Translations under genes and position numbers: made by a program
The notes under the pieces: model-generated
What the model saw: the letters and a program-made list of their open reading frames with translations, nothing else
Databases searched by the model: none
Told to the model about the DNA's origin: nothing
Virus record (IMG/VR): IMGVR_UViG_2695420596_000006
Span: 1 to 26,618 of that record
DNA from: a virus
Taxonomy: Duplodnaviria; Heunggongvirae; Uroviricota; Caudoviricetes
DNA: 26,618 bases
Direction: 5' to 3' (one strand)
Shown here: positions 1 through 26,618 of the stretch, piece by piece
How positions within the stretch are numbered: position 1 is the first letter of the stretch
How the letters are laid out: each line of letters opens with the position of its first letter

Positions 1-483
1 ATGACGAAGAAAAAAGCACATAAACCTGGTTCAGCGACCATCGCGCTTAACAAGCGCGCCCGTCACGAATACTTTATCGAAGAAGAGTTCGAAGCGGGAC
101 TTGCCCTGCAAGGCTGGGAAGTTAAATCCCTGCGCGCAGGAAAAGCCAATATCAGCGACAGCTACGTCCTTCTGCGTGACGGAGAGGCATTTCTGTTTGG
201 CGCTAACATCACGCCAATGGCCGTGGCCTCCACGCATGTGGTGTGCGATCCTACCCGTACCCGCAAGTTACTTCTCAACCAGCGCGAACTGGACTCATTG
301 TACGGTCGCGTCAATCGAGAAGGCTATACCGTAGTGGCGCTCTCCCTGTACTGGAAAAATGCCTGGTGCAAAGTGAAAATCGGCGTCGCCAAAGGTAAGA
401 AACAGCACGATAAACGTTCAGATATCAAAGAGCGCGAATGGCAGGTGGATAAAGCACGTATCATGAAAAACGCCCACCGTTAA
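1..483 (+). CDS. smpB: SsrA-binding protein SmpB
   Basis: 160-aa ORF with RBS-independent start at window edge; translation ([61 protein letters not shown]...) is recognised as the conserved enterobacterial SmpB; sits directly upstream of the tmRNA gene as in E. coli. Confidence 0.96.
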
Positions 484-697
484 ACCTGCACTCCAATTAT
501 TGACCAGTTCCTCACCGCGCCTCCCTCTCCGGCGGCGCGAATGAACATCTTATTGGCTATCACATCCGACACAAATGTTGCCATCCCATTGCTTAATCGA
601 ATAAAAATCAGGCTACATGGGTGCTAAATCTTTAACGATAACGCCATTGAGGCTGGTCATGGCGCTCATAAATCTGGTATACTTACCTTTACACATT

Positions 698-1060
698 GGG
701 GCTGATTCTGGATTCGACGGGATTTGCGAAACCCAAGGTGCATGCCGAGGGGCGGTTGGCCTCGTAAAAAGCCGCAAAAAATAGTCGCAAACGACGAAAA
801 CTACGCTTTAGCAGCTTAATAACCTGCTTAGAGCCCTCTCTCCCTAGCCTCCGCTCTTAGGACGGGGATCAAGAGAGGTCAAACCCAAAAGAGATCGCGT
901 GGAAGCCCTGCCTGGGGTTGAAGCGTTAAAACTTAATCAGGCTAGTTTGTTAGTGGCGTGTCCGTCCGCAGCTGGCAAGCGAATGTAAAGACTGACTAAG
1001 CATGTAGTACCGAGGATGTAGGAATTTCGGACGCGGGTTCAACTCCCGCCAGCTCCACCA
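698..1060 (+). ncRNA. ssrA: tmRNA (transfer-messenger RNA, SsrA), 363 nt
   Basis: Begins GGGGCTGATTCTGGATTCGACGGG, contains the tag reading frame GCAAACGACGAAAACTACGCTTTAGCAGCTTAA (ANDENYALAA stop), ends with tRNA-like GGGTTCAACTCCCGCCAGCTCCACCA; matches the E. coli ssrA sequence as recalled. Confidence 0.96.
1016..1060 (+). repeat. 45-bp ssrA 3'-end core (att site copy 1, part of intact tmRNA gene)
   Basis: ATGTAGGAATTTCGGACGCGGGTTCAACTCCCGCCAGCTCCACCA is repeated exactly at 12530..12574. Confidence 0.9.
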
Positions 1061-1070
1061 AATAAATCAA

Positions 1071-1102
1071 GGGGTTACGTGAAAGCGTAGCCCCTTTTTC
1101 TT
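1071..1102 (+). terminator. Rho-independent terminator downstream of ssrA
   Basis: Hairpin GGGGTTACG-TGAAAG-CGTAGCCCC followed by TTTTTCTTT. Confidence 0.7.
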
Positions 1103-1183
1103 TGGTAGTGGCGGCAAAATGGCGACAGACTTTTGCGTCCATCTTGCCTGTCGCCATCTTGAAATCATGCAAAGAGGTTTCAC

Positions 1184-1666
1184 ATGGAAGAACTTCACTT
1201 TGTTTACATCAATGCAAATGGTCGTATCGGTGTTCACTCTATACAGAGCATCAGTTATAGCGAAAATCATATACAGGGCATTTGTAAGAACACCGATCGA
1301 ATAAAAACCTTCCGAAAAGACCGCATTCTTAAACAGTACGATTCACCAGAACAAGCCATTCAGGAATGCGCGTCATTCCTCCCCGAAAGCTACTCACATC
1401 TCACTAAGCAGTCTGGTCCGAAAAAAAATACATTCGATGTGTGTTTCACCGGATTTAAGAAAGCAGATAAAGAAAGATTGGTTGATAAGGCGAATGAACA
1501 AGGATTAACGGTAAGAACCTCTGTAACCCAAAGCCTTCAGATGCTCTGTTGCGGTTACAATGCAGGCCCATCAAAAGTATCGGCAGCCAGGATGAAAGGC
1601 ACAATCATCATAGATGAGCCTGGCTTTATACATTTTCTTGAAACGGGTGAGATCCCAGATGAATAA
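1184..1666 (+). CDS. Small two-domain protein: N-terminal WYL-like domain, C-terminal BRCT-like domain
   Basis: 160-aa ORF, ATG preceded by AAGAGG; N-terminal segment ends in R-x-F-R-x-D-R-I (TFRKDRI), typical of WYL domains; C-terminal FDVCFTGF...GLTVRTSVTQSLQMLCCGYNAGPSKVSAARMKGTIIIDEPGFIHFLE resembles a BRCT fold pattern. Domain calls are by eye. Confidence 0.55.
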   Translation: MEELHFVYINANGRIGVHSIQSISYSENHIQGICKNTDRIKTFRKDRILKQYDSPEQAIQECASFLPESYSHLTKQSGPKKNTFDVCFTGFKKADKERLVDKANEQGLTVRTSVTQSLQMLCCGYNAGPSKVSAARMKGTIIIDEPGFIHFLETGEIPDE

Positions 1667-1692
1667 AAACCTGCCGTAGCAGGTTCTCTTTC

Positions 1693-1908
1693 TCAAAAAT
1701 TCATATGCCCCTGACCACCTGGCAATGGATGTGGAGGAGCAGTAGCAATCAGTGCGGGTGTCACAATAAACCGGACCACTGTTTCATGAGTAACAAAAGT
1801 GCTCCCGCAGTTAATATTTTGGCACTGGCAGTAACGCTCTTTGGTGCTTTCAGTTACTTGAAAACTGCTCCTTGTGTGTGCCGCATGACCACACTTTGGA
1901 CAATTCAT
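1693..1908 (-). CDS. ogr: Ogr/Delta-family zinc-finger late-gene transcription activator
   Basis: Translation MNCPKCGHAAHTRSSFQVTESTKERYCQCQNINCGSTFVTHETVVRFIVTP has the C-x2-C...C-x4-C spacing and sequence pattern of P2 Ogr; ORF track start at 1956 trimmed to internal Met. Confidence 0.8.
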   Translation of the reverse strand: MNCPKCGHAAHTRSSFQVTESTKERYCQCQNINCGSTFVTHETVVRFIVTPALIATAPPHPLPGGQGHMNF

Positions 1909-1979
1909 CATATCCAGATCCCTACCTTTGCTATCAGAATCATTGTAATGATACACAAAATATCAATATTGAGAACACT

Positions 1980-2348
1980 TTATTCCATTTCAAGATCATC
2001 AATCTTCACTTCGAGTTCAATACTGGTTGTAAAACCGTTATCCGGGCTGACGGTATGTGTCAGAGTCGTAATGGTCCATTCCGCATCATCTATCGGCTGT
2101 TTAAAACCACTGACCTTCACAGGCATTTCCGTGTAGAGATCTGCCCGCCCTTCTGCCAGTTGTAGCGAAAATGACGCAACGCCGCGTTGCAGGCGTTCCC
2201 ACTGCATTTTCGCCGCTCGTTCGGCGTTGCTCCGGTTGGCATAAGTGCGATTAAGTACCAGCACGTTTTCATCCGTACCCACCAGGTAATCGCCCTGCTT
2301 CGCTTCTGGCTCTTTCTTCTGCTTCTTAGTTCTGCGCTTACGCTTCAC
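1980..2348 (-). pseudogene. Truncated tail protein D (late control gene D) C-terminal fragment
   Basis: 122-aa ORF resembling only the C-terminal part of P2-family gpD (which is much longer); the N-terminal part is absent and the ORF abuts a portal fragment on the opposite strand. Confidence 0.55.
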
Positions 2349-2395
2349 CGTGGTGCTTTCTTTCTTCGCAGGTTCGCGGGTATCTTTCTGCCATT

Positions 2396-2881
2396 CCGTC
2401 AGCCCTGCTCAACGAGTCCGCCACGCTGTTCCGCCGTAAGTATTACATCAACGGCAGCCATGCAGGCTTCATCATGTATATGACCGATGCCGCGCAGAAC
2501 CAGGAGGATGTGAACAACCTCCGCAACGCGATGAAAAGCGCCAAAGGCCCTGGCAACTTCCGCAATCTGTTTATGTACTCGCCTAACGGCAAAAAGGACG
2601 GACTTCAGATTATCCCGTTGTCAGAAGTCGCAGCGAAGGATGAGTTTCTGAATATCAAGAACGTGAGCCGTGATGACATGATGGCTGCGCACCGCGTGCC
2701 GCCGCAAATGATGGGGATTATGCCTAATAATGTCGGGGGATTTGGTGATGTGGAAAAGGCCAGCAAAGTCTTTGTCCGAAACGAGCTAATTCCGCTACAG
2801 AAGCGGCTGCAAGAACTTAACCAATGGGTTGGTGAAGAGGTAGCTCGCTTTGAATCATATTGTCTAGAACCAAGGGAATAA
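2396..2881 (+). pseudogene. Truncated portal protein (P2 gpQ-like) C-terminal fragment
   Basis: Open frame from about 2396 (ALLNESATLFRRKYYINGSHAGFIMYMTD...RVPPQMMGIMPNNVGGFGDVEKASKVF...) resembles the C-terminal part of P2-family portal proteins; no N-terminal part and no upstream start context. Confidence 0.6.
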
Positions 2882-2925
2882 ATGTACTGTTTGTTCAAAT
2901 TGAACACACAGTACTTTTTAATATA

Positions 2926-3765
2926 TTAGATGGCTGGGTTGATGTAATCACCCACGTCATCACCTTGTAGACTAATGTACTCAACCCGCCACTGGTCCAT
3001 TCGCCGTAACGCATACAGACTGAATTCAACGTCAGGAACTGCGTTACAAGACATAAGCGCAATGAGTTCACTTTCAGACGCATCACCATGGTACGTTACA
3101 AAGAACTCTTCAATTTGTGTTGCCGCCTGCTCTGCCTCTGCTCTTGCATCCGGCCCACCATCTATAGAATCATAGACAAGATGAATATTCAGTTCGTAAG
3201 GTACACCTTCCTCTAAATCATTGAAACGATCTTCGCCTAAATCAAAGAATACACCTATCAAATAGACTGAATGTTTGCTAATTATCTTTGCGAGTTCTTT
3301 TTCGAATCTAAATTTCTTTGTGTCGAAAGCTCTTAGCCTACTCTCAAAAACATCAGGAAAGGCAGGTCGCCCATAGCGGGCAGCAAGCCATTGTTTTAAA
3401 CCTTGCTTTTCCTCAGGGGATATTTGGCAAGTAGGGTCACATCCCACACACGTGAAACGTTCTTTATCAATACGAAATTTGTTGTCATGTCTTAGTTCAA
3501 TTGCATTTTGATTCGCGTCACGCGCTTGCTCTAAATGCAAATGCAGAACTCTGGGATGTTTAGCACGTGCATAATTGCTGGCCCCCTTAATGAGAGGGCC
3601 AGCAATAAGCTCAACGCTGGGTTCAGAAGAGCTTTGCAAGTCACAATCATGACTGATCACGACAACTTTAACGCCTATTTCCTCTTCGGTAAGAATACCC
3701 AAAGAAACTGCATCCTCATGCCTAAGAACCTGGCCTTGGCGCCATGCTGTAGCAATATCAACCAT
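2926..3765 (-). CDS. Hypothetical protein, third gene of cargo operon (279 aa)
   Basis: ORF with ATG 10 nt after the stop of the upstream gene; no motif I can assign; not recognisable as a P2/186 phage protein. Confidence 0.7.
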   Translation of the reverse strand: MVDIATAWRQGQVLRHEDAVSLGILTEEEIGVKVVVISHDCDLQSSSEPSVELIAGPLIKGASNYARAKHPRVLHLHLEQARDANQNAIELRHDNKFRIDKERFTCVGCDPTCQISPEEKQGLKQWLAARYGRPAFPDVFESRLRAFDTKKFRFEKELAKIISKHSVYLIGVFFDLGEDRFNDLEEGVPYELNIHLVYDSIDGGPDARAEAEQAATQIEEFFVTYHGDASESELIALMSCNAVPDVEFSLYALRRMDQWRVEYISLQGDDVGDYINPAI

Positions 3766-3775
3766 AAATGACTAT

Positions 3776-4417
3776 CTACTCCTTCATTCCTGAACCAGGT
3801 ATAGAAACAGACGACATCCACCCGTCAGTTGGCGTGCTTTTGCTCCCAGTTAAATTCGCTTTTACACCTGCAATTTTAAGCTGGCGAGCTTCATCGATTA
3901 AGAGATTCACAGACGACTTCCAGTCATCGCCTCGCTTAATCAAATCAATAATAGATAAGCCGTCAAACGCTTTCATTTTTGACATCAACTTAGCATTTTC
4001 TACTCCTGCTTTGTTAAAGCGATCGGCTAATCTACTGAGTTCAATGATGTAACCAGCTTTCCCAATATCATCAGGCTGACTGTCACCGGATAACCATTTG
4101 TATAATGCTTGCCTAGTAATACCCAAATCTTTAGCCAGTTCTGACATTGATGGAGAAAGAGTATCCCTAACATTACTTAAATGTTCTGAAATTGTCCTGA
4201 TATCAACAGGGTCATTATCTGTATCCCCATGATTTTCAAGTTTAGATAACCCAAAATGGACTTTAGGTTGTACAAAACCACGCCACTGGTTTACATCCTT
4301 CACAGAATAGCTCGCTCCTGTTCCACTCAGGAACATAGAGGTTGCAACAAATAACGCTCCAGCAATAGGAGCTAAACCAGGAGTCCCATAGCAACTACCA
4401 GTCATGGATTGACGCAT
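3776..4417 (-). CDS. Hypothetical protein with central helix-turn-helix motif, second gene of cargo operon (213 aa)
   Basis: Start set at the ATG preceded by GGGGAGGTG (ORF track start 4444 would overlap the upstream gene); hydrophobic N-terminal segment (GLAPIAGALFVATSMFLSGTGA) and an XRE-like HTH (MSELAKDLGITRQALYKWLSG). Confidence 0.65.
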   Translation of the reverse strand: MRQSMTGSCYGTPGLAPIAGALFVATSMFLSGTGASYSVKDVNQWRGFVQPKVHFGLSKLENHGDTDNDPVDIRTISEHLSNVRDTLSPSMSELAKDLGITRQALYKWLSGDSQPDDIGKAGYIIELSRLADRFNKAGVENAKLMSKMKAFDGLSIIDLIKRGDDWKSSVNLLIDEARQLKIAGVKANLTGSKSTPTDGWMSSVSIPGSGMKE

Positions 4418-4434
4418 ATTACACCTCCCCGGTG

Positions 4435-5241
4435 TTATACCCACCTATTAATGGCATGTTGGGATACCATTTTATTAAAGCTTTCCTTTACAACACCATG
4501 TAGTGAATTGAACTGTTGCTCAATTGAATCTATTTCTGGCGGCATGTTTCCTTCAACATAATGGTCTGTATCAATAATTCCATGCCAAAGAGCCTTGTCG
4601 CTCCTGAACCGCTCAAGCATTTCAACCCCAAAGGGCAAGATATCTGGAGGAAAACTCAACTGACCAAACATCTTATGCAAACGAGTTACTAAAAAGCCAG
4701 TACTTATAACAGGACCAACATTTGTTTGGAAAACCATCTCGTTAACCGATTGTATCGGAGATAAATCCAAATCTACACCATGTAAGCCATTGCAAAGGTA
4801 CTGCTCAATCTTTTCACCCTCACTAGGTATTACGGCATCCAGATACCTCAAACCAAGTCTTGTCAAAAGGGCTGGGTTAGCATGTTCTATTACGACAGAC
4901 AATCCTTCCATCAATGCTTTAAAGAACGGTTCATGTTCTTTGTAATCAGTCGTCTGGAAAGTAATAAAATCGTTACCCAAGACAAAACCTGAAGTCTTAG
5001 TGATGTCAGACATATACCACTGCTGGACCATTTCAAAAGATGGCTGAGGCGATTCACCGGGCGTATTAACATCAAACACCATTTGCATTGCCTCTCTTCT
5101 TTCAAAGAGTGGATAGCCCCTTAAACGCAATGCTTCCTGAATGTCATCGACATACTTTTTCATCGCCTTGATAGGCGTAAACTTAACTTGCGCCAGCACA
5201 TAGTATACGGGTGCATTGGACATGCGATTGCTGTCACTCAT
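4435..5241 (-). CDS. Hypothetical protein, first gene of cargo operon (268 aa)
   Basis: ATG preceded by TAGGAGGG with 4-nt spacer; a long soluble-looking ORF with no motif I can assign confidently. Confidence 0.7.
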   Translation of the reverse strand: MSDSNRMSNAPVYYVLAQVKFTPIKAMKKYVDDIQEALRLRGYPLFERREAMQMVFDVNTPGESPQPSFEMVQQWYMSDITKTSGFVLGNDFITFQTTDYKEHEPFFKALMEGLSVVIEHANPALLTRLGLRYLDAVIPSEGEKIEQYLCNGLHGVDLDLSPIQSVNEMVFQTNVGPVISTGFLVTRLHKMFGQLSFPPDILPFGVEMLERFRSDKALWHGIIDTDHYVEGNMPPEIDSIEQQFNSLHGVVKESFNKMVSQHAINRWV

Positions 5242-5350
5242 GTCGCCCTCCTAATTTTAAAATCCATCAATAACGTTCTTTTCAATATAGTTTACATCTT
5301 GGTTGACACATTAACCATAACAAAGTTCCATCAAAACATCTTTTGATAAC
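5242..5350 (-). promoter_or_regulatory. Putative promoter/operator region of the three-gene cargo operon
   Basis: AT-rich; on the minus strand TTAATG-N19-TATATT precedes the RBS; 7-bp inverted repeat ATCAAAA-CATC-TTTTGAT at 5330..5347 may be an operator. Confidence 0.35.
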
Positions 5351-5440
5351 TTTATATTTAAACTACCGGGCGCGCGCTCGTATCCCCGCCACGCCTGCCC
5401 GCTTTATGTAGTGGTTTTCATGCACCTGCATGATCTACGC

Positions 5441-5466
5441 AAAAGCCCGCCAGTTCTGGCGGGCCT
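5441..5466 (-). terminator. Rho-independent terminator (minus strand) downstream of dinI-like gene
   Basis: GCCCGCC-AGTTCT-GGCGGGC hairpin; on the minus strand it is followed by TTTTG. Confidence 0.65.
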
Positions 5467-5599
5467 TAGCAAAAACGATCCTCAAACGATCATGCGATCT
5501 CATGCGGCATAGACATGCACTACAGAGCTAACGCCTCGCAAGGGCTCGTTGTTCAACCTTGCTGACGCCAGAAGCAAGTTCAGACGCCAGCAACGTTTC

Positions 5600-5833
5600 T
5601 TAATGCAGCCAGCTGTCGTCTTCCCACACCTTCTGCATAATTTTCATCACTTGTTTTCTTTCTTCGTCCTGTTGCAGCCCAGTCAGTTCCACACCGTTAG
5701 AGCTACCTTTGCGGATACGAATTACCGTTTTTGGATACAGTGGGCGCAGATTGCGGTAAAGCTCGGATTCAAGGGCGTCCAGGGTAGACTGGCTAATCTT
5801 CTGCTCTTTATCGATCATTATTTCAATGCGCAT
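5600..5833 (-). CDS. dinI: DinI-family protein
   Basis: 77-aa product from internal Met with GAGGTG RBS: MRIEIMIDKEQKISQSTLDALESELYRNLRPLYPKTVIRIRKGSSNGVELTGLQQDEERKQVMKIMQKVWEDDSWL, matching the DinI pattern (MRIEV...AL..EL..R....P...V.V........V.G...E.K..I..IL.E.WE..D.W). Confidence 0.85.
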   Translation of the reverse strand: MRIEIMIDKEQKISQSTLDALESELYRNLRPLYPKTVIRIRKGSSNGVELTGLQQDEERKQVMKIMQKVWEDDSWLH

Positions 5834-5843
5834 AAAAGTCACC

Positions 5844-6032
5844 TCAGCTGATGACATCCATTGAGCGGTTGTATTCGTGGCTTCTGATTTTTGCCATGAG
5901 TTCATCAGTCAATTCAGAAACCCACTGCAGAGCCAGCCCCTTCTCTTCATCACTACACTCACTAGCCGCTACAAGCTTAAGAAAAAAATCAATGCGCTGG
6001 AGCTTCAAAGACTCCAAAAAATAGTCCTGCAT
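5844..6032 (-). CDS. Hypothetical small phage protein (start uncertain; ORF extends to 6134)
   Basis: Internal ATG at 6032 preceded by AGGAGG; no recognisable motif. Confidence 0.4.
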   Translation of the reverse strand: MQDYFLESLKLQRIDFFLKLVAASECSDEEKGLALQWVSELTDELMAKIRSHEYNRSMDVIS

Positions 6033-6185
6033 CTTTCCTCCTATGACACCACAAGCAACACTGTATGCATAACCACTGTTTATATTTACAGCATATAATA
6101 ATCTTACTGATGTAAAACGTTTTTTTACGTTCATCAGCCTGATATGCCTGGTATTATTAAGAGCACGAATTGTTAACCCGCGTAA

Positions 6186-7232
6186 TTAATACAGGTTTCG
6201 CCACTTATCATCTTCCTGCAAACGCTGGTTCCGATAGAAGATACGCAGGCCTGCTCCTGACGGAATACTGCCGCCGCGAAGGAGTAAATCGACCTCTTTC
6301 TCGCTGCCATCAAATCCTCTGGACTTCAGTTCGTAGACGAGCTGCTGTCGCTGATGGTCTGTAATTCGCTGTTTGTAGTCTTTACGCCGTTTCGGTTTCA
6401 CCAGGCGTAACCTTGCAGCCAGTTCCCGGCGCTCTTTTTTGCTCATACTGTGCAGGTAATCGTGCAACTCCTTGTCATCCATGCGGGTAATGTCCGTCCT
6501 GGTATCCCCATCAGCTGATTTGTCTTTCCCTTGTTGGTTCAAATTTTCAGCAAGGGGACAGTTATTGCCACGAGTCCAAGGGGCGCAAGCGCCCTGGTCG
6601 GCTGACCGATGTTCAAGAACGGATGCCAGGTGATACTGGTCATCTTCAGTGAAACCATCAGTGTGATAGCCGGAAAACGTACCGTCATACGGCGGATCGC
6701 AATACACCACATCTCCCGCCTTCAACATCGCCAGCGTTTCATCAAAGCTGGCGCAGATAAACGTTGCTCGCTGGGCTTTTTCTGCAAATGTGCGAAGTTC
6801 TTTTTCAGGGAAATACGGATTTTTATAATTACCGTAGGGAATGTTGAAATGCCCGCTCTTGTTATAGCGACATAAACCACGGTAACCGTGACGATTGAGA
6901 TACAGGAAATATACCGCTTTCATGAAATCAGTAATTTCAGTGGAGTAATTAAACTCCTGCCTTATGTTGTAATAAGCCACCTCCCTGTTTGCGATCTCAA
7001 ATAAAACTCTGGCGCGAGATATAAACGATTCACAATCAGCGGCAACCTTTTTATAGAGGTTGATTAAATCAGGATTAATATCCGCAACCAGATAGCTGGG
7101 GTAATCCGTCTCCATCATCACAGCACAAGAACCCGCGAAAGGTTCAACCAGTCGCGGGCCAGCAGGAAGGTGTTTTTTCAGTTCGGACATAATGGCGGTT
7201 TTATTACCCGCCCATTTCAGGATGGTGCTCAT
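6186..7232 (-). CDS. dam: DNA adenine (N6) methyltransferase, Dam family, with C-terminal charged extension
   Basis: Start at [11 protein letters not shown] with AGGAGG RBS; motifs KWAGNK near the N-terminus and DPPY ([10 protein letters not shown]) are the Dam signature; roughly 100 residues of lysine/arginine/glutamate-rich sequence follow the methylase core. Confidence 0.85.
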
Positions 7233-7531
7233 ACAGCACCTCCTGCAATAACATATCCTAAAGCTTCTAATGGGGTTAATGAGCGAATTGATAGCATCAC
7301 CCATTGTTCTGAAACTGCCATGACGTCATTAACCGGAAGCACATGAGAGATAACCGCGGCCCATTCCCTACCCGTAAATACGCCATGCTTCCATTCGCAA
7401 AGAGAAAGAACATCACCAACTTTATAGCCACGATCGTCTTTACGAAGTTCAGCCGTCTTTTGACCTGCAACCACAGCGTTGAAATACTTAGGTGCAATTT
7501 TTAATTGATGGATACGCACAGCCCCTGTCAT
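7229..7531 (-). CDS. Hypothetical phage protein, ASCH/DUF3850-like
   Basis: Start at [42 protein letters not shown] with GGAGGTG RBS; the pattern resembles ASCH-like beta-barrel proteins found in prophages; assignment by eye only. Confidence 0.55.
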
Positions 7532-7755
7532 ACAGCACCTCCGTTGTAATGTTTGCCTTTCAGCTCTGCGATTTCCTGACAGGTAATGCAAAGCTGCACT
7601 CCTGGAATGGCGCGGCGGCGTGCTGGCGGAATTGGCGCTTCACATTCAATGCAAAGCACGCGAGACACGCCCGGTGTTTTGGCACGGGCAGCACGGATAT
7701 GGCGCTGGCGTTCTTCTTCAACGCGCTGCTGTACGAGATCCATTGCATCAGCCAT
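7528..7755 (-). CDS. TraR/DksA-family C4 zinc-finger protein
   Basis: 75-aa ORF with C-x2-C...C-x2-C ([27 protein letters not shown]), typical of phage TraR/DksA-like zinc fingers. Confidence 0.75.
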
Positions 7756-7994
7756 TAGTGGATCTCCTGCGCTTCGTTCTGGATTGCTTCAGCGGTCACA
7801 CGCAGCAGTTCTGCCGCTTCGACGTGGTTTAGCTGGCGGGATGTGATATGACACGCAAGACTATCAAGGCGGGCAGCCATTGCTTCAGCCCTTGCCCGGC
7901 GTTCTTCCAGACGAGCCTCTGTCAGTAAAATATTAAGCCCTGCGTCATCCGGTCCGGTTTTAGTCGTGAGGGTTTCAATATTACGCATAATCAA
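7755..7994 (-). CDS. Hypothetical phage protein (79 aa)
   Basis: ORF in the same-strand early gene string; no motif assigned. Confidence 0.45.
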   Translation of the reverse strand: MIMRNIETLTTKTGPDDAGLNILLTEARLEERRARAEAMAARLDSLACHITSRQLNHVEAAELLRVTAEAIQNEAQEIH

Positions 7995-8055
7995 TTCTCC
8001 TGAATTTAGATAAAGGGATGCCCGGCGGGTTTACGCCATTAATTTCATTAGCTGG

Positions 8056-8397
8056 TTAATTCGGCATGGTTAGCCGTCTGGGAAATAAGCTCACCACTGC
8101 ACGAAAATGATTCATTGCTTTAATCAACTCCCGCTTTTCGTCAGTGGTCAGCTCATTAATGCTGATGCTATGACGTTCAGCTGGAATTTTTGCCATAAAG
8201 AATATGGCAGCCAGTGCCCGTTTATTTTGTTCGCTATTGATATCCCGTGGATCACGCATATCTTTAATAAACCGCTCAAGCTCTGACTCAATATTCAGGC
8301 CAAAAACTTTCGCCCTTAACTCCGCAATGTGATTAAGTCCATTCAGGCGTTCACCGGGGCTTAATGGAACAGTCGCCGCAGCGCCATTAATTGCCAT
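8056..8397 (-). CDS. Hypothetical phage protein (113 aa)
   Basis: ORF in the same-strand early gene string; no motif assigned. Confidence 0.5.
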   Translation of the reverse strand: MAINGAAATVPLSPGERLNGLNHIAELRAKVFGLNIESELERFIKDMRDPRDINSEQNKRALAAIFFMAKIPAERHSISINELTTDEKRELIKAMNHFRAVVSLFPRRLTMPN

Positions 8398-8419
8398 AAT
8401 TCATATCCCCAAAACGCAA

Positions 8420-8644
8420 CTATCGTTCTTTGTTCTTACGGTAACGTTCAAGAGGAGATACATTTTTTCGTATCGTCTCTTTAACCTGCTCTCCCCGTAA
8501 AAACGTCCCATCCTTTAGCGTGAAAAAGTAACTGCCATCGCCCGACAACGACGGATAACAACAGAGCAAATCATCTTCAGGTACTGAATAACTCTCCCCT
8601 CTGTAACGAAACTGATAAACCACTTCACTTTCCGCTGCATACAT
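8420..8644 (-). CDS. Hypothetical phage protein (74 aa)
   Basis: ORF in the early gene string; overlaps an alternative-frame ORF (8515..8841), so which frame is real is unresolved. Confidence 0.35.
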   Translation of the reverse strand: MYAAESEVVYQFRYRGESYSVPEDDLLCCYPSLSGDGSYFFTLKDGTFLRGEQVKETIRKNVSPLERYRKNKER

Positions 8645-8818
8645 TTTGACTTTCTCCGTTTCCTCGTGGTCAATTCAGACAGCAATTCATCTTGTGAATG
8701 ACATGGATGCCAGCGTTTACCATCCTCACCCATGATCCAGCCGTGACCGTAGTGCATTGCCGGACTTTGTTTTACCAGCAGCGATGCAAATGATGGTTCT
8801 TTCGTCAGCATAAGCACC

Positions 8819-9328
8819 TCACAGCAATCCGAATGAAGCACCGAGACCAGTTACGGTATCAACTGCACTTGCCATCGCAGGATTAGCCTGTAAACGGGCC
8901 TGCAATGAAACAGCAGCCAGCGCCATCAGTCGTGTAACAGAGTTAATGCTGCTGATCGCATCACGACGGCCTGTACTGGTTTTTACATCGCCAGAAACCA
9001 CACCAGCCGCGACACGCCCTATCTCTGCAGTTGCACTCATGACGTAATGCGGTAGTTTCTCTTTTGCCACCTCATTAATCGGAACACATGGCAGACAATG
9101 AATCTGTGCCAGAAAACCATCTACCAGCGTTGAATCTTCAGTCAGATCGGTAAGTAACCAGATATCTCGTGCAGTGAGCTGATGCGGTTGTTCCGGGTTC
9201 AGCTTGTTACGCAGCGTCTGGACGTTCATTCCCGCGAGTTCTGCTAGCTTCGCCATATTGTGACGTAGTGCAAAAGCTCTACAGGCTTCATCAAAATGCG
9301 GTTGTTTGGAAATCTTGTAATCAAACAT
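8819..9328 (-). CDS. cII: CII-type lysogeny-establishment regulator (186 CII-like)
   Basis: 169-aa ORF immediately downstream of the apl-like gene on the lytic strand; size and position match phage 186 CII; HTH-like segment (MAKLAELAGMNVQTLRNKL). Confidence 0.7.
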   Translation of the reverse strand: MFDYKISKQPHFDEACRAFALRHNMAKLAELAGMNVQTLRNKLNPEQPHQLTARDIWLLTDLTEDSTLVDGFLAQIHCLPCVPINEVAKEKLPHYVMSATAEIGRVAAGVVSGDVKTSTGRRDAISSINSVTRLMALAAVSLQARLQANPAMASAVDTVTGLGASFGLL

Positions 9329-9360
9329 GGTGCTCCCTTAGAAAGTTCCCATAATTGAAA

Positions 9361-9603
9361 CTACTTACCAACAATGACGCGGAAGTTGGAATGACCGAGG
9401 GATTCACGGACCTGATCAGTTTTGTACATTAGATAACGCAGGCTTACGCGGCCTTTGTTTTTTTCTTTCTTGACCATGTACTTAGCGAGTTGACCATGGT
9501 GAATTTTTTGGTAAACAGACCCGCGGGAAATCCCTTCCCATTCAGCGAATTCAGCAGGCGTAGCCATCTCTTTTGGTACACGAATTGAAATATCTGTGCT
9601 CAT
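9361..9603 (-). CDS. apl: Apl/Cox-type excisionase and transcriptional regulator
   Basis: 80-aa ORF, first gene of the leftward transcript, divergent from the repressor gene; HTH-like segment (ATPAEFAEWEGISRGSVYQKI); position matches 186 apl / P2 cox. Confidence 0.6.
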   Translation of the reverse strand: MSTDISIRVPKEMATPAEFAEWEGISRGSVYQKIHHGQLAKYMVKKEKNKGRVSLRYLMYKTDQVRESLGHSNFRVIVGK

Positions 9604-9705
9604 AGTGCAGTATCTCTTGGTTTAAGCTCGTTTTATGATGTTTAACCCCAACTTCTAAACTCTCATATTAGAAGTTAAATACAAAAATACGATCTCGTTA
9701 TTGGA
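9604..9705. promoter_or_regulatory. Lysis-lysogeny switch region (divergent/face-to-face promoters and operator)
   Basis: About 100-bp AT-rich intergenic region between divergent apl-like and cI-like genes; perfect 9-bp inverted repeat AACTTCTAA-N9-TTAGAAGTT at 9650..9676. Confidence 0.55.
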
Positions 9706-10356
9706 TTGTCAAATGGAGAGTTCATCTTGAAGATTAATACAGGTGCAAATACGGGAGGGAGAGAGACCATCAAAAGGCTGATGACAGCCTATGGTTTCAA
9801 CACTCAGATAGCGTTGGTTGAACACCTCGAAGCATCAAAAAGCACCATGGCAAACAGGATGTTACGTGATAGCTTCCCTGCTGACTGGGTTATTCAATGT
9901 GCCCTTGAAACAGGTATTTCTCTTCTTTGGCTGACAACGGGCCAAGGGGAAATGTATCCTCAAACAGAAGAAAAAAATAAGTTCAAAAACGAGAGTTCAC
10001 CTACAGTTCGCCCCCTTTCAAAAATAGTTATCCCATCAGTAAGGCAGGCAACCATTGAGAACGGAACTCTCGAAGAGATGGGGGATGTTTTCCTTGATCA
10101 GACTTTGATACCCGGAAAAGCCGAATATTGTTTGTACGTCAAAGCTAACGACGGCAATTACATTGTTGATACATCAACAAAACAGCTTAGTAACGGAATT
10201 TGGCTCATAGACATCGACGGTATGAAAAACATCGTCAAAATTGCGCGCATACCTGGAAACAAAATAGTAGTTAACCAAGATGACACGTCATTTGAATGTT
10301 CTGTAGATGATGTGGAAGTCGTAGGACGTGCAGTCAAAGTAATCAAGAACCTCTAA
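9706..10356 (+). CDS. cI: CI-type immunity repressor (186 CI-like)
   Basis: 216-aa ORF beginning at a TTG (an in-frame ATG at 9781 is an alternative start); N-terminal HTH region and position directly upstream of int on the lysogenic strand, as in 186/P2. Confidence 0.7.
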   Translation: MSNGEFILKINTGANTGGRETIKRLMTAYGFNTQIALVEHLEASKSTMANRMLRDSFPADWVIQCALETGISLLWLTTGQGEMYPQTEEKNKFKNESSPTVRPLSKIVIPSVRQATIENGTLEEMGDVFLDQTLIPGKAEYCLYVKANDGNYIVDTSTKQLSNGIWLIDIDGMKNIVKIARIPGNKIVVNQDDTSFECSVDDVEVVGRAVKVIKNL

Positions 10357-10359
10357 CTT

Positions 10360-11379
10360 ATGACCATCAGAAAACAGCCGAACGGAAAATGGTTGTGTGA
10401 GTGCTATCCCAATGGACGCAATGGTAAGCGCGTGCGTAAGCAATTTGCTACCAAAGGCGAAGCTATTGCATTTGAAAGCTTCACAATGGAAGAAGTGAAC
10501 AAAAAACCATGGCTGGGGGAAAAGGAAGATCGGCGACATTTATCAGAATTAATTGAGCTGTGGTATTCCCTGTATGGTCAAACACTCACAGACCCCAAGC
10601 GCCTCATGGCGAAACTTAGTATTATCTGTAATGGTCTAGGCGATCCCATCGCTTCAGAACTGACAGCCGGTGACTTTACGAAATACCGCGAAGCACGGTT
10701 AAAAGGTGAAGTACGAAATGAAGATGGCACGCTTATGTCGCCCGTTAAGCCCCGCACGGTAAACCTTGAACAGCGCAATCTATCATCTGTTTTTGGTACA
10801 CTGAAAAAGCTGGGCCACTGGTCAGCCCCCAACCCGCTTGCCGGGCTGCCAACATTTAAAATTGCTGAGAGTGAATTGGCGTTCCTGACCCCGGAAGAAA
10901 TTAAACGTCTGCTGGATGCCTGTGCTGATTCTCAAAGCTCTAGTCTGCTGACGGTTGCAAAAATATGTCTGGCCACCGGCGCGAGATGGAGTGAAGCCGA
11001 AAACCTGCAGGGCCATCAATTGTCAAAATACCGGATCACCTACACCAAAACTAAAGGCAAGAAAAACCGAACCGTACCGATATCTCAGGAGCTATATGAA
11101 GAACTCCCCAAAAACAGAGGGAAACTATTCACGCCCTGCAGAAAAGCTTTTGAGCGCGCAGTAAAACGAGCCGGTATAGACCTGCCTGAAGGCCAGTGCA
11201 CACACGTGTTGCGCCATACATTCGCCAGTCACTTCATGATGAATGGCGGAAACATATTGGTACTACGCGATATTCTTGGTCACTCTGATATAAAAATGAC
11301 GATGGTTTATGCTCATTTTTCGCCAGATCATTTAGAAGATGCTGTAACAAAAAATCCACTGGCTATGTTGGGATACTGA
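10360..11379 (+). CDS. int: Tyrosine integrase, P2/186 type
   Basis: 339-aa ORF; C-terminal catalytic region HVLRHTFASHFMMNGGNILVLRDILGHSDIKMTMVYAHF contains the R...H-x-x-R...Y tyrosine-recombinase signature; starts 4 nt after the cI stop. Confidence 0.9.
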   Translation: MTIRKQPNGKWLCECYPNGRNGKRVRKQFATKGEAIAFESFTMEEVNKKPWLGEKEDRRHLSELIELWYSLYGQTLTDPKRLMAKLSIICNGLGDPIASELTAGDFTKYREARLKGEVRNEDGTLMSPVKPRTVNLEQRNLSSVFGTLKKLGHWSAPNPLAGLPTFKIAESELAFLTPEEIKRLLDACADSQSSSLLTVAKICLATGARWSEAENLQGHQLSKYRITYTKTKGKKNRTVPISQELYEELPKNRGKLFTPCRKAFERAVKRAGIDLPEGQCTHVLRHTFASHFMMNGGNILVLRDILGHSDIKMTMVYAHFSPDHLEDAVTKNPLAMLGY

Positions 11380-11381
11380 TA

Positions 11382-12413
11382 ATGGAAAAAAGCATTAGCA
11401 CATTTATGTACCTATCCGTTTTATTAGGTTGTATATTCTTATTTATAAAATATCGACTTTATGTTCTCGATCATAGAAGCTTGTTCCAACAACCCTTGTT
11501 CTGGGCTGCAATAGGCCTACCTTTATTCACCAGCCTTTACTTTGGTTCTTTTGTCTGGATAGATAAAATACACTCTTTTAGTCTTACAAGTCACGGTTAT
11601 GAGAGATTTTTAGATATCTCGAAATTACCATTACTCATCCTTGCATCTGCAGTACCTTTAGTTTCAATAGTAAACAACCTACACAGAACCAAACAAACAG
11701 AAAAACAGATCTCAGAGGCAGAAAGGAAAAACAGGGTAGATTTATATTACAACCACATGAAATTTCATCTTGATTTATATAAAAAAATCGAAGGAAAAAG
11801 AATAGGCAGCTACTACCCGGTTCAGGAAGCTCAAGCTGAAGCAATCTACCAACATTTTATAAAACATCCACAAGAACTATATAGAAAAGCATACCCACAA
11901 TCTACGCCTGATGATTCTCAACAATTAGATATTAATGAGCAATTTGTTATTGATTTACACAAATGTTGGGTAGAAATCAACGCAAGACTCAAGCAATTAT
12001 CCGAGAGTGAAAATCAAATACATCCTACAGAGGAACTTTGCACAACAAAGATGAGAATATTTGTAGGCGTTATGATTATTTATGAAAAAACTTGTAAACT
12101 GTTGTGTTTAGGTGGATTTCATTATAAAAAGTCATTTGTAATAAATGATAGTTATAATAAATACCAAGTTTATTCACCATTTTATGATTTTGGCACTCTG
12201 TACGAATCACTGCAATCCTTAGAAGAGATAACCTACGCCTTCTTGGATACTTGCAGAAATGAAGTGGTAAACTTGTACTTCCCTATAGAAGATAAAATTT
12301 TGATATATGGTGAAGGGATTCTAGAGAATTGGTTCAAGTATTCTCAGTTCTTGATCACTATAGCTTATCAACCCGCCAAGATGTCTCGCTTACCCCAGCT
12401 GAGACGCGATTGA
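11382..12413 (+). CDS. Hypothetical membrane-anchored protein (343 aa), moron gene between int and att
   Basis: ATG 2 nt after the int stop (TGA-TA-ATG); three hydrophobic segments in the first ~100 residues then a ~240-residue soluble domain with no motif assigned; visibly more AT-rich than neighbouring phage genes. Confidence 0.65.
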   Translation: MEKSISTFMYLSVLLGCIFLFIKYRLYVLDHRSLFQQPLFWAAIGLPLFTSLYFGSFVWIDKIHSFSLTSHGYERFLDISKLPLLILASAVPLVSIVNNLHRTKQTEKQISEAERKNRVDLYYNHMKFHLDLYKKIEGKRIGSYYPVQEAQAEAIYQHFIKHPQELYRKAYPQSTPDDSQQLDINEQFVIDLHKCWVEINARLKQLSESENQIHPTEELCTTKMRIFVGVMIIYEKTCKLLCLGGFHYKKSFVINDSYNKYQVYSPFYDFGTLYESLQSLEEITYAFLDTCRNEVVNLYFPIEDKILIYGEGILENWFKYSQFLITIAYQPAKMSRLPQLRRD

Positions 12414-12529
12414 TGATGGCGACATTTTGGCGGCAGAGCTTTAAAAACAGATAAAACTGTCAAACACCACATAACACTAACGTATTGTTTTTAAACATAA
12501 ATCATTATTTTTTCTGTAGTAAAAATGGT

Positions 12530-12574
12530 ATGTAGGAATTTCGGACGCGGGTTCAACTCCCGCCAGCTCCACCA
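12530..12574 (+). repeat. 45-bp ssrA 3'-end core (att site copy 2)
   Basis: Exact repeat of 1016..1060; the preceding bases diverge from ssrA. Confidence 0.9.
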
Positions 12575-12608
12575 ATTTTTGATATATTGAAGTTCAGTGA
12601 AGTCTATC

Positions 12609-12643
12609 AAGCCCGCATGGAACCAGCCTTGCGGGCTTTTTTA
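12609..12643 (+). terminator. Rho-independent terminator downstream of the second ssrA-end copy
   Basis: AAGCCCGCA-loop-TGCGGGCTT hairpin followed by TTTTTTACG. Confidence 0.7.
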
Positions 12644-12740
12644 CGTCTATAGTAGTCTACCGAGAATTGCTAGAATCTACTCGTTATGGCACCCTTTTTG
12701 GGACCCAACACAAAGGGTCCAAAACATGAGGGTCCCAAAC

Positions 12741-13970
12741 ATGGCAAAAATCGCTAAGAAGCTCACTGACACTGAAATCAAAAGCACCAAACCTGCCGAG
12801 AAAGAGGTTAACCTTTTTGACGGCGATGGTTTGCTCCTGCGAATCGCCCCCTTAGCGAAGGGAGGAAAGAAAAATTGGTATTTCAGATATGCAGTGCCTG
12901 TGACCAAAAAGCGAACTAAGGTGAGCTTAGGAACCTATCCTCACCTTACACTTGCGAAGGCACGAGCTTTACGTGATGAGTACTTGTCGTTGCTTGCAAA
13001 TGGTATAGACCCACAAGTTCATAACACCCACAAAGCCAATGCCCTTAAGGATGCAACGGAACATACATTTCAAGCAGTAGCCAAGAAGTGGCTTGATGAG
13101 AAAGTCAAAACGTCAGGCATCTCCCAGGATCATGCTAACGACATCTGGCGAAGCCTAGAGAGAAATATCTTTCCAACGTTGGGTGATACCCCCATTAAGG
13201 AGATTCGCCCTAAAATGCTTAAACAGCATTTAGACCCCATAGAAAAACGAGGTGTCCTTGAAACACTTCGCCGCGTCATATCCCGCCTGAATGAAATTTT
13301 CCGCTATGCAGCAACAGAAGAACTCATAGAATTCAATCCGGCTGACAACCTGGGGCAACGGTTCAGCAAGCCAAAAAAACAGAATATGCCAGCATTACCC
13401 CCTTCCGAACTCCCCCGCTTCCTGGTTGCTCTAAACAATGCTTCTATCCGTTTAGAAACAAGGCTACTGATTGAGTGGCAACTTCTCACATGGGTTCGCC
13501 CTGGTGAAGCTGTTCGCACAAGATGGTCAGATATTGATATAGAAACCAGCATGTGGAACATCCCGGCGGAGTTTATGAAAATGAAGAAGCCTCACAAAGT
13601 TCCACTGAGCAAAGAATCTTTGCGAGTCTTGGATTCAATGAAAGCCATCAGCGGGCATAGAGAGTGGGTTTTTCCCAGTATCAAAGCTCCACTCAATCAC
13701 ATGCATGAACAAACAGCTAATGCGGCTATAATCCGTATGGGCTTCGGAGGTGAGCTTGTAGCTCATGGTATGCGATCAATCGCTAGAACGGCGGCTGAGG
13801 AGTGTGGCAAGTTTAGAACTGATGTCTTAGAAGCCGCCCTTGCCCACTCGAAAAAAGATGAAATAATTGCAGCCTACAATCGTGCAGAGTATCTCACAGA
13901 ACGTGTGGTTCTCATGCAATGGTGGAGTGACTATGTTTCGTCTCAAAAATACAAAGTTATTGCCGCATAA
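12741..13970 (+). CDS. int: Tyrosine integrase, P4/CP4-57 type
   Basis: Start at MAKIAKKLTDTEIKSTKP (ORF track begins further upstream at 12597, inside the terminator); N-terminal arm-binding pattern and C-terminal H-x-x-R ... Y region (HGMRSIARTAAEE ... IIAAYNRAEYLTER). Confidence 0.88.
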   Translation: MAKIAKKLTDTEIKSTKPAEKEVNLFDGDGLLLRIAPLAKGGKKNWYFRYAVPVTKKRTKVSLGTYPHLTLAKARALRDEYLSLLANGIDPQVHNTHKANALKDATEHTFQAVAKKWLDEKVKTSGISQDHANDIWRSLERNIFPTLGDTPIKEIRPKMLKQHLDPIEKRGVLETLRRVISRLNEIFRYAATEELIEFNPADNLGQRFSKPKKQNMPALPPSELPRFLVALNNASIRLETRLLIEWQLLTWVRPGEAVRTRWSDIDIETSMWNIPAEFMKMKKPHKVPLSKESLRVLDSMKAISGHREWVFPSIKAPLNHMHEQTANAAIIRMGFGGELVAHGMRSIARTAAEECGKFRTDVLEAALAHSKKDEIIAAYNRAEYLTERVVLMQWWSDYVSSQKYKVIAA

Positions 13971-14252
13971 CTCTTCCATGATGGGTTAACTATCTTGATT
14001 TATTTGAAGAATTAATGATCACACCATTAACCTATGTGGACTAAGCATAGCCATTTACAAATGGGTACCTTGAGGCCAAATAACGAAAGCTGTCGGTCAT
14101 ATCAGCTAAATAATTCACATCTCTTCTCGATTATCATACACCTCGAAGAACTACCAAATTCGCTCTAATCAATGATAAAACAGTTGAATTCGGTTAAAAT
14201 TTGATCAATTTTATCCTCTACATTGTATTGAATCATCCATGAGGTTTTGTGC

Positions 14253-15809
14253 ATGGCTAGCGGAAATGAAAAAAATCATAGAGTTAGGGTCGCACAGTAC
14301 TTGAGGATGTCTACCGACCATCAGCAATATTCTTTACATAATCAGTCTGAATATATCAAAGATTATGCTGAAAAGAACAATATGGAAATCGCTTATACCT
14401 ACGATGATGCAGGTAAGAGCGGAGTCAGTATCGTAGGCAGGCATTCTTTGCAGCAGTTACTTAGCGATGTAGAACAAAAGAAAATAGATATACAGGCTGT
14501 ATTATTTTATGATGTGAGCCGTTTTGGTCGTTTTCAAAATAGTGATGAAGCTGCATATTATTCCTTTCTATTTGAAAGAAATGGTGTAGATCTTATATAT
14601 TGTTCCGAACCTATACCCACTAAAGATTTCCCTTTAGAGTCCTCTGTTATACTGAATATAAAAAGATCAAGTGCTGCATATCACAGCAGGAATCTATCTG
14701 AAAAGGTATTTATAGGGCAAGTAAATTTAATAAAGCTTGGTTATCATCAAGGCGGTATGGCTGGTTATGGGCTGAGACGTCTTTTAGTAGACGAAAATGG
14801 CATAGCTAAAGAAATATTGAATTTCCGCAAAAGAAAGAGTATTCAAACAGATAGGGTAATATTAATTCCGGGACCAAAAAATGAAATAAAAATTGTAAAT
14901 AGAATCTATGATCTCTTTATAGATAGTAACGTCCCAGAATTCATTATTGCTGAGAGATTAAATGAACAGAGCATACCTGCAGAAAATGGAACATCATGGA
15001 CTCGTGCAAAAATACATCAAATTTTGACAAATGAAAAATATATTGGAAACAACATATATAACAAAACCTCATCTAAACTAAAAAGTAAGCTTGTAAAAAA
15101 CCCCAAACATGAATGGATTAGATGTGACAAGGCATATAAACCAATTATTTCAAAGAAAAAATATAATAAAGCTCAAGAAATAATTCAGCTCCGATCCATT
15201 CATTTGACTAATGAAGATCTATTAGAAAAGCTAAAAGAAAAATTAGAATCTAATGGAAAACTATCAGGCTTTATCATTGATGAAGATGATACAGGCCCTT
15301 CATCTTCTGTTTATAGAACCCGATTTGGTGGTCTTTTAAGAGCATATACTTTGATTGGTTATAAGCCAGAACATGATTACAGCTATCTCCAAATAAATGA
15401 AGCACTAAGATCATTTTACTCAGAGATAATTGAGGATTTTAAGGGCGAAATATTAAAAAGTAACTGTCATATAGACGAGTATAAATATTACCCAATGCTT
15501 TACATCAATGATGAGTTTTTAATTTCCGTCCTTGTTACTAAATGCATACATATGAAATCAGGTAAACTTAGATGGAAAGTCCGGTTTGATAACTCACAGA
15601 AAGCAGACATAACAATTGTTATACGAATGAATTCACAAAATATTTCACCTCTTGATTTTTATATCATACCAAAGATTGAAAACGAATATAGTAAAATGTG
15701 TATGATGGAAACAAACAACATTCGGTTAGATCTCTATAGATTTGATAATCTTGATAAATTTCTACAAATTATTACTCGCATGAAAGTGAGGGAACTATAT
15801 GCTGCCTGA
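14253..15809 (+). CDS. Large serine recombinase (resolvase/invertase catalytic domain plus recombinase domain)
   Basis: Start at ATG with GAGG 8 nt upstream; N-terminal VAQYLRMSTDHQQ...GKSG...VLFYDVSRFGRF is the serine-recombinase catalytic pattern; 518 aa; strongly AT-rich. Confidence 0.8.
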   Translation: MASGNEKNHRVRVAQYLRMSTDHQQYSLHNQSEYIKDYAEKNNMEIAYTYDDAGKSGVSIVGRHSLQQLLSDVEQKKIDIQAVLFYDVSRFGRFQNSDEAAYYSFLFERNGVDLIYCSEPIPTKDFPLESSVILNIKRSSAAYHSRNLSEKVFIGQVNLIKLGYHQGGMAGYGLRRLLVDENGIAKEILNFRKRKSIQTDRVILIPGPKNEIKIVNRIYDLFIDSNVPEFIIAERLNEQSIPAENGTSWTRAKIHQILTNEKYIGNNIYNKTSSKLKSKLVKNPKHEWIRCDKAYKPIISKKKYNKAQEIIQLRSIHLTNEDLLEKLKEKLESNGKLSGFIIDEDDTGPSSSVYRTRFGGLLRAYTLIGYKPEHDYSYLQINEALRSFYSEIIEDFKGEILKSNCHIDEYKYYPMLYINDEFLISVLVTKCIHMKSGKLRWKVRFDNSQKADITIVIRMNSQNISPLDFYIIPKIENEYSKMCMMETNNIRLDLYRFDNLDKFLQIITRMKVRELYAA

Positions 15810-16695
15810 AAAAAATGAATTCCCAATAATTCAAATTGAGATTGCAAAAATAAAATTTCTTAACCCACGAACAAGAAATAAGGTAGTGCATGAAGAAATA
15901 AAGGAAAGCATAAAAAAAAGAGGATTAAGCAAGCCTATAAGCGTAAGAGCTATTGATGAAGACGATTTCAAATATGCTTTAATTTGTGGTCAAGGGAGAA
16001 TAGAGGCTCTTGTTGCATTAGGTGAAACTATTATTCCAGCAATTATAAGAGATGTATCAGAAGAAGATGCTTACGTTATGAGTTTAGTTGAAAACATTGC
16101 AAGGAGAAGACCACGTTCTAATGAGTTATTACAGGTGATTAAAGACATGAAAATCAGAGGACTTTCAGACTCCGAAATAAGTGAGATTACTGGATATTCA
16201 TCGAACTGGGTGAGCAGTATTAATATGCTTCTTGATAAGGGAGAGCATAAACTTCTCTCAGCAGTCGAACGGGGTAATTTGCCTCTGTATCTCGCAGTGC
16301 AATTTGCAAGATGTGAAACTGAGGAAGCACAAGATATTCTTACCGAAGCATATGATAAAAAATTAATAAAAAGTCGGGACATTATAAAGATAAAATACAT
16401 TCTAAATCAAAGAACAGTTGGAAATAAAGGTGCAAAAGCAGCCGGATTTTATTATCACAAACCATCAAAAAGGATGACTGCAGAGGAGTTGATTGAGCTT
16501 TATGAAAATAGTATCGCTGAACATAAATCTGTTTATAACAACTCGAAATTTATAAAAACCAATCTACTAATAATAAATGAGATTTTTAACATCATAATGA
16601 TGAATAAAAGCTTTCAAAATATACTTGAACAAGAGAATCTTTCAGAACTACCATCTCAGATATTAAACCCAGTAAACAAAGAGGTATCAAAATGA
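15799..16695 (+). CDS. ParB/Srx-like N-terminal domain protein (298 aa)
   Basis: Overlaps the recombinase stop by 11 nt; N-terminal IQIEIAKIKFLNPRTRN...SIKKRGLSKPISVRAID...YALICGQGRIEALVALGETIIPAIIRDVSEEDAYVMSLVENIARR matches the ParB N-terminal domain pattern including the G-x-x-R box. Confidence 0.75.
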   Translation: MLPEKNEFPIIQIEIAKIKFLNPRTRNKVVHEEIKESIKKRGLSKPISVRAIDEDDFKYALICGQGRIEALVALGETIIPAIIRDVSEEDAYVMSLVENIARRRPRSNELLQVIKDMKIRGLSDSEISEITGYSSNWVSSINMLLDKGEHKLLSAVERGNLPLYLAVQFARCETEEAQDILTEAYDKKLIKSRDIIKIKYILNQRTVGNKGAKAAGFYYHKPSKRMTAEELIELYENSIAEHKSVYNNSKFIKTNLLIINEIFNIIMMNKSFQNILEQENLSELPSQILNPVNKEVSK

Positions 16696-17588
16696 TTCAG
16701 ATACGTTTTGGCAAAAATTTTATTTACCTGGAAACTAATAAGTTAATTCCATCTAAGGAATTATTAGAAAACGTAAAGCGAAGCCATAAATATCATCAAA
16801 TAGTTACCTCTATCGAAAGCTTGGGTATTATTGAACCAATAATAGTATTCTATGACAAAGATAAAGATGTCACTAAGATACTTGATGGCCATTTAAGGGT
16901 TGAGGCTTTAAAAGACTTAGATATAGAAAAAGCTCCATGTATACTTTCGAGCATAGATGATGCTTTCACTCCTAACAAACAAGTGAATCATATAAATGTA
17001 GTTGAAGAACATAGAATGATAATTAAGTCTCTGGCAAAAGTATCAATTGAAAAACTTAGTGCTGCTTTGGGCATATCTGTTGATGCCATAAAAGATAAAG
17101 CTAATGTGATGAACGGCATAGATCCAAGTGTAATTGCGAAACTTTCTGATAAACCTATACCTAAGGCTACATTTGACGTTTTGAGGAAAATGAAGCCAAT
17201 TCGTCAAATTGAAGCAGTCGGTACAATGATTAATTTTGATAATTATAGTAAAAAATTTGCAATGAGCATCTTGGATGCAACACCGTCATCGATGATAGTA
17301 AATAAAGGGAAAAACACTCCCTATAAAAAGGACATAAAAAAAACCATACTTCGTCTGGAACAAGAAATGGCAACAACTTCGGAAGAAACGAAAAAACTTC
17401 AAACCGAGTATGGTTCAGATATGTTGAAATTCGTTATAATCCAGTCATATATTAATAAATTACTTGGCAACTCTAAAGTTCTTCATTGGTTCTTAGAAAA
17501 CGAGGTTGATTATCTTAATGAGTTAAAAAGAATTTCTAGAATAAATTCTTTGGATGATAAGACTCTTACTGAAAACAGCCAGTCATAG
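16692..17588 (+). CDS. Second ParB/Srx-like domain protein (298 aa)
   Basis: Start overlaps the previous stop (ATGA); N-terminal ...HKYHQIVTSIESLGIIEPIIVFYDKDKDVTKILDGHLRVEALKDL... resembles a ParB-like domain. Confidence 0.65.
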   Translation: MIQIRFGKNFIYLETNKLIPSKELLENVKRSHKYHQIVTSIESLGIIEPIIVFYDKDKDVTKILDGHLRVEALKDLDIEKAPCILSSIDDAFTPNKQVNHINVVEEHRMIIKSLAKVSIEKLSAALGISVDAIKDKANVMNGIDPSVIAKLSDKPIPKATFDVLRKMKPIRQIEAVGTMINFDNYSKKFAMSILDATPSSMIVNKGKNTPYKKDIKKTILRLEQEMATTSEETKKLQTEYGSDMLKFVIIQSYINKLLGNSKVLHWFLENEVDYLNELKRISRINSLDDKTLTENSQS

Positions 17589-18241
17589 TCATGGTTTTAT
17601 ATAGCCTAAATAAACCAAGAAGTATACTTACACAACGACCTTCACGCCGAAGAAGCTGTCAGATACGCCAGCAACCAAAGCATTGCGTTTAAGAGTCAGT
17701 CATTGATACGAAGGGATAACTGCGTATCAGCAGCCGGACATTGAGTCGAATAAAGGCTGGTAGAGAGGGACAGTTCTGTGTCACCGGGAGATTAGTCAGA
17801 AACATCAGCGGCAGAACAGATGAACCAGCAATTGGTAGTGTACAGAAAACTCTCCAGTATATAATTATTCAACTTAACACTAAAAAAAATCACATAGTTA
17901 ATATCATAATTTTTCTTTGGTCTACTTATGCGAGAGATATTGTGGCTTCAACCTGGTATTAGGAGTCGTTTCAGATAAAAGATGTTCTTCGATTCGACTG
18001 GACTTGGTAATAGCAATAAGTAATCGTGAATATTGAAGGACGAAAGGCTACTTCAAAACAAAGTAACCTTTCCAATATTCCCATATATGGGACAAGTGGC
18101 ACATTAACTGCACATAGTGCAGGATACATATGACATAAAACTTTTTATTTATGGCATACATTAAGAATAACTTTTATTTTACGAATGTCAATAGGCTCTT
18201 GCTTAATACTTTTAAAATAATTAATTGATTTTTTATTATAG

Positions 18242-18261
18242 CTTCGCTTGTACAAGCGAAG
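18242..18261. repeat. Perfect 20-bp palindrome CTTCGCTTGTACAAGCGAAG
   Basis: Exact reverse-complement symmetry over 20 bp in a non-coding AT-rich stretch. Confidence 0.8.
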
Positions 18262-18640
18262 ATCCTATTGTTCTTGAATGAATAATGCCAATTATAAAAG
18301 AAGCAAGGGCTAACCCTACGAAGCCGCTGCGCTTGTTTCTTTGGGTTCCCCTTGCTTTTCTTCCCTTCGGTTAGAAAAGAAAATCCAGCCCAGTTTATCA
18401 ACTATCTACAGTATTCCCACTAAAGAGTAACCGCCACTTTATACTCCGTTTGTGAGCTGAGGCTACTGTAGCATTTTTGGGTTTAAATTTTCTATCATTA
18501 CCAGTTGTTGTGTCGGGATAAAAATATTTTCTCGCATCCAACCATAAAGATATCAGATTTGCTATCATCATCACTTCACATAATGAAACTTTTTAAGTAG
18601 GCCTAAAATACAAGGCCTACTTAATAGCCGGAGATAGTTA

Positions 18641-19546
18641 TTATTTAGATGCTAAAATAGTATTTTTATTGAATTTTTCATCAGCATCTGTAAGCTTTTT
18701 CATTATTAAAGCAGGGGCTATATCCTGAAGCTCCGTAGATTTTATGAAAAAATAATTACAAAGGTAAATTATATTATTAAGATTAATTGGTATATCAATA
18801 TTATAATCTAACATTAACGATAACAAACGATCTCTGTCAATTCTATAAAACTTTTTACCAAGCTCTTTCTCATTAATTATTGAAATTATCTTTTCATCAA
18901 GCTTATCGTCCATTCTCAATCTTAATTTATTTCTTAGCATAGCGGACCATGCGCTTGACTTATAATTTCTATATGCTAAATCCTCAAATAACTTCATTAT
19001 TCCCCAATCAGATGTTTCCAAAGAGGCGTAAATTCCATTCAGCGCGCGACTAAGGTCATTATGCTCAACCCAATCCTCTTTGCACTTATAGCGTAGATCA
19101 TGCTCAACTTCATGCCATCCTTCAGATAAAATAGTTCTAAATTGGACTTCAAAAGTAGTATCAATATAAGAATATTTCTTTAATAAGACACTATCATTTG
19201 ATAATACTTCTGGTAACTTAAAGACGTAATTGCATCGAGTTGCCGCAAAGAGATTAGCCGTGGTTTCGTCTACGGTTTTAGATTCAATTTCGAATAATTT
19301 CTCCAGTGTTTTTTGAGCAATAAATAAATCATCAGGAAAATATAATATTATCCTAACCCCAAATAAGTCTTGAATTTTTTTACCATCCTCTGAGTATTTA
19401 TTAGGCTCTTTTTCATATTTCTTAATTATTGAGCTTTCTGATTTTGTCCTCGAAAAAAAACGATAAAGTAATCCAATACGATTAAGTTCATCTTCTATAT
19501 CTTTTTGCAAACTTTGAATAATTCGCAATTCATTCCCGTTATACAT
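18641..19546 (-). CDS. RelA/SpoT-homologue (RSH) nucleotidyltransferase-fold protein, toxSAS-like (301 aa)
   Basis: Start ATG overlaps the upstream stop (ATGA); contains DLFGVRIILYFPDD and EVQFRTILSEGWHEVEHDLRYK, matching the synthetase-domain motifs D-x-x-G-x-R and E-x-Q-x-R-T...W-x-E...H-x-x-x-Y-K; C-terminal ~140 residues unassigned. Confidence 0.8.
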   Translation of the reverse strand: MYNGNELRIIQSLQKDIEDELNRIGLLYRFFSRTKSESSIIKKYEKEPNKYSEDGKKIQDLFGVRIILYFPDDLFIAQKTLEKLFEIESKTVDETTANLFAATRCNYVFKLPEVLSNDSVLLKKYSYIDTTFEVQFRTILSEGWHEVEHDLRYKCKEDWVEHNDLSRALNGIYASLETSDWGIMKLFEDLAYRNYKSSAWSAMLRNKLRLRMDDKLDEKIISIINEKELGKKFYRIDRDRLLSLMLDYNIDIPINLNNIIYLCNYFFIKSTELQDIAPALIMKKLTDADEKFNKNTILASK

Positions 19547-21651
19547 CAGAAATTCCTCCCAAGAATTGCTTTAATCTCTGATATTCTTGCCATGTTAAGT
19601 TCAAGGAACGAACGCTTGTCTGGCGTAAGTAAAAGACCGTCTTTCCTCAATTTATCTAAAGAATGGAGTATTTCACTTAACTGAAATTGATTGTTGTTAG
19701 AACATAAGCCTTTTATAGGCCGATGCTTATGATAGCTAACACTCCCTCTGGGACAGAACTTCTCTAAGATGTAAATATCACAATCTGTAATATCGTGATC
19801 ATTTTCACTGTTTATCTCGACAGATTTTTTATTAATAGCATCATTGTCACATTCACATCCCAAAAAATAAATATCTTCCCTACCACTTAATTCGTTAAAA
19901 CTACAATCTATAAAAGAACAGTTCACGAATGTAACGTTTTTATAATTACCACAGGTAAATATGCTGCTAAAAAACGAACAATCAACAAAGATAGTATCAT
20001 GTATTATATTTATATCGCCTAAAGAAAGTTTTGATATAGACAATTGCTCAACACTATCATTTTTTAAATCTAATGGAACTTTTCCTATAAGCAAATGACT
20101 ATAAAGGATTTTATCATTACCTGACATAAAATATAAAGCAAACTCTAAGCTATGCCAAAGTAATTCTTTTTCATCATCGATCCTCGGCATATAAGATTGC
20201 ACTGCTGGTTCTATAAAACGTTTATCACCAATCCATTCATTTGACTTATCATTAATAATATTTTCAGAAACAAAATTACCAAGAACAAATTCATTAACAA
20301 ATCCAATACCTTGGTTTTCTGAGCCTGACCGATCTAATAGAGCATGCGATGCTAATTTATTAACTAATTCGTCAGTAGTTGGTCTTTCATCTACAGTATA
20401 AAGCTTTCTTGTAGCCTCCAAGAGTTGTTGATTCTTTTCAGTTATGACTAACGATATATACTCTCTAGACTCAGATGTGTAGTTACCCTCGACCATGTCG
20501 TCAGCTATTATTTTTAGTATAGTATATTGATCTTCAATAGACATTAATAAATCTTGTCTTTTTCTTTCTCGCTCAAGCATTGAATCAAAATACTTCCTCA
20601 CTATAGTTGTTGGGTCGCTTATAACTTTATTAAAGTCGGTGTCGTCGATGCATCTTAGAAATGATAGCAGTACAGGGTTTGATAATTTGTTAAGAGGAAA
20701 TCCTGTCGATGAAATTTCATCTAAACGTTGACCTGGAAGCCAGTCTTCAATTTGTGGTTCATGAATTCTTATTCTTATCACATCAAAATCTTCTTGATGT
20801 GATGCTATCCACTGATGGAATTCATCTCCGTCAAATATAGCTGTTCTTCGAGTTGTCAAAACCACTTTTGCACTATCAGTTAGAAGCTCACTTATTGTTT
20901 CCAGCATTGGCTCTGTTTTTTCATAATTATTTTCAATTCCGTTTGTACTTTCATGCAATAGTTCATCAAACCCGTCAAGTATAACTGGTACATTTCCTGC
21001 TCTTATTTCATTCCTTACTAAGGCTGAGCTTAACAAAGGAAAACTTCTATCAATTTCATCTAATAGTACATACCTGAATATTTTTGCTTGCCTATTCCTT
21101 GATAGTTCTGAAAATAATGGTATTTTCCCTATATTGTTAACTATAATCTCCCTCAATAATTCATACGCCGTGCAAGTCTTTCCAAAACCGGCTGCAGCCT
21201 CAATCAAAAACAGAATTGGACGCCTATGTTGTATTCTCTCTAATATTTCCGTAACAACATTAGCTTCGCCAATAACACCATTTAAGTAATATTTTGAATT
21301 TATGTAGGAATAAGTTGCAGTAGGTGAGTGAATTTTTACAATTGAATCTGTGAAAGTATTATAATCTTTAATCAACCTTTCTTTAGTTGAATCGACGCTA
21401 AAGAAGCCATTAAATAATTCCTTATGTGCTTCTTCATAAGACTGATATTTTTTAATTTGACATGCATAACCTAACTGCCTATATTCTTCAAAGGTTTGAT
21501 TTACATTAACCTCATTATTTAGTGGAAGTATGTCCGCGTTATGGTAGTGCCCTGTTTTAATAGAATATACAGCAATACTTTCGTTACCTGTATTTTCTTC
21601 AGTAAAACCAAACCTTTTATATATCTCTGTAAGTTTGCTTTTTCGTAACAT
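19546..21651 (-). CDS. NACHT-type STAND NTPase with C-terminal pentapeptide-like repeats (about 701 aa)
   Basis: Start at ATG preceded by AGGAGG (ORF track adds 3 codons from a GTG); Walker A LIEAAAGFGKT and Walker B VPVILDGFDELLHE (h-h-h-h-D-G-h-D-E, NACHT-typical); C-terminal FVDCS/FFSSI/FTCGN/YKNVT/FVNCS/FIDCS/FNELS five-residue periodicity; N-terminal ~130 aa unassigned. Confidence 0.8.
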   Translation of the reverse strand: MLRKSKLTEIYKRFGFTEENTGNESIAVYSIKTGHYHNADILPLNNEVNVNQTFEEYRQLGYACQIKKYQSYEEAHKELFNGFFSVDSTKERLIKDYNTFTDSIVKIHSPTATYSYINSKYYLNGVIGEANVVTEILERIQHRRPILFLIEAAAGFGKTCTAYELLREIIVNNIGKIPLFSELSRNRQAKIFRYVLLDEIDRSFPLLSSALVRNEIRAGNVPVILDGFDELLHESTNGIENNYEKTEPMLETISELLTDSAKVVLTTRRTAIFDGDEFHQWIASHQEDFDVIRIRIHEPQIEDWLPGQRLDEISSTGFPLNKLSNPVLLSFLRCIDDTDFNKVISDPTTIVRKYFDSMLERERKRQDLLMSIEDQYTILKIIADDMVEGNYTSESREYISLVITEKNQQLLEATRKLYTVDERPTTDELVNKLASHALLDRSGSENQGIGFVNEFVLGNFVSENIINDKSNEWIGDKRFIEPAVQSYMPRIDDEKELLWHSLEFALYFMSGNDKILYSHLLIGKVPLDLKNDSVEQLSISKLSLGDINIIHDTIFVDCSFFSSIFTCGNYKNVTFVNCSFIDCSFNELSGREDIYFLGCECDNDAINKKSVEINSENDHDITDCDIYILEKFCPRGSVSYHKHRPIKGLCSNNNQFQLSEILHSLDKLRKDGLLLTPDKRSFLELNMARISEIKAILGRNF

Positions 21652-21770
21652 TAAACTCACCTCCTGATATTTTTCGCAATGATGCTATAGTCGCTGTATG
21701 AACTTTTAATATAATATTACAAAAACCATCTACATAGCTACCGCCTAAGCAATAATAGCTATGTAGAGAT
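21652..21770 (-). promoter_or_regulatory. Putative promoter/operator of the NACHT-RSH operon
   Basis: AT-rich upstream region; perfect 11-bp inverted repeat CTACATAGCTA-N15-TAGCTATGTAG at 21730..21766. Confidence 0.35.
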
Positions 21771-22526
21771 TATCTGTAAGAGAACAGTTCAACGGTTACG
21801 TGCACGTTATGACATCGTTCTAACTTCATGGGGTGCTCAGTAACAGAACTTTTAAGCCATTCTTGCTCGCTGAACATGCAGTCATACCTATCACAAGCAG
21901 TACAACCATTACTTAGCAGACCTCTGCTTCTTGTTCCAAAAGGAACGTAAACCAGATGTTAGAGTTAACAAAACTGAAAGCCACTGCCCCCCAAATCTCC
22001 AAGTCAAACATTAGAGACTTTAAGTGAGCTCAGCCCAGATTATGCATTCTAATCAATTTCCAAATAATCAATCGGGCTAAGCCGTGGTGGTCATCGCGCC
22101 AATCCCCATAATGAAGGATACATCTTGGCTGTATCATCTTCCTTACAGCTGCGTTTCAACATGTGCTGAACAACACTCAAGTTAATGTAAATGAGCCAGT
22201 GAATACAACATCTGTTTCAAATCACTTTGAAGTTTTCTTCACTTAATGTGTACGCCAAAATTATCCGGATAAACATAGAGTAACGGTCGACCGGGATTAC
22301 AATCAACCAGTTTCATCTCTAGTAAGCGATATTCTTATGGCGGCAGCGGAATGTTCTGACAACCCCACTGAGGCGGTGCTACAGAATCTTATCGAAGCCA
22401 AACATCAGCTACGTTTCCCTAGATGTTAAAATCAGTAGTCGCAGGGCCAATGCTAATGATCCACACATTGACCGTGAAGGGGCCTTTCAGGTGGGTACGA
22501 CTGCATTCCAAGTGACCACCGCACCT

Positions 22527-22763
22527 ATGGAGAAATTGATTTCACACTGTATCAAAATCAAACGCGCAGGCTACAGGCCGGTCATCCTAACTCTTGAAAG
22601 CAAGGTCATTGCAGCACGCCAGCTGGCTGATAACGTTGGTATGTCTGAACTGATAGCCATCCAGGCAGCTGAAACTTTCATTGGTAACAATATTGAAGAG
22701 ATTGCTATTTATGACGGCGATAAAATCCGTGAGAGTCTCGCAAGATTGATACATCTCTTATGA
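22527..22763 (+). CDS. Hypothetical small protein, possibly a gene remnant (start uncertain; frame opens at 22440)
   Basis: Only open frame in about 1 kb; followed by a hairpin plus T-run; no motif assigned. Confidence 0.3.
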   Translation: MEKLISHCIKIKRAGYRPVILTLESKVIAARQLADNVGMSELIAIQAAETFIGNNIEEIAIYDGDKIRESLARLIHLL

Positions 22764-22781
22764 TTGATGAGCCTCTTGGAT

Positions 22782-22846
22782 CGTTAACTTACTGACCGAC
22801 TCCTGAAATACATAGAGCTCAGTAAGCTTAACGAGTCGCTTTTTTC
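22782..22846 (+). terminator. Putative terminator (long imperfect hairpin plus T-run)
   Basis: CGTTAACTTACTGA ... TCAGTAAGCTTAACG arms followed by CTTTTTTCC. Confidence 0.45.
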
Positions 22847-23039
22847 CACCATACCTAAGCCCCAAAACTAAAGCACTACGGCTTGATTGGGCTGGCGTAA
22901 GTCTGCACACCGAGCCTTTTGCACTATAAATTTCTCAGAATATATAACCAATATGTCAGTAAAGGTTTAAAGTGAATGATTCGTTTTGGCAGGATACTTA
23001 CGATTATCACAACACTATCACATATTGTGTCTCACACAC

Positions 23040-23344
23040 AAAGTTGAAAATCAAAACAGAAGTAAAAGATATAATATTCCCCTGCTAAAATACGATTCAC
23101 TTCAAACATTTAATATTAATGGGATATATTTCCCCCTAAGCAATGGGGAAAAACGCCCATCAATCAACCATGAAATAAAAATAGCACTTTTTGCAAACTA
23201 TGAATTTATTTATATAAAACATCACATTAAATTAGTTTATTCAAAAGAAAACGCTTGCTTATTTTTTATTATTAAAAATAAATTTGATTTTTATTTATTT
23301 GATAATATACATTCATTTCATCAAAATAATAAAGGAGAATAAAA
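23040..23344 (+). promoter_or_regulatory. Extremely AT-rich upstream region of the ankyrin operon
   Basis: About 300 bp dominated by A/T runs ending in the RBS AAAGGAGAA; the ORF predicted here (22986..23342) is low-complexity. Confidence 0.35.
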
Positions 23345-23785
23345 ATGAAAAAACAAAACTATTCAACCCTGACAAGTTACCTATCTAAAACAAAAAAGAA
23401 TACAGATCTCTACCGTCTGTATAACCCTCACTTTTCAATATTCTGTAAAAATAGCATTGAAGATCATGTTTTTTATCTTAATTATTTTTCCAGACATATG
23501 GTGACGGAAAGAAATATTCTGACCATATTTGCTATCCATACCTTTTTCTCTTATAGCATGGAAAAAAAAGACACCATAAAAGCTTTTACCCGTTTTCTTA
23601 AAGAGGAGAATCACGATACTTTCTATCAGTCATTTTCTTTTCGTGGCTGCAATATCATTTACACAAACAAAAAAGGCGAAGTGAAAGAGATCTCATGGTT
23701 TTCTTTTTCACGGATCTATGACGAGATCATTAAGATAAAAGAATATGAATACAACAATAATACCTGGCACAAAACGACCGCTTAA
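23345..23785 (+). CDS. Hypothetical protein (146 aa), first gene of ankyrin operon
   Basis: ATG preceded by AAAGGAG; no motif assigned; AT-rich. Confidence 0.6.
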   Translation: MKKQNYSTLTSYLSKTKKNTDLYRLYNPHFSIFCKNSIEDHVFYLNYFSRHMVTERNILTIFAIHTFFSYSMEKKDTIKAFTRFLKEENHDTFYQSFSFRGCNIIYTNKKGEVKEISWFSFSRIYDEIIKIKEYEYNNNTWHKTTA

Positions 23786-23799
23786 AAAGGAGAACGCCC

Positions 23800-24753
23800 A
23801 TGAGTAACTATACAGAAGATAATTTATTTGACAGCAAAACTAAAAAAGACGTCCAGAATTGCATTGCTGCAGGCATTGACATTAACACACTTAATGAACA
23901 CGGTGAAAACGCCCTTTTCGGTTGCGACAGTATCGGGGCTTTAAAAGCCATGATTGAAGCAGGCATAGCGCTGAACCATACAGATTGTTATGGTAATAAT
24001 GCCCTGTTTAGCAGAAAAAGCCCACGTGCAGTGAGGCTATTGATAAAGTCAGGTATTAACGTTCACCACAAAAATAATAAAGGCCAGTCCTGTCTTCACT
24101 GGCAGCGCTACGCCATAGATTGTGCGGAACTCCTCATAAACGCGGGCATTGATATCCACAGCACAGATAACGAAGGACAAACGCTTCTTTATGACCTCCT
24201 CGATCATGACGTCTTTGATTACTGGGTAAATAAAGGGTGTGACATAAACCACAGAGATTATGGTGGCAAAGCGGTGCTGGATCTTCCGACTGACAACGAG
24301 TGGTGGATATATGATTTCAGTATTAATGCCCTCAAACGCCATGTTGATAGAATAGACAGCACGCCAGTATTATTTAAACATGTTTCAACTGAGGCTTTGC
24401 CTCTAATTGCTTTGCTTCATGAAAAAGGGCGTAATATCCTTATCGCTGAACACTGTTCCTTCGCATTATATGTCAAAAACATGAAGTACTTCTTTACCTC
24501 ACTGAAAAAATATACCGATATCAGTCATGTTCAGTTTTATAATTGTTATCATGATAAACATATTGGTATCTACACCGGCATAGAAAGTGTGAAATGGTTT
24601 ATTCGAAATGGTATCCGAATGGACGACGATATACTCAGACAGCGTTCTGACTCCGATAAGATTTTTTCTTATATCGCAGCAAGAGAGAAAAAAGACCTGT
24701 TAAAAGAAATGAAGCCAGAGATCCCCCGTTCATCTGTACGAAAAAGACTCTAA
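23800..24753 (+). CDS. Ankyrin-repeat protein (317 aa)
   Basis: ATG preceded by AAGGAG 14 nt after the previous stop; about four ankyrin-like repeats (GENALFGCDSIGALKAMIEAGIALNHTDCYGNNALF...LLIKSGINVHHKNNKGQSCLHW...LLINAGIDIHSTDNEGQTLLYD...); C-terminal ~150 aa unassigned. Confidence 0.75.
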   Translation: MSNYTEDNLFDSKTKKDVQNCIAAGIDINTLNEHGENALFGCDSIGALKAMIEAGIALNHTDCYGNNALFSRKSPRAVRLLIKSGINVHHKNNKGQSCLHWQRYAIDCAELLINAGIDIHSTDNEGQTLLYDLLDHDVFDYWVNKGCDINHRDYGGKAVLDLPTDNEWWIYDFSINALKRHVDRIDSTPVLFKHVSTEALPLIALLHEKGRNILIAEHCSFALYVKNMKYFFTSLKKYTDISHVQFYNCYHDKHIGIYTGIESVKWFIRNGIRMDDDILRQRSDSDKIFSYIAAREKKDLLKEMKPEIPRSSVRKRL

Positions 24754-24827
24754 AACTCTGGAGTAAACAACCCTTTTCTTAGTCTGCAAGGATTCATTTA
24801 ATGACCATTAATCTGATATGTCCTCGT

Positions 24828-24855
24828 GGGTATACTATTTGTCAAATGGTATACC
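24828..24855. promoter_or_regulatory. Candidate oriT-associated inverted repeat upstream of mobC
   Basis: GGTATAC-N13-GTATACC inverted repeat about 100 bp upstream of the MobC-like start. Confidence 0.25.
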
Positions 24856-24954
24856 TTTTTTAATCCAGATAATTAAATTATTTATCCCGTAACAACTTGA
24901 CTTATTCATTTCATCGGTTATCTGTAGTAATAAACATGAAATAAAAGGATAACT

Positions 24955-25362
24955 ATGAACAGTGACATGAGTAATGATGATGATATAACCAGAGTATCAA
25001 AACGCGGTAAATTCCATACTGACAAATTTCCTGAGAATGAAATACGACATCACTGCATCAGTGTCAGATTAAATGAAGAAGAATTAATTATTCTCGACAG
25101 TAAAAGAGGTCAGTATAAAAAAGGAGAATGGCTCAGGATGGCTTCCCTGAATAAACTCCCGCCGGTTCTGCCAGAAATCAATCGTGAAGCATGGATAAAA
25201 CTTGGCAGCCTTTCACAGGATTTAAACTACCTGTTGAGTCATCTCGACAGCAAAAGCCCTGACAGCGAACTGACCCGTACAGAACTCTTCGCCCTGCGCA
25301 GACAAATCAAAACTCTCAGGGATCACCTTATTCCCTCAACATTTCTGGAGTCAGACCCATGA
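24955..25362 (+). CDS. mobC: MobC-type mobilisation accessory protein
   Basis: 135-aa ORF with AAGGA RBS; central SVRLNEEELIILDSKRGQ segment resembles the MobC/MbeC pattern (S-V/I-R-L-T/N-x-E-E); directly upstream of and overlapping a relaxase gene. Confidence 0.65.
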   Translation: MNSDMSNDDDITRVSKRGKFHTDKFPENEIRHHCISVRLNEEELIILDSKRGQYKKGEWLRMASLNKLPPVLPEINREAWIKLGSLSQDLNYLLSHLDSKSPDSELTRTELFALRRQIKTLRDHLIPSTFLESDP

Positions 25363-26618
25363 AAGGCATGCAGAAAATAAAAAGGGGTAAACAATTCACA
25401 GGTGTGGTTATTTATAGCCTGAAGTCAGGTTCTCACCACAAAATCACGCCTTATGTCATCGGTGGCAACATGACGGGTAGCACTGCTGCTGAGCTTATAA
25501 GTGAATTTGAAGGCACCCGACTGCTGCGTCCCGATGTCGCCAAACCTGTCTGGCATAATTCACTTCACCTGCCAAAGGGTGAGAAACTGTCAAACAGACA
25601 GTGGGCAGCATTCGCTGACGATTATATGGCCCGAATGGGCTTCACTGACACCCATCTTCGCTGCTATATCATGCACGATGATCCGGATGGGCAGCATATT
25701 CATATCATTGCAAGTCGTATTAACATGGTCGGTGGAAAACTGTACCTGGGGAAAAATGAAAATCTTATCGGCACACGGATTATCAGTGAGCTGGAGAGAG
25801 TACACGGCCTCACCGAAACTACGGGTGTAACCGGCAGTAGCCGCCAGGATAAAAGGAAGCCTTCCCGTAATGAACTGATGATGGCAGAACGCACAGCAGC
25901 TCCCTGCCCTAAGTCACTGTTGCAGGCCCTGCTCGACAATGCATTAACACACCATCCCGATTTACTAACCTTTGTTCGCTTACTGGAACAGGAAGGAGTG
26001 ACCTGCAAACCCAATATCGCCACTACGGGTAAAATGAGTGGATTTTCATTTCAATACCAGGGTATTGCCTTTAAAGCATCTCAGTTGGGTAAAAAATATG
26101 GCTGGTCTTCCCTGCAAGCACTGATTGATTTTACGCCTGAGCATCTGAGTTTACTGAAAGAAGCCCAGAGGCCAATAGAACCTACAACCGCGCCAGTGCC
26201 AGTGCCAGTGCCAGTGCCAGTGCCAGTGCCAGTGCCAGTGCCAGTGCCAGTGCCAGTGCCATCATGCGAGTCTGAAGAGCAGGCTGCAAACCGGGAAACG
26301 ATTCTGGAGAAAATCCATCAGCTTGAAGAAAAAATTCGTCTGGAAAGACAACAGGAGACAGTGGGTATCATCCAGCTCAGGAGCAATCTGCACAATACAG
26401 CTCGTCAGATACCCCGCCAGCGTCGTCTGTATTCATGGCTTGTATTGCTCGTCCATATTGTGGCACTTCTCAGGCGCAGAGGCATGTCTCTGTTACATGC
26501 CACTGCACATCCTTTCCACCAAATCCTCCACCTACATATTCTGACACCCTGTCATCCCATGACAACAAATACCAATAAAGAACAATCATTTAAAAACAAC
26601 AACCATCCTGCACCATAA
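25359..26618 (+). CDS. mobA: MobA/MobL-family relaxase with internal (PV)11 linker
   Basis: Start overlaps the mobC stop (ATGA); N-terminal relaxase motifs WHNSLHLP and histidine cluster HDDPDGQHIHIIASRIN; in-frame PVPVPV... linker; stop codon is the last triplet of the window. Confidence 0.75.
   Translation: MKGMQKIKRGKQFTGVVIYSLKSGSHHKITPYVIGGNMTGSTAAELISEFEGTRLLRPDVAKPVWHNSLHLPKGEKLSNRQWAAFADDYMARMGFTDTHLRCYIMHDDPDGQHIHIIASRINMVGGKLYLGKNENLIGTRIISELERVHGLTETTGVTGSSRQDKRKPSRNELMMAERTAAPCPKSLLQALLDNALTHHPDLLTFVRLLEQEGVTCKPNIATTGKMSGFSFQYQGIAFKASQLGKKYGWSSLQALIDFTPEHLSLLKEAQRPIEPTTAPVPVPVPVPVPVPVPVPVPVPVPSCESEEQAANRETILEKIHQLEEKIRLERQQETVGIIQLRSNLHNTARQIPRQRRLYSWLVLLVHIVALLRRRGMSLLHATAHPFHQILHLHILTPCHPMTTNTNKEQSFKNNNHPAP
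26193..26261 (+). repeat. Hexanucleotide tandem repeat (CCAGTG) x 11.5 inside the relaxase gene
   Basis: Eleven perfect CCAGTG units plus CCA, in frame, encoding (Pro-Val)11-Pro. Confidence 0.95.

Follow-up and report, generated by a model that had tools for sequence, protein, structure and literature searches.

The window analysed here, a 26,618-nt stretch of DNA, very probably holds a two-member tandem array of integrative elements at the 3' end of the E. coli tmRNA gene, ssrA: element 2 most likely arrived first, a phage of the 186/Fels-2/Cartapus type (element 1) entered ssrA later, and two deletions followed in this prophage. A repeat search of the window returned an exact 46-nt direct repeat, the copies of which (1016-1061 and 12530-12575) are identical, lie on the same strand as ssrA (698-1060) and are spaced start to start by 11,514 bp; the number of exact 46-nt repeats expected by chance in 26.6 kb is about 7e-20. 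The repeat consists of the final 45 nt of ssrA and one base (A) just past CCA, and identity ends exactly at 46 nt. The original prediction, according to which the last 45 nt of ssrA are repeated exactly about 11.5 kb downstream and each copy is followed by a hairpin terminator, was accurate to the base in its coordinates and correct in the spacing, and gave the repeat one base too short. Both terminators proved real by folding energy, z-score and T-run: the first (1069-1096) folds with -19.8 kcal/mol (z = -4.6), and the second, a hairpin followed by TTTTTT, lies in a fold of -22.6 kcal/mol (z = -3.3). The first terminator is found in the free phage attP and is missing from ssrA loci without element 1. 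The ssrA gene itself is identical to that of K-12 at 363/363 nt. The features of the window are collected in Table 1.

Table 1 Features of the 26,618-nt window and the evidence on which each was assigned
Feature	Position	Strand	Basis or remark
smpB (host gene, upstream of ssrA)	1-483	+	100% identical to L001, annotated smpB there
ssrA (tmRNA), intact	698-1060	+	ARAGORN; Rfam 295.8 bits; tag peptide ANDENYALAA
attL core of element 1 (3' end of functional ssrA, 46-nt identity block)	1016-1061	+	exact repeat; same 46 nt in Cartapus attP
P' arm of attP	1062-1183	+	TGGCGRCA motifs at 1109, 1120 (+) and 1149 (-); within 97% Cartapus block
Phage-borne intrinsic terminator, now ending ssrA transcription	1069-1096	+	12-bp stem, then TTTTT
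160-aa cargo gene between ogr and att	1184-1666	+	weak BRCT-like match; phrog_2561; homologous to Cartapus gp32
ogr, late-gene activator	1693-1911	-	Pfam Ogr_Delta 1.5e-20; coordinates from homologous annotation in L002
Tail gene D, 3' fragment	1980-2383	-	aligned to Cartapus 22096-22499 and L002 gpD; ends at deletion junction 1 (2377-2383)
Portal gene Q, 3' fragment	2377-2881	+	partial Pfam Phage_portal match; blastn map
Three-gene cargo cassette in gpQ-cos/gpA hotspot	2926-5241	-	family searches
279-aa cassette protein without family	2926-3765	-	
HTH cassette protein	3776-4444	-	
TIGR04255-family cassette protein	4435-5241	-	
cos packaging site	5369-5427	-	57/59 identical to annotated Cartapus cos
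DinI/Tum-like gene	5600-5833	-	Pfam DinI 5.8e-23; phrog_698
Small ORF beside DinI/Tum-like gene	5844-6032	-	
LexA-box-like site CTGTTTATATTTACAG	6076-6091	-	LexA consensus match; upstream of DinI/Tum-like gene and small ORF
dam-A' in-frame fusion ORF	6186-7304	-	Pfam MethyltransfD12; blastn map; junction sequences
Early-region small genes: DUF3850/ASCH, TraR/DksA, DUF2732, DUF5347, phrog_4312 protein	7229-8644	-	Pfam/PHROG
cII	8819-9328	-	Pfam Phage_CP76 1.7e-42; phrog_6912
apl/cox-like excisionase-repressor	9361-9603	-	phrog_575 excisionase
cI repressor	9727-10356	+	Pfam Phage_CI_repr and Phage_CI_C; start from homologous annotation in L006
Element 1 tyrosine integrase, full length	10360-11379	+	Pfam Int_N and Phage_integrase
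343-aa cargo gene, 34% GC, int-att hotspot	11382-12413	+	phrog_17460 (function not assigned)
P arm of attP	12416-12529	+	TGGCGRCA motifs at 12417, 12428; within 87% Cartapus block
attR core of element 1 (displaced ssrA 3' end; doubles as attL-type end of element 2)	12530-12575	+	exact repeat
Element 2-borne terminator; ends ssrA where element 1 is absent	12610-12637	+	directly 3' of ssrA in L001
Element 2 P4-type integrase, 409 aa	12741-13970	+	Pfam Arm-DNA-bind_3, Phage_int_M and Phage_integrase
Rest of element 2 in window	14247-26618	.	large serine recombinase, two ParB/RepB-like, RelA/SpoT-domain, NACHT, ankyrin, MobP-type relaxase (cut by window end)

Element 1 is a true integrated prophage, because its boundaries are set by two independent comparisons, one with E. 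coli sites free of element 1 and the other with the attP of a free phage. The related E. coli genome L001 matches window 1-1061 at its positions 18001-19061 (100%) and window 12530-26618 at 19016-33086 (99.8%); since these two segments meet across one 46-nt copy, ssrA of L001 runs directly into element 2. The same direct connection, with the join within the shared 46-nt copy, was observed in E. coli genomes such as NZ_CP148385, so that the empty-site comparison suggested at the outset places the join inside the 46 nt. For the second comparison, Cartapus was used, a member of Peduoviridae available as a free phage genome with cos ends, whose attP contains an identical 46-nt stretch (23418-23463, minus strand). 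The ogr-side flank of these 46 nt in Cartapus matches window 1062-2383, and the int-side flank matches 12416-12529; identity is 97% over window 1016-2383 (core and ogr side) and 87% over 12416-12575 (P arm and 46-nt core, int side; Cartapus 23577-23418). Joining window 12416-12575 to 1062-2383 reproduces Cartapus 23577-22096, i.e., the attP of the free phage is reconstituted from the prophage ends, and the Fels-2 record annotates a corresponding 47-nt attP. On their inner sides the two repeats are each flanked by one arm of the Cartapus attP, which bears out their interpretation as att sites bounding element 1. Moreover, the motif TGGCGRCA was found eight times in the window against 1.2 expected, with five of the eight in the two att arms, and these motifs are likely to be arm-type Int sites.

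The first interval had been described as a P2/186-like prophage remnant, and its collinearity with Cartapus and Fels-2 agrees with this. Element 1 carries ogr, 3' fragments of gpD and of the portal gene, cos, a DinI/Tum-like gene, a dam-A' fusion, cII, apl, cI and int. Its gene content and order are those of Peduoviridae (ogr, D ... Q, cos, A, dam, cII, apl, cI, int, att), as seen both from blastn blocks that are collinear with Cartapus, Fels-2 and L002 and from the Pfam and PHROG assignments. The full set of morphogenesis, lysis and replication genes is not present in element 1 (Cartapus 1371-22095 and 29023-31242 are missing), which makes it a remnant. Its integrase shows 93% identity with Cartapus Int, 92% with Fels-2 Int and 100% with FORC_081 Int. 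The residues that we assigned from the integrase motif as candidate catalytic ones (R209, H282, R285, H308 and Y317) do not vary across the alignment, and the gene for the excisionase homologue is also intact. Judging from these intact genes, element 1 is predicted to be still able to excise, as a circle that would be incapable of its own replication or packaging. By analogy with 186 tum, the DinI/Tum-like module may be under SOS control.

Both deletions could be placed to the base, and each junction shows microhomology. The first removed Cartapus 1371-22095 (20.7 kb by the blastn map), comprising most of tail gene D and every other tail gene, the genes for head, lysis and terminase functions and half of the portal gene (its 5' part), and left a junction at 2377-2383 with 3-7 nt of microhomology. 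The second removed Cartapus 29023-31242 (2.2 kb) at junction 6603/6604, which cost element 1 most of replication endonuclease A and the 3' end of dam. A scan of 5426 complete E. coli genomes found neither junction, so both are private to the window, and the exact element 1 remnant is likewise absent from complete E. coli genomes. At the same time, no frameshift was detected in the retained genes when the ORF list and alignments were examined, and the unit of 11,514 bp amounts to 0.345 of the Cartapus genome. Other decay states of the tandem array, which arose independently, are those of WS4437A-1, in which a 19-kb remnant is left, and FORC_081, which is rearranged and has IS3 copies where the breakpoints lie.

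Variable cargo is known in P2-like phages from a defence hotspot between gpQ/cos and gpA (Rousset et al. 2022, PMC9122126) and from an int-att hotspot (PMC13586616). The cassette at 2926-5241 of element 1 was also found in an intact P2-like prophage at a different att site, and it is listed in a supplementary table of the P2-like hotspot papers as hypothetical proteins (PMC9122126; PMC13586616). Its three proteins and the 343-aa protein gave no significant PADLOC match, the HTH protein being marginal (E = 0.003-0.008), and the 343-aa protein had no match in Pfam, PADLOC, NCBIfam or PDB. A role of the element 1 cargo genes in defence is putative; these uncharacterised genes are reasonable candidates for anti-phage testing, a question separate from the repeat finding.

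The integrase gene of element 2 starts 166 nt after the second repeat. That a P4-type integrase immediately follows this copy, as had been proposed, was confirmed by its Pfam architecture, by a score of 445 bits against the cut-off of 434 for NCBIfam PRK09692 and by 49% identity to K-12 IntA of CP4-57; the protein is identical to that of L001. In L001, the island measures 20.45 kb, up to a degenerate attR beside ypjA. This distal repeat is, in relatives, a 15-nt imperfect ssrA end with one T missing, identical to K-12 psaA, and it falls outside the window: no third ssrA fragment was found within the 26,618 nt, element 2 was delimited by homology to other genomes, and the window thus shows only half of the tandem array. 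The core genes of P4 (psu, delta, sid, alpha primase and ash) are all missing from the element 2 ORFs of the window and from the PGAP annotation of the complete L001 island. The P4 character of element 2 is limited to its integrase, and the element is no P4-like satellite; its cargo looks defence-related. The approximately 15 nt shared by element 2 are the extreme 3' end of ssrA, nested inside the 46 nt. The idea that both elements integrated at the same tmRNA att site thus applies to the gene end, which is the same, and not to the exact sites, which are a 46-nt block for element 1 and about 15 nt for element 2.

The arrangement very probably arose as follows. Element 2 (approximately 20 kb, with its P4-type integrase and relaxase) most likely settled first at the CP4-57 position. 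The later arrival was a temperate phage, a member of Peduoviridae of the 186/Fels-2/Cartapus type, whose Int recombined the 46-nt-bearing attP with ssrA. The gene was split by this event: the 46-nt copy and the terminator of the phage now complete a functional ssrA (attL, 1016-1061), and the earlier ssrA 3' end was pushed 11.5 kb downstream (attR, 12530-12575), still abutting element 2. Two illegitimate deletions (20.7 kb and 2.2 kb) then shrank the prophage to 11,514 bp. Sequential integration at the tmRNA gene, as put forward in the original prediction, is supported by both the element-1-free site and the match to the Cartapus attP. Note that, with two identical 46-nt copies, the sequence reveals neither the crossover point nor which element came first; we infer the order of arrival of elements 1 and 2. 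A reversed order, in which the P2-type phage first entered a bare ssrA and the distal 46-nt copy (the attR of element 1) afterwards served as the target of element 2, is improbable. It is structurally possible, with the approximately 15-nt core of element 2 sitting inside the 46 nt, and a second element can enter either regenerated site (PMC7192596). However, of the 5426 complete E. coli genomes, 967 have ssrA joined directly to element 2 and at least 63 have the tandem junction (P arm followed by element 2), a difference of about 15 times (967 vs 63); ssrA followed by an element 1-type P' arm was found in 171 genomes. Moreover, the P2-type partners in tandem genomes vary in sequence and cargo, which suggests repeated arrivals into carriers of element 2. 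The attR of element 2, with its missing T, and the right flank are identical to K-12 psaA, in contrast to the perfect repeats of element 1; because of this identity, the occupancy of the site by a P4-type island must be old.

Returning to the prior presence of element 2 and the later decay of the phage, the intactness of what remains of element 1 may also be read differently. Element 1 could be a streamlined mobile mini-element of P4 size that excises, answers SOS, has cos, can be packaged by a P2-type helper and is retained for its immunity and defence cargo. All of the modules needed for such a life are kept (att sites with arms, int, apl, cI, cII, the LexA box and Tum-like gene, ogr, cos and both cargo hotspots), the retained genes have no frameshift, and the unit is about a third of the Cartapus genome. 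Nevertheless, family searches revealed no replication gene, capsid-size determinant or helper-subversion gene in element 1, a recent deletion suffices to explain the intact remaining genes, both junctions being private, and the same prophage type occurs in other genomes in different, arbitrary decay states. We therefore consider this reading very unlikely, and it is just as doubtful that element 1 is a helper-mobilisable, SOS-responsive mini-P2 of 11.5 kb with two uncharacterised cargo cassettes, i.e., a nascent satellite that stems from the very family of its helper. Least credible of all, with practically no probability left to it, is the view that the second repeat forms part of a longer host duplication or of a second, degenerate tmRNA gene. 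An Rfam tmRNA match of 52 bits does cover 12398-12574, and PGAP labels the equivalent 177 nt in FORC_081 as ssrA. Yet in the Rfam alignment the match to ssrA sequence is limited to the last ~45 nt, while the 5' part fits only weakly and skips 267 model positions; to the left of 12530 lies the phage P arm, found also in a free phage genome, and no further ssrA 14-mer was detected there. A longer duplication in related genomes had been named beforehand as the outcome that would count against att sites; these genomes join ssrA directly to element 2, within the shared 46 nt. A second tmRNA or longer host duplication at 12530 was rejected on the Rfam alignment, the 14-mer search and the Cartapus P arm, and the "second tmRNA" of Rfam and PGAP is no gene: it consists of an att remnant joined to a phage arm.

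Beyond correct annotation, which includes the base-exact boundaries of an 11,514-bp defective prophage, the importance of the finding is small. The working tmRNA gene has a 3' end and terminator that are phage-derived, and the locus shows clearly how the ssrA 3' end is replaced in layers, from a degenerate original copy to an island copy and then a phage copy. It also illustrates prophage decay in which the lysogeny module and cargo hotspots stay intact.

The arrangement is of a well-documented, ordinary kind, and tandem ssrA islands have long been known. Tandem genomic islands at the tmRNA gene were reportedly the subject of "Traffic at the tmRNA gene" by Williams in 2003. Tandem arrays at tRNA and tmRNA genes have been described with a signature of intact tDNA, an island, a displaced 3' tDNA fragment and a further island with its own integrase, the gene end being regenerated by the incomer (PMC4383910; PMC7192596). 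The window shows an intact ssrA with a displaced 3' fragment in the same orientation, each member has its own integrase, and the site is uninterrupted in relatives; element 1 has its own tDNA fragment (46 nt), and for element 2 a 15-nt imperfect fragment is seen in L001, the window itself having no third fragment. The array is no different in principle from the tandem islands at the tmRNA gene in Islander and TIGER, except that the tDNA fragment of the second island lies beyond the window and is degenerate. Element 1 has its attP core in common with Fels-2 (Salmonella LT2) and Cartapus, 186-type Peduoviridae with ssrA as attB, and the same gene order (ogr, att, int, cI, apl, cII, dam, A, DinI-like gene, cos, Q); unlike them, it has lost 20.7 kb and 2.2 kb and carries other cargo at the gpQ-cos and int-att hotspots. 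Its variable loci occupy the same two places as the defence hotspots of P2-like phages (PMC9122126; PMC13586616). Element 2 lies at the same position (ssrA ... ypjA) as the cryptic prophage CP4-57 of E. coli K-12 (intA, psaA), with a P4-type integrase right after ssrA and a similar terminator, and both end at an identical degenerate attR, CGCCAGC-CCACCAAT, with the same right-hand flank. However, the integrases are only 49% identical and the cargo is unrelated, with alpA, abpAB, rnlAB and other genes in CP4-57 and a serine recombinase, two ParB-like proteins, NACHT, RelA/SpoT and relaxase genes in element 2.

The only long repeat in the window proved to be an exact 46-nt direct repeat (1016-1061 and 12530-12575, spacing 11,514 bp), which comprises the last 45 nt of ssrA and one further base, and for which the chance expectation in 26.6 kb is about 7e-20. 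A GC-rich hairpin with a T-run lies downstream of both copies. The original prediction, according to which the end of ssrA recurs downstream and each copy is followed by a hairpin terminator, was confirmed to the base by the repeat search, the ARAGORN and Rfam calls, and the folding energies. The ssrA gene of the window is identical to that of K-12 at 363 of 363 nt; the crossover point within the 46 nt cannot be placed because both copies are identical.

Note that Rfam made a second tmRNA call at 12398-12574 (52 bits, just above the gathering score), and that PGAP made the same call in E. coli FORC_081. The presence of a second tmRNA gene was rejected, since ssrA sequence is confined to the 3' ~45 nt: the Rfam hit is a global alignment with a sequence match only in this last part, and the rest is the phage P arm, the att flank on the int side. 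The call is a recurrent annotation artefact at the attR sites of ssrA-integrating phages.

Judged from sequence, the two 46-nt copies are the att sites of element 1, on which two independent comparisons agree, one with a site without element 1 and the other with a free phage's attP. In E. coli Z1323HEC0011 (L001), ssrA is joined directly to element 2: window positions 1-1061 match L001 18001-19061 with 100% identity, positions 12530-26618 match 19016-33086 with 99.8% identity, and the two alignments overlap by exactly 46 nt. Of 5426 complete E. coli genomes, 967 gave the same direct junction in the junction query. The 46 nt recur unchanged at 23418-23463 in the phage Cartapus (Peduoviridae, Elveevirus), whose linear record begins at cos. 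There the core continues on the ogr side as window 1062-2383, hairpin terminator included (97% identity over 1016-2383 with the core), and on the int side as window 12416-12529 (87% over 12416-12575 with the core); when the two ends of element 1 are joined, a genuine phage attP is thus obtained. The corresponding 47-nt attP is annotated in the Fels-2 record. A longer duplication of host DNA was looked for, and the att-site assignment of the original prediction held, as ssrA identity extends no further left than 12530, where the phage arm adjoins it. Additionally, the motif TGGCGRCA occurs eight times in the window against 1.2 expected, with five of the eight copies located within about 120 nt of the cores, in the att arms (1109-1156 and 12417-12435): each arm contains a pair in direct orientation, with starts 11 nt from each other, and the P' arm, the att flank on the ogr side, contains one inverted copy in addition. 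Both pairs are identical in the Cartapus attP, and the copies in the arms are probably arm-type Int binding sites.

Features of ssrA, element 1 and the start of element 2 (window coordinates)
Feature	Position	Strand	Remark
smpB	1-483		upstream of ssrA
ssrA (tmRNA), intact	698-1060	+	ARAGORN, Rfam
First hairpin	1069-1096		-19.8 kcal/mol, z = -4.6
160-aa cargo gene	1184-1666		
ogr	1693-1911	-	
gpD, 3' fragment	1980-2383		
Portal gene, 3' fragment	2377-2881		
Three-gene cargo cassette	2926-5241	-	
cos	5369-5427		57/59 identical to Cartapus
DinI/Tum-like gene and small ORF	5600-6091	-	LexA-box-like site 6076-6091 ahead
dam-A' fusion ORF	6186-7304	-	in frame
DUF3850, TraR, DUF2732, DUF5347 and one small gene	7229-8644		
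cII	8819-9328		
apl/cox-type excisionase	9361-9603		
cI	9727-10356		
int	10360-11379		
343-aa cargo gene	11382-12413		
P arm	12416-12529		
Second hairpin	12610-12637		inside fold of -22.6 kcal/mol, z = -3.3
P4-type integrase gene	12741-13970		first gene past second repeat

The layout of element 1 was based on Pfam, PHROG and blastn comparisons, which identify the P2/186-like prophage remnant that had been proposed. Its Int is full length and 100% identical to that of FORC_081, with 93% identity to the Cartapus and 92% to the Fels-2 integrase; R209, H282, R285, H308 and Y317, the candidate catalytic residues, are invariant in the alignment, and element 1 is predicted to be capable of excision. 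Together with the two minus-strand genes that it precedes, the small ORF and the DinI/Tum-like gene, the LexA-box-like palindrome CTGTTTATATTTACAG forms a module resembling the SOS-controlled antirepressor module of phage 186; by this analogy, the remnant may have kept a response to DNA damage and is possibly SOS-inducible.

Relative to Cartapus, the remnant has two deletions. The first took out Cartapus 1371-22095, with the head, lysis and terminase genes, the 5' half of the portal gene, the greater part of tail gene D and every other tail gene, and its junction shows 3-7 nt of microhomology. The second took out 29023-31242, with the end of dam and the greater part of replication endonuclease A, and its junction shows 2 nt. 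Through this second, 2.2-kb deletion (junction 6603/6604), dam reads in frame into the last ~139 codons of replication gene A, and the resulting chimeric ORF of 372 aa stops at the native stop of A. In none of the 5426 complete E. coli genomes was either junction contiguous, the one match with at least 80% coverage for each consisting of two pieces across about 0.8 kb, and the deletions are therefore private to the lineage of the window; no complete E. coli genome spans at least 80% of element 1. The retained cos, together with the predicted ability to excise, would fit a working, helper-mobilisable mini-element of 11.5 kb. This reading is highly improbable, because the remnant is without its replication gene and has an architecture private to the window sequence. 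As a remnant unable to replicate or to form particles, element 1 would just be cured by excision, with restoration of the junction between ssrA and element 2. A further route of decay at this locus is shown by FORC_081 (L006 11608-22104), where the same tandem array is rearranged and partly inverted relative to ssrA, and IS3 copies disrupt replication gene A and the element 2 integrase.

The three-gene cassette, an operon, occupies the cos-adjacent P2 hotspot and encodes a TIGR04255-family protein, an HTH protein and a 279-aa protein without a family. An intact P2-like prophage integrated at another att site has the same cassette (L007 6550-8865), and the table of hotspots given by Rousset et al. 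2022 (PMC9122126) lists it as hypothetical proteins only. PADLOC gave no significant match for the three proteins, with marginal hits for the HTH protein only, and no PDB match was obtained for the two proteins searched; the cassette is a candidate for an uncharacterised anti-phage system. The 343-aa ORF (34% GC) lies between int and attR, in a minor int-att hotspot of P2-like phages, where Cartapus has a RES-domain protein and WS4437A-1 an HNH protein; it matches phrog_17460, a PHROG of unknown function, end to end, with no match in Pfam, PADLOC, NCBIfam or PDB. Across the cargo, searches of Pfam, PHROGs, PADLOC, NCBIfam and PDB sequences returned only the TIGR04255-family match, the HTH and this PHROG, and the literature searched contained no mention of TIGR04255.

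The P4-type integrase predicted after the second copy was borne out by its architecture, by NCBIfam PRK09692, which it passes, and by its similarity to CP4-57 IntA (49% identity); it is identical to the Z1323HEC0011 protein. Past it, element 2 encodes a large serine recombinase, two ParB/RepB-like proteins, RelA/SpoT-domain, NACHT and ankyrin proteins, and a MobP-type relaxase, and none of the P4 satellite genes was found in it. The description that suits it best is an island that has a relaxase and an integrase of the P4 type; it is therefore probably mobilisable. Within 14247-21660, the serine recombinase gene is followed by the two ParB/RepB-like genes in one operon, and the RelA/SpoT-domain gene is convergent with that of the NACHT protein, whose N-terminus is an NA-iREase2 domain. 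This pair looks like a defence system; in PADLOC the NACHT protein had no match and the RelA/SpoT protein a weak one (E = 8.4e-05, candidate family PDC-S33). The relaxase gene contains a perfect GCCAGT hexanucleotide array (26192-26261, 11.7 copies), an in-frame variable-number repeat with 8.7 copies in Z1323HEC0011 (L001 32678-32729). Moreover, AGGGTCCAAAACATG stands twice in tandem at 12714-12743, upstream of and overlapping the integrase start, and in both L001 and K-12 there are similar GGACC/GGGACC repeats close to the island's distal end; these repeats may be arm-type or regulator binding sites of the P4-type integrase module.

The window ends inside element 2 and contains no third ssrA fragment that would terminate it; 14-mer and fuzzy searches of L001 gave none either. 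Solely by comparison with K-12 psaA, the end of the 20.45-kb L001 island was located at CGCCAGC-CCACCAAT (39496-39510), beside ypjA. This is a degenerate ssrA 3' end of 15 nt with one T missing, identical to K-12 psaA at the end of CP4-57 (L005 about 23474-23488), and the right-hand flank is also the same, so that two different islands have one old attR in common. The identity block of element 2 (~15 nt) is nested within the 46 nt of element 1, and the two integrases therefore hit overlapping, not identical, ssrA sites. An attR without this T was described for the P4-like prophage CP4So, excision of which leaves a defective ssrA (PMC5148205). Since the distal end lacks the T, the ssrA end native to the chromosome appears defective, and the gene appears to rely for its function on 3' ends supplied by the elements.

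When an attP carries the 3' part of a tDNA, integration makes the gene whole again while its former 3' fragment is displaced, and a tandem array arises when a second element uses a regenerated site (PMC4383910, PMC7192596). We favour the order in which element 2 would have occupied ssrA before element 1. The tandem junction was found in at least 63 complete E. coli genomes, and ssrA followed by a P2-type P' arm in 171. The direct junction is about 15 times commoner than the tandem one (967 against 63 genomes), the P2-type partners vary among the tandem genomes, and the attR of element 2 is old and common to K-12, while the repeats of element 1 are perfect, all of which argues for prior arrival of element 2. 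Integration of element 1 first and element 2 second is structurally possible, and in view of these three points we consider it very unlikely. The working ssrA 3' end and its terminator were supplied by element 1. With element 2 as the earlier occupant, the displaced copy at 12530-12575 with the next terminator would be the ssrA end in use while element 2 was alone, and the degenerate copy beside ypjA would be the oldest.

The locus as a whole, originally interpreted as sequential integrations at one tmRNA attachment site, is a real feature that had been correctly read. The closest known systems are tandem islands at ssrA, reportedly described by Williams in 2003, the ssrA-integrating 186-type phages Fels-2 and Cartapus, and CP4-57. 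The P2 defence hotspots (PMC9122126, PMC13586616) are a further closest match. The phenomenon, the att site, the phage family and the pairing of elements are already represented among these systems and the tandem genomes, and what is particular to the window is the deletion pattern of the remnant only.

Follow-up and report, generated by a model that had tools for sequence, protein, structure and literature searches.

A conserved three-gene cargo operon with toxin-antitoxin-like features in the portal-proximal hotspot of a degraded P2-like prophage

Introduction

What is the function of three tightly packed genes, lying between the portal end and the DinI-like gene of a prophage that has lost its structural genes? 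The DNA that we analysed, hereafter the window, is a 26,618-nt viral stretch in which these genes (A, B and C, in the order of transcription) form the cargo of a P2-like element. A preliminary description, made from the sequence, proposed that they are a defence or exclusion system expressed by the lysogen, and that they survived the deletion of the structural genes through selection on the host. Here we ask whether the genes are real, how they are controlled, what their products resemble, where else they occur, and which function fits these results best.

Results

The cargo lies between the portal fragment and a cos-like site, together with its own promoter and terminators, as follows:

2377-2881, plus strand: 3' fragment of a P2-type portal gene (flank), identified by blastn against the intact prophage L001
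2884-2914: hairpin at the point where the portal fragment and gene C converge, a likely bidirectional terminator
2926-3765, minus strand: gene C, 279 aa, from an uncurated family
3776-4417, minus strand: gene B, 213 aa from the ATG, or 222 aa with an upstream GTG start at 4444
4435-5241, minus strand: gene A, 268 aa, a TIGR04255-family protein, first in the operon
5247-5252, minus strand: Shine-Dalgarno sequence of gene A, AGGAGG, read from the sequence 5 nt before the ATG
5289-5317, minus strand: promoter with embedded direct repeats, the proposed operator of B (putative binding)
5289-5294, minus strand: -10 element TAAACT, overlapping GTAAAC at 5290-5295
5302-5307, minus strand: GTCAAC repeat, inside the 17-bp spacer of the operon promoter
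5312-5317, minus strand: -35 element TGGTTA of the operon promoter
5377-5395 (approximate), minus strand: cos-like site GGCGTGGCGGGGATACGAG, 5' of the cargo promoter
5442-5467, minus strand: strong intrinsic terminator downstream of DinI, GGCCCGCCAG-AACU-CUGGCGGGCC followed by UUUU
5600-5833, minus strand: DinI-like gene (flank), WP_001217575 in the collinear L001

As had been described, the element is a P2/186-like prophage in decay: its structural genes are gone from a gpD fragment to the portal fragment, replication gene A lacks 2.2 kb, and a dam remnant follows the DinI-like gene. The portal fragment has an ORF at 2474-2881 on the plus strand. Its homology to L001 begins at 2377, corresponding to L001 position 11978, and the intact portal CDS of L001 spans 11445-12482; the gene therefore lacks its first 533 nt. 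The cos-like site matches the cos regions of P2 and E1114 (Rousset et al, 2022, Table S2A; PMC9122126). It lies between DinI and gene A, so that the cargo is placed between portal and cos.

This portal-proximal variable locus is indeed a hotspot for cargo, as the preliminary description held. The same flanks enclose other cargo, including SieB, a SecB-type TAC system, AIPR and CoiA, in 1295 of 5426 complete E. coli genomes; among the genomes with the shared flanks, only one carries the cargo seen here. Rousset et al showed experimentally that the locus is rich in anti-phage systems (PMC9122126). The intact prophage L001 has the same cargo, and Serratia and 31 viral contigs hold diverged trios (36-100% identity) in this P2 slot. 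The proposed survival through selection on the host, however, is not implied by retention alone, because the deletion breakpoints simply lie elsewhere.

Several observations show that A, B and C are real genes in an operon-like array. A copy with 99.7% identity carries the same three CDSs in RefSeq, bearing out the tight, same-strand arrangement noted earlier; the gaps are 17 nt between A and B and 10 nt between B and C, and the operon is a compact 2.4 kb. Each protein has dozens to hundreds of homologues, which marks the genes as real rather than chance ORFs, and purifying selection acts on all three (dN/dS 0.05-0.10). Only about 5 of 86 loci have pseudogenised copies, and the cargo here is intact. 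The ribosome-binding sites had been called good, and this is true for A and for B (GGGGAGG, 6 nt 5' of the ATG), whereas that of C (AAGGAG at 13 nt) is only moderate. In family searches the three products show no resemblance to P2 structural, replication or regulatory proteins, in line with the preliminary description, nor to Old or Tin. An Rfam scan of the window gives tmRNA only, with no RNA element in the region.

The operon has a promoter of its own with an unusual arrangement of repeats. The motif GTCAAC-N6-GTAAAC has one match in the 26.6-kb window, with 0.10 expected by chance. The exact motif is present in 58 of 86 loci; in 57 of these it is a single copy on the gene strand, directly 5' of A, and the 58th has an extra match elsewhere. 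With the pattern loosened, 44 of the 47 viral loci have it. A consensus built from 65 different upstream regions contains TTG as well, 17 bp from TAAACT. A simple sigma-70 scan did not call this promoter, which emerged only from the cross-locus consensus; transcription is predicted to start near 5282. The promoter-plus-repeat element, found 5' of A in nearly all loci and in about ten phyla, is new in this analysis. So little change over so many phyla is unusual and provides a DNA signature for finding the module. Part of the conservation of GTCAAC and GTAAAC could reflect the -10 element alone. Operators of XRE dimers are not usually direct repeats.

Structured RNAs are predicted to delimit the operon on both sides. 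The hairpin beyond gene C folds with -15.5 and -15.2 kcal/mol (z -4.7 and -4.2), with UUUUU next on the plus strand. The terminator downstream of DinI (-27.9 kcal/mol, z -4.9) is predicted to insulate the cargo operon from read-through of the early operon.

Protein B is an XRE-type helix-turn-helix (HTH) protein. The HTH reported in the preliminary description is confirmed, if marginally: PF01381 (HTH_3) matches residues 99-125 of the 222-aa form with E 6e-5 and 23.4 bits, just above the gathering cut-off of 23. The four homologues tested all match PF01381 as well, and RefSeq labels B a 'helix-turn-helix domain-containing protein'. Alignment of 51 sequences leaves no residues invariant but R102, Q103 and W108, in the recognition helix, and P207; this focus of invariance on the recognition helix is a second new observation of this analysis. 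The family also has an N-terminal GTGS..W motif and a conserved C-terminal tail, SKxKPxxDWxxxxSIPGS. The hydrophobic N-terminus described earlier exists in this copy, at a borderline level (best 19-mer mean Kyte-Doolittle 1.56), but it is not a family feature: only 20 of 51 homologues reach 1.6, which rules it out as a conserved membrane anchor, and we discarded the idea of a membrane-anchored regulator.

We also compared B with known antitoxins. Its recognition helix and the next helix align with MbcA (6FKG chain C), VARWTAGQVVPQ..RLIELAYVADAL in B against IYKWLSGESxPE..RIxxLSxxADAF; the similarity is weak (E 0.1) and partial, with an hhalign probability of 86% over 41 columns. The antitoxins of Xre-RES, MbcTA and ParST systems combine an HTH with a DUF2384-type domain, whereas B matches neither PF09722 nor PF20432. 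Those antitoxins pair with RES-domain toxins, and neither A nor C matches RES. We therefore do not count B among the true DUF2384/MbcA-type antitoxins.

Protein C belongs to an uncurated family with 2079 cluster representatives, and RefSeq names it 'hypothetical protein'. In the predicted structure its N-terminal domain models as an SH3-like barrel with the toxin fold of MazF and CcdB, and the top 12 structural matches are all MazF, Kid, CcdB or CptN toxins. The invariant residues of this domain are W8, Q10, H39, D40, C41, D42, E52 and R72. The toxin fold and the invariant H-D-C-D/E/R cluster point to nucleic acid or a nucleic-acid enzyme as the probable target of C. A linker with the motif LKQWLAARYGRPAFP leads to a small alpha/beta C-terminal domain, whose tail, DQWRxEYISL, is conserved and poorly modelled.

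C nevertheless differs from the toxins of type II toxin-antitoxin (TA) systems with the MazF/Kid/CcdB fold. There is no sequence similarity between them: no Pfam family matches C at E<=1, and hhalign gives the C family a 0.3% probability against MazF (an approximate MazF query). C, 279 aa long, has an additional domain, and its conserved motif (SHDCD) differs from theirs. Its partner is an XRE HTH protein, unlike the AbrB or RHH antitoxins of those systems, and in the trio a third gene is obligatory.

Protein A is a full-length member of TIGR04255; it matches positions 1-251 of the 252 in this NCBIfam profile with E 3.9e-47 and 161.2 bits (cut-off 30). Many Arg, Asp, Glu and Tyr residues are invariant in A and are set on a large antiparallel sheet. 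It has no close relative of solved structure, and the fold assigned to it is a generic one (Foldseek TM about 0.27). For A and C, searching the PDB by sequence and by profile gave nothing significant; matches to the MacB H-loop and to Cas2 had E>0.2 and were taken as chance. Guanidino (arginine) kinases, including the protein-arginine kinase McsB, share only 10-13% identity with A, have no sequence-family match to it and were not recovered by Foldseek.

The trio travels as a unit. Of 127 further loci, 80 from genomes and 47 viral, 122 preserve the A-B-C order and contig ends cut the remaining five; strict order and strand are seen in 77/80 genome loci and 45/47 viral loci. About ten phyla are represented: Pseudomonadota, Nitrospirota, Chloroflexota, Actinomycetota, Chlamydiota, Acidobacteriota, Planctomycetota, Bacteroidota, Omnitrophota and Myxococcota. 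The trio occurs sporadically, with a patchy spread over these phyla; it is present in 19 of the 5426 complete E. coli genomes. It lies among mobile-element genes and, at a few of the roughly 35 loci surveyed, near known defence genes (Hhe, HmaA, BrxR and RM genes). The trio and its promoter element also occur together outside phages, in IS-rich islands and as a lone chromosomal insertion; in Shewanella the trio stands alone among housekeeping genes.

Discussion

We favour the view, with a probability of roughly 0.45, that the trio is an autoregulated, TA-like tripartite conflict or defence module, carried as a self-contained, mobile operon. The module would move horizontally as one unit, with its own promoter and a terminator on either side, as cargo of the portal/cos-proximal hotspot of P2-like phages and of other genomic islands. 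B would bind the direct GTCAAC/GTAAAC repeats, covering the spacer and the -10 element, and so autoregulate the operon in the manner of type II antitoxins. C would be the effector, through its N-terminal domain of the MazF/CcdB/ToxN fold, with nucleic acid or a nucleic-acid enzyme as the probable target, and B would restrain it, possibly via the conserved and seemingly unstructured C-terminal tail of B. A would be the obligatory third partner: either an enzyme, as suggested by its many invariant Arg, Asp, Glu and Tyr residues on the antiparallel sheet, or a sensor or chaperone-like adaptor linking a trigger, such as phage infection, to the release of C. The outcome may be growth arrest or abortive infection, by which the lysogen population is protected or the element stabilised. 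In this scheme the gene anatomy, the conserved trio, the cis element, the folds, the position in the hotspot and the purifying selection are observed, and the binding partners, the toxicity and the anti-phage phenotype are what we infer.

More tentatively, the trio may represent an unrecognised family of tripartite immune or abortive-infection systems spread over many phyla, in which B, seated on a near-universal GTCAAC-N6-GTAAAC operator, restrains C, a new two-domain class of MazF-fold effector, and A, an enzyme-like protein, senses infection and triggers release. If so, TIGR04255 and the C family, with its about 2000 clusters, would gain a first function; should the trio defend against phage, a compact and widely distributed system would join the known repertoire.

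The same anatomy of HTH regulator, toxin-fold protein and autoregulated promoter would also fit a pure addiction or stabilisation module, a tripartite TA system that retains prophages and islands and plays no part in phage defence. The trio is invariably carried by mobile elements or islands, and here it is kept in a prophage without structural and replication genes. We hold this to be the less likely of two readings that computation does not separate: the cargo of the hotspot turns over fast and is enriched for defence systems, and many TA systems in such slots prove to be anti-phage. Even if it serves TA-type addiction alone, the trio would bring a novel tripartite design that includes a two-domain MazF-fold toxin.

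Less probable still is a non-conflict accessory module, in which B would control two enzymes, A and C, with a role in metabolism, stress or lysogenic conversion. The structural neighbours of C are toxins rather than metabolic enzymes, the trio is patchy across phyla and surrounded by mobile-element genes, and no transporter or pathway genes co-occur with it.

The trio might instead serve the phage, for example by counter-defence, by superinfection exclusion of P2-like relatives or in a role linked to cos and packaging. This would suit an operon that directly adjoins cos and portal, lies beside a P2-type portal in 31 of 47 viral loci and shares its slot with SieB, but we consider it improbable given the 16 of 47 viral loci with no P2 portal match, the islands and the chromosomal insertion that hold both trio and promoter element, and the phyla where P2-like phages are not expected.

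That the trio is a named and characterised system missing from the libraries we used is similarly doubtful. The PADLOC-DB release searched (v2.0.0, 5027 models) dates from 2023 in a fast-moving field, and a homologous trio has been publicly catalogued since 2022. However, no PADLOC model matches any component: A and C have no family there at E<=1, B has HTH-level matches only (RmrA and mad1, E 3e-3), and Old/Tin and the other PADLOC systems are ruled out. A full-text literature search for TIGR04255 and four RefSeq accessions gave no paper, and the accessible portions of the DefensePredictor text and supplements mention no such trio. RefSeq has only a hypothetical protein for C, and in NCBIfam release 20.0 (June 2026) A is just a 'TIGR04255 family protein'.

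Two three-component systems invite comparison with the trio. Rst_3HP ('hp + hp + hp', pFR109; PMC9122126) also consists of three genes without annotated domains in the P2 hotspot, with a similar cos region alongside, and it is a validated system. Its proteins are unrelated to A, B and C; identity is ruled out by a best blastp E of 0.48 and by the different lengths (336, 350 and 227 aa). TAC (HigB-HigA-SecB) likewise has three components, with an antitoxin-like protein that bears a conserved C-terminal extension and an accessory third protein, and a SecB-type system fills the same slot in other E. coli. The trio, however, has no homology to SecB, HigB or HigA, its gene order is different, and a chaperone role for A is one possibility only.

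The closest catalogued relative is system #59, 'HTH_31', from the E. coli P2 hotspot (Rousset et al, 2022, Table S5B; PMC9122126), an entry with 69 occurrences that was named after its Pfam hit. It belongs to the same family of trios and sits in this hotspot too, with protein 1 57% identical to A and protein 2 53% identical to B; it does not appear in the accessible portions of the tested-system tables S2A and S2B. Table S5A of that study lists the exact proteins of this window, WP_042104940 and WP_130055671, and the trio described here is a rarer variant.

Anatomy of the cargo operon

The preliminary description of three tightly spaced genes on one strand is confirmed, as minus-strand ORFs fill 2926-5241, with 17 nt between genes A and B and 10 nt between B and C.

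4435-5241, minus strand: gene A, ORF of 268 aa
3776-4417, minus strand: gene B, 213 aa from an ATG (also the RefSeq start) or 222 aa from an upstream GTG
2926-3765, minus strand: gene C, ORF of 279 aa
5442-5467: terminator of the DinI-like gene (z -4.9)

The good ribosome-binding sites proposed for all three genes hold up for A and B, whose strong Shine-Dalgarno sequences lie 5-6 nt from the start codon, and less well for C, where AAGGAG lies at 13 nt. C is 44 nt from the convergent portal fragment, and a hairpin sits inside this gap (2884-2914; z -4.7 and -4.2). Moving 5' from A, we find the operon promoter, a cos-like site (~5377-5395) and then the strong terminator of the DinI-like gene. 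Because it is bounded in this way on both sides, the cargo is a separately delimited transcription unit between the portal and cos.

The portal/cos locus of P2-like prophages has been described as a hotspot of diversity with abundant anti-phage systems (Rousset et al, 2022; PMC9122126). The portal and DinI flanks are present in 1295 of 5426 complete E. coli genomes, where the slot between them otherwise holds SieB, a SecB-type TAC system, AIPR, CoiA, or nothing at all; with flanks so common and cargo so different, the proposed placement in a variable locus stands. The window's own cargo is rare, occurring at high identity in one of these 5426 genomes and in any blastn-detectable version in 19. 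The cos-like site (5377-5395, minus strand) separates DinI from the cargo and leaves the cargo on the same side as the portal; the old and tin genes of phage P2 occupy the opposite side (sequence in Table S2A, PMC9122126), so the hotspot straddles cos.

A conserved promoter and putative operator

Almost all loci have TGTCAAC-CAnnG-TGTAAACT directly 5' of gene A, often followed by two further repeats (GACAAC ... GTCAAC). The exact pattern GTCAAC-N6-GTAAAC has one match in the window (5290-5307, minus strand; 0.10 expected by chance) and is matched in 58 of 86 loci, 57 of which carry it once only, on the gene strand and upstream of A; a loosened form is found in 44 of the 47 viral loci. A TTG in the consensus is placed to give 17 bp between TTGnnn and TAAACT. 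Given this motif and spacing, the element can be read as a promoter of the sigma-70 type, with direct hexamer repeats overlapping its spacer and -10. Since the invariant DNA motif is matched by an invariant recognition helix in protein B, we infer that B probably binds these repeats, as a proposed operator, and autoregulates the operon. The conserved promoter with its putative operator is a new observation.

The three proteins

Protein A clearly belongs to NCBIfam TIGR04255 (E 4e-47), a family without an assigned function, and a full-text search by family name returned no paper. AF2 models it with high scores (pLDDT 91, pTM 0.88) as an alpha/beta protein of two repeats with a long antiparallel sheet. 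The Foldseek matches, to AdoMetDC and TBP, are all of low TM, so we assign the model only to a generic fold class. Eleven polar residues are invariant (Y13, Q18, Q35, R39, Y100, R128, R132, D135, E168, D224 and D226), making an enzymatic or ligand-binding site likely.

The HTH proposed for protein B is borne out as XRE-type, marginal but reproducible. Across 51 homologues, the sole invariant residues are R102, Q103 and W108 in the recognition helix, where Y106 is nearly invariant, and P207 in the conserved C-terminal tail. The HTH and the next helix weakly resemble the antitoxin MbcA.

Protein C, whose N-terminal domain is modelled with a MazF/CcdB-like toxin fold, belongs to no curated family, has no sequence relative in the PDB, and shows no detectable sequence-level similarity to MazF. 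Its own family has 2079 cluster representatives at E<=1e-3, and the best 150 of these are uniform in length (~265-290 aa). W8, Q10, H39-D40-C41-D42, E52 and R72 are invariant, as is the linker LKQWLAARYGRPAFP, which precedes a C-terminal tail that is conserved and poorly modelled. A search of 50,697 deposited phage records gives a single relative of C, an uncharacterised protein of Acinetobacter phage MD-2021a (CAKLQH020000048.1 11970-12542; H41/H42), a distant one with 30% identity over residues 7-197.

Distribution of the trio

In a genome scan with one genome per species, A, B and C have the same order and strand in 77 of 80 loci, the other three ending at contig ends. Among the hosts are Pseudomonadota, Nitrospirota, Chloroflexota, Actinomycetota, Chlamydiota, Acidobacteriota, Planctomycetota, Bacteroidota, Omnitrophota and Myxococcota. 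IMG/VR contributes 47 loci, of which 45 carry the complete trio and 31 adjoin a P2-type portal; with identities to C of 36 to 100%, highly diverged versions share the same phage slot, and a diverged trio also fills it in an intact Serratia prophage. Copies at other sites lie next to mobile-element genes (integrases, IS elements, TniQ) and occasionally next to known defence genes (Hhe, HmaA, BrxR, restriction-modification), and in Shewanella the trio stands alone, inserted among housekeeping genes. A distant copy in Methylomonas adjoins a full-length Hhe helicase-nuclease (L002 46-4311; PADLOC E 0), and HmaA-type SNF2/NOV_C helicases lie upstream in three related betaproteobacterial/gammaproteobacterial loci (L039, L045, L050).

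Pseudogenised homologues are not the norm: about 5 of 86 loci are frameshifted, with split genes in B (L003 5232-5982), A (L032 5522-6320; L072 5532-6317) and C (L069 4286-5139), so decay happens but is uncommon. dN/dS is 0.05-0.10 for each of the three genes. The trio is an obligate, mobile unit.

Known systems and possible function

Searches for old/tin or a named system place the trio neither with Old/Tin, the P2 exclusion genes, nor in PADLOC-DB v2.0.0; we also rejected 3HP, the validated three-hypothetical-protein system of the same hotspot. A related version is catalogued as system #59, 'HTH_31' (69 occurrences; Table S5B, PMC9122126), whose first two proteins are 53-57% identical to those of the trio. 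The window's exact proteins appear in Table S5A of that study, and neither they nor #59 are among its tested systems (PMC9122126). We found no mention of the trio in the DefensePredictor paper. The earlier interpretation is thus borne out in part: the placement holds, as does the claim that these genes lack a known function, and defence is a candidate role. They may already have been named outside the libraries searched, in a defence field that moves fast.

The anatomy would be that of an autoregulated operon for an HTH protein, a protein with a toxin fold and a third, obligatory partner, carried by mobile elements and positioned in a defence hotspot. Together these features best fit a tripartite TA-like conflict module, for which anti-phage abortive infection would be the most attractive role (confidence in this reading overall, 0.45). 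Plain addiction, without defence, is possible, and computation cannot separate the two. The trio could possibly also be a non-conflict enzymatic module, or have a function serving the phage itself.

The prophage remnant and neighbouring DNA

The window starts with smpB and ssrA (tmRNA 698-1060), followed by a P2/186-like remnant inserted in ssrA, whose right end is a partial second tmRNA copy (12398-12574, plus strand; Rfam 52 bits). Positions 2377-6604 match an intact P2-like prophage of E. coli MFDS1001074 at 99.2% identity, and that prophage has the same three genes, also between portal and DinI. Against it, three losses bear out the description of a degraded P2-like prophage: the portal gene lacks its first 533 nt; all structural genes beyond it are missing, the opposite deletion edge lying within a gpD fragment; and replication gene A has lost 2.2 kb (L001 16205-18426 in the intact relative). 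The last leaves a 372-aa fusion ORF (6186-7304, minus strand), in which the 5' portion of the phage's dam methylase is joined to the 3' end of gene A.

Between the ssrA attachment end and ogr lies a 160-aa ORF (1184-1666, plus strand), possibly a second cargo site of the prophage. Pfam gives no match for it, and its last 70 residues are weakly similar to PADLOC candidate PDC-S48 (E 1.8e-7). Directly 3' of the P2-type integrase, beside the attachment end, lies a 343-aa ORF (11382-12413, plus strand) with no Pfam or PADLOC match; in L001 the integrase is instead preceded by a P-loop NTPase. A second integrase of a different type (Arm-DNA-bind_3 and Phage_int_M; 12597-13970, plus strand) directly follows the tmRNA repeat, so ssrA holds two elements integrated in tandem.

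Further on, a low-GC (~30%) island holds an adjacent gene pair (18641-21660, minus strand) that looks like a candidate conflict system and matches no PADLOC system: a protein of 704 aa whose N-terminal domain is a NACHT-associated inactive restriction endonuclease (PF22723, E 1e-33), and a RelA/SpoT-like nucleotidyltransferase of 301 aa (PF04607, E 3e-15). The same island (14247-17588, plus strand) carries a large serine recombinase (Resolvase and Recombinase domains) and, 3' of it, two ParB_N/RepB-like proteins in a row, each of 298 aa.

What the first reader, a model, noticed from the sequence alone, without database searches (positions are those of the whole stretch)
11382..12413. Membrane-anchored moron co-transcribed with cI and int at the att-proximal end
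Seen in sequence: the ORF starts 2 nt after the int stop, is far more AT-rich than int, and encodes three N-terminal hydrophobic helices plus a ~240-aa soluble domain. Established knowledge: in P2/186 the cI-int transcript is the lysogenic transcript, so a gene appended to it is expressed in lysogens. Inference: candidate superinfection-exclusion or abortive-infection protein, or another lysogenic-conversion function.
Basis: partly seen in the sequence, partly recalled or inferred. Interest (0 to 1): 0.55.

Follow-up and report, generated by a model that had tools for sequence, protein, structure and literature searches.

The report
Prophage membrane gene riding the repressor–integrase operon
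A real accessory gene, wedged between the integrase and the attachment site of a decayed P2/186-like prophage in E. coli, encodes an uncharacterised inner-membrane protein that is most likely a phage-exclusion factor made by lysogens, though no function has been shown.

Summary
ORF 11382-12413 (343 aa) starts 2 nt after the int stop and has 34% GC against 47% for int. It has three hydrophobic helices and a ~240-aa soluble domain.

It is a one-gene cassette filling the gap between int and the conserved attP arm of a Fels-2/186-like prophage remnant at ssrA. Relatives with 91-95% identical integrases carry a 27-42% identical homologue, an unrelated gene, or nothing in that slot.

The protein belongs to a large family (974 clusters at 50% identity) with no Pfam, NCBIfam or PADLOC model and no significant fold match. 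In most loci examined, members sit in the lysogeny operon, after int, between cI and int, or after a LexA-like repressor.

TM2-TM3 plus a juxtamembrane helix (NNxHRTxQTxKQI...KNxxD) are conserved; the cytoplasmic four-helix-bundle domain is hypervariable. Insertions in the stalk come in whole heptads, which points to a coiled coil.

My best guess is a lysogen-expressed anti-phage membrane protein with a cytoplasmic sensor and a membrane effector. This rests on inference only. A HEPN nuclease reading was tested and rejected. The candidate is of moderate interest and easy to test.

The parts
9684..9712 (-). Strong sigma-70-like promoter (TTGACA-17-TATTTT) pointing towards apl/cII. Probably the lytic pR facing the lysogenic operon.
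   Evidence: 10 of 12 matches. Assigning it to pR is an inference from the known layout of phage 186.
9706..10356 (+). cI repressor, first gene of the lysogenic operon. RefSeq homologues start at the position equivalent to 9727.
   Evidence: Pfam Phage_CI_repr and Phage_CI_C; RefSeq annotation of the identical locus.
10360..11379 (+). Fels-2/186-type tyrosine integrase. It starts 3 nt after the cI stop.
   Evidence: Pfam Int_N and Phage_integrase; found in 214 of 5426 complete E. coli genomes.
11382..12413 (+). The cassette gene: a 343-aa inner-membrane protein of an unannotated family.
11397..11450 (+). TM1 (about residues 6-23), poorly conserved.
   Evidence: Hydropathy, AlphaFold2 helix 2-23, conservation.
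11493..11561 (+). TM2 (about residues 38-60), with invariant or near-invariant Q37, F40, P47, G55 and W59.
11625..11681 (+). TM3 (about residues 82-100), SKLPLLILASAVPLxSIVNN. This is the most conserved hydrophobic segment.
11673..11786 (+). Juxtamembrane stalk helix carrying the family signature NNxHRTxQTxKQI...KNxxDxYYxHxK (residues 98-135). In family members, insertions here are whole heptads.
   Evidence: Invariant columns. The spacing between the two motifs is 15, 22, 29 or 36 residues.
11787..12410 (+). Hypervariable cytoplasmic domain (residues 136-343): a four-helix bundle decorated with beta-hairpins.
12415..12529 (+). Conserved phage backbone, the attP arm. It begins with GATGGCGACA, a putative arm-type Int-binding site that also occurs at 1118-1127 (+, one mismatch) and 1149-1158 (-).
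   Evidence: Homology to all related loci resumes at 12415-12417. The motif occurs 5 times against 1.17 expected. That it binds Int is inferred.
12530..12575 (+). attR core, a 46-bp exact repeat of the ssrA 3' end.
1016..1061 (+). attL core, at the 3' end of the intact ssrA gene (698-1060).
12625..12647 (+). Terminator-like hairpin and T-run (the native ssrA terminator). It is the first convincing terminator downstream of the ORF.
   Evidence: That the operon transcript ends here is inferred.

Best explanation
**What it is (shown).** The ORF is a single-gene accessory cassette of a Fels-2/186-like temperate phage. It sits precisely between the int stop codon and the outermost arm of attP.

**Expression (inferred).** It has no promoter of its own and is translationally coupled to int. 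It is therefore made from the cI-int lysogenic transcript, at a low constitutive level in lysogens and during establishment of lysogeny.

**The protein (predicted).** It is an inner-membrane protein with its N-terminus in the periplasm, three TM helices and its C-terminus in the cytoplasm.
- The conserved core is TM2, a short periplasmic loop, TM3 and a heptad-phased coiled-coil stalk continuous with TM3. I propose that the core oligomerises and acts as the effector.
- The roughly 210-aa hypervariable cytoplasmic four-helix-bundle domain at the end of the stalk would act as the specificity or sensor module.

**Most likely function (inferred, untested).** It protects the lysogen against other phages. 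The cytoplasmic domain would recognise a phage product, and the stalk would pass the signal to the membrane core. The core would then permeabilise or depolarise the membrane, giving abortive infection or exclusion. In function this would resemble lambda RexA and RexB fused into one polypeptide.
For: **Cassette nature**
- Backbone homology stops at about 11360 and resumes at 12415-12417 in all related loci.
- Integrases are 91-95% identical where the cargo is only 27-42% identical.
- Cartapus and RE-2010 carry an unrelated 401-aa gene in the slot. Klebsiella ST437 phages carry a 516-aa gene. Fels-2 carries nothing.
- The ORF is present in 21 of the 214 E. coli genomes with this int type, and is at least 99% identical in 20 of them.
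- It occurs inside a near-complete 35-kb prophage in strain 2014C-3011.
- GC is 34% against 47% for int.

**Link to the lysogeny operon**
- The start lies between 11 nt of overlap and a 2-nt gap from the int stop in the eight related loci measured.
- No promoter-like site lies between cI and position 12300.
- Other family members sit between cI and int (Serratia) or 1 nt after a LexA-like repressor in a Vibrio Vinavirales element.
- Repressor and int of a P2-like prophage are transcribed in all conditions (PMC7067206).

**Architecture**
- Hydropathy, a positive-inside count (3 and 7 K/R on the predicted cytoplasmic stretches, 1 and 3 on the periplasmic ones) and five Cys in the C-terminal domain.
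- AlphaFold2 pLDDT is 87 for the whole protein and 89.8 for the domain.
- The core is 45% identical across the family; the C-domain is 15%.
- Many members share only the N-terminal module.
- The spacing from the HRT motif to the KN motif is 15 residues plus whole heptads in 185 of the 188 members where both motifs were located.

**Priors**
- The int-att interval is a minor defence hotspot of P2-like phages, and 6 of 8 unknown-gene loci from P4 hotspots protected against phages when tested (PMC13586616).
- Transmembrane proteins in known systems are regarded as suicide effectors (PMC9122126).
Against: - There is no experimental phenotype.
- There is no similarity to any of the 5027 PADLOC models.
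- tblastn against 50,697 phage records found only 5 matching records, none from a characterised exclusion or abortive-infection gene.
- None of the alternative cargos in the same slot matches a known defence protein either, so this particular slot has not been tied to defence by homology.
- Oligomerisation and pore formation are inferred only from heptad phasing and conservation.
- Transcription from the lysogenic promoter was not measured. A weak terminator-like hairpin lies inside the ORF at 11502-11519.
- The window's subfamily has lost the C-terminal tail that remote homologues read from backbone DNA, so the exact C-terminus seems unimportant.
Confidence: 0.45

Rival explanations
1. Classical superinfection exclusion at the inner membrane. 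The protein would block DNA entry by related or other phages, as P22 SieA, T4 Imm and HK97 gp15 do, without killing the cell.
For: - It is an inner-membrane protein made from a prophage lysogeny operon.
- TM2, the periplasmic loop and TM3 are conserved (G72, F76 and S80 invariant). They could contact a conserved host or phage entry component.
- P22 SieA is an inner-membrane protein that blocks DNA injection (PMC10883804).
Against: - Periplasmic exposure is only about 25 residues.
- The variable part, presumably the specificity-determining part, is a roughly 210-aa cytoplasmic domain. An entry blocker would not be expected to need this.
- No sequence similarity to SieA, Imm, Sp or gp15 was found in the phage database.
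Confidence: 0.2
2. A lysogenic-conversion function unrelated to phages. The protein could be a membrane sensor or signalling protein, a transporter regulator, or a stress or colonisation factor that benefits the host.
For: - The gene is retained intact in a heavily decayed prophage.
Against: - There is no output or enzymatic domain and no partner gene in the window.
- The extreme divergence of the C-domain next to a nearly constant int is typical of arms-race genes rather than housekeeping-type conversion genes.
- In most loci examined the family sits on temperate phages or phage-like elements.
Confidence: 0.15
3. A function for the phage's own life cycle. Examples are modulation of integration or excision, control of lysogeny establishment, or a holin-like lysis timer. 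Class I holins also have three TM helices with the N-terminus out and the C-terminus in.
For: - The gene is translationally coupled to int, and this is conserved across the family.
- Its predicted topology matches that of class I holins (the holin topology is from general knowledge).
Against: - Close relatives with 84-94% identical int lack it altogether or carry an unrelated gene. It is therefore dispensable.
- The prophage already has a holin, an endolysin and LysB/LysC in its lysis cassette.
- At 343 aa with a folded domain it is unlike holins.
- The gene survives in a remnant that has lost all late genes.
Confidence: 0.1
4. A membrane-anchored HEPN ribonuclease toxin, in which the C-terminal four-helix bundle is the effector.
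For: - Homologue P0016 gives a sub-threshold match to PF18735 HEPN_RiboL-PSP (25.1 bits against a 28.4 cut-off) and carries RNAIAH.
Against: - The window protein has no Pfam hit at all.
- It has ENQIH, with no arginine, at the position of the motif.
- Only 8 of 176 family members carry RNxxxH at that position.
- The conserved part of the family is the membrane core, not this domain.
Confidence: 0.05

Closest known systems
Lambda RexA/RexB, an abortive-infection system co-transcribed with cI
   Same: The gene sits in the repressor operon of a temperate phage and so would be expressed in lysogens. It has a polytopic inner-membrane component plus a cytoplasmic component. The proposed logic is the same: a cytoplasmic sensor triggers a membrane effector.
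   Different: This is one polypeptide, not two. The tblastn search of 50,697 phage records returned only five records, none of them lambda. It has three TM helices and a coiled-coil stalk. Neither channel activity nor an anti-phage phenotype has been shown.
The int-att defence hotspot of P2-like phages (PMC13586616), and the P2/P4 hotspots of Rousset et al. 2022 (PMC9122126)
   Same: [quoted passage not shown] Content varies between closely related phages, the GC content is foreign, and the boundaries are sharp.
   Different: The cargo here and in the compared relatives matches no known defence model. The published hotspot was defined by recognisable systems.
P22 SieA, T4 Imm and HK97 gp15, inner-membrane superinfection-exclusion proteins
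   Same: Phage-encoded (in P22 and HK97, prophage-expressed) inner-membrane proteins. Each is a single gene.
   Different: Those proteins are small, with little cytoplasmic mass. This one carries a roughly 240-aa cytoplasmic portion, of which about 210 aa is a hypervariable domain. No sequence similarity was found.
HEPN superfamily (RiboL-PSP-HEPN PF18735, AbiV)
   Same: The C-domain is a four-helix bundle. One subfamily carries RNxxxH and approaches the Pfam threshold.
Vibrio phage K139 glo and the cI-int hotspot of K139-like phages (mentioned in PMC9122126)
   Same: Accessory genes embedded in the cI/int lysogeny module of P2-related phages. A Serratia family member sits exactly between cI and int.
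   Different: Different proteins. Glo is periplasmic (from memory, not tested here). No homology test against Glo was run.

Membership tests
HEPN (RiboL-PSP-HEPN, PF18735) | The Pfam model score reaches the gathering threshold (28.4 bits). | tested here: not met
   The window protein has no hit even at E<=1. The best relative, P0016, scores 25.1 bits.
HEPN (RiboL-PSP-HEPN, PF18735) | A conserved Rx4-6H catalytic motif. | tested here: not met
   The window has E-N-Q-I-H at residues 210-214. RNxxxH occurs at that position in only 8 of 176 family members.
HEPN (RiboL-PSP-HEPN, PF18735) | The HEPN four-helix up-down bundle fold. | tested here: inconclusive
P2-like int-att defence hotspot (PMC13586616) | [quoted passage not shown] | tested here: met
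   int ends at 11379, the ORF spans 11382-12413, and the attR core is at 12530-12575.
P2-like int-att defence hotspot (PMC13586616) | Variable gene content between otherwise similar phages. | tested here: met
   Four states were seen: this family, a 401-aa gene, a 516-aa gene and an empty slot. Boundaries are sharp.
P2-like int-att defence hotspot (PMC13586616) | The cargo is a recognised defence system. | tested here: not met
   PADLOC gives no hit for the ORF or for the alternative cargos.
P2-like int-att defence hotspot (PMC13586616) | The cargo confers an anti-phage phenotype. | not testable with these tools
   Plating assays are needed.
Moron in the strict sense (an independent transcription unit added to a phage genome) | A promoter and terminator of its own flank the gene. 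| tested here: not met
   No promoter-like site lies upstream within int, and the start is 2 nt after the int stop. The first good terminator is the ssrA terminator beyond attR. This was a consensus scan only.
Moron in the strict sense (an independent transcription unit added to a phage genome) | Deviant base composition, and presence or absence among related phages. | tested here: met
   GC is 0.34 against 0.47. The gene is absent from Fels-2, Cartapus and RE-2010.
Lambda Rex-type repressor-operon abortive-infection system | Sequence homology to RexA or RexB. | tested here: not met
   tblastn against 50,697 phage records returned only five records, none of them lambda.
Lambda Rex-type repressor-operon abortive-infection system | Co-transcription with the repressor in lysogens. 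| tested here: inconclusive
   cI, int and the ORF are separated by 3 and 2 nt with no intervening signals. Repressor and int of a P2-like prophage are expressed in all conditions (PMC7067206). No transcript data exist for this locus.
Lambda Rex-type repressor-operon abortive-infection system | A membrane channel that depolarises the cell on infection. | not testable with these tools
   Only the three TM helices and the heptad-phased stalk are seen.
Class I holin | Three TM helices with the N-terminus out and the C-terminus in. | tested here: met
   Hydropathy and the positive-inside count. This is a prediction only.
Class I holin | A small protein (about 100 aa) with a short charged tail, encoded in the lysis cassette. 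| tested here: not met
   The protein is 343 aa with a folded domain. The prophage's holin and lysozyme lie elsewhere.

The most novel reading that the evidence does not exclude
The ORF would be a founding member of a large, completely unannotated family of single-polypeptide immunity proteins embedded in the lysogeny operons of temperate phages.

- **Size and distribution.** The family has about 1000 clusters at 50% identity. The loci sampled here span several Enterobacterales genera plus Vibrio, Pseudomonas and Psychrobacter.
- **Proposed mechanism.** It would form an oligomeric pore lined by TM3, held shut by a heptad-phased coiled-coil stalk. A hypervariable cytoplasmic sensor domain would open it on recognising an invading phage. 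That would make it a fused, non-homologous counterpart of RexAB.
- **Spread across virus realms.** The same membrane module appears in tailed phages (Peduoviridae), a Vinavirales element and a Vibrio inovirus.
Probability: 0.3. Interest if true: 0.7.

Novelty: new member of a known kind. Interest (0 to 1): 0.45.

Why it matters
If the gene is protective, it would add a new one-gene membrane defence family to the known anti-phage systems. It would have an unusually clear modular layout: a constant membrane core, a coiled-coil stalk whose length changes by whole heptads, and a swappable cytoplasmic domain.

It would also show that the int-att and cI-int slots of 186-like phages hold defence genes that current tools (PADLOC, Pfam, NCBIfam) do not recognise.

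The gene is small, stands alone and sits in E. coli. A plating assay would settle the question quickly.

If it has no anti-phage role, it is still a widespread prophage membrane protein of unknown purpose that is retained even in decayed prophages.

Tried and rejected
- **Family scans.** Pfam, NCBIfam and PADLOC scans of the ORF and of 20-45 diverse relatives gave no family. PHROGs gave only an unnamed family.
- **HEPN lead.** This came from a precomputed PF18735 tag on P0016. It was followed up and rejected for this protein: the score is sub-threshold and the motif is absent.
- **Fold searches.**
  - Foldseek against BFVD found nothing at E<=0.001.
  - The afdb50 library was not available.
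- **Solved structures.** PDB profile searches found nothing.
- **Domain fusions.** I looked for informative fusions of the N-terminal module to known C-terminal domains. A Pfam scan of 40 members that share little beyond the N-terminal part of the profile gave nothing. Two word-indexed searches with the N-module returned only fragments.
- **Genome-collection scan.** It gave only 4 loci.
- **Literature.** Searches for the accession numbers, the PHROG id, and the slot or function found no characterisation.
- **Conserved C-terminal tail.** The conserved tail GDxLAAE of remote homologues first looked like a functional peptide. It is better explained as read-through into conserved attP-arm DNA.
- **Link to the neighbouring island.** A link to the adjacent P4-type integrase island was considered and dropped. 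The two elements are simply integrated in tandem at ssrA.

Full report
**1. The observation**

The ORF at 11382-12413 on the + strand (343 aa, ATG start) is real and matches the description. The integrase ORF ends with TGA at 11377-11379. Two bases follow, then the ATG.

GC is 0.342 for the ORF, 0.470 for int and 0.421 for cI. The sliding profile drops at the junction and recovers after about 12400.

A 19-residue Kyte-Doolittle scan gives three hydrophobic peaks near residues 13-20, 50 and 88. An AlphaFold2 model (mean pLDDT 87) gives helices 2-23, 38-61 and a single long helix 70-135. A folded domain of helices and beta-hairpins follows.

The exact protein is on at least 1000 public contigs, always named hypothetical. 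It matches the unnamed phrog_17460 end to end (E 5e-203).

**2. Where it sits**

The window holds the E. coli ssrA gene (tmRNA 698-1060). A 46-bp stretch of its 3' end is repeated exactly at 12530-12575. The DNA between the two copies is a Fels-2/186-like prophage, and it has decayed:
- only a portal fragment remains (2474-2881);
- a methylase/replication-protein fusion lies at 6186-7304;
- no late genes are left.

The early and lysogeny region is intact: cII 8819-9328, apl 9361-9603, cI 9706-10356 and int 10360-11379.

In strain 2014C-3011 the same cI-int-ORF block closes a near-complete 35-kb prophage between ssrA and attR. The gene therefore belongs to a phage genome.

A second island follows directly after attR. 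It starts with a P4-type integrase at 12597-13970.

**3. It is a cassette**

- **Sharp boundaries.** BLAST of 11200-12700 against related loci shows backbone similarity ending at about 11357-11365, near the end of int. It resumes at 12415-12417 in every locus.
- **Right-hand boundary.** The resumed backbone begins with GATGGCGACA. This decamer also occurs twice just right of attL, with up to one mismatch (5 hits in the window against 1.17 expected). I read these as arm-type Int sites. That is an inference.
- **What relatives carry in the slot.** Cartapus and RE-2010 carry an unrelated 401-aa gene. Klebsiella ST437-type phages carry a 516-aa gene. In Fels-2 int runs to the end of the record, which adjoins the annotated attP, so its slot appears empty. 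Enterobacter prophages carry a homologue of the ORF plus a homologue of the 401-aa gene (48% identity).
- **Divergence next to a constant int.** Where a homologue is present, int is 91-95% identical to the window's int but the cargo is only 27-42% identical.
- **Frequency in E. coli.** Of 5426 complete genomes, 214 have this int type. Twenty-one have a full-length match to the ORF, 20 of them at 99% identity or more and one at 77%. Six others match only the conserved core.

Remote homologues end in GDxLAAE(R/Q/H). The window encodes DDGDILAAEL in another frame just past its stop codon, inside the conserved backbone. The shared tail is therefore read-through into attP-arm DNA, and the window's subfamily stops short of it.

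**4. Expression**

cI, int and the ORF are separated by 3 and 2 nt. The consensus scan finds the strong leftward promoter at 9712-9684 but no promoter-like site between cI and 12300. The first convincing terminator after the ORF is the ssrA terminator at 12625.

In the eight related loci where both genes could be placed, the start of the homologue lies between 11 nt of overlap and 1 nt after the int stop.

More distant members keep the association with the lysogeny module:
- A Serratia member lies between cI and int.
- A Vibrio Vinavirales-type element has a member 1 nt after its LexA-like repressor. That protein carries the family motif NHRSEQTKKQI...QN...YYKH.
- A Vibrio inovirus carries the membrane module.

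Some members lie elsewhere. A Pseudomonas member sits next to umuDC-like genes. Another member lies in a genomic island next to a UvrD-like fragment. A Morganella member sits at smpB/ssrA beside a reverse transcriptase.

In the P2-like prophage BTP5, repressor and integrase are transcribed at a low level in all conditions (PMC7067206).

Co-transcription with cI-int is thus well supported by anatomy and analogy, but it was not measured. By the strict definition (own promoter and terminator) the gene is not a moron.

**5. The protein family**

- **Size.** A word-indexed search gave 48 relatives, all unnamed. The exhaustive profile search gave 974 clusters at 50% identity with E<=0.001, and 183 with E<=1e-30.
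- **No annotation.** No member tested matches a Pfam, NCBIfam or PADLOC family.
- **Uneven conservation.** Residues 29-135 average 45% identity to the query across 44 diverse members. Residues 136-343 average 15%. Many members match the profile only over the N-terminal third to two-thirds.
- **Conserved positions.** Across the 20- and 45-member alignments, the invariant or near-invariant positions are L34, Q37, F40, P47, G55, W59, G72, F76, S80, P83, L87, N99, H101, R102, T103, Q105, T106, Q109, I110, K116, N117, D120, H125 and K127. These cover TM2, the short loop, TM3 and the helix that leaves the membrane.
- **Topology.** Lys/Arg counts are 1 for the N-terminus, 3 for loop 1, 3 for loop 2 (net charge zero) and 7 for the 30 residues after TM3. 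The C-domain has five cysteines. Longer homologues add a fourth N-terminal TM helix preceded by a basic N-terminus. All of this fits N-terminus out and C-terminus in for the three-TM form.
- **Heptad-quantised stalk.** The distance from the HRTxQT motif to the KNxxD motif is 15 residues in 168 members, 22 in 10, 29 in 6 and 36 in 1. The inserted units look like xTQxQIx. Insertions restricted to whole heptads indicate a coiled-coil stalk whose register must be kept. This in turn suggests oligomerisation through a helix continuous with TM3.

**6. The C-terminal domain**

A model of the domain alone is confident (pLDDT 89.8, pTM 0.86). It is a four-helix bundle with hairpins.

The HEPN lead came from a sub-threshold PF18735 match in homologue P0016, which carries RNAIAH. 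Only 8 of 176 members have RNxxxH at that position, and the window protein has ENQIH. I therefore do not file it as HEPN.

**7. Mechanism**

*Shown:*
- cassette structure;
- membership of a large unannotated family;
- conserved membrane core and variable tail;
- heptad-phased stalk;
- position in the lysogeny operon.

*Inferred:*
- expression in lysogens;
- oligomerisation;
- the cytoplasmic domain acting as a specificity module and the membrane core as effector;
- an anti-phage role.

The pattern of a constant effector-like core, a hypervariable domain and rapid turnover beside a stable integrase is what arms-race genes in prophage hotspots look like. The int-att interval is a reported minor defence hotspot of P2-like phages, and unknown-gene loci sampled from P4 hotspots were protective in 6 of 8 tests (PMC13586616).

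I put the anti-phage reading, by abortive infection or exclusion through the membrane, at about 0.45. The other readings are:
- pure block of DNA entry, 0.2;
- a lysogenic-conversion function unrelated to phages, 0.15;
- a role in the phage's own life cycle, 0.1;
- HEPN toxin, 0.05.

**8. Comparison and novelty**

The nearest functional analogue is lambda RexAB, which sits in the repressor operon and pairs a membrane component with a cytoplasmic one. No homology to it or to any other phage exclusion protein appeared in a tblastn search of 50,697 phage records.

The genomic niche is known. The protein family is not described in any library or paper I could search.

I rate it a new member of a known kind: accessory cargo in a prophage hotspot. 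It has a fair chance of being a new single-gene defence family. Interest is moderate at 0.45, because the candidate is clean, widespread and easy to test, but has no phenotype.

Noticed in passing
window 12597-26618: A second mobile island is integrated in tandem at the same ssrA site. It carries:
- a P4-type integrase (12597-13970);
- a large serine recombinase (14247-15809);
- two ParB/RepB-like genes (15799-17588);
- on the minus strand, a NACHT-domain protein (19546-21660) followed by a RelA/SpoT-domain protein (18641-19546), which looks like a candidate NLR-type defence pair;
- an ankyrin-repeat protein and a relaxase.

PADLOC gave only a weak PDC-S33 hit for the RelA/SpoT gene.
   Followed up: partly
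window 2926-5241 (- strand): Three consecutive ORFs of 279, 222 and 268 aa lie between the portal fragment and the dinI-like gene. This corresponds to the classic gpA-gpQ defence hotspot of P2-like phages. None matches a PADLOC or PHROG family, apart from an HTH signal in the middle one. In strain 2014C-3011 this hotspot instead holds a P-loop NTPase.
   Followed up: partly
window 1062-9700: The prophage is a remnant:
- only the C-terminal third of the portal gene is left (2474-2881);
- ORF 6186-7304 fuses an N-terminal Dam methylase part to the C-terminal part of the replication protein A;
- all tail, head and lysis genes are missing.

The cI-int-ORF block and the apl/cII genes remain intact.
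   Followed up: partly
window 12398-12574: Rfam's tmRNA model scores 52 bits here (gathering score 47), as a shortened tmRNA. RefSeq annotates the equivalent stretch as a partial ssrA that overlaps the last 16 nt of the ORF. Only the last 46 bp are identical to the host ssrA. The 5' part of the match is phage attP-arm DNA, and its resemblance may be chance or an old capture.
   Followed up: partly
window 12414-12446: Just past the ORF's stop codon, a different frame encodes DDGDILAAEL. This matches the conserved C-terminal tail GDxLAAE(R/Q/H) of remote homologues. The tail is encoded by conserved attP-arm backbone, and the window's subfamily terminates before it.
   Followed up: yes
window 1118-1127 (+), 1149-1158 (-), 12415-12424 (+): The decamer (A/G)ATGGCGACA occurs on both sides of the prophage ends (5 hits in the window against 1.17 expected). 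These are probably arm-type integrase binding sites. The one at 12415 marks the right edge of the cassette.
   Followed up: partly
L005 7191-8381; L002 2641-3846; L004 2641-3846: A second cargo family of about 400 aa occupies the same int-att slot. The Cartapus annotators called it a 'putative RES protein', but it has no Pfam or PADLOC hit here. It occurs alone in Cartapus and RE-2010, and together with a homologue of the ORF in Enterobacter prophages (48% identity between the copies).
   Followed up: partly
L019 4010-5077 (Vibrio Vinavirales-type element PQ189313); L021 3447-4286 (Vibrio inovirus VALG_phi6): Members of the same membrane-protein family occur in two temperate elements from other virus realms. 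In the first, the gene starts 1 nt after a LexA-like repressor gene and keeps the HR(S/T)xQTxKQI motif. In the inovirus only the TM2-TM3 module is recognisable.
   Followed up: partly
family-wide (proteins P0061, P0063, P0078, P0113, P0117, P0118 and others): Insertions between the HRTxQT and KNxxD motifs are exactly 7, 14 or 21 residues, built of xTQxQIx-like units. The stalk length is therefore quantised in heptads.
   Followed up: yes

Follow-up and report, generated by a model that had tools for sequence, protein, structure and literature searches.

A conserved operon of a large serine recombinase and two ParB-type proteins, carried as cargo of an ssrA-integrated mobilizable island

The window, a stretch of 26,618 nucleotides, corresponds to the smpB-ssrA hotspot of E. 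coli. Just past the P4-type integrase of a mobilizable island lies a cassette of three chained genes (hereafter the triad), with the following features.

13971..14252, plus strand: upstream noncoding leader of 282 bp, with a presumed promoter and a GAGG ribosome-binding site, which travels with the triad
14253..15809, plus strand: serine recombinase of 518 aa, its GAGG ribosome-binding site 8 nt ahead of the ATG
15799..16695, plus strand: ParB-like A, 298 aa, a canonical ParB/RepB-type protein
16692..17588, plus strand: ParB-like B, 298 aa, a divergent ParB paralogue
17589..17636, plus strand: short 3' tail common to all enterobacterial versions of the cassette, past which the lineages diverge
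about 17630-17780: IS3-family remnant following the 3' tail in the window

Reading of the open reading frames confirmed the original prediction: a serine recombinase of 518 aa is followed by two ParB-type proteins of 298 aa each, the first junction being an 11-nt overlap and the second ATGA. The GC content of the triad is 0.30-0.33, against 0.46 for the neighbouring integrase, and the cargo genes adjoining the triad are AT-rich to an equal degree. The leader is conserved together with the triad in E. coli, Enterobacter and Salmonella, as well as in a second island context (locus L086), and is without the divergent regulator gene present in many distant cassettes. Promoter-like matches in the leader were not above chance, and promoter and terminator scans gave background levels. 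Similarity to an island without the triad (CT01) ends at 13936, and homology with the H6 and L086 lineages stops at 17636-17639.

The recombinase is, as modelled, a large-serine-integrase core in which another C-terminal module replaces the zinc-ribbon/coiled-coil region. Its catalytic domain (residues 14-152; Pfam PF00239, Resolvase, 7.6e-22) includes Y16, R18, the catalytic S20, D87, R90 and R93, all invariant among 32 diverse homologues, and the ‘Recombinase’ domain (DBD1) occupies residues 210-312 (PF07508, 5.3e-22). The structure model superposes on SprA over about 300 residues, structural matches to large serine recombinases end at about residue 325, and the remaining module is family-specific, being predicted as helical at about 320-402 and beta-rich at about 407-485. 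The zinc-ribbon/coiled-coil region of large serine integrases normally reads att sites and sets directionality. Both elements had been proposed as something to look for in this C-terminus, and neither is present according to Pfam, the model or the structural matches; for the zinc ribbon there was no Pfam match and no pair of cysteines conserved in the C-terminus among the homologues. Compared with SprA of SPbeta, Bxb1, PhiC31, TP901-1, A118, CcrA/B and TnpX, the triad enzyme thus lacks both the zinc ribbon and the coiled-coil motif, translation of its gene is in every case coupled to that of two ParB-type genes, and no att sites were found for it. The IS607 model scored 36.6 against a cutoff of 110, and the triad, in contrast to serine-transposase elements (IS607 or Tn4451-like), occurs neither in multiple copies nor spread to plasmids in E. 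coli.

The assignment of the two following proteins as ParB-like also holds, on the basis of Pfam, of the alignment of ParB-like A with Spo0J, ParB and Noc, and of the predicted fold of ParB-like B. ParB_N and RepB (PF07506) were recognized in both, the former below the gathering score in B. ParB-like A (ParB_N, 1.6e-13; TIGR00180 above cutoff) can be aligned with Spo0J, ParB and Noc up to and including the HTH and, in 77 orthologues, conserves box I (LNPR), box II (C-G-Q-G-R, the GxxR motif) and box III (V-E-N-x-A-R-R), followed by the HTH and a RepB-type C-terminus. ParB-like B (RepB, 5e-24; ParB_N weak) has lost box III (ENxxR), and the motifs D-G-H-x-R, T-Y-N-K and Q-E-H are invariant in 70 orthologues. 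Its AlphaFold model (pLDDT 74.5) best matched CTP-bound ParB (7bnr, 1e-9) and also Noc and KorB, with a match span of about 200 residues. GxxR, whose conservation the original prediction had singled out for checking, is kept in both proteins; the combination of a ParB CTP-binding N-domain with an HTH is fully present in A and partly in B. The arginine of GxxR in A is R67, and that of DGHxR in B is R69. Scores for TIGR03454, which defines RepB of repABC plasmids, were far below cutoff. The two proteins share 30% identity over 63 residues and are distant paralogues, not near-duplicates. Since A carries all the CTP motifs and the HTH, and B carries GxxR with its own DGHxR, TYNK and QEH motifs, an asymmetric heterodimer is suggested.

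Set beside ParB/Spo0J, Noc, KorB of RK2, BisD of ICEclc and RepB of repABC plasmids, ParB-like A has the full CTP-binding set, the HTH and a RepB-type C-terminus, and ParB-like B has the same two-domain fold as the ParB-CTP clamps but with a DGHxR motif and without box III. As with KorB, BisD and Noc, the job of the pair is evidently not classical ParA-driven segregation. The triad departs from these clamps in that two ancient paralogues are always paired and coupled to a recombinase, without a ParA- or KorA-type partner and without a recognisable parS. The DGHxR motif presumably recalls the D-G-Q-[HQ]-R of DGQHR/DUF262-type ParB/Srx-fold proteins (DndB and the N-domains of GmrSD/SspE), which belong to DNA-modification and restriction systems and also occur in defence islands. 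ParB-like B differs from those proteins in retaining a DNA-binding domain of the ParB type and a C-terminal domain of the RepB type, and in structure its neighbours are ParB, Noc and KorB.

In 80 distant loci from Alpha-, Beta- and Gammaproteobacteria, Acidobacteria, Planctomycetes and others, the three genes recur in unchanged order, mostly overlapping or abutting, wherever the locus extends far enough for all of them to be seen; the arrangement is thus far beyond chance. This gene order occurs in at least 597 species of several phyla, its settings being islands with a tyrosine integrase, the edges of prophages and rhizobial megaplasmids; carriers include E. coli BL21/B, where the triad is intact, and Agrobacterium fabrum C58. 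E. coli K-12 is without it. Values of dN/dS between 0.05 and 0.12 (0.05 for ParB-like A, 0.07 for ParB-like B) indicate strong purifying selection. Distribution in E. coli is patchy, with the triad in 12% of genomes, one copy in each; in all 655 carriers it lies in chromosomal islands, and no E. coli plasmid has it. Homologues were present in 103 of 72,556 plasmids overall (0.14%), mostly very large, island-rich replicons, and in one of 50,697 phage genomes. In predicted proviruses the triad sits at the tail-fibre (‘moron’) end. Literature searches, including those with protein accessions and Atu locus tags, returned no description of the triad; the component families are well known, and their fixed combination of a recombinase with two ParB proteins appears unstudied.

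The carrier island has the P4-type tyrosine integrase at its left, a relaxase backbone at its right and the triad in the variable part. A sister island, whose integrase is related and whose backbone is the same, has Gabija in the slot of the triad. This replacement, the contrast in GC content and the occurrence of the cassette in unrelated elements of other phyla support the earlier proposal that the module was acquired separately from the integrase. There is high confidence that the region represents a horizontally transferred operon of three genes, self-contained and forming accessory cargo of a mobilizable island integrated at ssrA, and equal confidence that this operon serves neither for partition nor as the machinery by which the island itself integrates. 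In enterobacterial islands the integrase, the triad and about 800 bp more constitute a conserved left arm, beyond which the cargo varies.

The immediate neighbours of the triad in this window are a RelA/SpoT-like gene and a NACHT gene, as a pair; elsewhere they are DUF6119 with an Hxs system, RloB/AAA_15, UvrA-like/ThiF, or HNH_5/DUF5677. Further off at other loci occur HEPN/MNT and HigBA, and pAgo-SIR2, PD-Lambda-2 and SNF2/DrmD-like genes are also found nearby. On pAtC58 the triad lies among AbiEi/AbiEii, Fic and restriction enzyme genes, and not at the replication/partition locus. In E. coli the triad lies in islands of the tmRNA hotspot, which have been documented as defence hotspots (PMC10121019). 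In PADLOC-DB v2 the recombinase and ParB-like A had no match, and ParB-like B matched only weakly, to the ParB domain of a methylase model.

A DNA site shared across cassettes, either a parS-like palindrome or an att-like sequence, was not found. Lineage-specific 14-bp palindromes occur upstream of the cassettes in Rhodobacterales only, and the repeats within the E. coli cassette, which is AT-rich, appear to be due to chance. Alphaproteobacterial cassettes carry a structured RNA with strong covariation support, for which Rfam gave no match at either gathering or permissive thresholds and covariance-model searches detected no homologue in E. coli or non-alphaproteobacterial cassettes; it is thus an unlisted structured RNA.

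That the triad might be a ParA-less cassette for partition, silencing or multimer resolution of a plasmid-like replicon is suggested by the RepB C-terminal domain of repABC plasmids in both ParB-like proteins and by the homologues on rhizobial and Agrobacterium megaplasmids. This explanation is already largely refuted and is considered very improbable. The window contains no ParA, a deviant Walker A of the ParA type (KGGxGK[ST]) occurring nowhere in it and the sole Walker A in a sizeable open reading frame being that of the NACHT protein, and no ParA family was recurrent among the neighbours of 68 loci. Neither repA nor repC adjoined any cassette examined, and the pAtC58 copy, as described, is placed away from the genes for replication and partition. 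The original prediction that this is not a canonical partition operon therefore stands, given the lack of ParA, the wholly chromosomal location in E. coli and the rarity on plasmids. The circumstance named as refuting that prediction, in which such triads would be routine plasmid partition or multimer-resolution cassettes, was rejected on the chromosomal location, the neighbours without ParA and the absence of a parS-like palindrome common to the cassettes. The other proposal, a nested mobile element using a serine integrase, would make the cassette of about 3.7-4 kb a mini element inserting into other mobile elements through its recombinase, for example at the 3' end of an integrase gene to which it would bring a replacement 3' end. 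Related cassettes in different contexts share DNA only from about 300-500 bp upstream to about 0-220 bp downstream of the triad, the triad occurs in many unrelated elements, and in the E. coli H6/L086 lineage it is bracketed by two stretches, about 80% identical, that each reproduce the final 244 bp of the integrase gene. Nevertheless, this proposal is not supported and appears improbable. Att-like repeats are not the rule: the attL/attR-like repeats that had been suggested for checking flank 3 of 68 loci, none is attributable to the triad recombinase, and each can be accounted for otherwise, by IS21 fragments, by a tRNA-Ser island, or by repeats of about 94 bp beside an Xer-like gene. No empty site was found among 5426 E. 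coli genomes, the single copy per genome and the absence from E. coli plasmids also speak against mobility, and two carrying islands clearly possess a tyrosine integrase of their own. The breakpoints after the triad disagree (17636, 17932 and about 18390). The variant in which the cassette entered the integrase gene and supplied a surrogate 3' end was likewise set aside as unsupported: the alleles of the integrase are mosaics, identity does not step at 13746, and the three 3' ends (copy 1, copy 2 and the allele without the triad) stand at equal distance from one another (82-84%); copy 2 may therefore equally well be left over from a tandem island. Since L086 is a segment of an H6-type island transplanted elsewhere, it provides no independent evidence for insertion.

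Greater weight is due to the possibility, still rather unlikely, that the triad is a life-cycle module in which the ParB pair guides the recombinase to integrate, excise or resolve the carrier as a second integrase or resolvase, with the ParB-like proteins as directionality or accessory factors or as regulators resembling KorB or BisD. Serine recombinases of such architecture, as identified by the structural matches, are normally integrases, resolvases or transposases, and the triad tends to lie at element ends: it adjoins the tyrosine integrase in enterobacterial islands, where integrase and triad together make the conserved left arm before variable cargo, and the tail-fibre end of proviruses is the usual place of attP and int. 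In many distant cassettes a small regulator is also transcribed divergently, with palindromic operators in tandem, an arrangement resembling a lysogeny-type switch. Directionality factors of large serine recombinases are structurally diverse, although none that is ParB-like is described in the same source (PMC12286644). Against a role in the carrier's life cycle, sister islands of the same backbone manage without the triad, and clear tRNA-flanked islands that have it come with a tyrosine integrase and an excisionase of their own. Nor is the carrier bracketed by att-like repeats in any manner pointing to the serine enzyme, and sequenced phage genomes and small plasmids hardly ever contain the triad. 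Added proteins that bind DNA, are encoded with a site-specific recombinase or recruited to it, and set its site choice or topology are a concept shared with Tn3/gamma-delta res, Sin with HU, the RK2 parCBA multimer resolution system (mrs) and Xer with ArgR/PepA; the ParB of RK2 is an unrelated nuclease. Those accessory-dependent systems rely on a small resolvase or a tyrosine recombinase and on defined sites (res, cer or psi) of plasmids or transposons, whereas the triad is cargo of chromosomal islands.

Three narrower ideas were also discarded. An integron-like capture site after ParB-like B was hinted at by the variable downstream cargo and by two 197-bp repeats around a PLD-helicase pair at one locus (L011); it was unsupported, as enterobacterial breakpoints are scattered and the duplication was found in only one of 39 RNA-bearing loci. 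The E. coli match H99, considered as a boundary marker, is in fact an IS1-mediated deletion. An invertase role in phase variation found no inversion polymorphism, the 655 E. coli copies being single collinear matches.

The alternative within the original prediction that fits the genomic context best is a DNA-targeting or defence module. The leading reading, which we favour only tentatively, is a recombinase assisted by a ParB clamp and carried as conflict- or defence-type cargo. The two ParB paralogues would form a nucleotide-dependent DNA clamp or DNA-loading complex, which might recognise or mark a DNA molecule and position or license the serine recombinase; the recombinase could then make covalent double-strand cuts or exchange strands on the marked DNA. 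Such a module would act in conflict between elements or in defence against invading or competing DNA (a phage, a plasmid or a rival element), and not in housekeeping of the carrier. Several observations were counted against the leading reading or narrow it. The raw association of the triad's neighbours with defence is moderate, and the conserved left arm of enterobacterial islands looks backbone-like. A serine recombinase as defence effector is, to our knowledge, unprecedented. The lack of PADLOC matches for the recombinase and ParB-like A, and of a DNA site common to the cassettes, also weighs against this reading. E. coli B/BL21 is the classical permissive host for T phages, and BL21 has an intact triad, so any protection would be narrow or directed against other invaders. 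More speculatively, and with considerable doubt, the triad may represent a new kind of DNA-targeting conflict system, in which a heteromeric CTP clamp of the ParB type would load onto foreign or competing DNA and deliver a zinc-ribbon-less recombinase that breaks or scrambles it, the structured RNA serving in Alphaproteobacteria as cofactor or regulator.

Both component families are intensively studied: large serine integrases serve as tools in genome engineering, and ParB-CTP clamps form a class of molecular switch discovered only recently. If the ParB pair targets or licenses the recombinase, it would constitute a new control of site choice and directionality without the zinc-ribbon/coiled-coil region, and ParB clamps would gain a new function; should the cassette prove to act in defence or against plasmids, its effector chemistry would be new. 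The occurrence in so many species, the strong purifying selection and the presence of the triad in tractable strains such as E. coli BL21/B and A. fabrum C58 make its function directly testable.

The three genes of the cassette, hereafter the triad, have exactly the sizes and overlaps given in the original prediction, the recombinase sharing 11 nt with ParB-like A and ParB-like A meeting ParB-like B at an ATGA:

14253-15809, + strand: serine recombinase, 518 aa, GAGG ribosome-binding site 8 nt upstream of its ATG
15799-16695, + strand: ParB-like A, 298 aa
16692-17588, + strand: ParB-like B, 298 aa

The recombinase contains the Pfam Resolvase and Recombinase domains, and the ParB-like assignment held, as both partners contain ParB_N and RepB (PF07506); NCBIfam matched these assignments, with a named equivalog for none of the three proteins. 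ParB-like A and B are only distant paralogues (30% identity over 63 residues). ParB-like A, alignable with Spo0J up to and including the HTH, has almost invariant box I (LNPR), box II (GQGR, a GxxR motif) and box III (VENxARR). Box III is absent from ParB-like B, which has the invariant motifs D-G-H-x-R, T-Y-N-K, and Q-E-H and whose predicted model (pLDDT 74.5) is nearest in fold, over about 200 residues, to CTP-bound ParB, Noc, and KorB. A large family (1351 clusters at E <= 1e-30) of proteins of about 500-540 aa includes the recombinase; its members align over their full length at 33-46% identity, including a C-terminus without domain assignment. Compared with their counterparts in the E. 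coli H6 lineage, which also carries the triad, the genes in the window have dN/dS values of 0.12 (recombinase), 0.05 (ParB-like A), and 0.07 (ParB-like B); judged from their sequences, the triad genes are functional.

With each species represented by a single genome, scanning yielded at least 597 loci, of which 80 were kept for analysis, from Alpha-, Beta-, and Gammaproteobacteria, Acidobacteria, Planctomycetes, Bdellovibrionota, and others. The triad was complete in 68, and the order recombinase, ParB-like A, ParB-like B occurred in every kept locus long enough, the genes mostly overlapping or abutting. The triad is thus a coherent functional unit. Its sole recurrent partner is a small divergent gene immediately upstream (21/68 loci) or, in its place, a small gene of zinc-finger or winged-helix type; other neighbours are highly variable. 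The larger ones are ordinary chromosomal genes mixed with integrases, methylases, SNF2 helicases, HipA, WYL, AbiEii-like ATPases, pAgo-SIR2, and PD-Lambda-2. The triad adjoins HEPN/MNT genes in an 11.3-kb tRNA-Ala island that has a perfect 49-bp repeat at its ends and contains an AlpA-like gene as well as a tyrosine integrase of its own, and a metagenomic island combines tyrosine integrase, excisionase, triad, and HigBA. Plasmid pAtC58 of Agrobacterium fabrum C58 has a four-gene version between AbiEi/AbiEii and Fic, with a restriction enzyme nearby.

The window, from the E. coli chromosome, begins with smpB and the tmRNA gene ssrA, followed by:

10360-11379: integrase of a P2-like prophage remnant, after smpB and ssrA
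11382-12413: unnamed 343-aa ORF, directly after the P2-like integrase
12741-13970: P4-type integrase (NF007246), directly before the triad
about 17630-17780: remnant of an IS3-family (ISKpn34-like) transposase gene, immediately after the triad 3' tail
18641-21660, - strand: RelA/SpoT-like protein and NACHT protein with NA-iREase2 N-terminus
between the NACHT pair and the relaxase: DUF4928 fragments and an ankyrin protein
25359 onwards: relaxase

This order of smpB/ssrA, P4-type integrase, triad, cargo, and relaxase places the triad in a mobilizable island at the tmRNA hotspot, a documented site of E. coli defence islands (PMC10121019). The RelA/SpoT-like (301 aa) and NACHT (704 aa, pentapeptide-repeat C-terminus) proteins form a defence-type, NLR-like pair, with weak PADLOC and NCBIfam matches. 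The 343-aa ORF, which is AT-rich and is predicted to have hydrophobic segments at its N-terminal end, had no match in Pfam, NCBIfam, or PADLOC; it is possibly cargo of a P2 hotspot, since an anti-phage dCTP deaminase holds the equivalent position in another strain (L001). The IS3-family remnant is kept in the BL21, Enterobacter, and Salmonella versions, and the H6 lineage diverges there.

The triad was found, always in single copy and never on plasmids, in 655 of 5426 complete E. coli genomes, roughly as many as carry the close integrase variant. E. coli B strains including BL21 (L002 10489-16432) retain integrase and intact triad only, then IS1, the remaining island having been lost through an IS1-associated deletion that reaches glaH; the BL21 locus is a convenient natural minimal context for experiments. 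The ssrA-integrase-triad arrangement recurs at 98% identity in Enterobacter and Salmonella, where DNA shared with the window reaches about position 18390, with lineage-specific cargo beyond. Cargo after the triad is as follows:

this window: RelA/SpoT-like and NACHT
E. coli H6: DUF6119 and HxsABCD
Enterobacter: UvrA-like ATPase and ThiF genes
Salmonella: HNH_5 and DUF5677

In E. coli CT01, where the integrase is related (84% identity) and the relaxase-side backbone proteins are identical, Gabija directly follows the integrase and the triad is missing. The triad is therefore dispensable for the ssrA island family, and its slot elsewhere holds a defence system. In a second E. coli context the triad lies several genes from a different integrase, amid RloB/AAA_15 genes, in an island adjoining mlaA and a formate/nitrite-transporter gene (yfdC-like), probably at the argW site. 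This piece was transplanted from an H6-type island, as it brought along a fragment of the ssrA-type integrase. The DUF6119/TIGR04141 gene and the HxsABCD radical-SAM system (L003:15833-20856; L086-L095) moved with the triad into both islands, at ssrA and probably argW.

The proposal of a nested mobile element using the serine integrase was not upheld. Direct repeats flank the triad in only 3 of 68 loci, and each case has another explanation: IS21 fragments, tRNA-Ser island ends, or repeats of about 94 bp beside a Xer-like gene. The H6 lineage has, after the triad, a second, degenerate copy of the last 244 bp of the integrase gene (L003:15452-15695 in H6 and L086:13452-13695 in the second island, equivalent to window 13746-13989), with mutated catalytic-region residues and, in L086, a stop codon. 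No identity step is seen, the alleles are equally distant from one another, and a tandem-island remnant fits as well as an insertion. No empty site lacking the triad was found among 5426 E. coli genomes. With the repeats otherwise explained, the duplication ambiguous, and no empty site, self-mobility is not supported and is judged improbable. Between related cassettes in different contexts, shared DNA extends from about 300-500 bp upstream to about 0-220 bp downstream of the triad, the same limits as those of the functional unit, which is bounded by a divergent regulator gene and a terminator-like hairpin. The AT bias relative to the upstream integrase (GC about 0.31 vs. 0.46) was confirmed; the surrounding cargo genes are equally AT-rich.

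A partition or plasmid-resolution role was rejected, in line with the prediction that this is no canonical partition operon: the entire window has no ParA-type Walker A motif, the cassette is chromosomal and rare on plasmids, and the pAtC58 copy is not at the replication locus. Of 72,556 plasmids, only 103 carry a ParB-like B homologue, most of them rhizobial megaplasmids; among 50,697 phage records, one does. Patchy distribution, single copy, AT-rich composition, cargo position in diverse integrative elements, strong purifying selection, toxin-antitoxin and defence gene neighbours, and Gabija in the same slot of a sister island give the profile of conflict or defence cargo, and we tentatively read the triad as such. 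Domain logic suggests that a ParB-type clamp would mark DNA and license a serine recombinase that no longer has a module of its own for att reading and directionality. E. coli B is a classical T-phage host, and its intact triad argues against broad anti-phage activity. The main alternative, a module serving integration, excision, or resolution of its carrier, agrees with the repressor-like divergent gene and the position of the cassette at element ends, and we rate it as only somewhat less likely. Viral contigs gave 48 matches among 2.9 million, many at the predicted provirus edge and followed by tail-fibre, primase, and methylase genes. In predicted proviruses (IMG/VR: L229, L230, L235, L236, L253, L258, L259, L264, L266), often no more than a few tens of bases separate ParB-like B from the predicted boundary, and tail and tail-fibre genes follow closely, which places the triad at prophage ends in several lineages.

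Rhodobacterales-type cassettes have two tandem 14-bp palindromes, GGCACA-NN-TGTGCC, 21 bp apart in the divergent promoter region, about 180-250 bp upstream of the recombinase start (L017, L018, L037, L058, L064, L068, L081, L082, L084, and others), and six loci have a third copy about 260 bp further upstream, near the left edge of the cassette. These palindromes, absent from E. coli, probably serve as operators for the divergent regulator or as sites where ParB loads.

In 41 alphaproteobacterial loci, outside the window, an element of about 115 nt lies downstream of ParB-like B, 0-95 nt away and in the same orientation (L018:5405-5533, L064:5394-5520, L007:11343-11460, and 38 further loci; alignment A3). 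Nine of its 26 predicted base pairs have compensatory changes, 97.9% of cells pair (25-41% in slid controls), double-change cells number 54 against about 15 in shuffles (0/500 reach the observed value), and G-U pairs fit the triad strand only. This evidence identifies a structured RNA, a lineage-specific accessory of the cassette, which has no match in Rfam 15 and is absent from the E. coli window, pAtC58, and non-alphaproteobacterial cassettes. In metagenomes its core directly follows the ParB-like B gene in 70 of 75 informative occurrences; five orphan cores (L112, L121, L145, L150, L171) occur without any triad gene. In Ruegeria conchae, the only such case among 39 loci, direct copies (87% identical) of an RNA-bearing 197-bp region (L011:11342-11537 and L011:16376-16571) flank two genes, one for a PLD-nuclease/helicase of 1162 aa and one of 291 aa.

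Follow-up and report, generated by a model that had tools for sequence, protein, structure and literature searches.

A 26,618-nucleotide stretch of DNA (the window) carries two overlapping minus-strand genes, termed A and B here, which probably form a self-contained two-gene conflict module, most likely anti-phage, in which A would be a NACHT sensor and B a RelA/SpoT-homolog (RSH) effector acting in trans. The domains of both proteins can be assigned, their catalytic centers are conserved, and the two genes are obligately paired.

The first-pass annotation had placed a two-gene module here, and both open reading frames were recovered on the minus strand, A at 21651-19546 (701 aa) and B at 19546-18641 (301 aa).

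19546..21651, minus strand: gene A, encoding a 701-aa bacterial NLR-related NACHT NTPase (RefSeq WP_000944877.1)
18641..19546, minus strand: gene B, encoding a predicted 301-aa RelA/SpoT-homolog pyrophosphokinase (RefSeq WP_000282312.1)
19544..19548, minus strand: stop/start junction TGATG, the A of the gene A stop TGA being the first base of the gene B ATG

The best start for gene A is the ATG at 21651, which gives the same length as the RefSeq entry. An ATGA stop/start overlap had been claimed for the junction, but it reads TTC-TGA-TG, that is, TGATG with a 1-nt overlap; the 4-nt ATGA form is the commonest junction among homologous loci (18/53). Frames of 701 and 301 codons at 32% GC, together with the domain E-values, lie far beyond what chance is expected to produce. 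The GC content of the module (0.31-0.33, compared with about 0.50 at either end of the window) and a tmRNA gene at 698-1060 of the window agree with its earlier description as AT-rich cargo in an ssrA island. In E. coli the island adjoining ssrA bears an integrase, and the module neighbors a type II REase remnant.

The product of gene A was divided as follows.

21274..21627, minus strand: NA-iREase2, an inactive restriction-endonuclease fold, aa 9-126 (Pfam PF22723, E 1.4e-33)
20317..21273, minus strand: NACHT NTPase module, aa 127-445 (Walker A, Walker B, R268, H436)
20077..20316, minus strand: helical region linking the NACHT module to the repeats, aa 446-525 (model secondary structure)
19852..20076, minus strand: pentapeptide-repeat beta-helix, aa 526-600 (Pfam, profile matches and model)
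19549..19851, minus strand: variable linker and small alpha/beta C-terminal domain, aa 601-701 (model and alignment)

Conservation was assessed over 47 A/B pairs, reaching down to about 30% identity. The GFGKT and ILDGFDE motifs on which the NACHT assignment had been based were found at aa 155-159 and 224-230, and at least 95% conservation among the 47 homologs was seen for G155, G157, K158 and T159 of the Walker A motif (G155-F-G-K-T159), for the NACHT-specific Walker B motif D226-G-F-D-E230, for the sensor arginine R268 and for the winged-helix histidine H436, a putative counterpart of NLRC4 H443. The Walker B signature follows the definition D[GAS]hDE given by Kibby et al. The Pfam NACHT profile PF05729 scored below its gathering threshold on gene A (17.5 bits, E 0.004; cut-off 26.7), a precomputed match to it is present in several homologs, and RefSeq labels the protein "NACHT domain-containing". 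The top Foldseek PDB matches of the AlphaFold model (pLDDT 83) were NOD2, NLRP2, Avs4, NLRP3 and NAIP5 (E 1.5e-8 to 1.7e-6), and by this model A is predicted to have an NBD-HD-WHD fold like that of the solved NLR NACHT modules.

The pentapeptide periodicity noticed toward the C-terminus has weak but consistent backing over aa ~526-600, from Pfam (E 6e-4 to 3e-3) and from profile matches to McbG-like, Qnr and MfpA proteins (E 1.5e-4). This segment is among the most variable regions of gene A in the 47 homologs, and its beta-helix is presumed to belong to the sensor; the small C-terminal domain matched no known family. At the other end of the protein, no REase catalytic residue of the N-terminal domain is conserved among the 47 homologs compared. 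Because this domain appears to be a catalytically dead restriction-endonuclease fold, A would lack an enzymatic effector of its own, and we propose that the NA-iREase2 domain is an adaptor.

Gene B encodes two domains.

19067..19471, minus strand: RSH synthetase domain, aa 26-160 (Pfam, motifs and structure)
18644..19066, minus strand: all-helical, family-specific domain, aa 161-301, rich in conserved basic residues

The DLFGVR, EVQFRT and WHEVEH..YK motifs from which an RSH enzyme had been proposed are all present, and the Pfam RelA_SpoT profile PF04607 matches gene B well above its gathering cut-off (56.8 bits against 27, E 3.2e-15). Within the motifs R33-x-K35-xxx-S39-xxx-K43, D60-xx-G63-x-R65, E133-x-Q135-x-R137-T138 and H145/H149/Y153-K154, residues R33, K35, S39, K43, D60, R65, E133, Q135, R137, H145, H149, Y153 and K154 are at least 95% conserved over the 47 pairs. 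The motif that stacks the acceptor, GY.S.H in RelQ/RelP, has diverged in B, reading F100...R104-C105-N106 in an ambiguous alignment. The protein is structurally similar to solved SAS enzymes and, by sequence and fold, lies nearer to RelP/RelQ than to toxSAS/CapRel. Its C-terminal helical domain matched no known family, and no recognizable sensor domain was found in B. Profile and structure searches thus back both the NACHT and the RSH folds, and both enzymes look active, judging by the conservation of their catalytic centers in the 47 pairs.

Scanning one genome per species with a gene A profile yielded 56 loci in Gamma-, Beta-, Epsilon- and Alphaproteobacteria, Bacteroidota, Firmicutes, Myxococcales and Treponema. 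A gene B homolog lies directly 3' of A on the same strand in 53/53 loci that extend past A, with the two genes overlapping or at most 10 nt apart in 48 of these, and reverse look-ups from B found an NA-iREase2 protein directly 5' in 8/8 cases. The co-occurrence supposed from the single locus therefore holds in both directions, with gene B never alone in either set. No third gene is conserved across the paired loci, and A and B diverge in step, their pairwise identities being correlated (r = 0.90). The module is sporadic, leaving some trace in 80 of 5426 complete E. coli genomes, 54 of which cover most of the query, and is rare on viral contigs. Some flanks in other species contain RM, AbiEii, PD-Lambda-5 or PDC genes or integrases, and many loci are two-gene islets amid housekeeping genes, outside defense islands. 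Because carriers include both pathogens (P. aeruginosa, V. parahaemolyticus, V. cholerae, A. baumannii, S. marcescens) and gut commensals, the module may shape phage host range.

Neither PADLOC-DB 2.0 nor NCBIfam contains a named system to which the pair corresponds: gene A matched no family of PADLOC-DB 2.0.0, gene B gave only a weak PDC-S33 hit there (E 8e-5, 77 residues), and matches in NCBIfam 20.0 fell far under the cut-offs. A literature search found no description of the A/B operon. The novelty is nevertheless narrower than the first-pass annotation held, since the architecture of A is catalogued and both RelA-NACHT fusions and alarmone synthetase effectors have been noted. The arrangement NA-iREase2+NACHT+Pentapeptide is listed for bNACHT clade 15 by Kibby et al. 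(2022/2023, Table S1), where V. cholerae WP_142737953.1 and Paenibacillus daejeonensis WP_020618620.1 share the domain order of A with near-equal boundaries; the Paenibacillus daejeonensis locus was also recovered in our scan (L058). In the same table, clade-mates bear TIR or other toxin domains at the N-terminal position. Gene A resembles bNACHT proteins in its DGFDE signature, conserved winged-helix histidine and tripartite NLR-like layout. Most experimentally validated bNACHT proteins are encoded by one gene and bear either an enzymatic effector at the N-terminus or a short SNaCT domain at the C-terminus, whereas A has a catalytically dead N-terminal domain and leaves the enzyme to the separate, obligately linked gene B. 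This architecture was absent from the identifiable proteins among the 27 tested bNACHT genes, in which clade 15 is represented by bNACHT09, 34 and 69, and the partner gene B is not described in the accessible text and tables of that work.

Avs/AVAST proteins are also STAND NTPases with a sensor-effector logic, and Avs4 is among the top structural matches of A. However, their sensors are large and TPR-like and their effector, a nuclease or another type, is fused, whereas A belongs to another STAND clade by its NACHT signature and is matched by no PADLOC Avs model. On the enzyme side, CapRel is a fused toxSAS toxin-antitoxin and a tRNA pyrophosphokinase. The toxSAS proteins (CapRel, FaRel, FaRel2, PhRel, PhRel2) resemble the module in using an RSH-fold pyrophosphokinase as a growth-arresting effector, as predicted for B, and in their bicistronic or overlapping operons. 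Membership of the type II/IV toxSAS systems (Jimmy et al. 2020) was set aside, as the sole conserved partner of B is a 701-aa NTPase and natural alleles lose A and keep B; so was a single-gene fused toxin-antitoxin of the CapRel type, the C-terminus of B being all-helical and without a pseudo-zinc-finger domain. The (p)ppApp toxins with Aph1 immunity (Tas1/Apk1, Apk2-Aph1; PMC10083569) share the RSH fold with B. They are delivered as T6SS PAAR or phage MuF fusions and neutralized by Tis1 or Aph1, whereas B is cytoplasmic, has an NLR-like NTPase as its partner and lacks a hydrolase in E. coli.

RelA/SpoT-type and NACHT modules are also combined in eukaryotes. RelA_SpoT-NACHT fusions occur in fungi (PMC4986451), a Tox-RelA+NACHT+Pentapeptide protein of a foraminifer has been catalogued, and the literature counts "alarmone synthetases" among the effector domains fused to NACHT. 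In these fungal and protist NLRs (Dyrka et al. 2014; Reticulomyxa Tox-RelA+NACHT+Pentapeptide+beta-propeller) the modules are joined in a single protein whose sensors are of the WD40 or beta-propeller type, whereas A and B are split in two genes and A has its inactive REase domain where the eukaryotic fusions have RelA. The Reticulomyxa protein resembles A in the pentapeptide segment that follows NACHT.

Relatives of B bear on its product. In a sister group the same RSH and helical module is fused to a C-terminal region matching the PADLOC defense candidate HEC-07, and one example adjoins a prophage integrase without a NACHT gene; by these comparisons the B module appears to be a portable effector cassette. 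Rare RSH-HD fusions (P0281, P0390) are encoded directly after NA-iREase2-NACHT genes. The HD domain of these fusions has Aph1 as its nearest solved relative (7SMG, E 1.7e-18); (p)ppGpp hydrolases score 8e-10 or worse. As an immunity enzyme, Aph1 is specific for (p)ppApp (PMC10083569), and the RSH-HD variants mirror the toxin and hydrolase-immunity logic of the (p)ppApp toxins. Since these rare variants carry a fused hydrolase closest to Aph1, they hint at (p)ppApp as the product of B; the acceptor would most likely be ATP or ADP, with GTP/GDP or the tRNA CCA end as possible alternatives. The fusions thereby provide a direct, testable prediction on the product.

The evidence favors the reading in which the NACHT protein senses infection and licenses the RSH enzyme, one of the two proposed at the outset, and we infer from it both the immune function and the direction of signaling. 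The C-terminal helical, pentapeptide-repeat and small-domain region of A would be the sensor that detects the trigger. The central NACHT module, by analogy with its family, would act as a nucleotide-driven switch, exchanging nucleotide and then oligomerizing, and B would be recruited or de-repressed by the N-terminal iREase2 domains once these are clustered, or by a different surface of A; no homotypic adaptor domain shared between A and B was detected (hhalign probability <2%). B, translationally coupled to A, would move pyrophosphate from ATP to an acceptor 3'-OH, as its conserved catalytic motifs suggest, and the infected cell would then stop growing or die. We put forward more tentatively a widespread bacterial NLR pathway (E. 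coli, Vibrio, Pseudomonas, gut Bacteroides, Firmicutes) in which the NACHT oligomer docks through its dead restriction-endonuclease fold, activates a synthetase of (p)ppApp or a related 3'-pyrophosphate, and aborts infection by poisoning nucleotide metabolism.

Several other arrangements of the same parts were weighed. It seems unlikely that B is a constitutively toxic toxSAS-type enzyme restrained by A as a large antitoxin, which would release B or be degraded upon infection. The overlapping bicistronic layout is like that of toxSAS operons, but the known antitoxins there are small proteins or SAH hydrolases (PMC7229694). RSH toxins such as CapRel, a structural match of B, are known in phage defense, and the Aph1-like hydrolase domain of the rare variants serves elsewhere for immunity or as an antitoxin; on the other hand, the NTPase switch of A is fully conserved and its layout is sensor-like, as is typical of activating NLRs. 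Natural alleles weigh further against an antitoxin role for A, because E. coli strains retain an intact B beside a broken A. A 1-nt deletion that splits A and leaves B intact is common to E. coli strains of three countries, other strains have an IS-truncated A beside an intact B, and of the 45 E. coli records listed with a normal B, 19 have an A that is split, IS-interrupted or truncated rather than annotated as an intact NACHT gene, the lesion having been checked in four of the 19. That A is lost first in such records is unexpected for an essential antitoxin, although the viability of A-null alleles could stem from polar loss of B expression. The first-pass alternative of two independent neighbors, a self-inhibited CapRel-like RSH enzyme with its own sensor beside an unrelated NACHT sensor, is highly improbable. 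The C-terminal domain of B might be autoinhibitory, and sister proteins in which the RSH module is joined to another C-terminal region are found with no NACHT gene. However, the CapRel alignment to B spans the catalytic domain only (150/344 residues), a CapRel-type C-terminal domain is missing, no effector domain is present in A, and the linkage is obligate across at least 5 phyla (53/53 and 8/8), with overlapping frames and correlated divergence; obligate linkage and the missing domain are what disfavor an autonomous enzyme.

The wiring might also be reversed, with B as an upstream signal generator or regulator whose alarmone loads the NACHT pocket or another site of A, and A as the output through its pentapeptide DNA-mimic region or iREase domain. 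Nucleotides do regulate NACHT modules, the pentapeptide proteins Qnr and MfpA inhibit DNA-binding enzymes (an idea discussed in PMC7159879), and some iREase2 residues are invariant within the close family. Those residues vary across the wider family, however, and the pentapeptide segment is short (~75 aa) and highly variable, which fits a sensor better than an effector. As B has no sensor domain that could be recognized and the RelA domain holds the N-terminal effector position in fused RelA-NACHT proteins, we consider this arrangement distinctly unlikely. Very unlikely, in our judgment, is a non-immune role as an accessory stress-response or persistence module, that is, an NTPase-regulated alarmone synthetase serving the host or stabilizing a mobile element. 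RelP/RelQ-type enzymes are physiological alarmone synthetases, PADLOC gave no match, and many loci sit among housekeeping genes with no defense neighbors. Against this stand the patchy distribution, cross-phylum horizontal spread and AT-rich island setting, the toxin domains of NACHT clade-mates shown to be anti-phage, the domain that the sister family has in common with HEC-07, and the existence of Aph1-like "immunity" fusions.

If an A sensor driving a B effector is confirmed, RelA/SpoT-type pyrophosphokinases would be an added effector class in bacterial NLR immunity, and a NACHT sensor could drive a separately encoded effector through an inactivated nuclease domain. The module would be the first NLR-to-RSH immune axis and, in prokaryotes, the counterpart of the RelA_SpoT-NLR fusions that are still unexplained in fungi and protists; it would offer a tractable E. 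coli model for the fungal proteins and would join two active fields, NLR-like phage sensing and toxic alarmone/tRNA pyrophosphorylation.

Putative expression signals flank the operon.

21660..21665, minus strand: Shine-Dalgarno sequence AGGAGG, read from the sequence, with an 8-nt spacer to the ATG at 21651
21752..21780, minus strand: promoter-like site CTTACA, 17 nt, TATTAT, a consensus match only (9/12)
21717..21779, no strand: imperfect inverted repeat with 24-nt arms (21717-21740 and 21756-21779), 79% complementary, and a 15-nt spacer
18593..18624, no strand: perfect 12-bp inverted repeat (TTAAGTAGGCCT, 8 nt, AGGCCTACTTAA), 17 nt beyond the gene B stop

An operator-like inverted repeat had been reported 5' of the operon; it is present, has a perfect 11-bp core (CTACATAGCTA/TAGCTATGTAG) and overlaps the promoter-like -35/-10 site, about 100 nt 5' of the gene A start, and is possibly an operator. 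The repeat downstream of gene B is a possible terminator hairpin. In Quebec pig strains, an IS2 element lies within the region 5' of gene A.

The two genes that the first-pass annotation had read as a coupled NACHT and RelA/SpoT-homologue (RSH) candidate immune module, hereafter genes A and B, were found as follows:

21651 (ATG) to 19546 (stop), minus strand: gene A, NACHT NTPase, 701 aa, identical to RefSeq WP_000944877.1
19546 to 18641, minus strand: gene B, RSH enzyme, 301 aa, WP_000282312.1

The observations of that annotation on the two genes, their folds and their pairing stood, whereas its claim of an ATGA stop/start overlap did not, since the frames join as TTC-TGA-TG and the genes thus share a single base (TGATG). 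The placement of the module in an island adjoining smpB-ssrA (tmRNA, 698-1060) and its AT-rich composition (31-33% G+C, compared to about 50% at the window ends) were also borne out, as was the inverted repeat 5' of gene A, located at 21717-21779, which is imperfect, has an 11-bp perfect core and overlaps a promoter-like site. An AGGAGG sequence lies 8 nt 5' of the gene A ATG (21651), and a 12-bp perfect hairpin is found downstream of gene B.

A Pfam search of the gene A product detected a NACHT-associated inactive restriction endonuclease 2 domain (NA-iREase2) at aa 9-126 (E 1.4e-33), a NACHT match below threshold at aa 153-274 (E 0.004) and a weak pentapeptide match, with nothing at aa 612-701. 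None of the catalytic residues of restriction endonucleases was conserved in the N-terminal domain among the homologues compared, in accordance with the "inactive" of the family name. The Walker A (GFGKT) and clade-defining Walker B (D-G-F-D-E) motifs on which the NACHT claim had rested were both present, and GFGKT, DGFDE, R268 and H436 showed a conservation of 95% or more among 47 homologues with identities down to about 30%. The best PDB matches of an AlphaFold model of A (pLDDT 83) were NOD2, NLRP2, Avs4, NLRP3 and NAIP5, so that the predicted membership of A in the NACHT NTPases is solid despite the sub-threshold Pfam score. The NACHT domain is followed by a helical region and a short beta-helix, then by a linker of low conservation and a small alpha/beta domain without a family. 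The beta-helix shows five-residue periodicity and profile matches to McbG-like proteins, Qnr and MfpA, in agreement with the pentapeptide-periodic C-terminal part noticed at first. Variability within A is highest in the pentapeptide region, the linker and the C-terminal domain, and lowest in the NTPase core. A variable region joined to a conserved NTPase core is the usual pattern of a sensor on a switch, and because of this pattern the C-terminal region of A is the putative sensor.

The RSH assignment of gene B was upheld by a RelA_SpoT match above the gathering threshold (Pfam, E 3.2e-15). The PDB matches of a B profile built from 38 homologues were exclusively small alarmone synthetases, and the ATP-binding and catalytic motifs are complete and conserved. 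The C-terminal part of B (aa 161-301) is an all-helical domain that belongs to no known family and in which several basic residues are conserved; Pfam yielded nothing for aa 152-301. A ranking of folds placed RelP/RelQ ahead of CapRel, Tas1 and FaRel, in this order, but the fold is common to all of them, and the ranking was rejected as uninformative for the acceptor substrate. The GY.S.H motif was likewise dropped as a guide to the acceptor and no claim is drawn from it, being too divergent to align reliably, as two HMMER alignments differ in register.

To analyze the linkage between the genes, a gene A profile was scanned against one genome per species, rendering 56 loci from Gamma-, Beta-, Epsilon- and Alphaproteobacteria, Bacteroidota (including Bacteroides, Prevotellaceae, Alistipes and Porphyromonas), Firmicutes (Paenibacillus, Cohnella, Blautia and other Clostridia), Myxococcales and Treponema. 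Three of these loci end at a contig edge; in all 53 that extend past A, a B homologue lies next to it on the same strand. The genes overlap in 39 loci (by 4 nt in 18 and by 1 nt in 8) and are separated by 1-6 nt in 9. Conversely, an NA-iREase2 protein was encoded directly upstream of each of the 8 B homologues checked (from P. aeruginosa, V. parahaemolyticus, Aeromonas, Pseudomonas, Serratia and A. baumannii, and two metagenomic fusion variants). The pairwise identities of A and B correlate (r = 0.90, 47 pairs), and no other effector gene was seen in the place of B downstream of A homologues within the family reached. Clustering of all flanking ORFs produced no third conserved gene, whether antitoxin, hydrolase or regulator, the remaining "conserved" clusters being antisense shadows within A and B. 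A comparison of the two halves of B with six segments of A by hhalign gave probabilities below 2% throughout for a shared homotypic (EAD-like) domain. A and B are an obligate unit, with components and a linkage established to the limit of what sequence analysis can give.

Some of the A + B loci lie among restriction-modification genes, AbiEii, Abi_2, PD-Lambda-5, PDC-S14/S57, Mrr-like genes, integrases and transposases, and others are bare two-gene islets flanked by housekeeping genes. Viral contigs contained only 4 B loci, and the E. coli island itself accounts for 3 of these. In a Pseudomonas lineage (L072 and L073, 993-1859) a gene combining Mrr_cat/NA-iREase1 and a zinc ribbon is present 28 nt upstream of the NACHT gene, its predicted product being related to the dead nuclease fold at the NACHT N-terminus but active-looking.

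An exhaustive profile search with the B module gave 231 cluster representatives at E <=1e-30. Among them was a sister group of 590-680-aa proteins (P0327, P0334, P0339, P0345 and others; alignment A4) that carry the catalytic-plus-helical module of B at the N-terminus and continue into a stretch of about 350 aa matching the PADLOC defence candidate HEC-07 (E down to 4e-16). One gene of this group (L086, 863-2794) lies beside a prophage integrase, without a NACHT gene. Judged by these domain combinations, the catalytic-plus-helical module behaves as a cassette. The rare variants P0281 (427 aa) and P0390 (430 aa) possess an additional HD domain at the C-terminus, the H..HP, HD, ED and D..HN motifs of which are intact, and their genes overlap the NA-iREase2-NACHT genes directly upstream. 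RSH-HD fusion genes directly after an NA-iREase2-NACHT gene were located at:

L081, 4279-5571
L082, 2478-3770
L083, 2439-3722
L084, 2395-3678

The best solved relative of the fused HD domain was Aph1 (7SMG, E 1.7e-18), with (p)ppGpp hydrolases at 8e-10 or worse. Aph1 cleaves (p)ppApp, not (p)ppGpp, and confers immunity to toxins that synthesise (p)ppApp (PMC10083569). The Aph1-like fusions tentatively suggest that (p)ppApp might be the product of B, a possibility to which we attach rather low confidence. Another protein, P0362 (710 aa), combines the RSH plus helical module with an AAA_28 nucleotide-kinase-like P-loop domain and a weak CYTH (triphosphate tunnel) domain.

The A + B pair is modelled in neither PADLOC-DB 2.0 nor NCBIfam 20, so no named system could be assigned. 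A literature search that also took in the supplementary data of Kibby et al., DefensePredictor and the 2026 STAND survey brought up no description of the split operon, many subscription papers being out of reach. The NA-iREase2+NACHT+Pentapeptide arrangement corresponds to clade 15 in Table S1 of Kibby et al., including a Paenibacillus daejeonensis protein, the locus of which was recovered in our scan (L058). A is one of the bacterial NLR-related NACHT (bNACHT) proteins. Its architecture is absent from the 27 tested bNACHT genes. The clade 15 members tested were bNACHT09 (TIR), bNACHT34 and bNACHT69, the last a single gene with no defence recorded (Kibby et al.). Other members of the clade carry N-terminal TIR, phospholipase-like or other toxin domains, whereas A has no enzymatic effector domain. 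Alarmone synthetases are listed among NACHT-fused effector domains (Kibby et al.), and a RelA-type domain holds the N-terminal effector position in fused fungal NLRs (PMC4986451) and likewise in a foraminifer NLR fusion.

Because A has an NLR layout without an effector domain of its own, RelA-type domains hold the effector position in fused NLRs and the B module is a cassette, A would act as the sensor-switch, and the RelA/SpoT-type enzyme encoded by B would be the effector. The pair is therefore a candidate NLR-like defence system with its effector encoded by a separate gene. An immune role is probable, and we lean, with somewhat less confidence, towards signalling in which A activates B. The system would differ from the toxSAS toxin-antitoxin systems, which require a small antitoxin or small alarmone hydrolase partner, and from CapRel, a one-gene system whose product includes a sensor-antitoxin domain at its C-terminus; B has neither feature. 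Being widespread, small, clonable from E. coli and sharply predictive, the pair is worth testing.

The alternative that A is an antitoxin holding B in check was confronted with natural alleles. A 3.5 kb query (window 18400-21900) was compared with 5426 complete E. coli genomes; some part of it was present in 80, in each case in the chromosome, with identities of at least 99% in all but one, and most of it was covered at one place in 54. Among the 45 listed records annotated with a normal B, gene A was intact in 22, intact with an IS2 in its upstream region in 4, and split, IS-interrupted or truncated in 19, although the lesions represent only about 7-8 independent events. Among the cases recorded (loci L076-L078, L080 and L079), a single-T deletion at about 20610 cuts A into ORFs of 349 and 332 aa with B intact in South Korean, Vietnamese and Japanese strains; strain ML35 lost the 5' half of A to IS3 and kept B; RM10410 bears IS2 and ISVsa5 insertions; and pig strains from Quebec carry IS2 in the promoter region of A, the position being verified in one strain. 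The repeated breakage of A with B intact indicates that B is tolerated without functional A, which argues against an antitoxin role for A, but polar effects on B expression may explain this tolerance instead.

The other genes of the island encode integrases, a serine recombinase, two ParB-like proteins, a type II restriction-enzyme remnant, an ankyrin protein and a relaxase. The island is composite, with a prophage remnant first and a second integrase after it (1184-13970); a serine recombinase and the ParB-like genes lie further on:

6186-7304: Dam-type methyltransferase (prophage remnant)
9706-10356: CI repressor (prophage remnant)
10360-11379: P2-type integrase (prophage remnant)
12597-13970: second integrase, intact in the window
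14247-15809, plus strand: serine recombinase, followed by the ParB-like genes
15799-16695 and 16692-17588, plus strand: two tandem 298-aa ParB-like genes, 4-nt overlap

Coverage of the left 18.6 kb of the window by any complete E. coli genome does not exceed 76%, and a SEFIR-domain protein is annotated in one related genome somewhere under its match to this region. In strain ETEC4073 the second integrase is broken by IS100 and the first ParB-like gene is frameshifted; the second ParB-like gene weakly matches the N-terminus of a type II methyltransferase model. A 343-aa ORF (11382-12413, plus strand) without Pfam or PADLOC match begins 3 nt past the P2-type integrase gene in a patch of 35-38% GC; the position right after an integrase gene is a frequent site of prophage cargo. 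Just upstream of the module, a 90-aa ORF (22491-22763, plus strand; DUF4928 in RefSeq) matches the C-terminal third of the PADLOC REase_II model (E 7.5e-42) and is by this match a decayed restriction gene. Weak matches to PADLOC candidates were also detected for the ankyrin-repeat protein (23800-24753, plus strand; PDC-M72A, E 3e-8) and for a 160-aa ORF adjoining ssrA (1184-1666, plus strand; PDC-S48, E 2e-7).

Follow-up and report, generated by a model that had tools for sequence, protein, structure and literature searches.

At positions 23345 to 24753 of the window (the whole stretch of DNA that was analysed, 26,618 nt) we find a compact unit of two genes, one encoding a small protein of 146 amino acids, here called p146, and the other an ankyrin-repeat protein (Table 1). 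Both ORFs lie exactly at the coordinates given by the original prediction, which had described the unit as a gene for an unknown protein followed by one for an ankyrin-repeat protein. That description is borne out: the first product has no known family, and the second is a genuine ankyrin-repeat protein. The gap between the genes is 14 nt, and an AAAGGAG ribosome-binding site, a strong Shine-Dalgarno sequence, stands ahead of the ATG of the ankyrin gene. Both are genuine genes. Both proteins are predicted to be cytoplasmic.

The extremely AT-rich DNA that had been reported upstream of the pair is also present (GC content 0.227 at 23101-23400, vs. 0.407 for the whole window; 0.253 for 22986-23344 and 0.172 for 23165-23344), and the silencing proposed for it, of the H-NS type, is a plausible role. 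A 118-aa ORF at 22986-23342, which overlaps this DNA, is judged to be spurious, since the sequence upstream of approximately 23165 is not conserved between elements.

Table 1. Features of the two-gene unit and of the element that carries it, in window coordinates
Feature	Position	Strand	Description
Second, partial tmRNA copy	12398-12574		Directly ahead of tyrosine integrase
Tyrosine integrase	12597-13970		
Conserved AT-rich promoter/5′ region of operon	23165-23344	+	GC 0.17; ~180 bp; from alignments
Box AATAGCACTTTTTG	23180-23193		Once per element
p146 gene	23345-23785	+	146 aa; ATG start
Ankyrin-repeat protein gene	23800-24753	+	317 aa; ATG start
Ankyrin-repeat domain, residues 1-160	23800-24279	+	Five to six repeats of ~30 aa; acidic, pI 5.7
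C-terminal alpha/beta domain, residues 161-304	24280-24711	+	Basic; family-specific
Basic C-terminal tail, residues 305-317, and stop codon	24712-24753	+	Ends ...VRKRL; low-confidence
Intergenic region, ankyrin gene to mobC	24754-24954		Presumptive oriT and mob promoter region
Hairpin GGGTATAC...GTATACC, then T-run	24828-24856	+	Terminator-like; 13 pairs
MobC-type relaxosome accessory protein gene	24955-25362	+	135 aa
Relaxase gene	25359-26618	+	ORF runs to window end

The window begins with smpB, followed by the tmRNA gene (698-1060), and tmRNA was the sole match in an Rfam search of the window. Since a second, partial tmRNA copy precedes the integrase, the region is an array of elements at the tmRNA hotspot, and the p146-ankyrin pair sits in the second of them. 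This element is an integrative mobilizable element (IME), a genomic island of E. coli. Horizontal acquisition, which had been supposed for the ankyrin gene, is thus upheld, the pair being carried by an IME inserted at the tmRNA gene. A 2-kb segment around the pair is 100% identical to E. coli chromosomal DNA, and among 5,426 complete E. coli genomes, 66 carry it; it was found on no plasmid of those genomes, and the PLSDB plasmid collection holds no near-identical match to it. Isolates from food, chickens, a crow, wastewater, and humans are among the carrier strains. In one carrier, NZ_CP025903, the element starts with the integrase, a serine recombinase, and two ParB-like genes; these are followed by a RelA/SpoT-domain gene and a NACHT gene, whose product carries an NA-iREase2 domain, and by a DUF4928 restriction-enzyme remnant, and then by p146, the ankyrin gene, MobC, the relaxase, small ORFs, AlpA, and DUF6387. 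A P4-type integrase marks one end of the IME, and AlpA and DUF6387 are found toward the opposite end of the conserved block.

In a species scan with one genome per species, relatives of p146 were found in 15 species, all of them Enterobacteriaceae as far as they carry a genus name (Escherichia, Citrobacter, Enterobacter, Superficieibacter, Pseudocitrobacter, Leclercia, Kluyvera, and Atlantibacter). In 14 out of 15 species-level loci, and in eight further loci, p146 is followed in turn by the ankyrin gene, MobC, and the relaxase. In other loci with this gene order an identical series of small ORFs, and then AlpA and DUF6387, comes next. The cargo upstream of p146, in contrast, varies: NACHT and RelA/SpoT genes in the present element, and elsewhere an ars operon, GmrSD together with HEPN, or AAA ATPases. 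Because the gene order is constant while the upstream cargo differs, the pair is part of the conserved backbone of this IME family, not of its cargo. The two genes are nevertheless separable and do not form an obligate pair. A very common E. coli variant (protein P0088, found in 604 blocks of the collection) has p146 directly before MobC and lacks the ankyrin gene, as do loci L029 and L037-L042, and ankyrin paralogues without p146 are found at loci L005-L008. Lone ankyrin paralogues of 412 aa (approximately three extra repeats) and 291 aa occur in decayed islands beside tmRNA-type integrases. Given this separate occurrence, the genes do not form an obligate toxin-antitoxin or two-component system.

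p146 is a basic protein (pI 9.3), and its gene is always the first behind the conserved promoter. It has no signal peptide and no membrane segment, matches nothing in Pfam, NCBIfam, PADLOC, or PHROGs, and has no fold match. A p146 profile searched against 1.84 billion representative proteins retrieved only 24 clusters, many of them fragments, and by sequence the protein appears to have no relatives outside its own small family. The more distant homologues (43%-47% identity) are encoded on 15- to 42-kb plasmids of Salmonella, Klebsiella, Citrobacter, Enterobacter, and E. coli. On every plasmid examined, the p146 homologue opens an operon whose last one or two genes are orphan N6 DNA methylases; in some cases one to three ORFs of unknown function intervene. 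On plasmid pSA20130280.1, a largely co-directional block encodes an LPD7 protein, ArdC (ArdcN plus MPTase-PolyVal), RelE/NadS, an ankyrin protein of 236 aa that is different from that of the IME, the p146 homologue, and the methylases. With their ArdC and orphan methylases, these plasmids tie the p146 family to anti-restriction neighborhoods.

The promoter region of approximately 180 bp is conserved across the IME variants and extends to the plasmids whose p146 homologue is 43%-47% identical, in which the boxes AATAGCACTTTTTG and GAAAACGCTTGC are still recognizable. We place the boundary between cargo and backbone at approximately 23165, since conservation in the alignment starts there and the sequences upstream are unrelated between elements. 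On the downstream side, protein-level conservation also covers the first 28 codons of p146, plasmids included, and third codon positions visibly differ. We considered and rejected a single-stranded DNA promoter of the Frpo/ssi type, a common but dispensable attribute of leading-region genes, since no unusual single-stranded DNA or RNA structure is seen upstream of the operon: The template strand of 23150-23350, folded as DNA, reaches -15.9 kcal/mol (z = 0.30), and the upstream region folded as RNA has z = -0.09, neither of them giving stable structure beyond that of shuffled controls.

Profile searches confirm the ankyrin repeats in the product of the second gene, with scores above the cutoffs for Ank_2 (36.8 bits, cutoff 27.3), Ank_4 (37.4, cutoff 22.7), and Ank (25.6, cutoff 21.1), and the domain has the stacked helix-turn-helix and loop arrangement of the solenoid fold. 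Within the repeats, scaffold positions are fixed and variation falls at loop and helix-end positions. The original prediction had recognized no motif in the C-terminal ~150 aa of the protein, and neither do we: Residues ~160-317 have no convincing match among the Pfam, NCBIfam, and PADLOC models, and a profile of this region retrieved no solved structure from the PDB by sequence and no protein outside the family. The C-terminal domain is modeled with pLDDT values of 86-95 (AlphaFold2) and ends in a degenerate ankyrin-like helix pair. Its residues C219, K265, I268, and Y291 are invariant, and residues 253-304 are the least variable part. The tail that follows has pLDDT values of 52-65 (AlphaFold2) and a charge of +4.8 over the last 23 residues; its terminal (R/K)(K/R)(R/K)(L/M/I) is a conserved feature of the 315- to 317-aa and 412-aa forms that most 286- to 306-aa paralogues lack.

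A mobilization module had been placed directly downstream of the pair, and there we find a MobC homologue and a relaxase. The 135-aa ORF is 41% identical to the annotated MobC of pPSKoxy4_4 (E = 6e-20) and has a weak NikA-like match in Pfam. The relaxase, with mobC directly upstream of its gene, matches the Pfam Relaxase family (PF03432, E = 2.5e-22), is annotated in NZ_CP025903 as a 419-aa protein, and is 43%-50% identical to relaxases of small mobilizable plasmids; the sole record with MOB typing among its relatives is MOBP. Its translation contains HDDPDGQHIH, which we take to be the relaxase histidine motif.

Between the end of the ankyrin gene and mobC-relaxase lie 201 nt. By analogy with a related IncQ2-type mobilizable plasmid, which has the same layout upstream of mobC-relaxase, this intergenic region may contain the oriT. 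Its alignment includes an invariant block at approximately 24896-24935, and TATCTG/T at ~24918 resembles the MOBP nic consensus. The pairing of the hairpin at 24828-24856 is preserved by compensatory changes in two other loci (L013 and L016); it is likely to be the terminator of the operon and is also a candidate for an inverted repeat of oriT. In a search for oriT by sequence, comparison by eye with the DNA upstream of mobC in the related IncQ2-type plasmid and in a Pseudomonas plasmid revealed no obvious similarity.

Among 12 orthologous loci, pairwise dN/dS ranges from 0.07 to 0.43 for p146, the ankyrin gene, mobC, and relaxase (gene-wide NG86 estimates, with dS saturated for distant pairs), and we conclude from these ratios that both genes of the pair are maintained by selection. 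Positive selection at the level of whole genes was considered and rejected, gene-wide dN/dS being <0.5 everywhere. The degree of divergence differs greatly among the four genes. Relative to the window, protein identity is 59%-91% for p146 and 40%-92% for the ankyrin protein, compared with 77%-97% for MobC in loci where the ankyrin gene is present. Relative to locus L009, dS reaches 1.84 in p146 and 1.25 in the ankyrin gene, vs. 0.07 in mobC and 0.39 in relaxase. Sliding-window identity places recombination breakpoints inside the ankyrin gene, and identities per segment are mosaic; in L009, for example, identity leaps from approximately 60% to at least 95% near 24580. Both genes are thus under purifying selection as deeply diverged mosaic alleles, considerably older than those of the far more uniform mob genes beside them. 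Since the extra divergence is matched by high dS, we attribute it to the exchange of old alleles, a pattern that other functions could also yield. It fits what would be expected under diversifying or frequency-dependent pressure, and the variable repeat surface would fit a binding surface diversified by such exchange.

Taken together, position and orientation, the plasmid neighborhoods, and the allele pattern make a role in establishment or counter-defence the best-supported reading of the pair, and we give a probability of roughly 40% to its being an early-expressed leading-region module for establishment or anti-defence. The original prediction had offered anti-defence as one of several options, and it is the one that fares best: The pair lies on the side opposite the relaxase and points toward the presumptive oriT, and the p146 family has ArdC and methylase neighbors. 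Against this reading, there is no Frpo-like single-stranded DNA hairpin upstream, neither protein resembles known anti-defence proteins in sequence or fold, and in particular the pair has no sequence or fold homology to ArdA, ArdB/KlcA, ArdC, or Ocr. [quoted passage not shown] 2024). The operon, on the plus strand and pointing at the region upstream of mobC, would follow this orientation rule, given the presumed oriT and a lagging relaxase, and it is by this analogy that the pair may be placed in a leading region. Its end of the island would then probably enter a new cell first, which is why we regard the two genes as candidates for establishment or counter-defence.

A mechanism of the following kind may be envisaged. 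p146 and the ankyrin gene would form a co-transcribed module on the entry side of the IME. Once the IME is excised and mobilized with the aid of a helper plasmid, they would precede all other genes into the recipient, because they adjoin the presumptive oriT on its far side from the relaxase and are transcribed in the direction of this site, and the transferred strand would serve as the template for their early expression. The ankyrin protein would act stoichiometrically, the acidic groove of its five to six repeats binding a host protein, and its basic C-terminal domain would supply a second activity or contact. p146 would be a second inhibitor, or else an autoregulator that gives a burst of expression on entry. 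In this scheme we infer the position of oriT, the early expression, the binding to a host defence protein, and the effect on transfer. A more specific version, which we consider doubtful, is that the ankyrin protein neutralizes a host immune protein by sequestration as the island enters, with the C-terminal domain providing a second function and p146 acting as a partner. The protein would be made at entry or possibly be co-transferred by means of its basic tail, and p146, as a partner with a new fold, would inhibit another defence or time the burst. Our literature searches found no paper that links ankyrin proteins to bacterial counter-defence or anti-restriction, and none on the present proteins by accession.

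The main rival is a role in transfer or its regulation, in which p146 would be a DNA-binding regulator or relaxosome accessory of mob/oriT, or an autoregulator without an effector function, and the ankyrin protein an adaptor between the relaxosome and the coupling protein of the helper. p146 stands directly upstream of MobC in every IME locus, the ankyrin-less variant included, and this invariant adjacency fits a transfer or regulatory role equally well. The small size and basic character of p146 also agree with such a role, as does the joint conservation of its N-terminal 28 residues and the promoter boxes across IMEs and plasmids. The plasmid homologues, however, head methylase operons and are not located beside an annotated relaxase, no HTH or RHH domain is detected in p146, and, contrary to what would be expected of partners of a conserved relaxosome, the p146 and ankyrin alleles show much deeper divergence than the mob genes and recombination independent of them. 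We hold this explanation to be unlikely. An origin as a host-protective system of the island, acting by defence, abortive infection, or exclusion against phages or competing plasmids, would accord with the defence cargo of the element (the NACHT protein with NA-iREase2, the RelA/SpoT-domain protein, and the restriction-enzyme remnant) and with previously described IMEs at the E. coli tmRNA hotspot, which commonly carry defence systems (PMC10121019). Deep allelic diversity is typical of defence genes, too. The ankyrin protein matches the phage-defence candidate PDC-M72A of PADLOC (E = 3e-8), but the match comprises the ankyrin repeats only (profile positions 274-366, 93 out of 392), and no PADLOC model matches p146. 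Considering also that the conserved backbone, not the variable cargo slot, contains the pair, that neither protein has a recognizable enzymatic or effector domain, and that the two genes occur separately, we find a protective function distinctly improbable.

The other options named in the original prediction receive less from the data. In favor of an immunity protein we found nothing. A role of the ankyrin protein as an effector acting on eukaryotic cells appears highly improbable. Ankyrin repeats are typical of secreted effectors, and NCBIfam similarity to Legionella AnkY and AnkH is found, but it is weak, covering only the repeats at 22-25 bits (25.5 for AnkY/LegA9 and 22.4 for AnkH/LegA3) against cutoffs of 600. 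The conserved basic C-terminal tail might conceivably act as a T4SS signal, by comparison with those of VirB/D4 systems; the protein has no signal peptide or membrane segment, however, and the IME no secretion system. The related EARL island ICEKp258.2 does bear TIR and TPR proteins (PMC10763509), but the hosts of the present IME include food, chicken, crow, and wastewater isolates besides human ones, and within the IME family the ankyrin gene is optional. A further possibility outside that prediction, a toxin-antitoxin or addiction pair that stabilizes the island, might be suspected from the tight spacing of a compact two-gene operon with a small first gene on a mobile element. We reject it as scarcely credible: Each gene is found alone, many genomes carrying one without the other, p146 pairs with methylases on plasmids, and no toxin or antitoxin domain is detected. 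A minor share of the probability is assigned to none of the readings named here.

Between E. coli, Salmonella, Klebsiella, Citrobacter, and Enterobacter, IMEs at tmRNA and other hotspots spread cargo for defence and resistance. For the question of how such elements establish themselves in new hosts, the locus offers a compact and testable candidate: two genes behind a single conserved promoter, together with clear natural variants that keep the ankyrin gene, lack it, or have methylases in its place. If the pair acts in counter-defence, two families without known relatives, one of them built on ankyrin repeats, would join the anti-defence repertoire and provide a handle on the spread of islands; if its products are regulators of transfer, they would mark a conserved control point of the island family. 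Should the sequestration version hold, the ankyrin protein would be the first ankyrin-based counter-defence protein of a bacterial conjugative or mobilizable element, and the deep mosaic alleles would record an arms race with host defences.

Among characterized ankyrin proteins, the Bdellovibrio immunity protein Bd3460 and designed DARPins offer structures for comparison, to which identity is only 15%-24%. Unlike these, the present protein adds a C-terminal alpha/beta domain of ~145 residues and a basic tail, both without sequence relatives, and it is predicted to be cytoplasmic and is encoded on an IME. The known anti-restriction proteins ArdA/Ocr, ArdB/KlcA, and ArdC are small, have their genes close to oriT, and through early expression protect the DNA that comes in. 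On plasmids, ArdC lies close to p146 homologues, whereas ArdA and Ocr are acidic DNA mimics and p146 is basic instead.

As a whole, the element resembles the EARL (ROD21-like) islands, such as ICEKp258.2 (PMC10763509). Both have a P4-type integrase at one end and, toward the opposite end, an AlpA-type regulator with a DUF6387 gene behind it, and they share a backbone relaxase, low GC content, and modular recombination. EARL islands differ in inserting at Asn-tRNA genes, in contrast to the tmRNA gene used here (and other sites in some variants), and in carrying a MOBQ relaxase with TraD and pilus genes, whereas the present IME has MobC and a relaxase for which the closest plasmid relative with a MOB type belongs to MOBP. 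The gene table of ICEKp258.2 contains 0 occurrences of an ankyrin protein (PMC10763509).

The closest parallel for the pair is with the leading-region genes of conjugative and mobilizable elements (PMC11541004). The present genes differ from these in belonging to an integrated IME, not a plasmid, and in that no Frpo/ssi-like promoter was found. They share with them a location next to the oriT/relaxase module and on the far side of oriT from the relaxase, the oriT being presumed here, as well as an uncharacterized and fast-diversifying content, and the relatives of p146 are neighbors of ArdC and orphan methylases. The pair is best filed as an uncharacterized backbone module in the class of leading-region genes.

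At the tmRNA hotspot of the window, a full and a partial tmRNA copy mark out a tandem array, in which a P2-like element is followed by the integrative mobilizable element (IME). The slot adjoining the P2-like integrase holds a 343-aa ORF without a Pfam match here, whereas the equivalent slot in NZ_CP025903 holds an anti-phage dCTP deaminase; the prophage cargo at this position is therefore variable.

Features of the tmRNA array, the IME and related plasmid operons
Feature	Locus	Coordinates	Remarks
tmRNA gene	window	698-1060	full
P2-like element	window	about 1184-12413	
343-aa ORF	window	11382-12413	slot adjoining P2-like integrase
tmRNA, second copy	window	12398-12574	partial
IME integrase	window	12597-13970	
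Large serine recombinase, then two paralogous ParB_N/RepB genes	window	14247-17588	just inside IME
NACHT protein (704 aa) and RelA_SpoT-domain protein (301 aa)	window	18641-21660	- strand
90-aa ORF	window	22491-22763	DUF4928 and PADLOC type II restriction enzyme model, C-terminal end only
Invariant block	window	24896-24935	5′ of mobC
Pro-Val repeat run	window	about 26180-26240	within relaxase
Plasmid operons, p146 homologue first	L043	5001-8515	
	L045	5001-7581	
	L019	20307-22578	

The same serine recombinase and two ParB_N/RepB genes also precede the stand-alone 412-aa ankyrin paralogue at another of the compared loci (L005). In the IME cargo slot, the NACHT gene, whose product has an N-terminal NA-iREase2 domain, is directly followed by the RelA_SpoT-domain gene, and the two form a candidate two-gene defence system. 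The NACHT gene has no match among the PADLOC models. The RelA/SpoT gene is intact in the window but broken into fragments in NZ_CP025903. Bordering the cargo region is a decayed restriction gene, the 90-aa ORF, which covers positions 214-301 of 331 in the PADLOC model.

An IME variant in which p146, the 146-aa basic protein, lies directly 5′ of MobC without the ankyrin gene is very common in E. coli (L029, 6001-7200; L037-L042). It adjoins the norR/ygbA region in L037-L041, and its cargo comprises an AAA_15/AAA_21 ATPase and a 281-aa gene. In the plasmid operons headed by a p146 homologue, the orphan N6 methylases are separated from this first gene by as many as three unknown ORFs, of 144, 58 and 254 aa, the longest of which matches DUF6015 weakly. 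These ORFs resemble an array of variable cassettes carrying uncharacterised genes.

Relaxase orthologues vary in length between 399 and 425 aa, which growth and shrinkage of the Pro-Val repeat (PVPVPV...) may explain. Upstream of mobC, all aligned IME variants share the invariant block TTGACTTATT..TCATC.GTTATCTGTAGTAATAAA. Its TATCTG/T resembles the MOBP nic consensus, which makes the block a candidate for the nic region or for a mob promoter.

Follow-up and report, generated by a model that had tools for sequence, protein, structure and literature searches.

Relaxases of the MobA/VirD2 (HUH) type, such as MobA of RSF1010/R1162, have a MobC-like partner, and to our knowledge no interdomain microsatellite has been described for this type. 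E. coli has few long perfect microsatellites, and discussion of in-frame VNTRs usually concerns surface proteins. In the contingency loci of Haemophilus, Neisseria and Campylobacter, phase-variable repeats have units that are not divisible by 3 or are located in promoters, and expression is switched on or off. In the conjugation machinery, the Gln/Pro (QQP) repeat region of TraD comprises 5 residues in F and 23 in R1 (PMC3245843). According to PMC12204202 (Kohler et al. 2010 cited therein), TonB's proline-rich domain consists of Glu-Pro/Lys-Pro repeats and forms an extended polyproline-II spacer. Six-base VNTR loci are also used in generic E. coli MLVA, namely CVN014, CVN015, CVN016 and CVN017 (PMC3407997, PMC8143711). 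Literature searches on the CCAGTG hexamer, and on relaxase with proline-rich and tandem repeat, found nothing relevant. The array described below is a coding VNTR, a known kind of element, and is absent from the standard E. coli MLVA markers; as read from the sequences, what is new is that relatives have perfect arrays built from other units at this linker position.

The array and the relaxase that carries it

The window, meaning the whole 26,618-nt stretch of DNA that was analyzed, ends in a 419-aa ORF (25359..26618, + strand) with an ATG start and a TAA stop that closes on the window's last base. Direct reading found a perfect (CCAGTG)11 array at 26193-26258, followed by a partial twelfth unit, CCA, at 26259-26261 and then by TCA, so the extent of 26193-26261 given in the initial annotation was correct once the partial unit is included. 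Tandem Repeats Finder reported one array (26192-26261, period 6, 11.7 copies, 100% matches, 0 indels, score 140), the sole long array in the window. The 12-mer CCAGTGCCAGTG (≤1 mismatch) occurred 10 times, always within the array, where 100 dinucleotide-preserving shuffles gave an expectation of 0.02; the array is far above chance. The array begins 834 nt after the ORF start (26193-25359), a multiple of 3, and its units are therefore read as CCA GTG, Pro Val. Around the array the ORF reads ...TTA(PV)11PSCES..., and the array with its partial CCA (26193..26261, + strand) encodes (Pro-Val)11-Pro, aa 279-301. The annotation's eleven perfect in-frame units encoding (Pro-Val)11 in a relaxase were thus confirmed, and a repeat outside the true coding frame, the alternative it had itself raised, was not what was found. 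Folding of the single-stranded array gave -8.4 kcal/mol (z=+0.7), which is no unusual hairpin and fits plain slippage; hairpin-driven instability was unsupported.

Against Pfam, the ORF matched PF03432 (MobA/VirD2-like nuclease) at aa 32-151 (25452..25811, + strand; E=2.5e-22, 80 bits, cutoff 24.6), a domain that contains the histidine motif H106-x-D108...H113-x-H115. A candidate catalytic Tyr19 (25413-25415, + strand) lies just upstream of the domain and was invariant in 56 relatives. Indeed all of Y19, H106, D108, H113 and H115 were invariant in 56/56 aligned relatives (about 51-90% identity), and they may serve as the catalytic Tyr and the metal site. The Pfam match and the invariant residues bear out the earlier naming of the ORF as a relaxase. 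Relaxase homologues were collected (2,960 sequences). Scores against the NCBIfam models TraI/MobA(P), Bacteroides MobB and MbpB were 51.6, 57.6 and 41.6 bits (cutoffs 250, 400 and 400), and by these scores the relaxase is related to the three subfamilies and a member of none. Codon 70 (25566..25568, + strand) is CAC (His) in the window and CGC (Arg) in all near-identical loci; residue 70 was Arg in 56/56 aligned relatives and in 250/257 collected homologues.

The AlphaFold2 model of the relaxase was modest (mean pLDDT 61.6), with folded regions at aa 40-150 and 181-270 and helices at aa 306-350 and 353-373. The best-predicted part (pLDDT 76-88) was aa 181-270 (25899..26168, + strand; helices and beta-sheet), which makes up a second folded domain within the N-terminal module. 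The array falls in a predicted unstructured interdomain segment, aa 272-305 (26172..26273, + strand; pLDDT ~35, no secondary structure), in agreement with its earlier placement between the N-terminal catalytic domain and the C-terminal region. In the model, (PV)11P at aa 279-301 lies as a Pro-X spacer between folded aa 181-270 and helix 306-350 and is without helix or strand. Residues 272-306 also gave a weak, composition-driven match to the TonB proline-rich region (E=0.006). The C-terminal helical region (26274..26477, + strand) is predicted to comprise a long helix, aa 306-350, and an Arg-flanked hydrophobic helix, aa 353-373 (LYSWLVLLVHIVALLRRR); the highest Kyte-Doolittle window of the protein is aa 361-379. 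It is followed in the model by a disordered tail, aa 378-419 (26490..26615, + strand), of which the last ~19 residues are poorly constrained. The C-terminal region had no family match in Pfam or NCBIfam, the relaxase has no primase domain, whole-chain Foldseek of the model against the PDB returned no match at E≤0.001, and PDB sequence and PDB profile searches with the relaxase were empty.

Copy number in E. coli and arrays in related clades

Copy numbers throughout were taken from public assemblies. Eight E. coli chromosomal loci that were read directly had 4, 7, 8, 9, 10, 11, 12 and 13 units, with ≤3 (2-3) flank differences in ~1,950 nt. Match spans from 60 complete E. coli chromosomes with near-identical flanks gave 4 and 6-13 units, distributed as 4 (1 genome), 6 (8), 7 (17), 8 (11), 9 (6), 10 (3), 11 (6), 12 (4) and 13 (4), and the Nei diversity calculated from these 60 counts was ~0.85. 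The clustering around 7-8 units could reflect shared ancestry, mutation bias or stabilizing selection. The 120 best homologues were all full length with sizes stepping by 2 aa, and every array allele examined encodes a full-length relaxase, none shifting frame. It had been proposed that linker length may vary between isolates without frameshift, with identical copy number in all homologues as the contrary outcome; copy number instead varied across related genomes in 6-nt steps (4 and 6-13 units), all in frame. On these alignments, gains and losses of whole 6-nt units in the array far outpace point substitutions in its flanks, and the array is, on the same basis, a genuine hypermutable coding microsatellite (VNTR). 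Within a pig clone, Res13-Lact-PER12-33-A and ER02-39 had 0 mismatches over 40.5 kb and were one GCCAGT unit apart, a single instance of within-clone change that rests on assemblies; the two also differ by a 15-bp indel at an IS2 edge. Other clonal sets were stable (MRE162 UK/FRA/NOR all 7 units; Z217-2/-4 both 9).

Perfect arrays were also present in relatives, with species-level arrays at the relaxase linker position of CCAGTG x5-18, CCAATG x5-7, CCTGCT x11-16 and CCTGTC x5; CCAATG encodes Pro-Met, CCTGTC Pro-Val and CCTGCT Pro-Ala. Of 5,426 complete E. coli genomes, 171 carried the Pro-Val clade and 88 the Pro-Ala clade. Two Pro-Ala pairs differed in CCTGCT units, E. coli O55:H7 RM12579 (8) from TB182A (26) and E600003 (7) from F719 (25), each pair with 0 mismatches across 1,128 nt of the gene outside the array. 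No array was present in a third clade (UPEC132, S. diarizonae, E. ruysiae), whose linker has only ...APAPC..., so the array is dispensable. Compared across clades, the arrays are independent of one another by their sequences, and the Pro-X periodicity is kept despite different codons, which suggests selection on the spacer at the protein level and leaves room for selection on its length.

That the copy-number differences are errors in the public assemblies is extremely improbable. Many independent projects supplied the complete chromosomes in which the alleles were read, the alleles differ always by exact 6-nt multiples made of perfect units, clonal replicates agree (MRE162 x3, Z217 x2, five Res13 isolates), and an ordinary read is longer than these arrays of 24-78 nt. 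What speaks for such errors comes from a large protein collection, where exact-backbone alleles of the Pro-Val and Pro-Ala clades reach only 5 pure units, and from several 'partial' proteins that stop close to the array, which indicates that tandem arrays can be mishandled in some data sets. In that collection of 15 billion proteins, exact look-ups with the common backbone found 2, 3, 4 and 5 units in 9, 50, 179 and 326 contigs and no 6-13-unit alleles, and the Pro-Ala clade had the same ceiling of 5 pure units. RefSeq complete genomes encode 7-10 and 12 units on the same exact backbone, and 13 with one further substitution. Given this ceiling, the collection was dropped as a source for the allele spectrum; the 5-unit allele itself is real.

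Synonymous diversity in the Pro-Val clade was 0.02-0.08 in most intervals from the array to ~60 codons downstream (0.157 in one interval) and normal immediately upstream of the array. Such a profile would be consistent with a recombination breakpoint at the array, and with it the reading that the DNA array is itself functional, as a protein-binding array, as part of the oriT, or as a recombination hotspot shuffling N- and C-terminal modules, the dipeptides being incidental. Such a function is nevertheless very unlikely: unrelated hexamers in different clades mean that there is no conserved DNA motif, the third clade is without any array, synonymous diversity downstream of the array in the Pro-Ala clade is normal, and Rfam and promoter/terminator scans of 24700-26618 gave nothing credible, Rfam returning no match and promoter- or terminator-like sites not being in excess.

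Reading frame downstream of the array and the surrounding island

The Leu/His-rich composition of aa 357-400 is unusual, and the array has a superficial likeness to contingency-locus repeats; together these would favor a phase-variation switch or an out-of-frame C-terminus, and a frame change downstream had been suspected in the initial annotation. There is no such frame change. Alignment with relatives, the check proposed at that time, showed the Leu/His-rich C-terminus to be conserved without a change of frame across 120 homologues (column identity 0.85-0.94 over aa 301-400). Third codon positions varied most, both before and after the array, and codon positions were equally variable for aa 401-419. 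On this codon pattern, only the last ~19 residues look unconstrained, and purifying selection acts on the frame both before and after the array. A frameshift or pseudogene after the array was ruled out by the in-frame C-terminal conservation and the coding-type codon-position pattern. With a 6-nt unit inside the ORF, every allele examined full length, and stops in the +1 and +2 frames, the probability of a switch or an out-of-frame C-terminus is close to negligible.

Two kinds of overlapping gene were also rejected. For a nested same-strand gene (cf. RSF1010 mobB within mobA), at least 6 of 18 species had stops in the +1 frame, and in 18/18 the +2 frame was closed directly after the array. A conserved antisense ORF under the stretch of low synonymous diversity was open in 18/18 Pro-Val-clade sequences, yet this is expected in 16% of cases by synonymous codon shuffling, and the stretch is closed in distant clades. 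A longer open antisense stretch (aa 79-185) had normal synonymous diversity.

Judged by gene content, the relaxase gene belongs to a chromosomal integrative mobilizable island located next to the tmRNA gene: a tyrosine integrase, ssrA and the relaxase were present together with no conjugative pore genes. The tmRNA gene is at 698-1060 of the window and the integrase, with three integrase domains, at 12597-13970; in the Res13 strains the integrase follows directly after ssrA. The island cargo comprises the integrase, a serine recombinase, two ParB-like genes, defence cargo, ankyrin genes, a MobC-like ORF and the relaxase, and no T4SS genes were annotated in the island. The PIME family of IMEs (bioRxiv 10.64898/2026.01.12.698999) was considered and rejected, as its core of int, alpA, repA, trbJ and trbL was not matched by the island. 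A plasmid origin was rejected as well: no near DNA match was found among 72,556 plasmids, and 173/173 E. coli matches were chromosomal and 0 on plasmids. The best relative in the plasmid database was a 3.6-kb Salmonella record with 71% protein identity.

A 135-aa ORF (24955..25362, + strand) overlaps the relaxase start by 4 nt (ATGA), carries an ISVRLNEEEL motif, and adjoins the relaxase in all related loci. It had no Pfam or NCBIfam match; from its MobC-like position, it is probably a relaxosome accessory protein. The only oriT candidate, an inverted repeat at 24828-24856, is also terminator-like.

Proposed explanation and comparison with known systems

The array is most probably a VNTR made by slippage in a length-tolerant Pro-X spacer of an island relaxase, evolving mostly by drift. 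From the pattern of alleles, unit gains and losses would arise by replication slippage (slipped-strand mispairing). MutS-dependent mismatch repair of E. coli acts on loops of up to ~4 nt and recognizes 6-nt loops poorly, which would leave such arrays free to drift in a host whose repair is intact. The sole change in the product is the number of Pro-Val dipeptides in the predicted unstructured segment between the N-terminal module and the C-terminal helices. There, (Pro-X)n may form an extended, stiff, polyproline-II-like spacer; at ~3.1 Å per residue, 4-13 Pro-Val units would span ~28-84 Å and 27 Pro-Ala units ~165 Å. The spacer would separate the two relaxase modules with its exact length loosely constrained, in which case most of the length variation would be tolerated drift and not a switch.

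A more adaptive reading holds that Pro-X length is selected and that the hypermutable array re-tunes, for each helper machinery, the reach from the oriT-bound catalytic module to a C-terminal docking or translocation region. It draws on the CCAGTG, CCAATG, CCTGCT and CCTGTC arrays at one position in several clades with Pro-X periodicity always kept, on arrays that are perfectly pure up to 26 units, on a C-terminal region predicted to be Arg-rich and helical, and on F-like coupling proteins (TraD), which have variable Gln/Pro repeats beside the relaxosome-contact domain (PMC3245843). Against it, the sister clade works with essentially no spacer, 4-13 or 7-26 units coexist on identical backbones without compensating changes, and both purity and recurrence are also expected from mutation dynamics, once a length-tolerant linker has a few identical Pro-X codon pairs. 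Length selection of this kind is considered unlikely. Quite unlikely, too, is the larger claim that in this relaxase family the Pro-X microsatellite evolved as a device for evolvability, working as a contingency locus of analogue type (graded, not on/off) that is convergent with different codons in several clades and rapidly re-sets the catalytic-to-C-terminal distance; if true, it would let islands switch helper conjugative systems or escape helper- or host-encoded interference.

The array sits in a cytoplasmic DNA-processing enzyme which, by analogy with other relaxases, would be expected to leave via a type IV secretion system, and across Enterobacterales different hexamers that encode Pro-X have repeatedly colonized one linker position. 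As a marker, the locus is highly discriminating (diversity ~0.85) among the few percent of strains with these islands, and it is a trap for assembly and protein-clustering pipelines, as up to 36 residues separate alleles of one protein. The alleles form a natural series that starts at essentially no spacer (APAP) and reaches 27 Pro-X dipeptides; it could be used to test the spacing needed between the nuclease module and the C-terminal region, and whether hitch-hiking islands tune spacing to their helpers.

Like RSF1010/R1162 MobA and its kin, the relaxase has an N-terminal PF03432 domain, an N-terminal Tyr, the HxDx...HxH motif and a small upstream gene overlapping its start, and its nearest plasmid relatives (43-50% identity) adjoin annotated mobC genes; unlike the MobA relaxases of small plasmids, it is chromosomal and without a primase domain, and its C-terminus is helical and Arg-rich. 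Its mutational engine would be that of contingency loci, namely slippage within a gene at a short, perfect tandem array, whereas its unit is 6 nt and only protein length changes. As at the CVN loci, an E. coli hexanucleotide array differs in unit number among close isolates with comparable diversity; CVN014, however, is in nearly all strains, whereas the relaxase array rides on an island. A known MLVA locus (GECM-10) was rejected, as none of 10 primer pairs matched the window or 48 kb of the related locus with ≤3 mismatches. The likeness to TonB lies in the alternating Pro-X and in the predicted stiff, extended spacer between two functional parts, but TonB is a periplasmic, membrane force transducer that is not homologous, its X residues are charged (here Val, Ala, Met), and its spacer in E. 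coli is not a perfect DNA microsatellite. TraD of F-like systems is likewise a conjugation-machinery protein with a proline-containing short-repeat segment whose length differs between close relatives and which adjoins a domain making contacts within the transfer apparatus. TraD differs from the relaxase in being a coupling ATPase with a tripeptide motif, and its variation is described between plasmids and not as a perfect microsatellite among near-identical strains, with no hexanucleotide purity or convergent units reported.

Reading frame and predicted architecture of the array-bearing relaxase

Direct reading of 24800-26618 gave eleven exact CCAGTG units at 26193-26258 (+ strand), followed by a partial unit CCA (26259-26261) and then TCA. 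Tandem Repeats Finder returned a single array, 26192-26261, with a period of 6 and 11.7 copies that match at 100% and are free of indels. The 12-mer CCAGTGCCAGTG occurred 10 times, always within the array, compared with an expectation of 0.02 in shuffles. The array-bearing ORF lies at 25359-26618 (+) and encodes 419 aa. With an array offset of 834, divisible by 3, each unit is read as Pro-Val, and the translation runs ...EPTTA(PV)11PSCESEEQ.... The coordinates, unit, copy number and frame of the initial annotation were all right.

The ORF scored E=2.5e-22 against the MobA/VirD2-like nuclease family PF03432 over aa 32-151. Below threshold, it also resembled the relaxases TraI/MobA(P), Bacteroides MobB and MbpB. 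The putative catalytic residues Y19, H106, D108, H113 and H115 were unchanged in 56 relatives, at identities down to ~52%. Sequence, profile and Foldseek searches of the PDB for the relaxase gave no usable match. AlphaFold2, given an alignment of 57 sequences, produced a model of modest confidence (mean pLDDT 61.6), which predicted a folded relaxase core (aa 40-150), a further folded part (aa 181-270, pLDDT 76-88), a long helix (aa 306-350), a second helix (aa 353-373) and a disordered tail (aa 378-419). Because the array-containing segment (aa 272-305, pLDDT ~35) is predicted to be without secondary structure between the folded parts and the C-terminal helices, the array would encode an interdomain spacer, and the model agrees with the interdomain placement proposed earlier. 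Codon 70 (25566-25568, nt 25567) was CAC (His) in the window only; it was CGC (Arg) in 7/7 near-identical E. coli loci translated, and the residue was Arg in 56/56 relatives of the alignment and in 250 of the 257 homologues collected. Private to the window, R70H changes an otherwise invariant position and may impair this relaxase copy.

A frame change after the linker had also been suspected, and none was found: the in-frame C-terminus was conserved in 120 homologues (column identity to the window of 0.94, 0.94, 0.90, 0.92 and 0.85 in successive post-linker 20-residue blocks), and, when the window was codon-aligned with 17 species, third codon positions varied most on both sides of the array, with all three positions equally variable only in aa 401-419. 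The Leu/His-rich stretch was modelled as a conserved, Arg-flanked hydrophobic helix. The window and some relatives also have a 117-codon open frame in +1 (26194-26544), which reads the array as (Gln-Cys)n; with stops in at least 6 related species, it was rejected as a conserved gene.

Within the Pro-Val clade, synonymous diversity was 0.02-0.08 in most intervals from the array to ~aa 360 (26214-26438, aa 286-360), except for 0.157 at aa 331-345; it was 0.16-0.36 over the remainder of the gene and normal just upstream of the low stretch. Within the low stretch, amino-acid diversity was ordinary. An overlapping ORF, alternative-frame or antisense, was rejected as the cause, as no conserved one was found, and the effect was absent from the Pro-Ala clade. 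The likeliest cause would be past recombination or a sweep in the C-terminal segment.

Copy number among isolates and species

Linker length had been predicted to differ between isolates, and near-identical loci indeed carried 4 and 7-13 units. Direct reading of 8 complete-chromosome loci gave 4, 7, 8, 9, 10, 11, 12 and 13 units, with flanks differing from the window at 2-3 per ~1,950 positions. Match spans in the 60 best complete genomes indicated 4 units in 1 genome, 6 in 8, 7 in 17, 8 in 11, 9 in 6, 10 in 3, 11 in 6, 12 in 4 and 13 in 4, from which a Nei diversity of ~0.85 was calculated; clonal replicates among the genomes make the counts non-independent. The best 120 protein homologues (81-96% identity) were full length throughout (399-413 aa), with sizes stepping mostly by 2 aa and linkers varying in how many PV, PM or PE dipeptides they contain. 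The array was perfect and changed by whole units with the frame always kept; a phase switch is excluded or unlikely.

Assembly artefact as the source of the copy-number differences was likewise judged improbable, if not excluded. Clonal sets were concordant (MRE162 UK/FRA/NOR, 7 units each; Z217-2/-4, 9 each), and the 5-unit allele was seen in one complete chromosome from GenBank, in a k111 MEGAHIT contig and in a contig of 1.5 Mb. The pig-farm clone Res13 had 7 units in five isolates and 8 in Res13-Lact-PER12-33-A; two Res13 genomes (loci L060 and L061) showed 0 mismatches over 40.5 kb and were separated solely by one GCCAGT unit and by an indel of 15 bp (~14447 in the locus) at the edge of an IS2 inside the island. 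In a 15-billion-protein collection, 2, 3, 4 and 5 Pro-Val units on the common backbone were found in 9, 50, 179 and 326 contigs, with none of 6-13 units on that backbone and no pure Pro-Ala run of >5 units; several 'partial' proteins of 272-277 aa stop just short of the array. Because RefSeq complete genomes encode 7-27 units against this ceiling of 5 pure units, the collection's allele counts are unusable as a spectrum, and long pure arrays appear to have been lost, truncated or collapsed somewhere in it.

Perfect arrays were sought at the relaxase linker in one genome per species. CCAGTG (Pro-Val, 5-18 copies) was found in Leclercia, Phytobacter, Citrobacter, Enterobacter and others, CCAATG (Pro-Met, 5-7) in Atlantibacter and an Enterobacteriaceae MAG, CCTGCT (Pro-Ala, 11-16) in a clade ~53% identical (Kluyvera, Erwinia), and CCTGTC (Pro-Val with other codons, 5) in Erwinia tracheiphila. 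The linker of a third clade (UPEC132, S. diarizonae, E. ruysiae; ~58% identity) is only ...SAPAPC..., without an array, and in an 82%-identity subclade the most frequent allele in E. coli encodes a linker that is degenerate and interrupted (in E24377A, CCT GCA CCT GTG CCA TTA ACA GTG CCA ATG...). Different hexamers thus occupy one linker position, and the array is dispensable in one clade. Citrobacter meridianamericanus BR102 carries three relaxase paralogues of 10, 17 and 18 CCAGTG units, 70-82% identical to the window's relaxase; sequence exchange could take place between its co-resident islands.

The polymorphism test was repeated in the Pro-Ala clade, which was present in 88 complete E. 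coli genomes, chromosomal in all; its match spans differed by multiples of 6 nt inside equal-identity groups. Direct reading gave (CCTGCT)8 in O55:H7 RM12579 and (CCTGCT)26 in O55:H7 TB182A, with 0 mismatches between their gene flanks (1,128 nt); E600003 and F719, again with 0 mismatches over 1,128 nt, had 7 and 25 units. Across the loci compared, unit changes accumulate much faster than flank substitutions.

The island at the tmRNA gene

smpB (1-483) stands first in the window, then the tmRNA gene (698-1060), after which lies a mosaic P2-like prophage segment (within 1-12415) with patchy 84-98% similarity to the same-site prophage of strain 300709. A 343-aa ORF without a Pfam match (11382-12413) takes the place of that strain's anti-phage dCTP deaminase. 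Two mobile elements therefore stand in tandem at the tmRNA hotspot; in some other strains the integrase directly follows ssrA. Besides the relaxase and a MobC-like ORF, the island has a tyrosine integrase (12597-13970), a serine recombinase, two ParB/RepB-like genes and ankyrin-repeat genes. A RelA/SpoT-domain gene (301 aa) adjoins a 704-aa gene with a NACHT-associated inactive restriction-endonuclease domain (together 18641-21660, - strand), a pair that is probably anti-phage cargo; the former is annotated as two fragments in strain 300709 and is intact in the window and Res13 strains.

Between an ankyrin gene and the MobC-like ORF lies an inverted repeat of 13 bp, GGTATACTATTTG / CAAATGGTATACC, with a T-run after it (24828-24856). 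The repeat scores terminator-like; a function as operator or within oriT is also conceivable. The MobC-like ORF (135 aa, 24955-25362) shares 4 nt with the start of the relaxase gene and is its constant upstream neighbour; no family match was found for it. In strain P13-6 (NZ_CP080223.1, H65), an IS2 is annotated under the MobC-like ORF/relaxase match, whose span exceeds the query by ~1.3 kb.

The relaxase is chromosomal rather than plasmid-borne: no near DNA match was found among 72,556 plasmids, and the 171 of 5,426 complete E. coli genomes with a match contained 173 such places, every one of them on a chromosome. E24377A and window 22986-26618 share a conserved mobilisation backbone made up of an ankyrin gene, a 146-aa ORF, a further ankyrin gene, the MobC-like ORF, the relaxase and ORFs of 90 aa and 128 aa. 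Upstream, the cargo is type I restriction and Kiwa in E24377A and NACHT and RelA/SpoT in the window. Islands sharing this backbone with swapped cargo form a modular defence-island family, and IS elements are eroding the island in some lineages. Integrative mobilizable elements with defence cargo have been reported at the E. coli tmRNA hotspot (PMC10121019), and the window's island fits these; membership of the PIME family was rejected.

Spacer length and known systems

Unit gains and losses would arise by replication slippage; the single-stranded array folds into no special hairpin (z=+0.7). Loops of six nucleotides mostly evade E. coli mismatch repair. The (Pro-X)n run may form an extended polyproline-II-like spacer, as in the proline-rich spacer of TonB (PMC12204202), and its exact length would then be loosely constrained. 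Tolerated drift of a length-tolerant spacer is therefore favoured, and this overall reading is judged probable. The main rival, adaptive tuning of spacer length to helper conjugative systems, draws support from the Pro-X periodicity maintained across clades using different codons, and is considered unlikely. A role at the DNA level is excluded or improbable.

A limited literature search turned up no report of a relaxase with a microsatellite-encoded spacer. The array is not among the ten loci of generic E. coli MLVA (primers from PMC8143711), and it behaves as a VNTR rather than as a contingency switch. The array-coded relaxase spacer is comparable to the variable QQP region of F-like TraD coupling proteins (PMC3245843), a likeness that also speaks for adaptive tuning.
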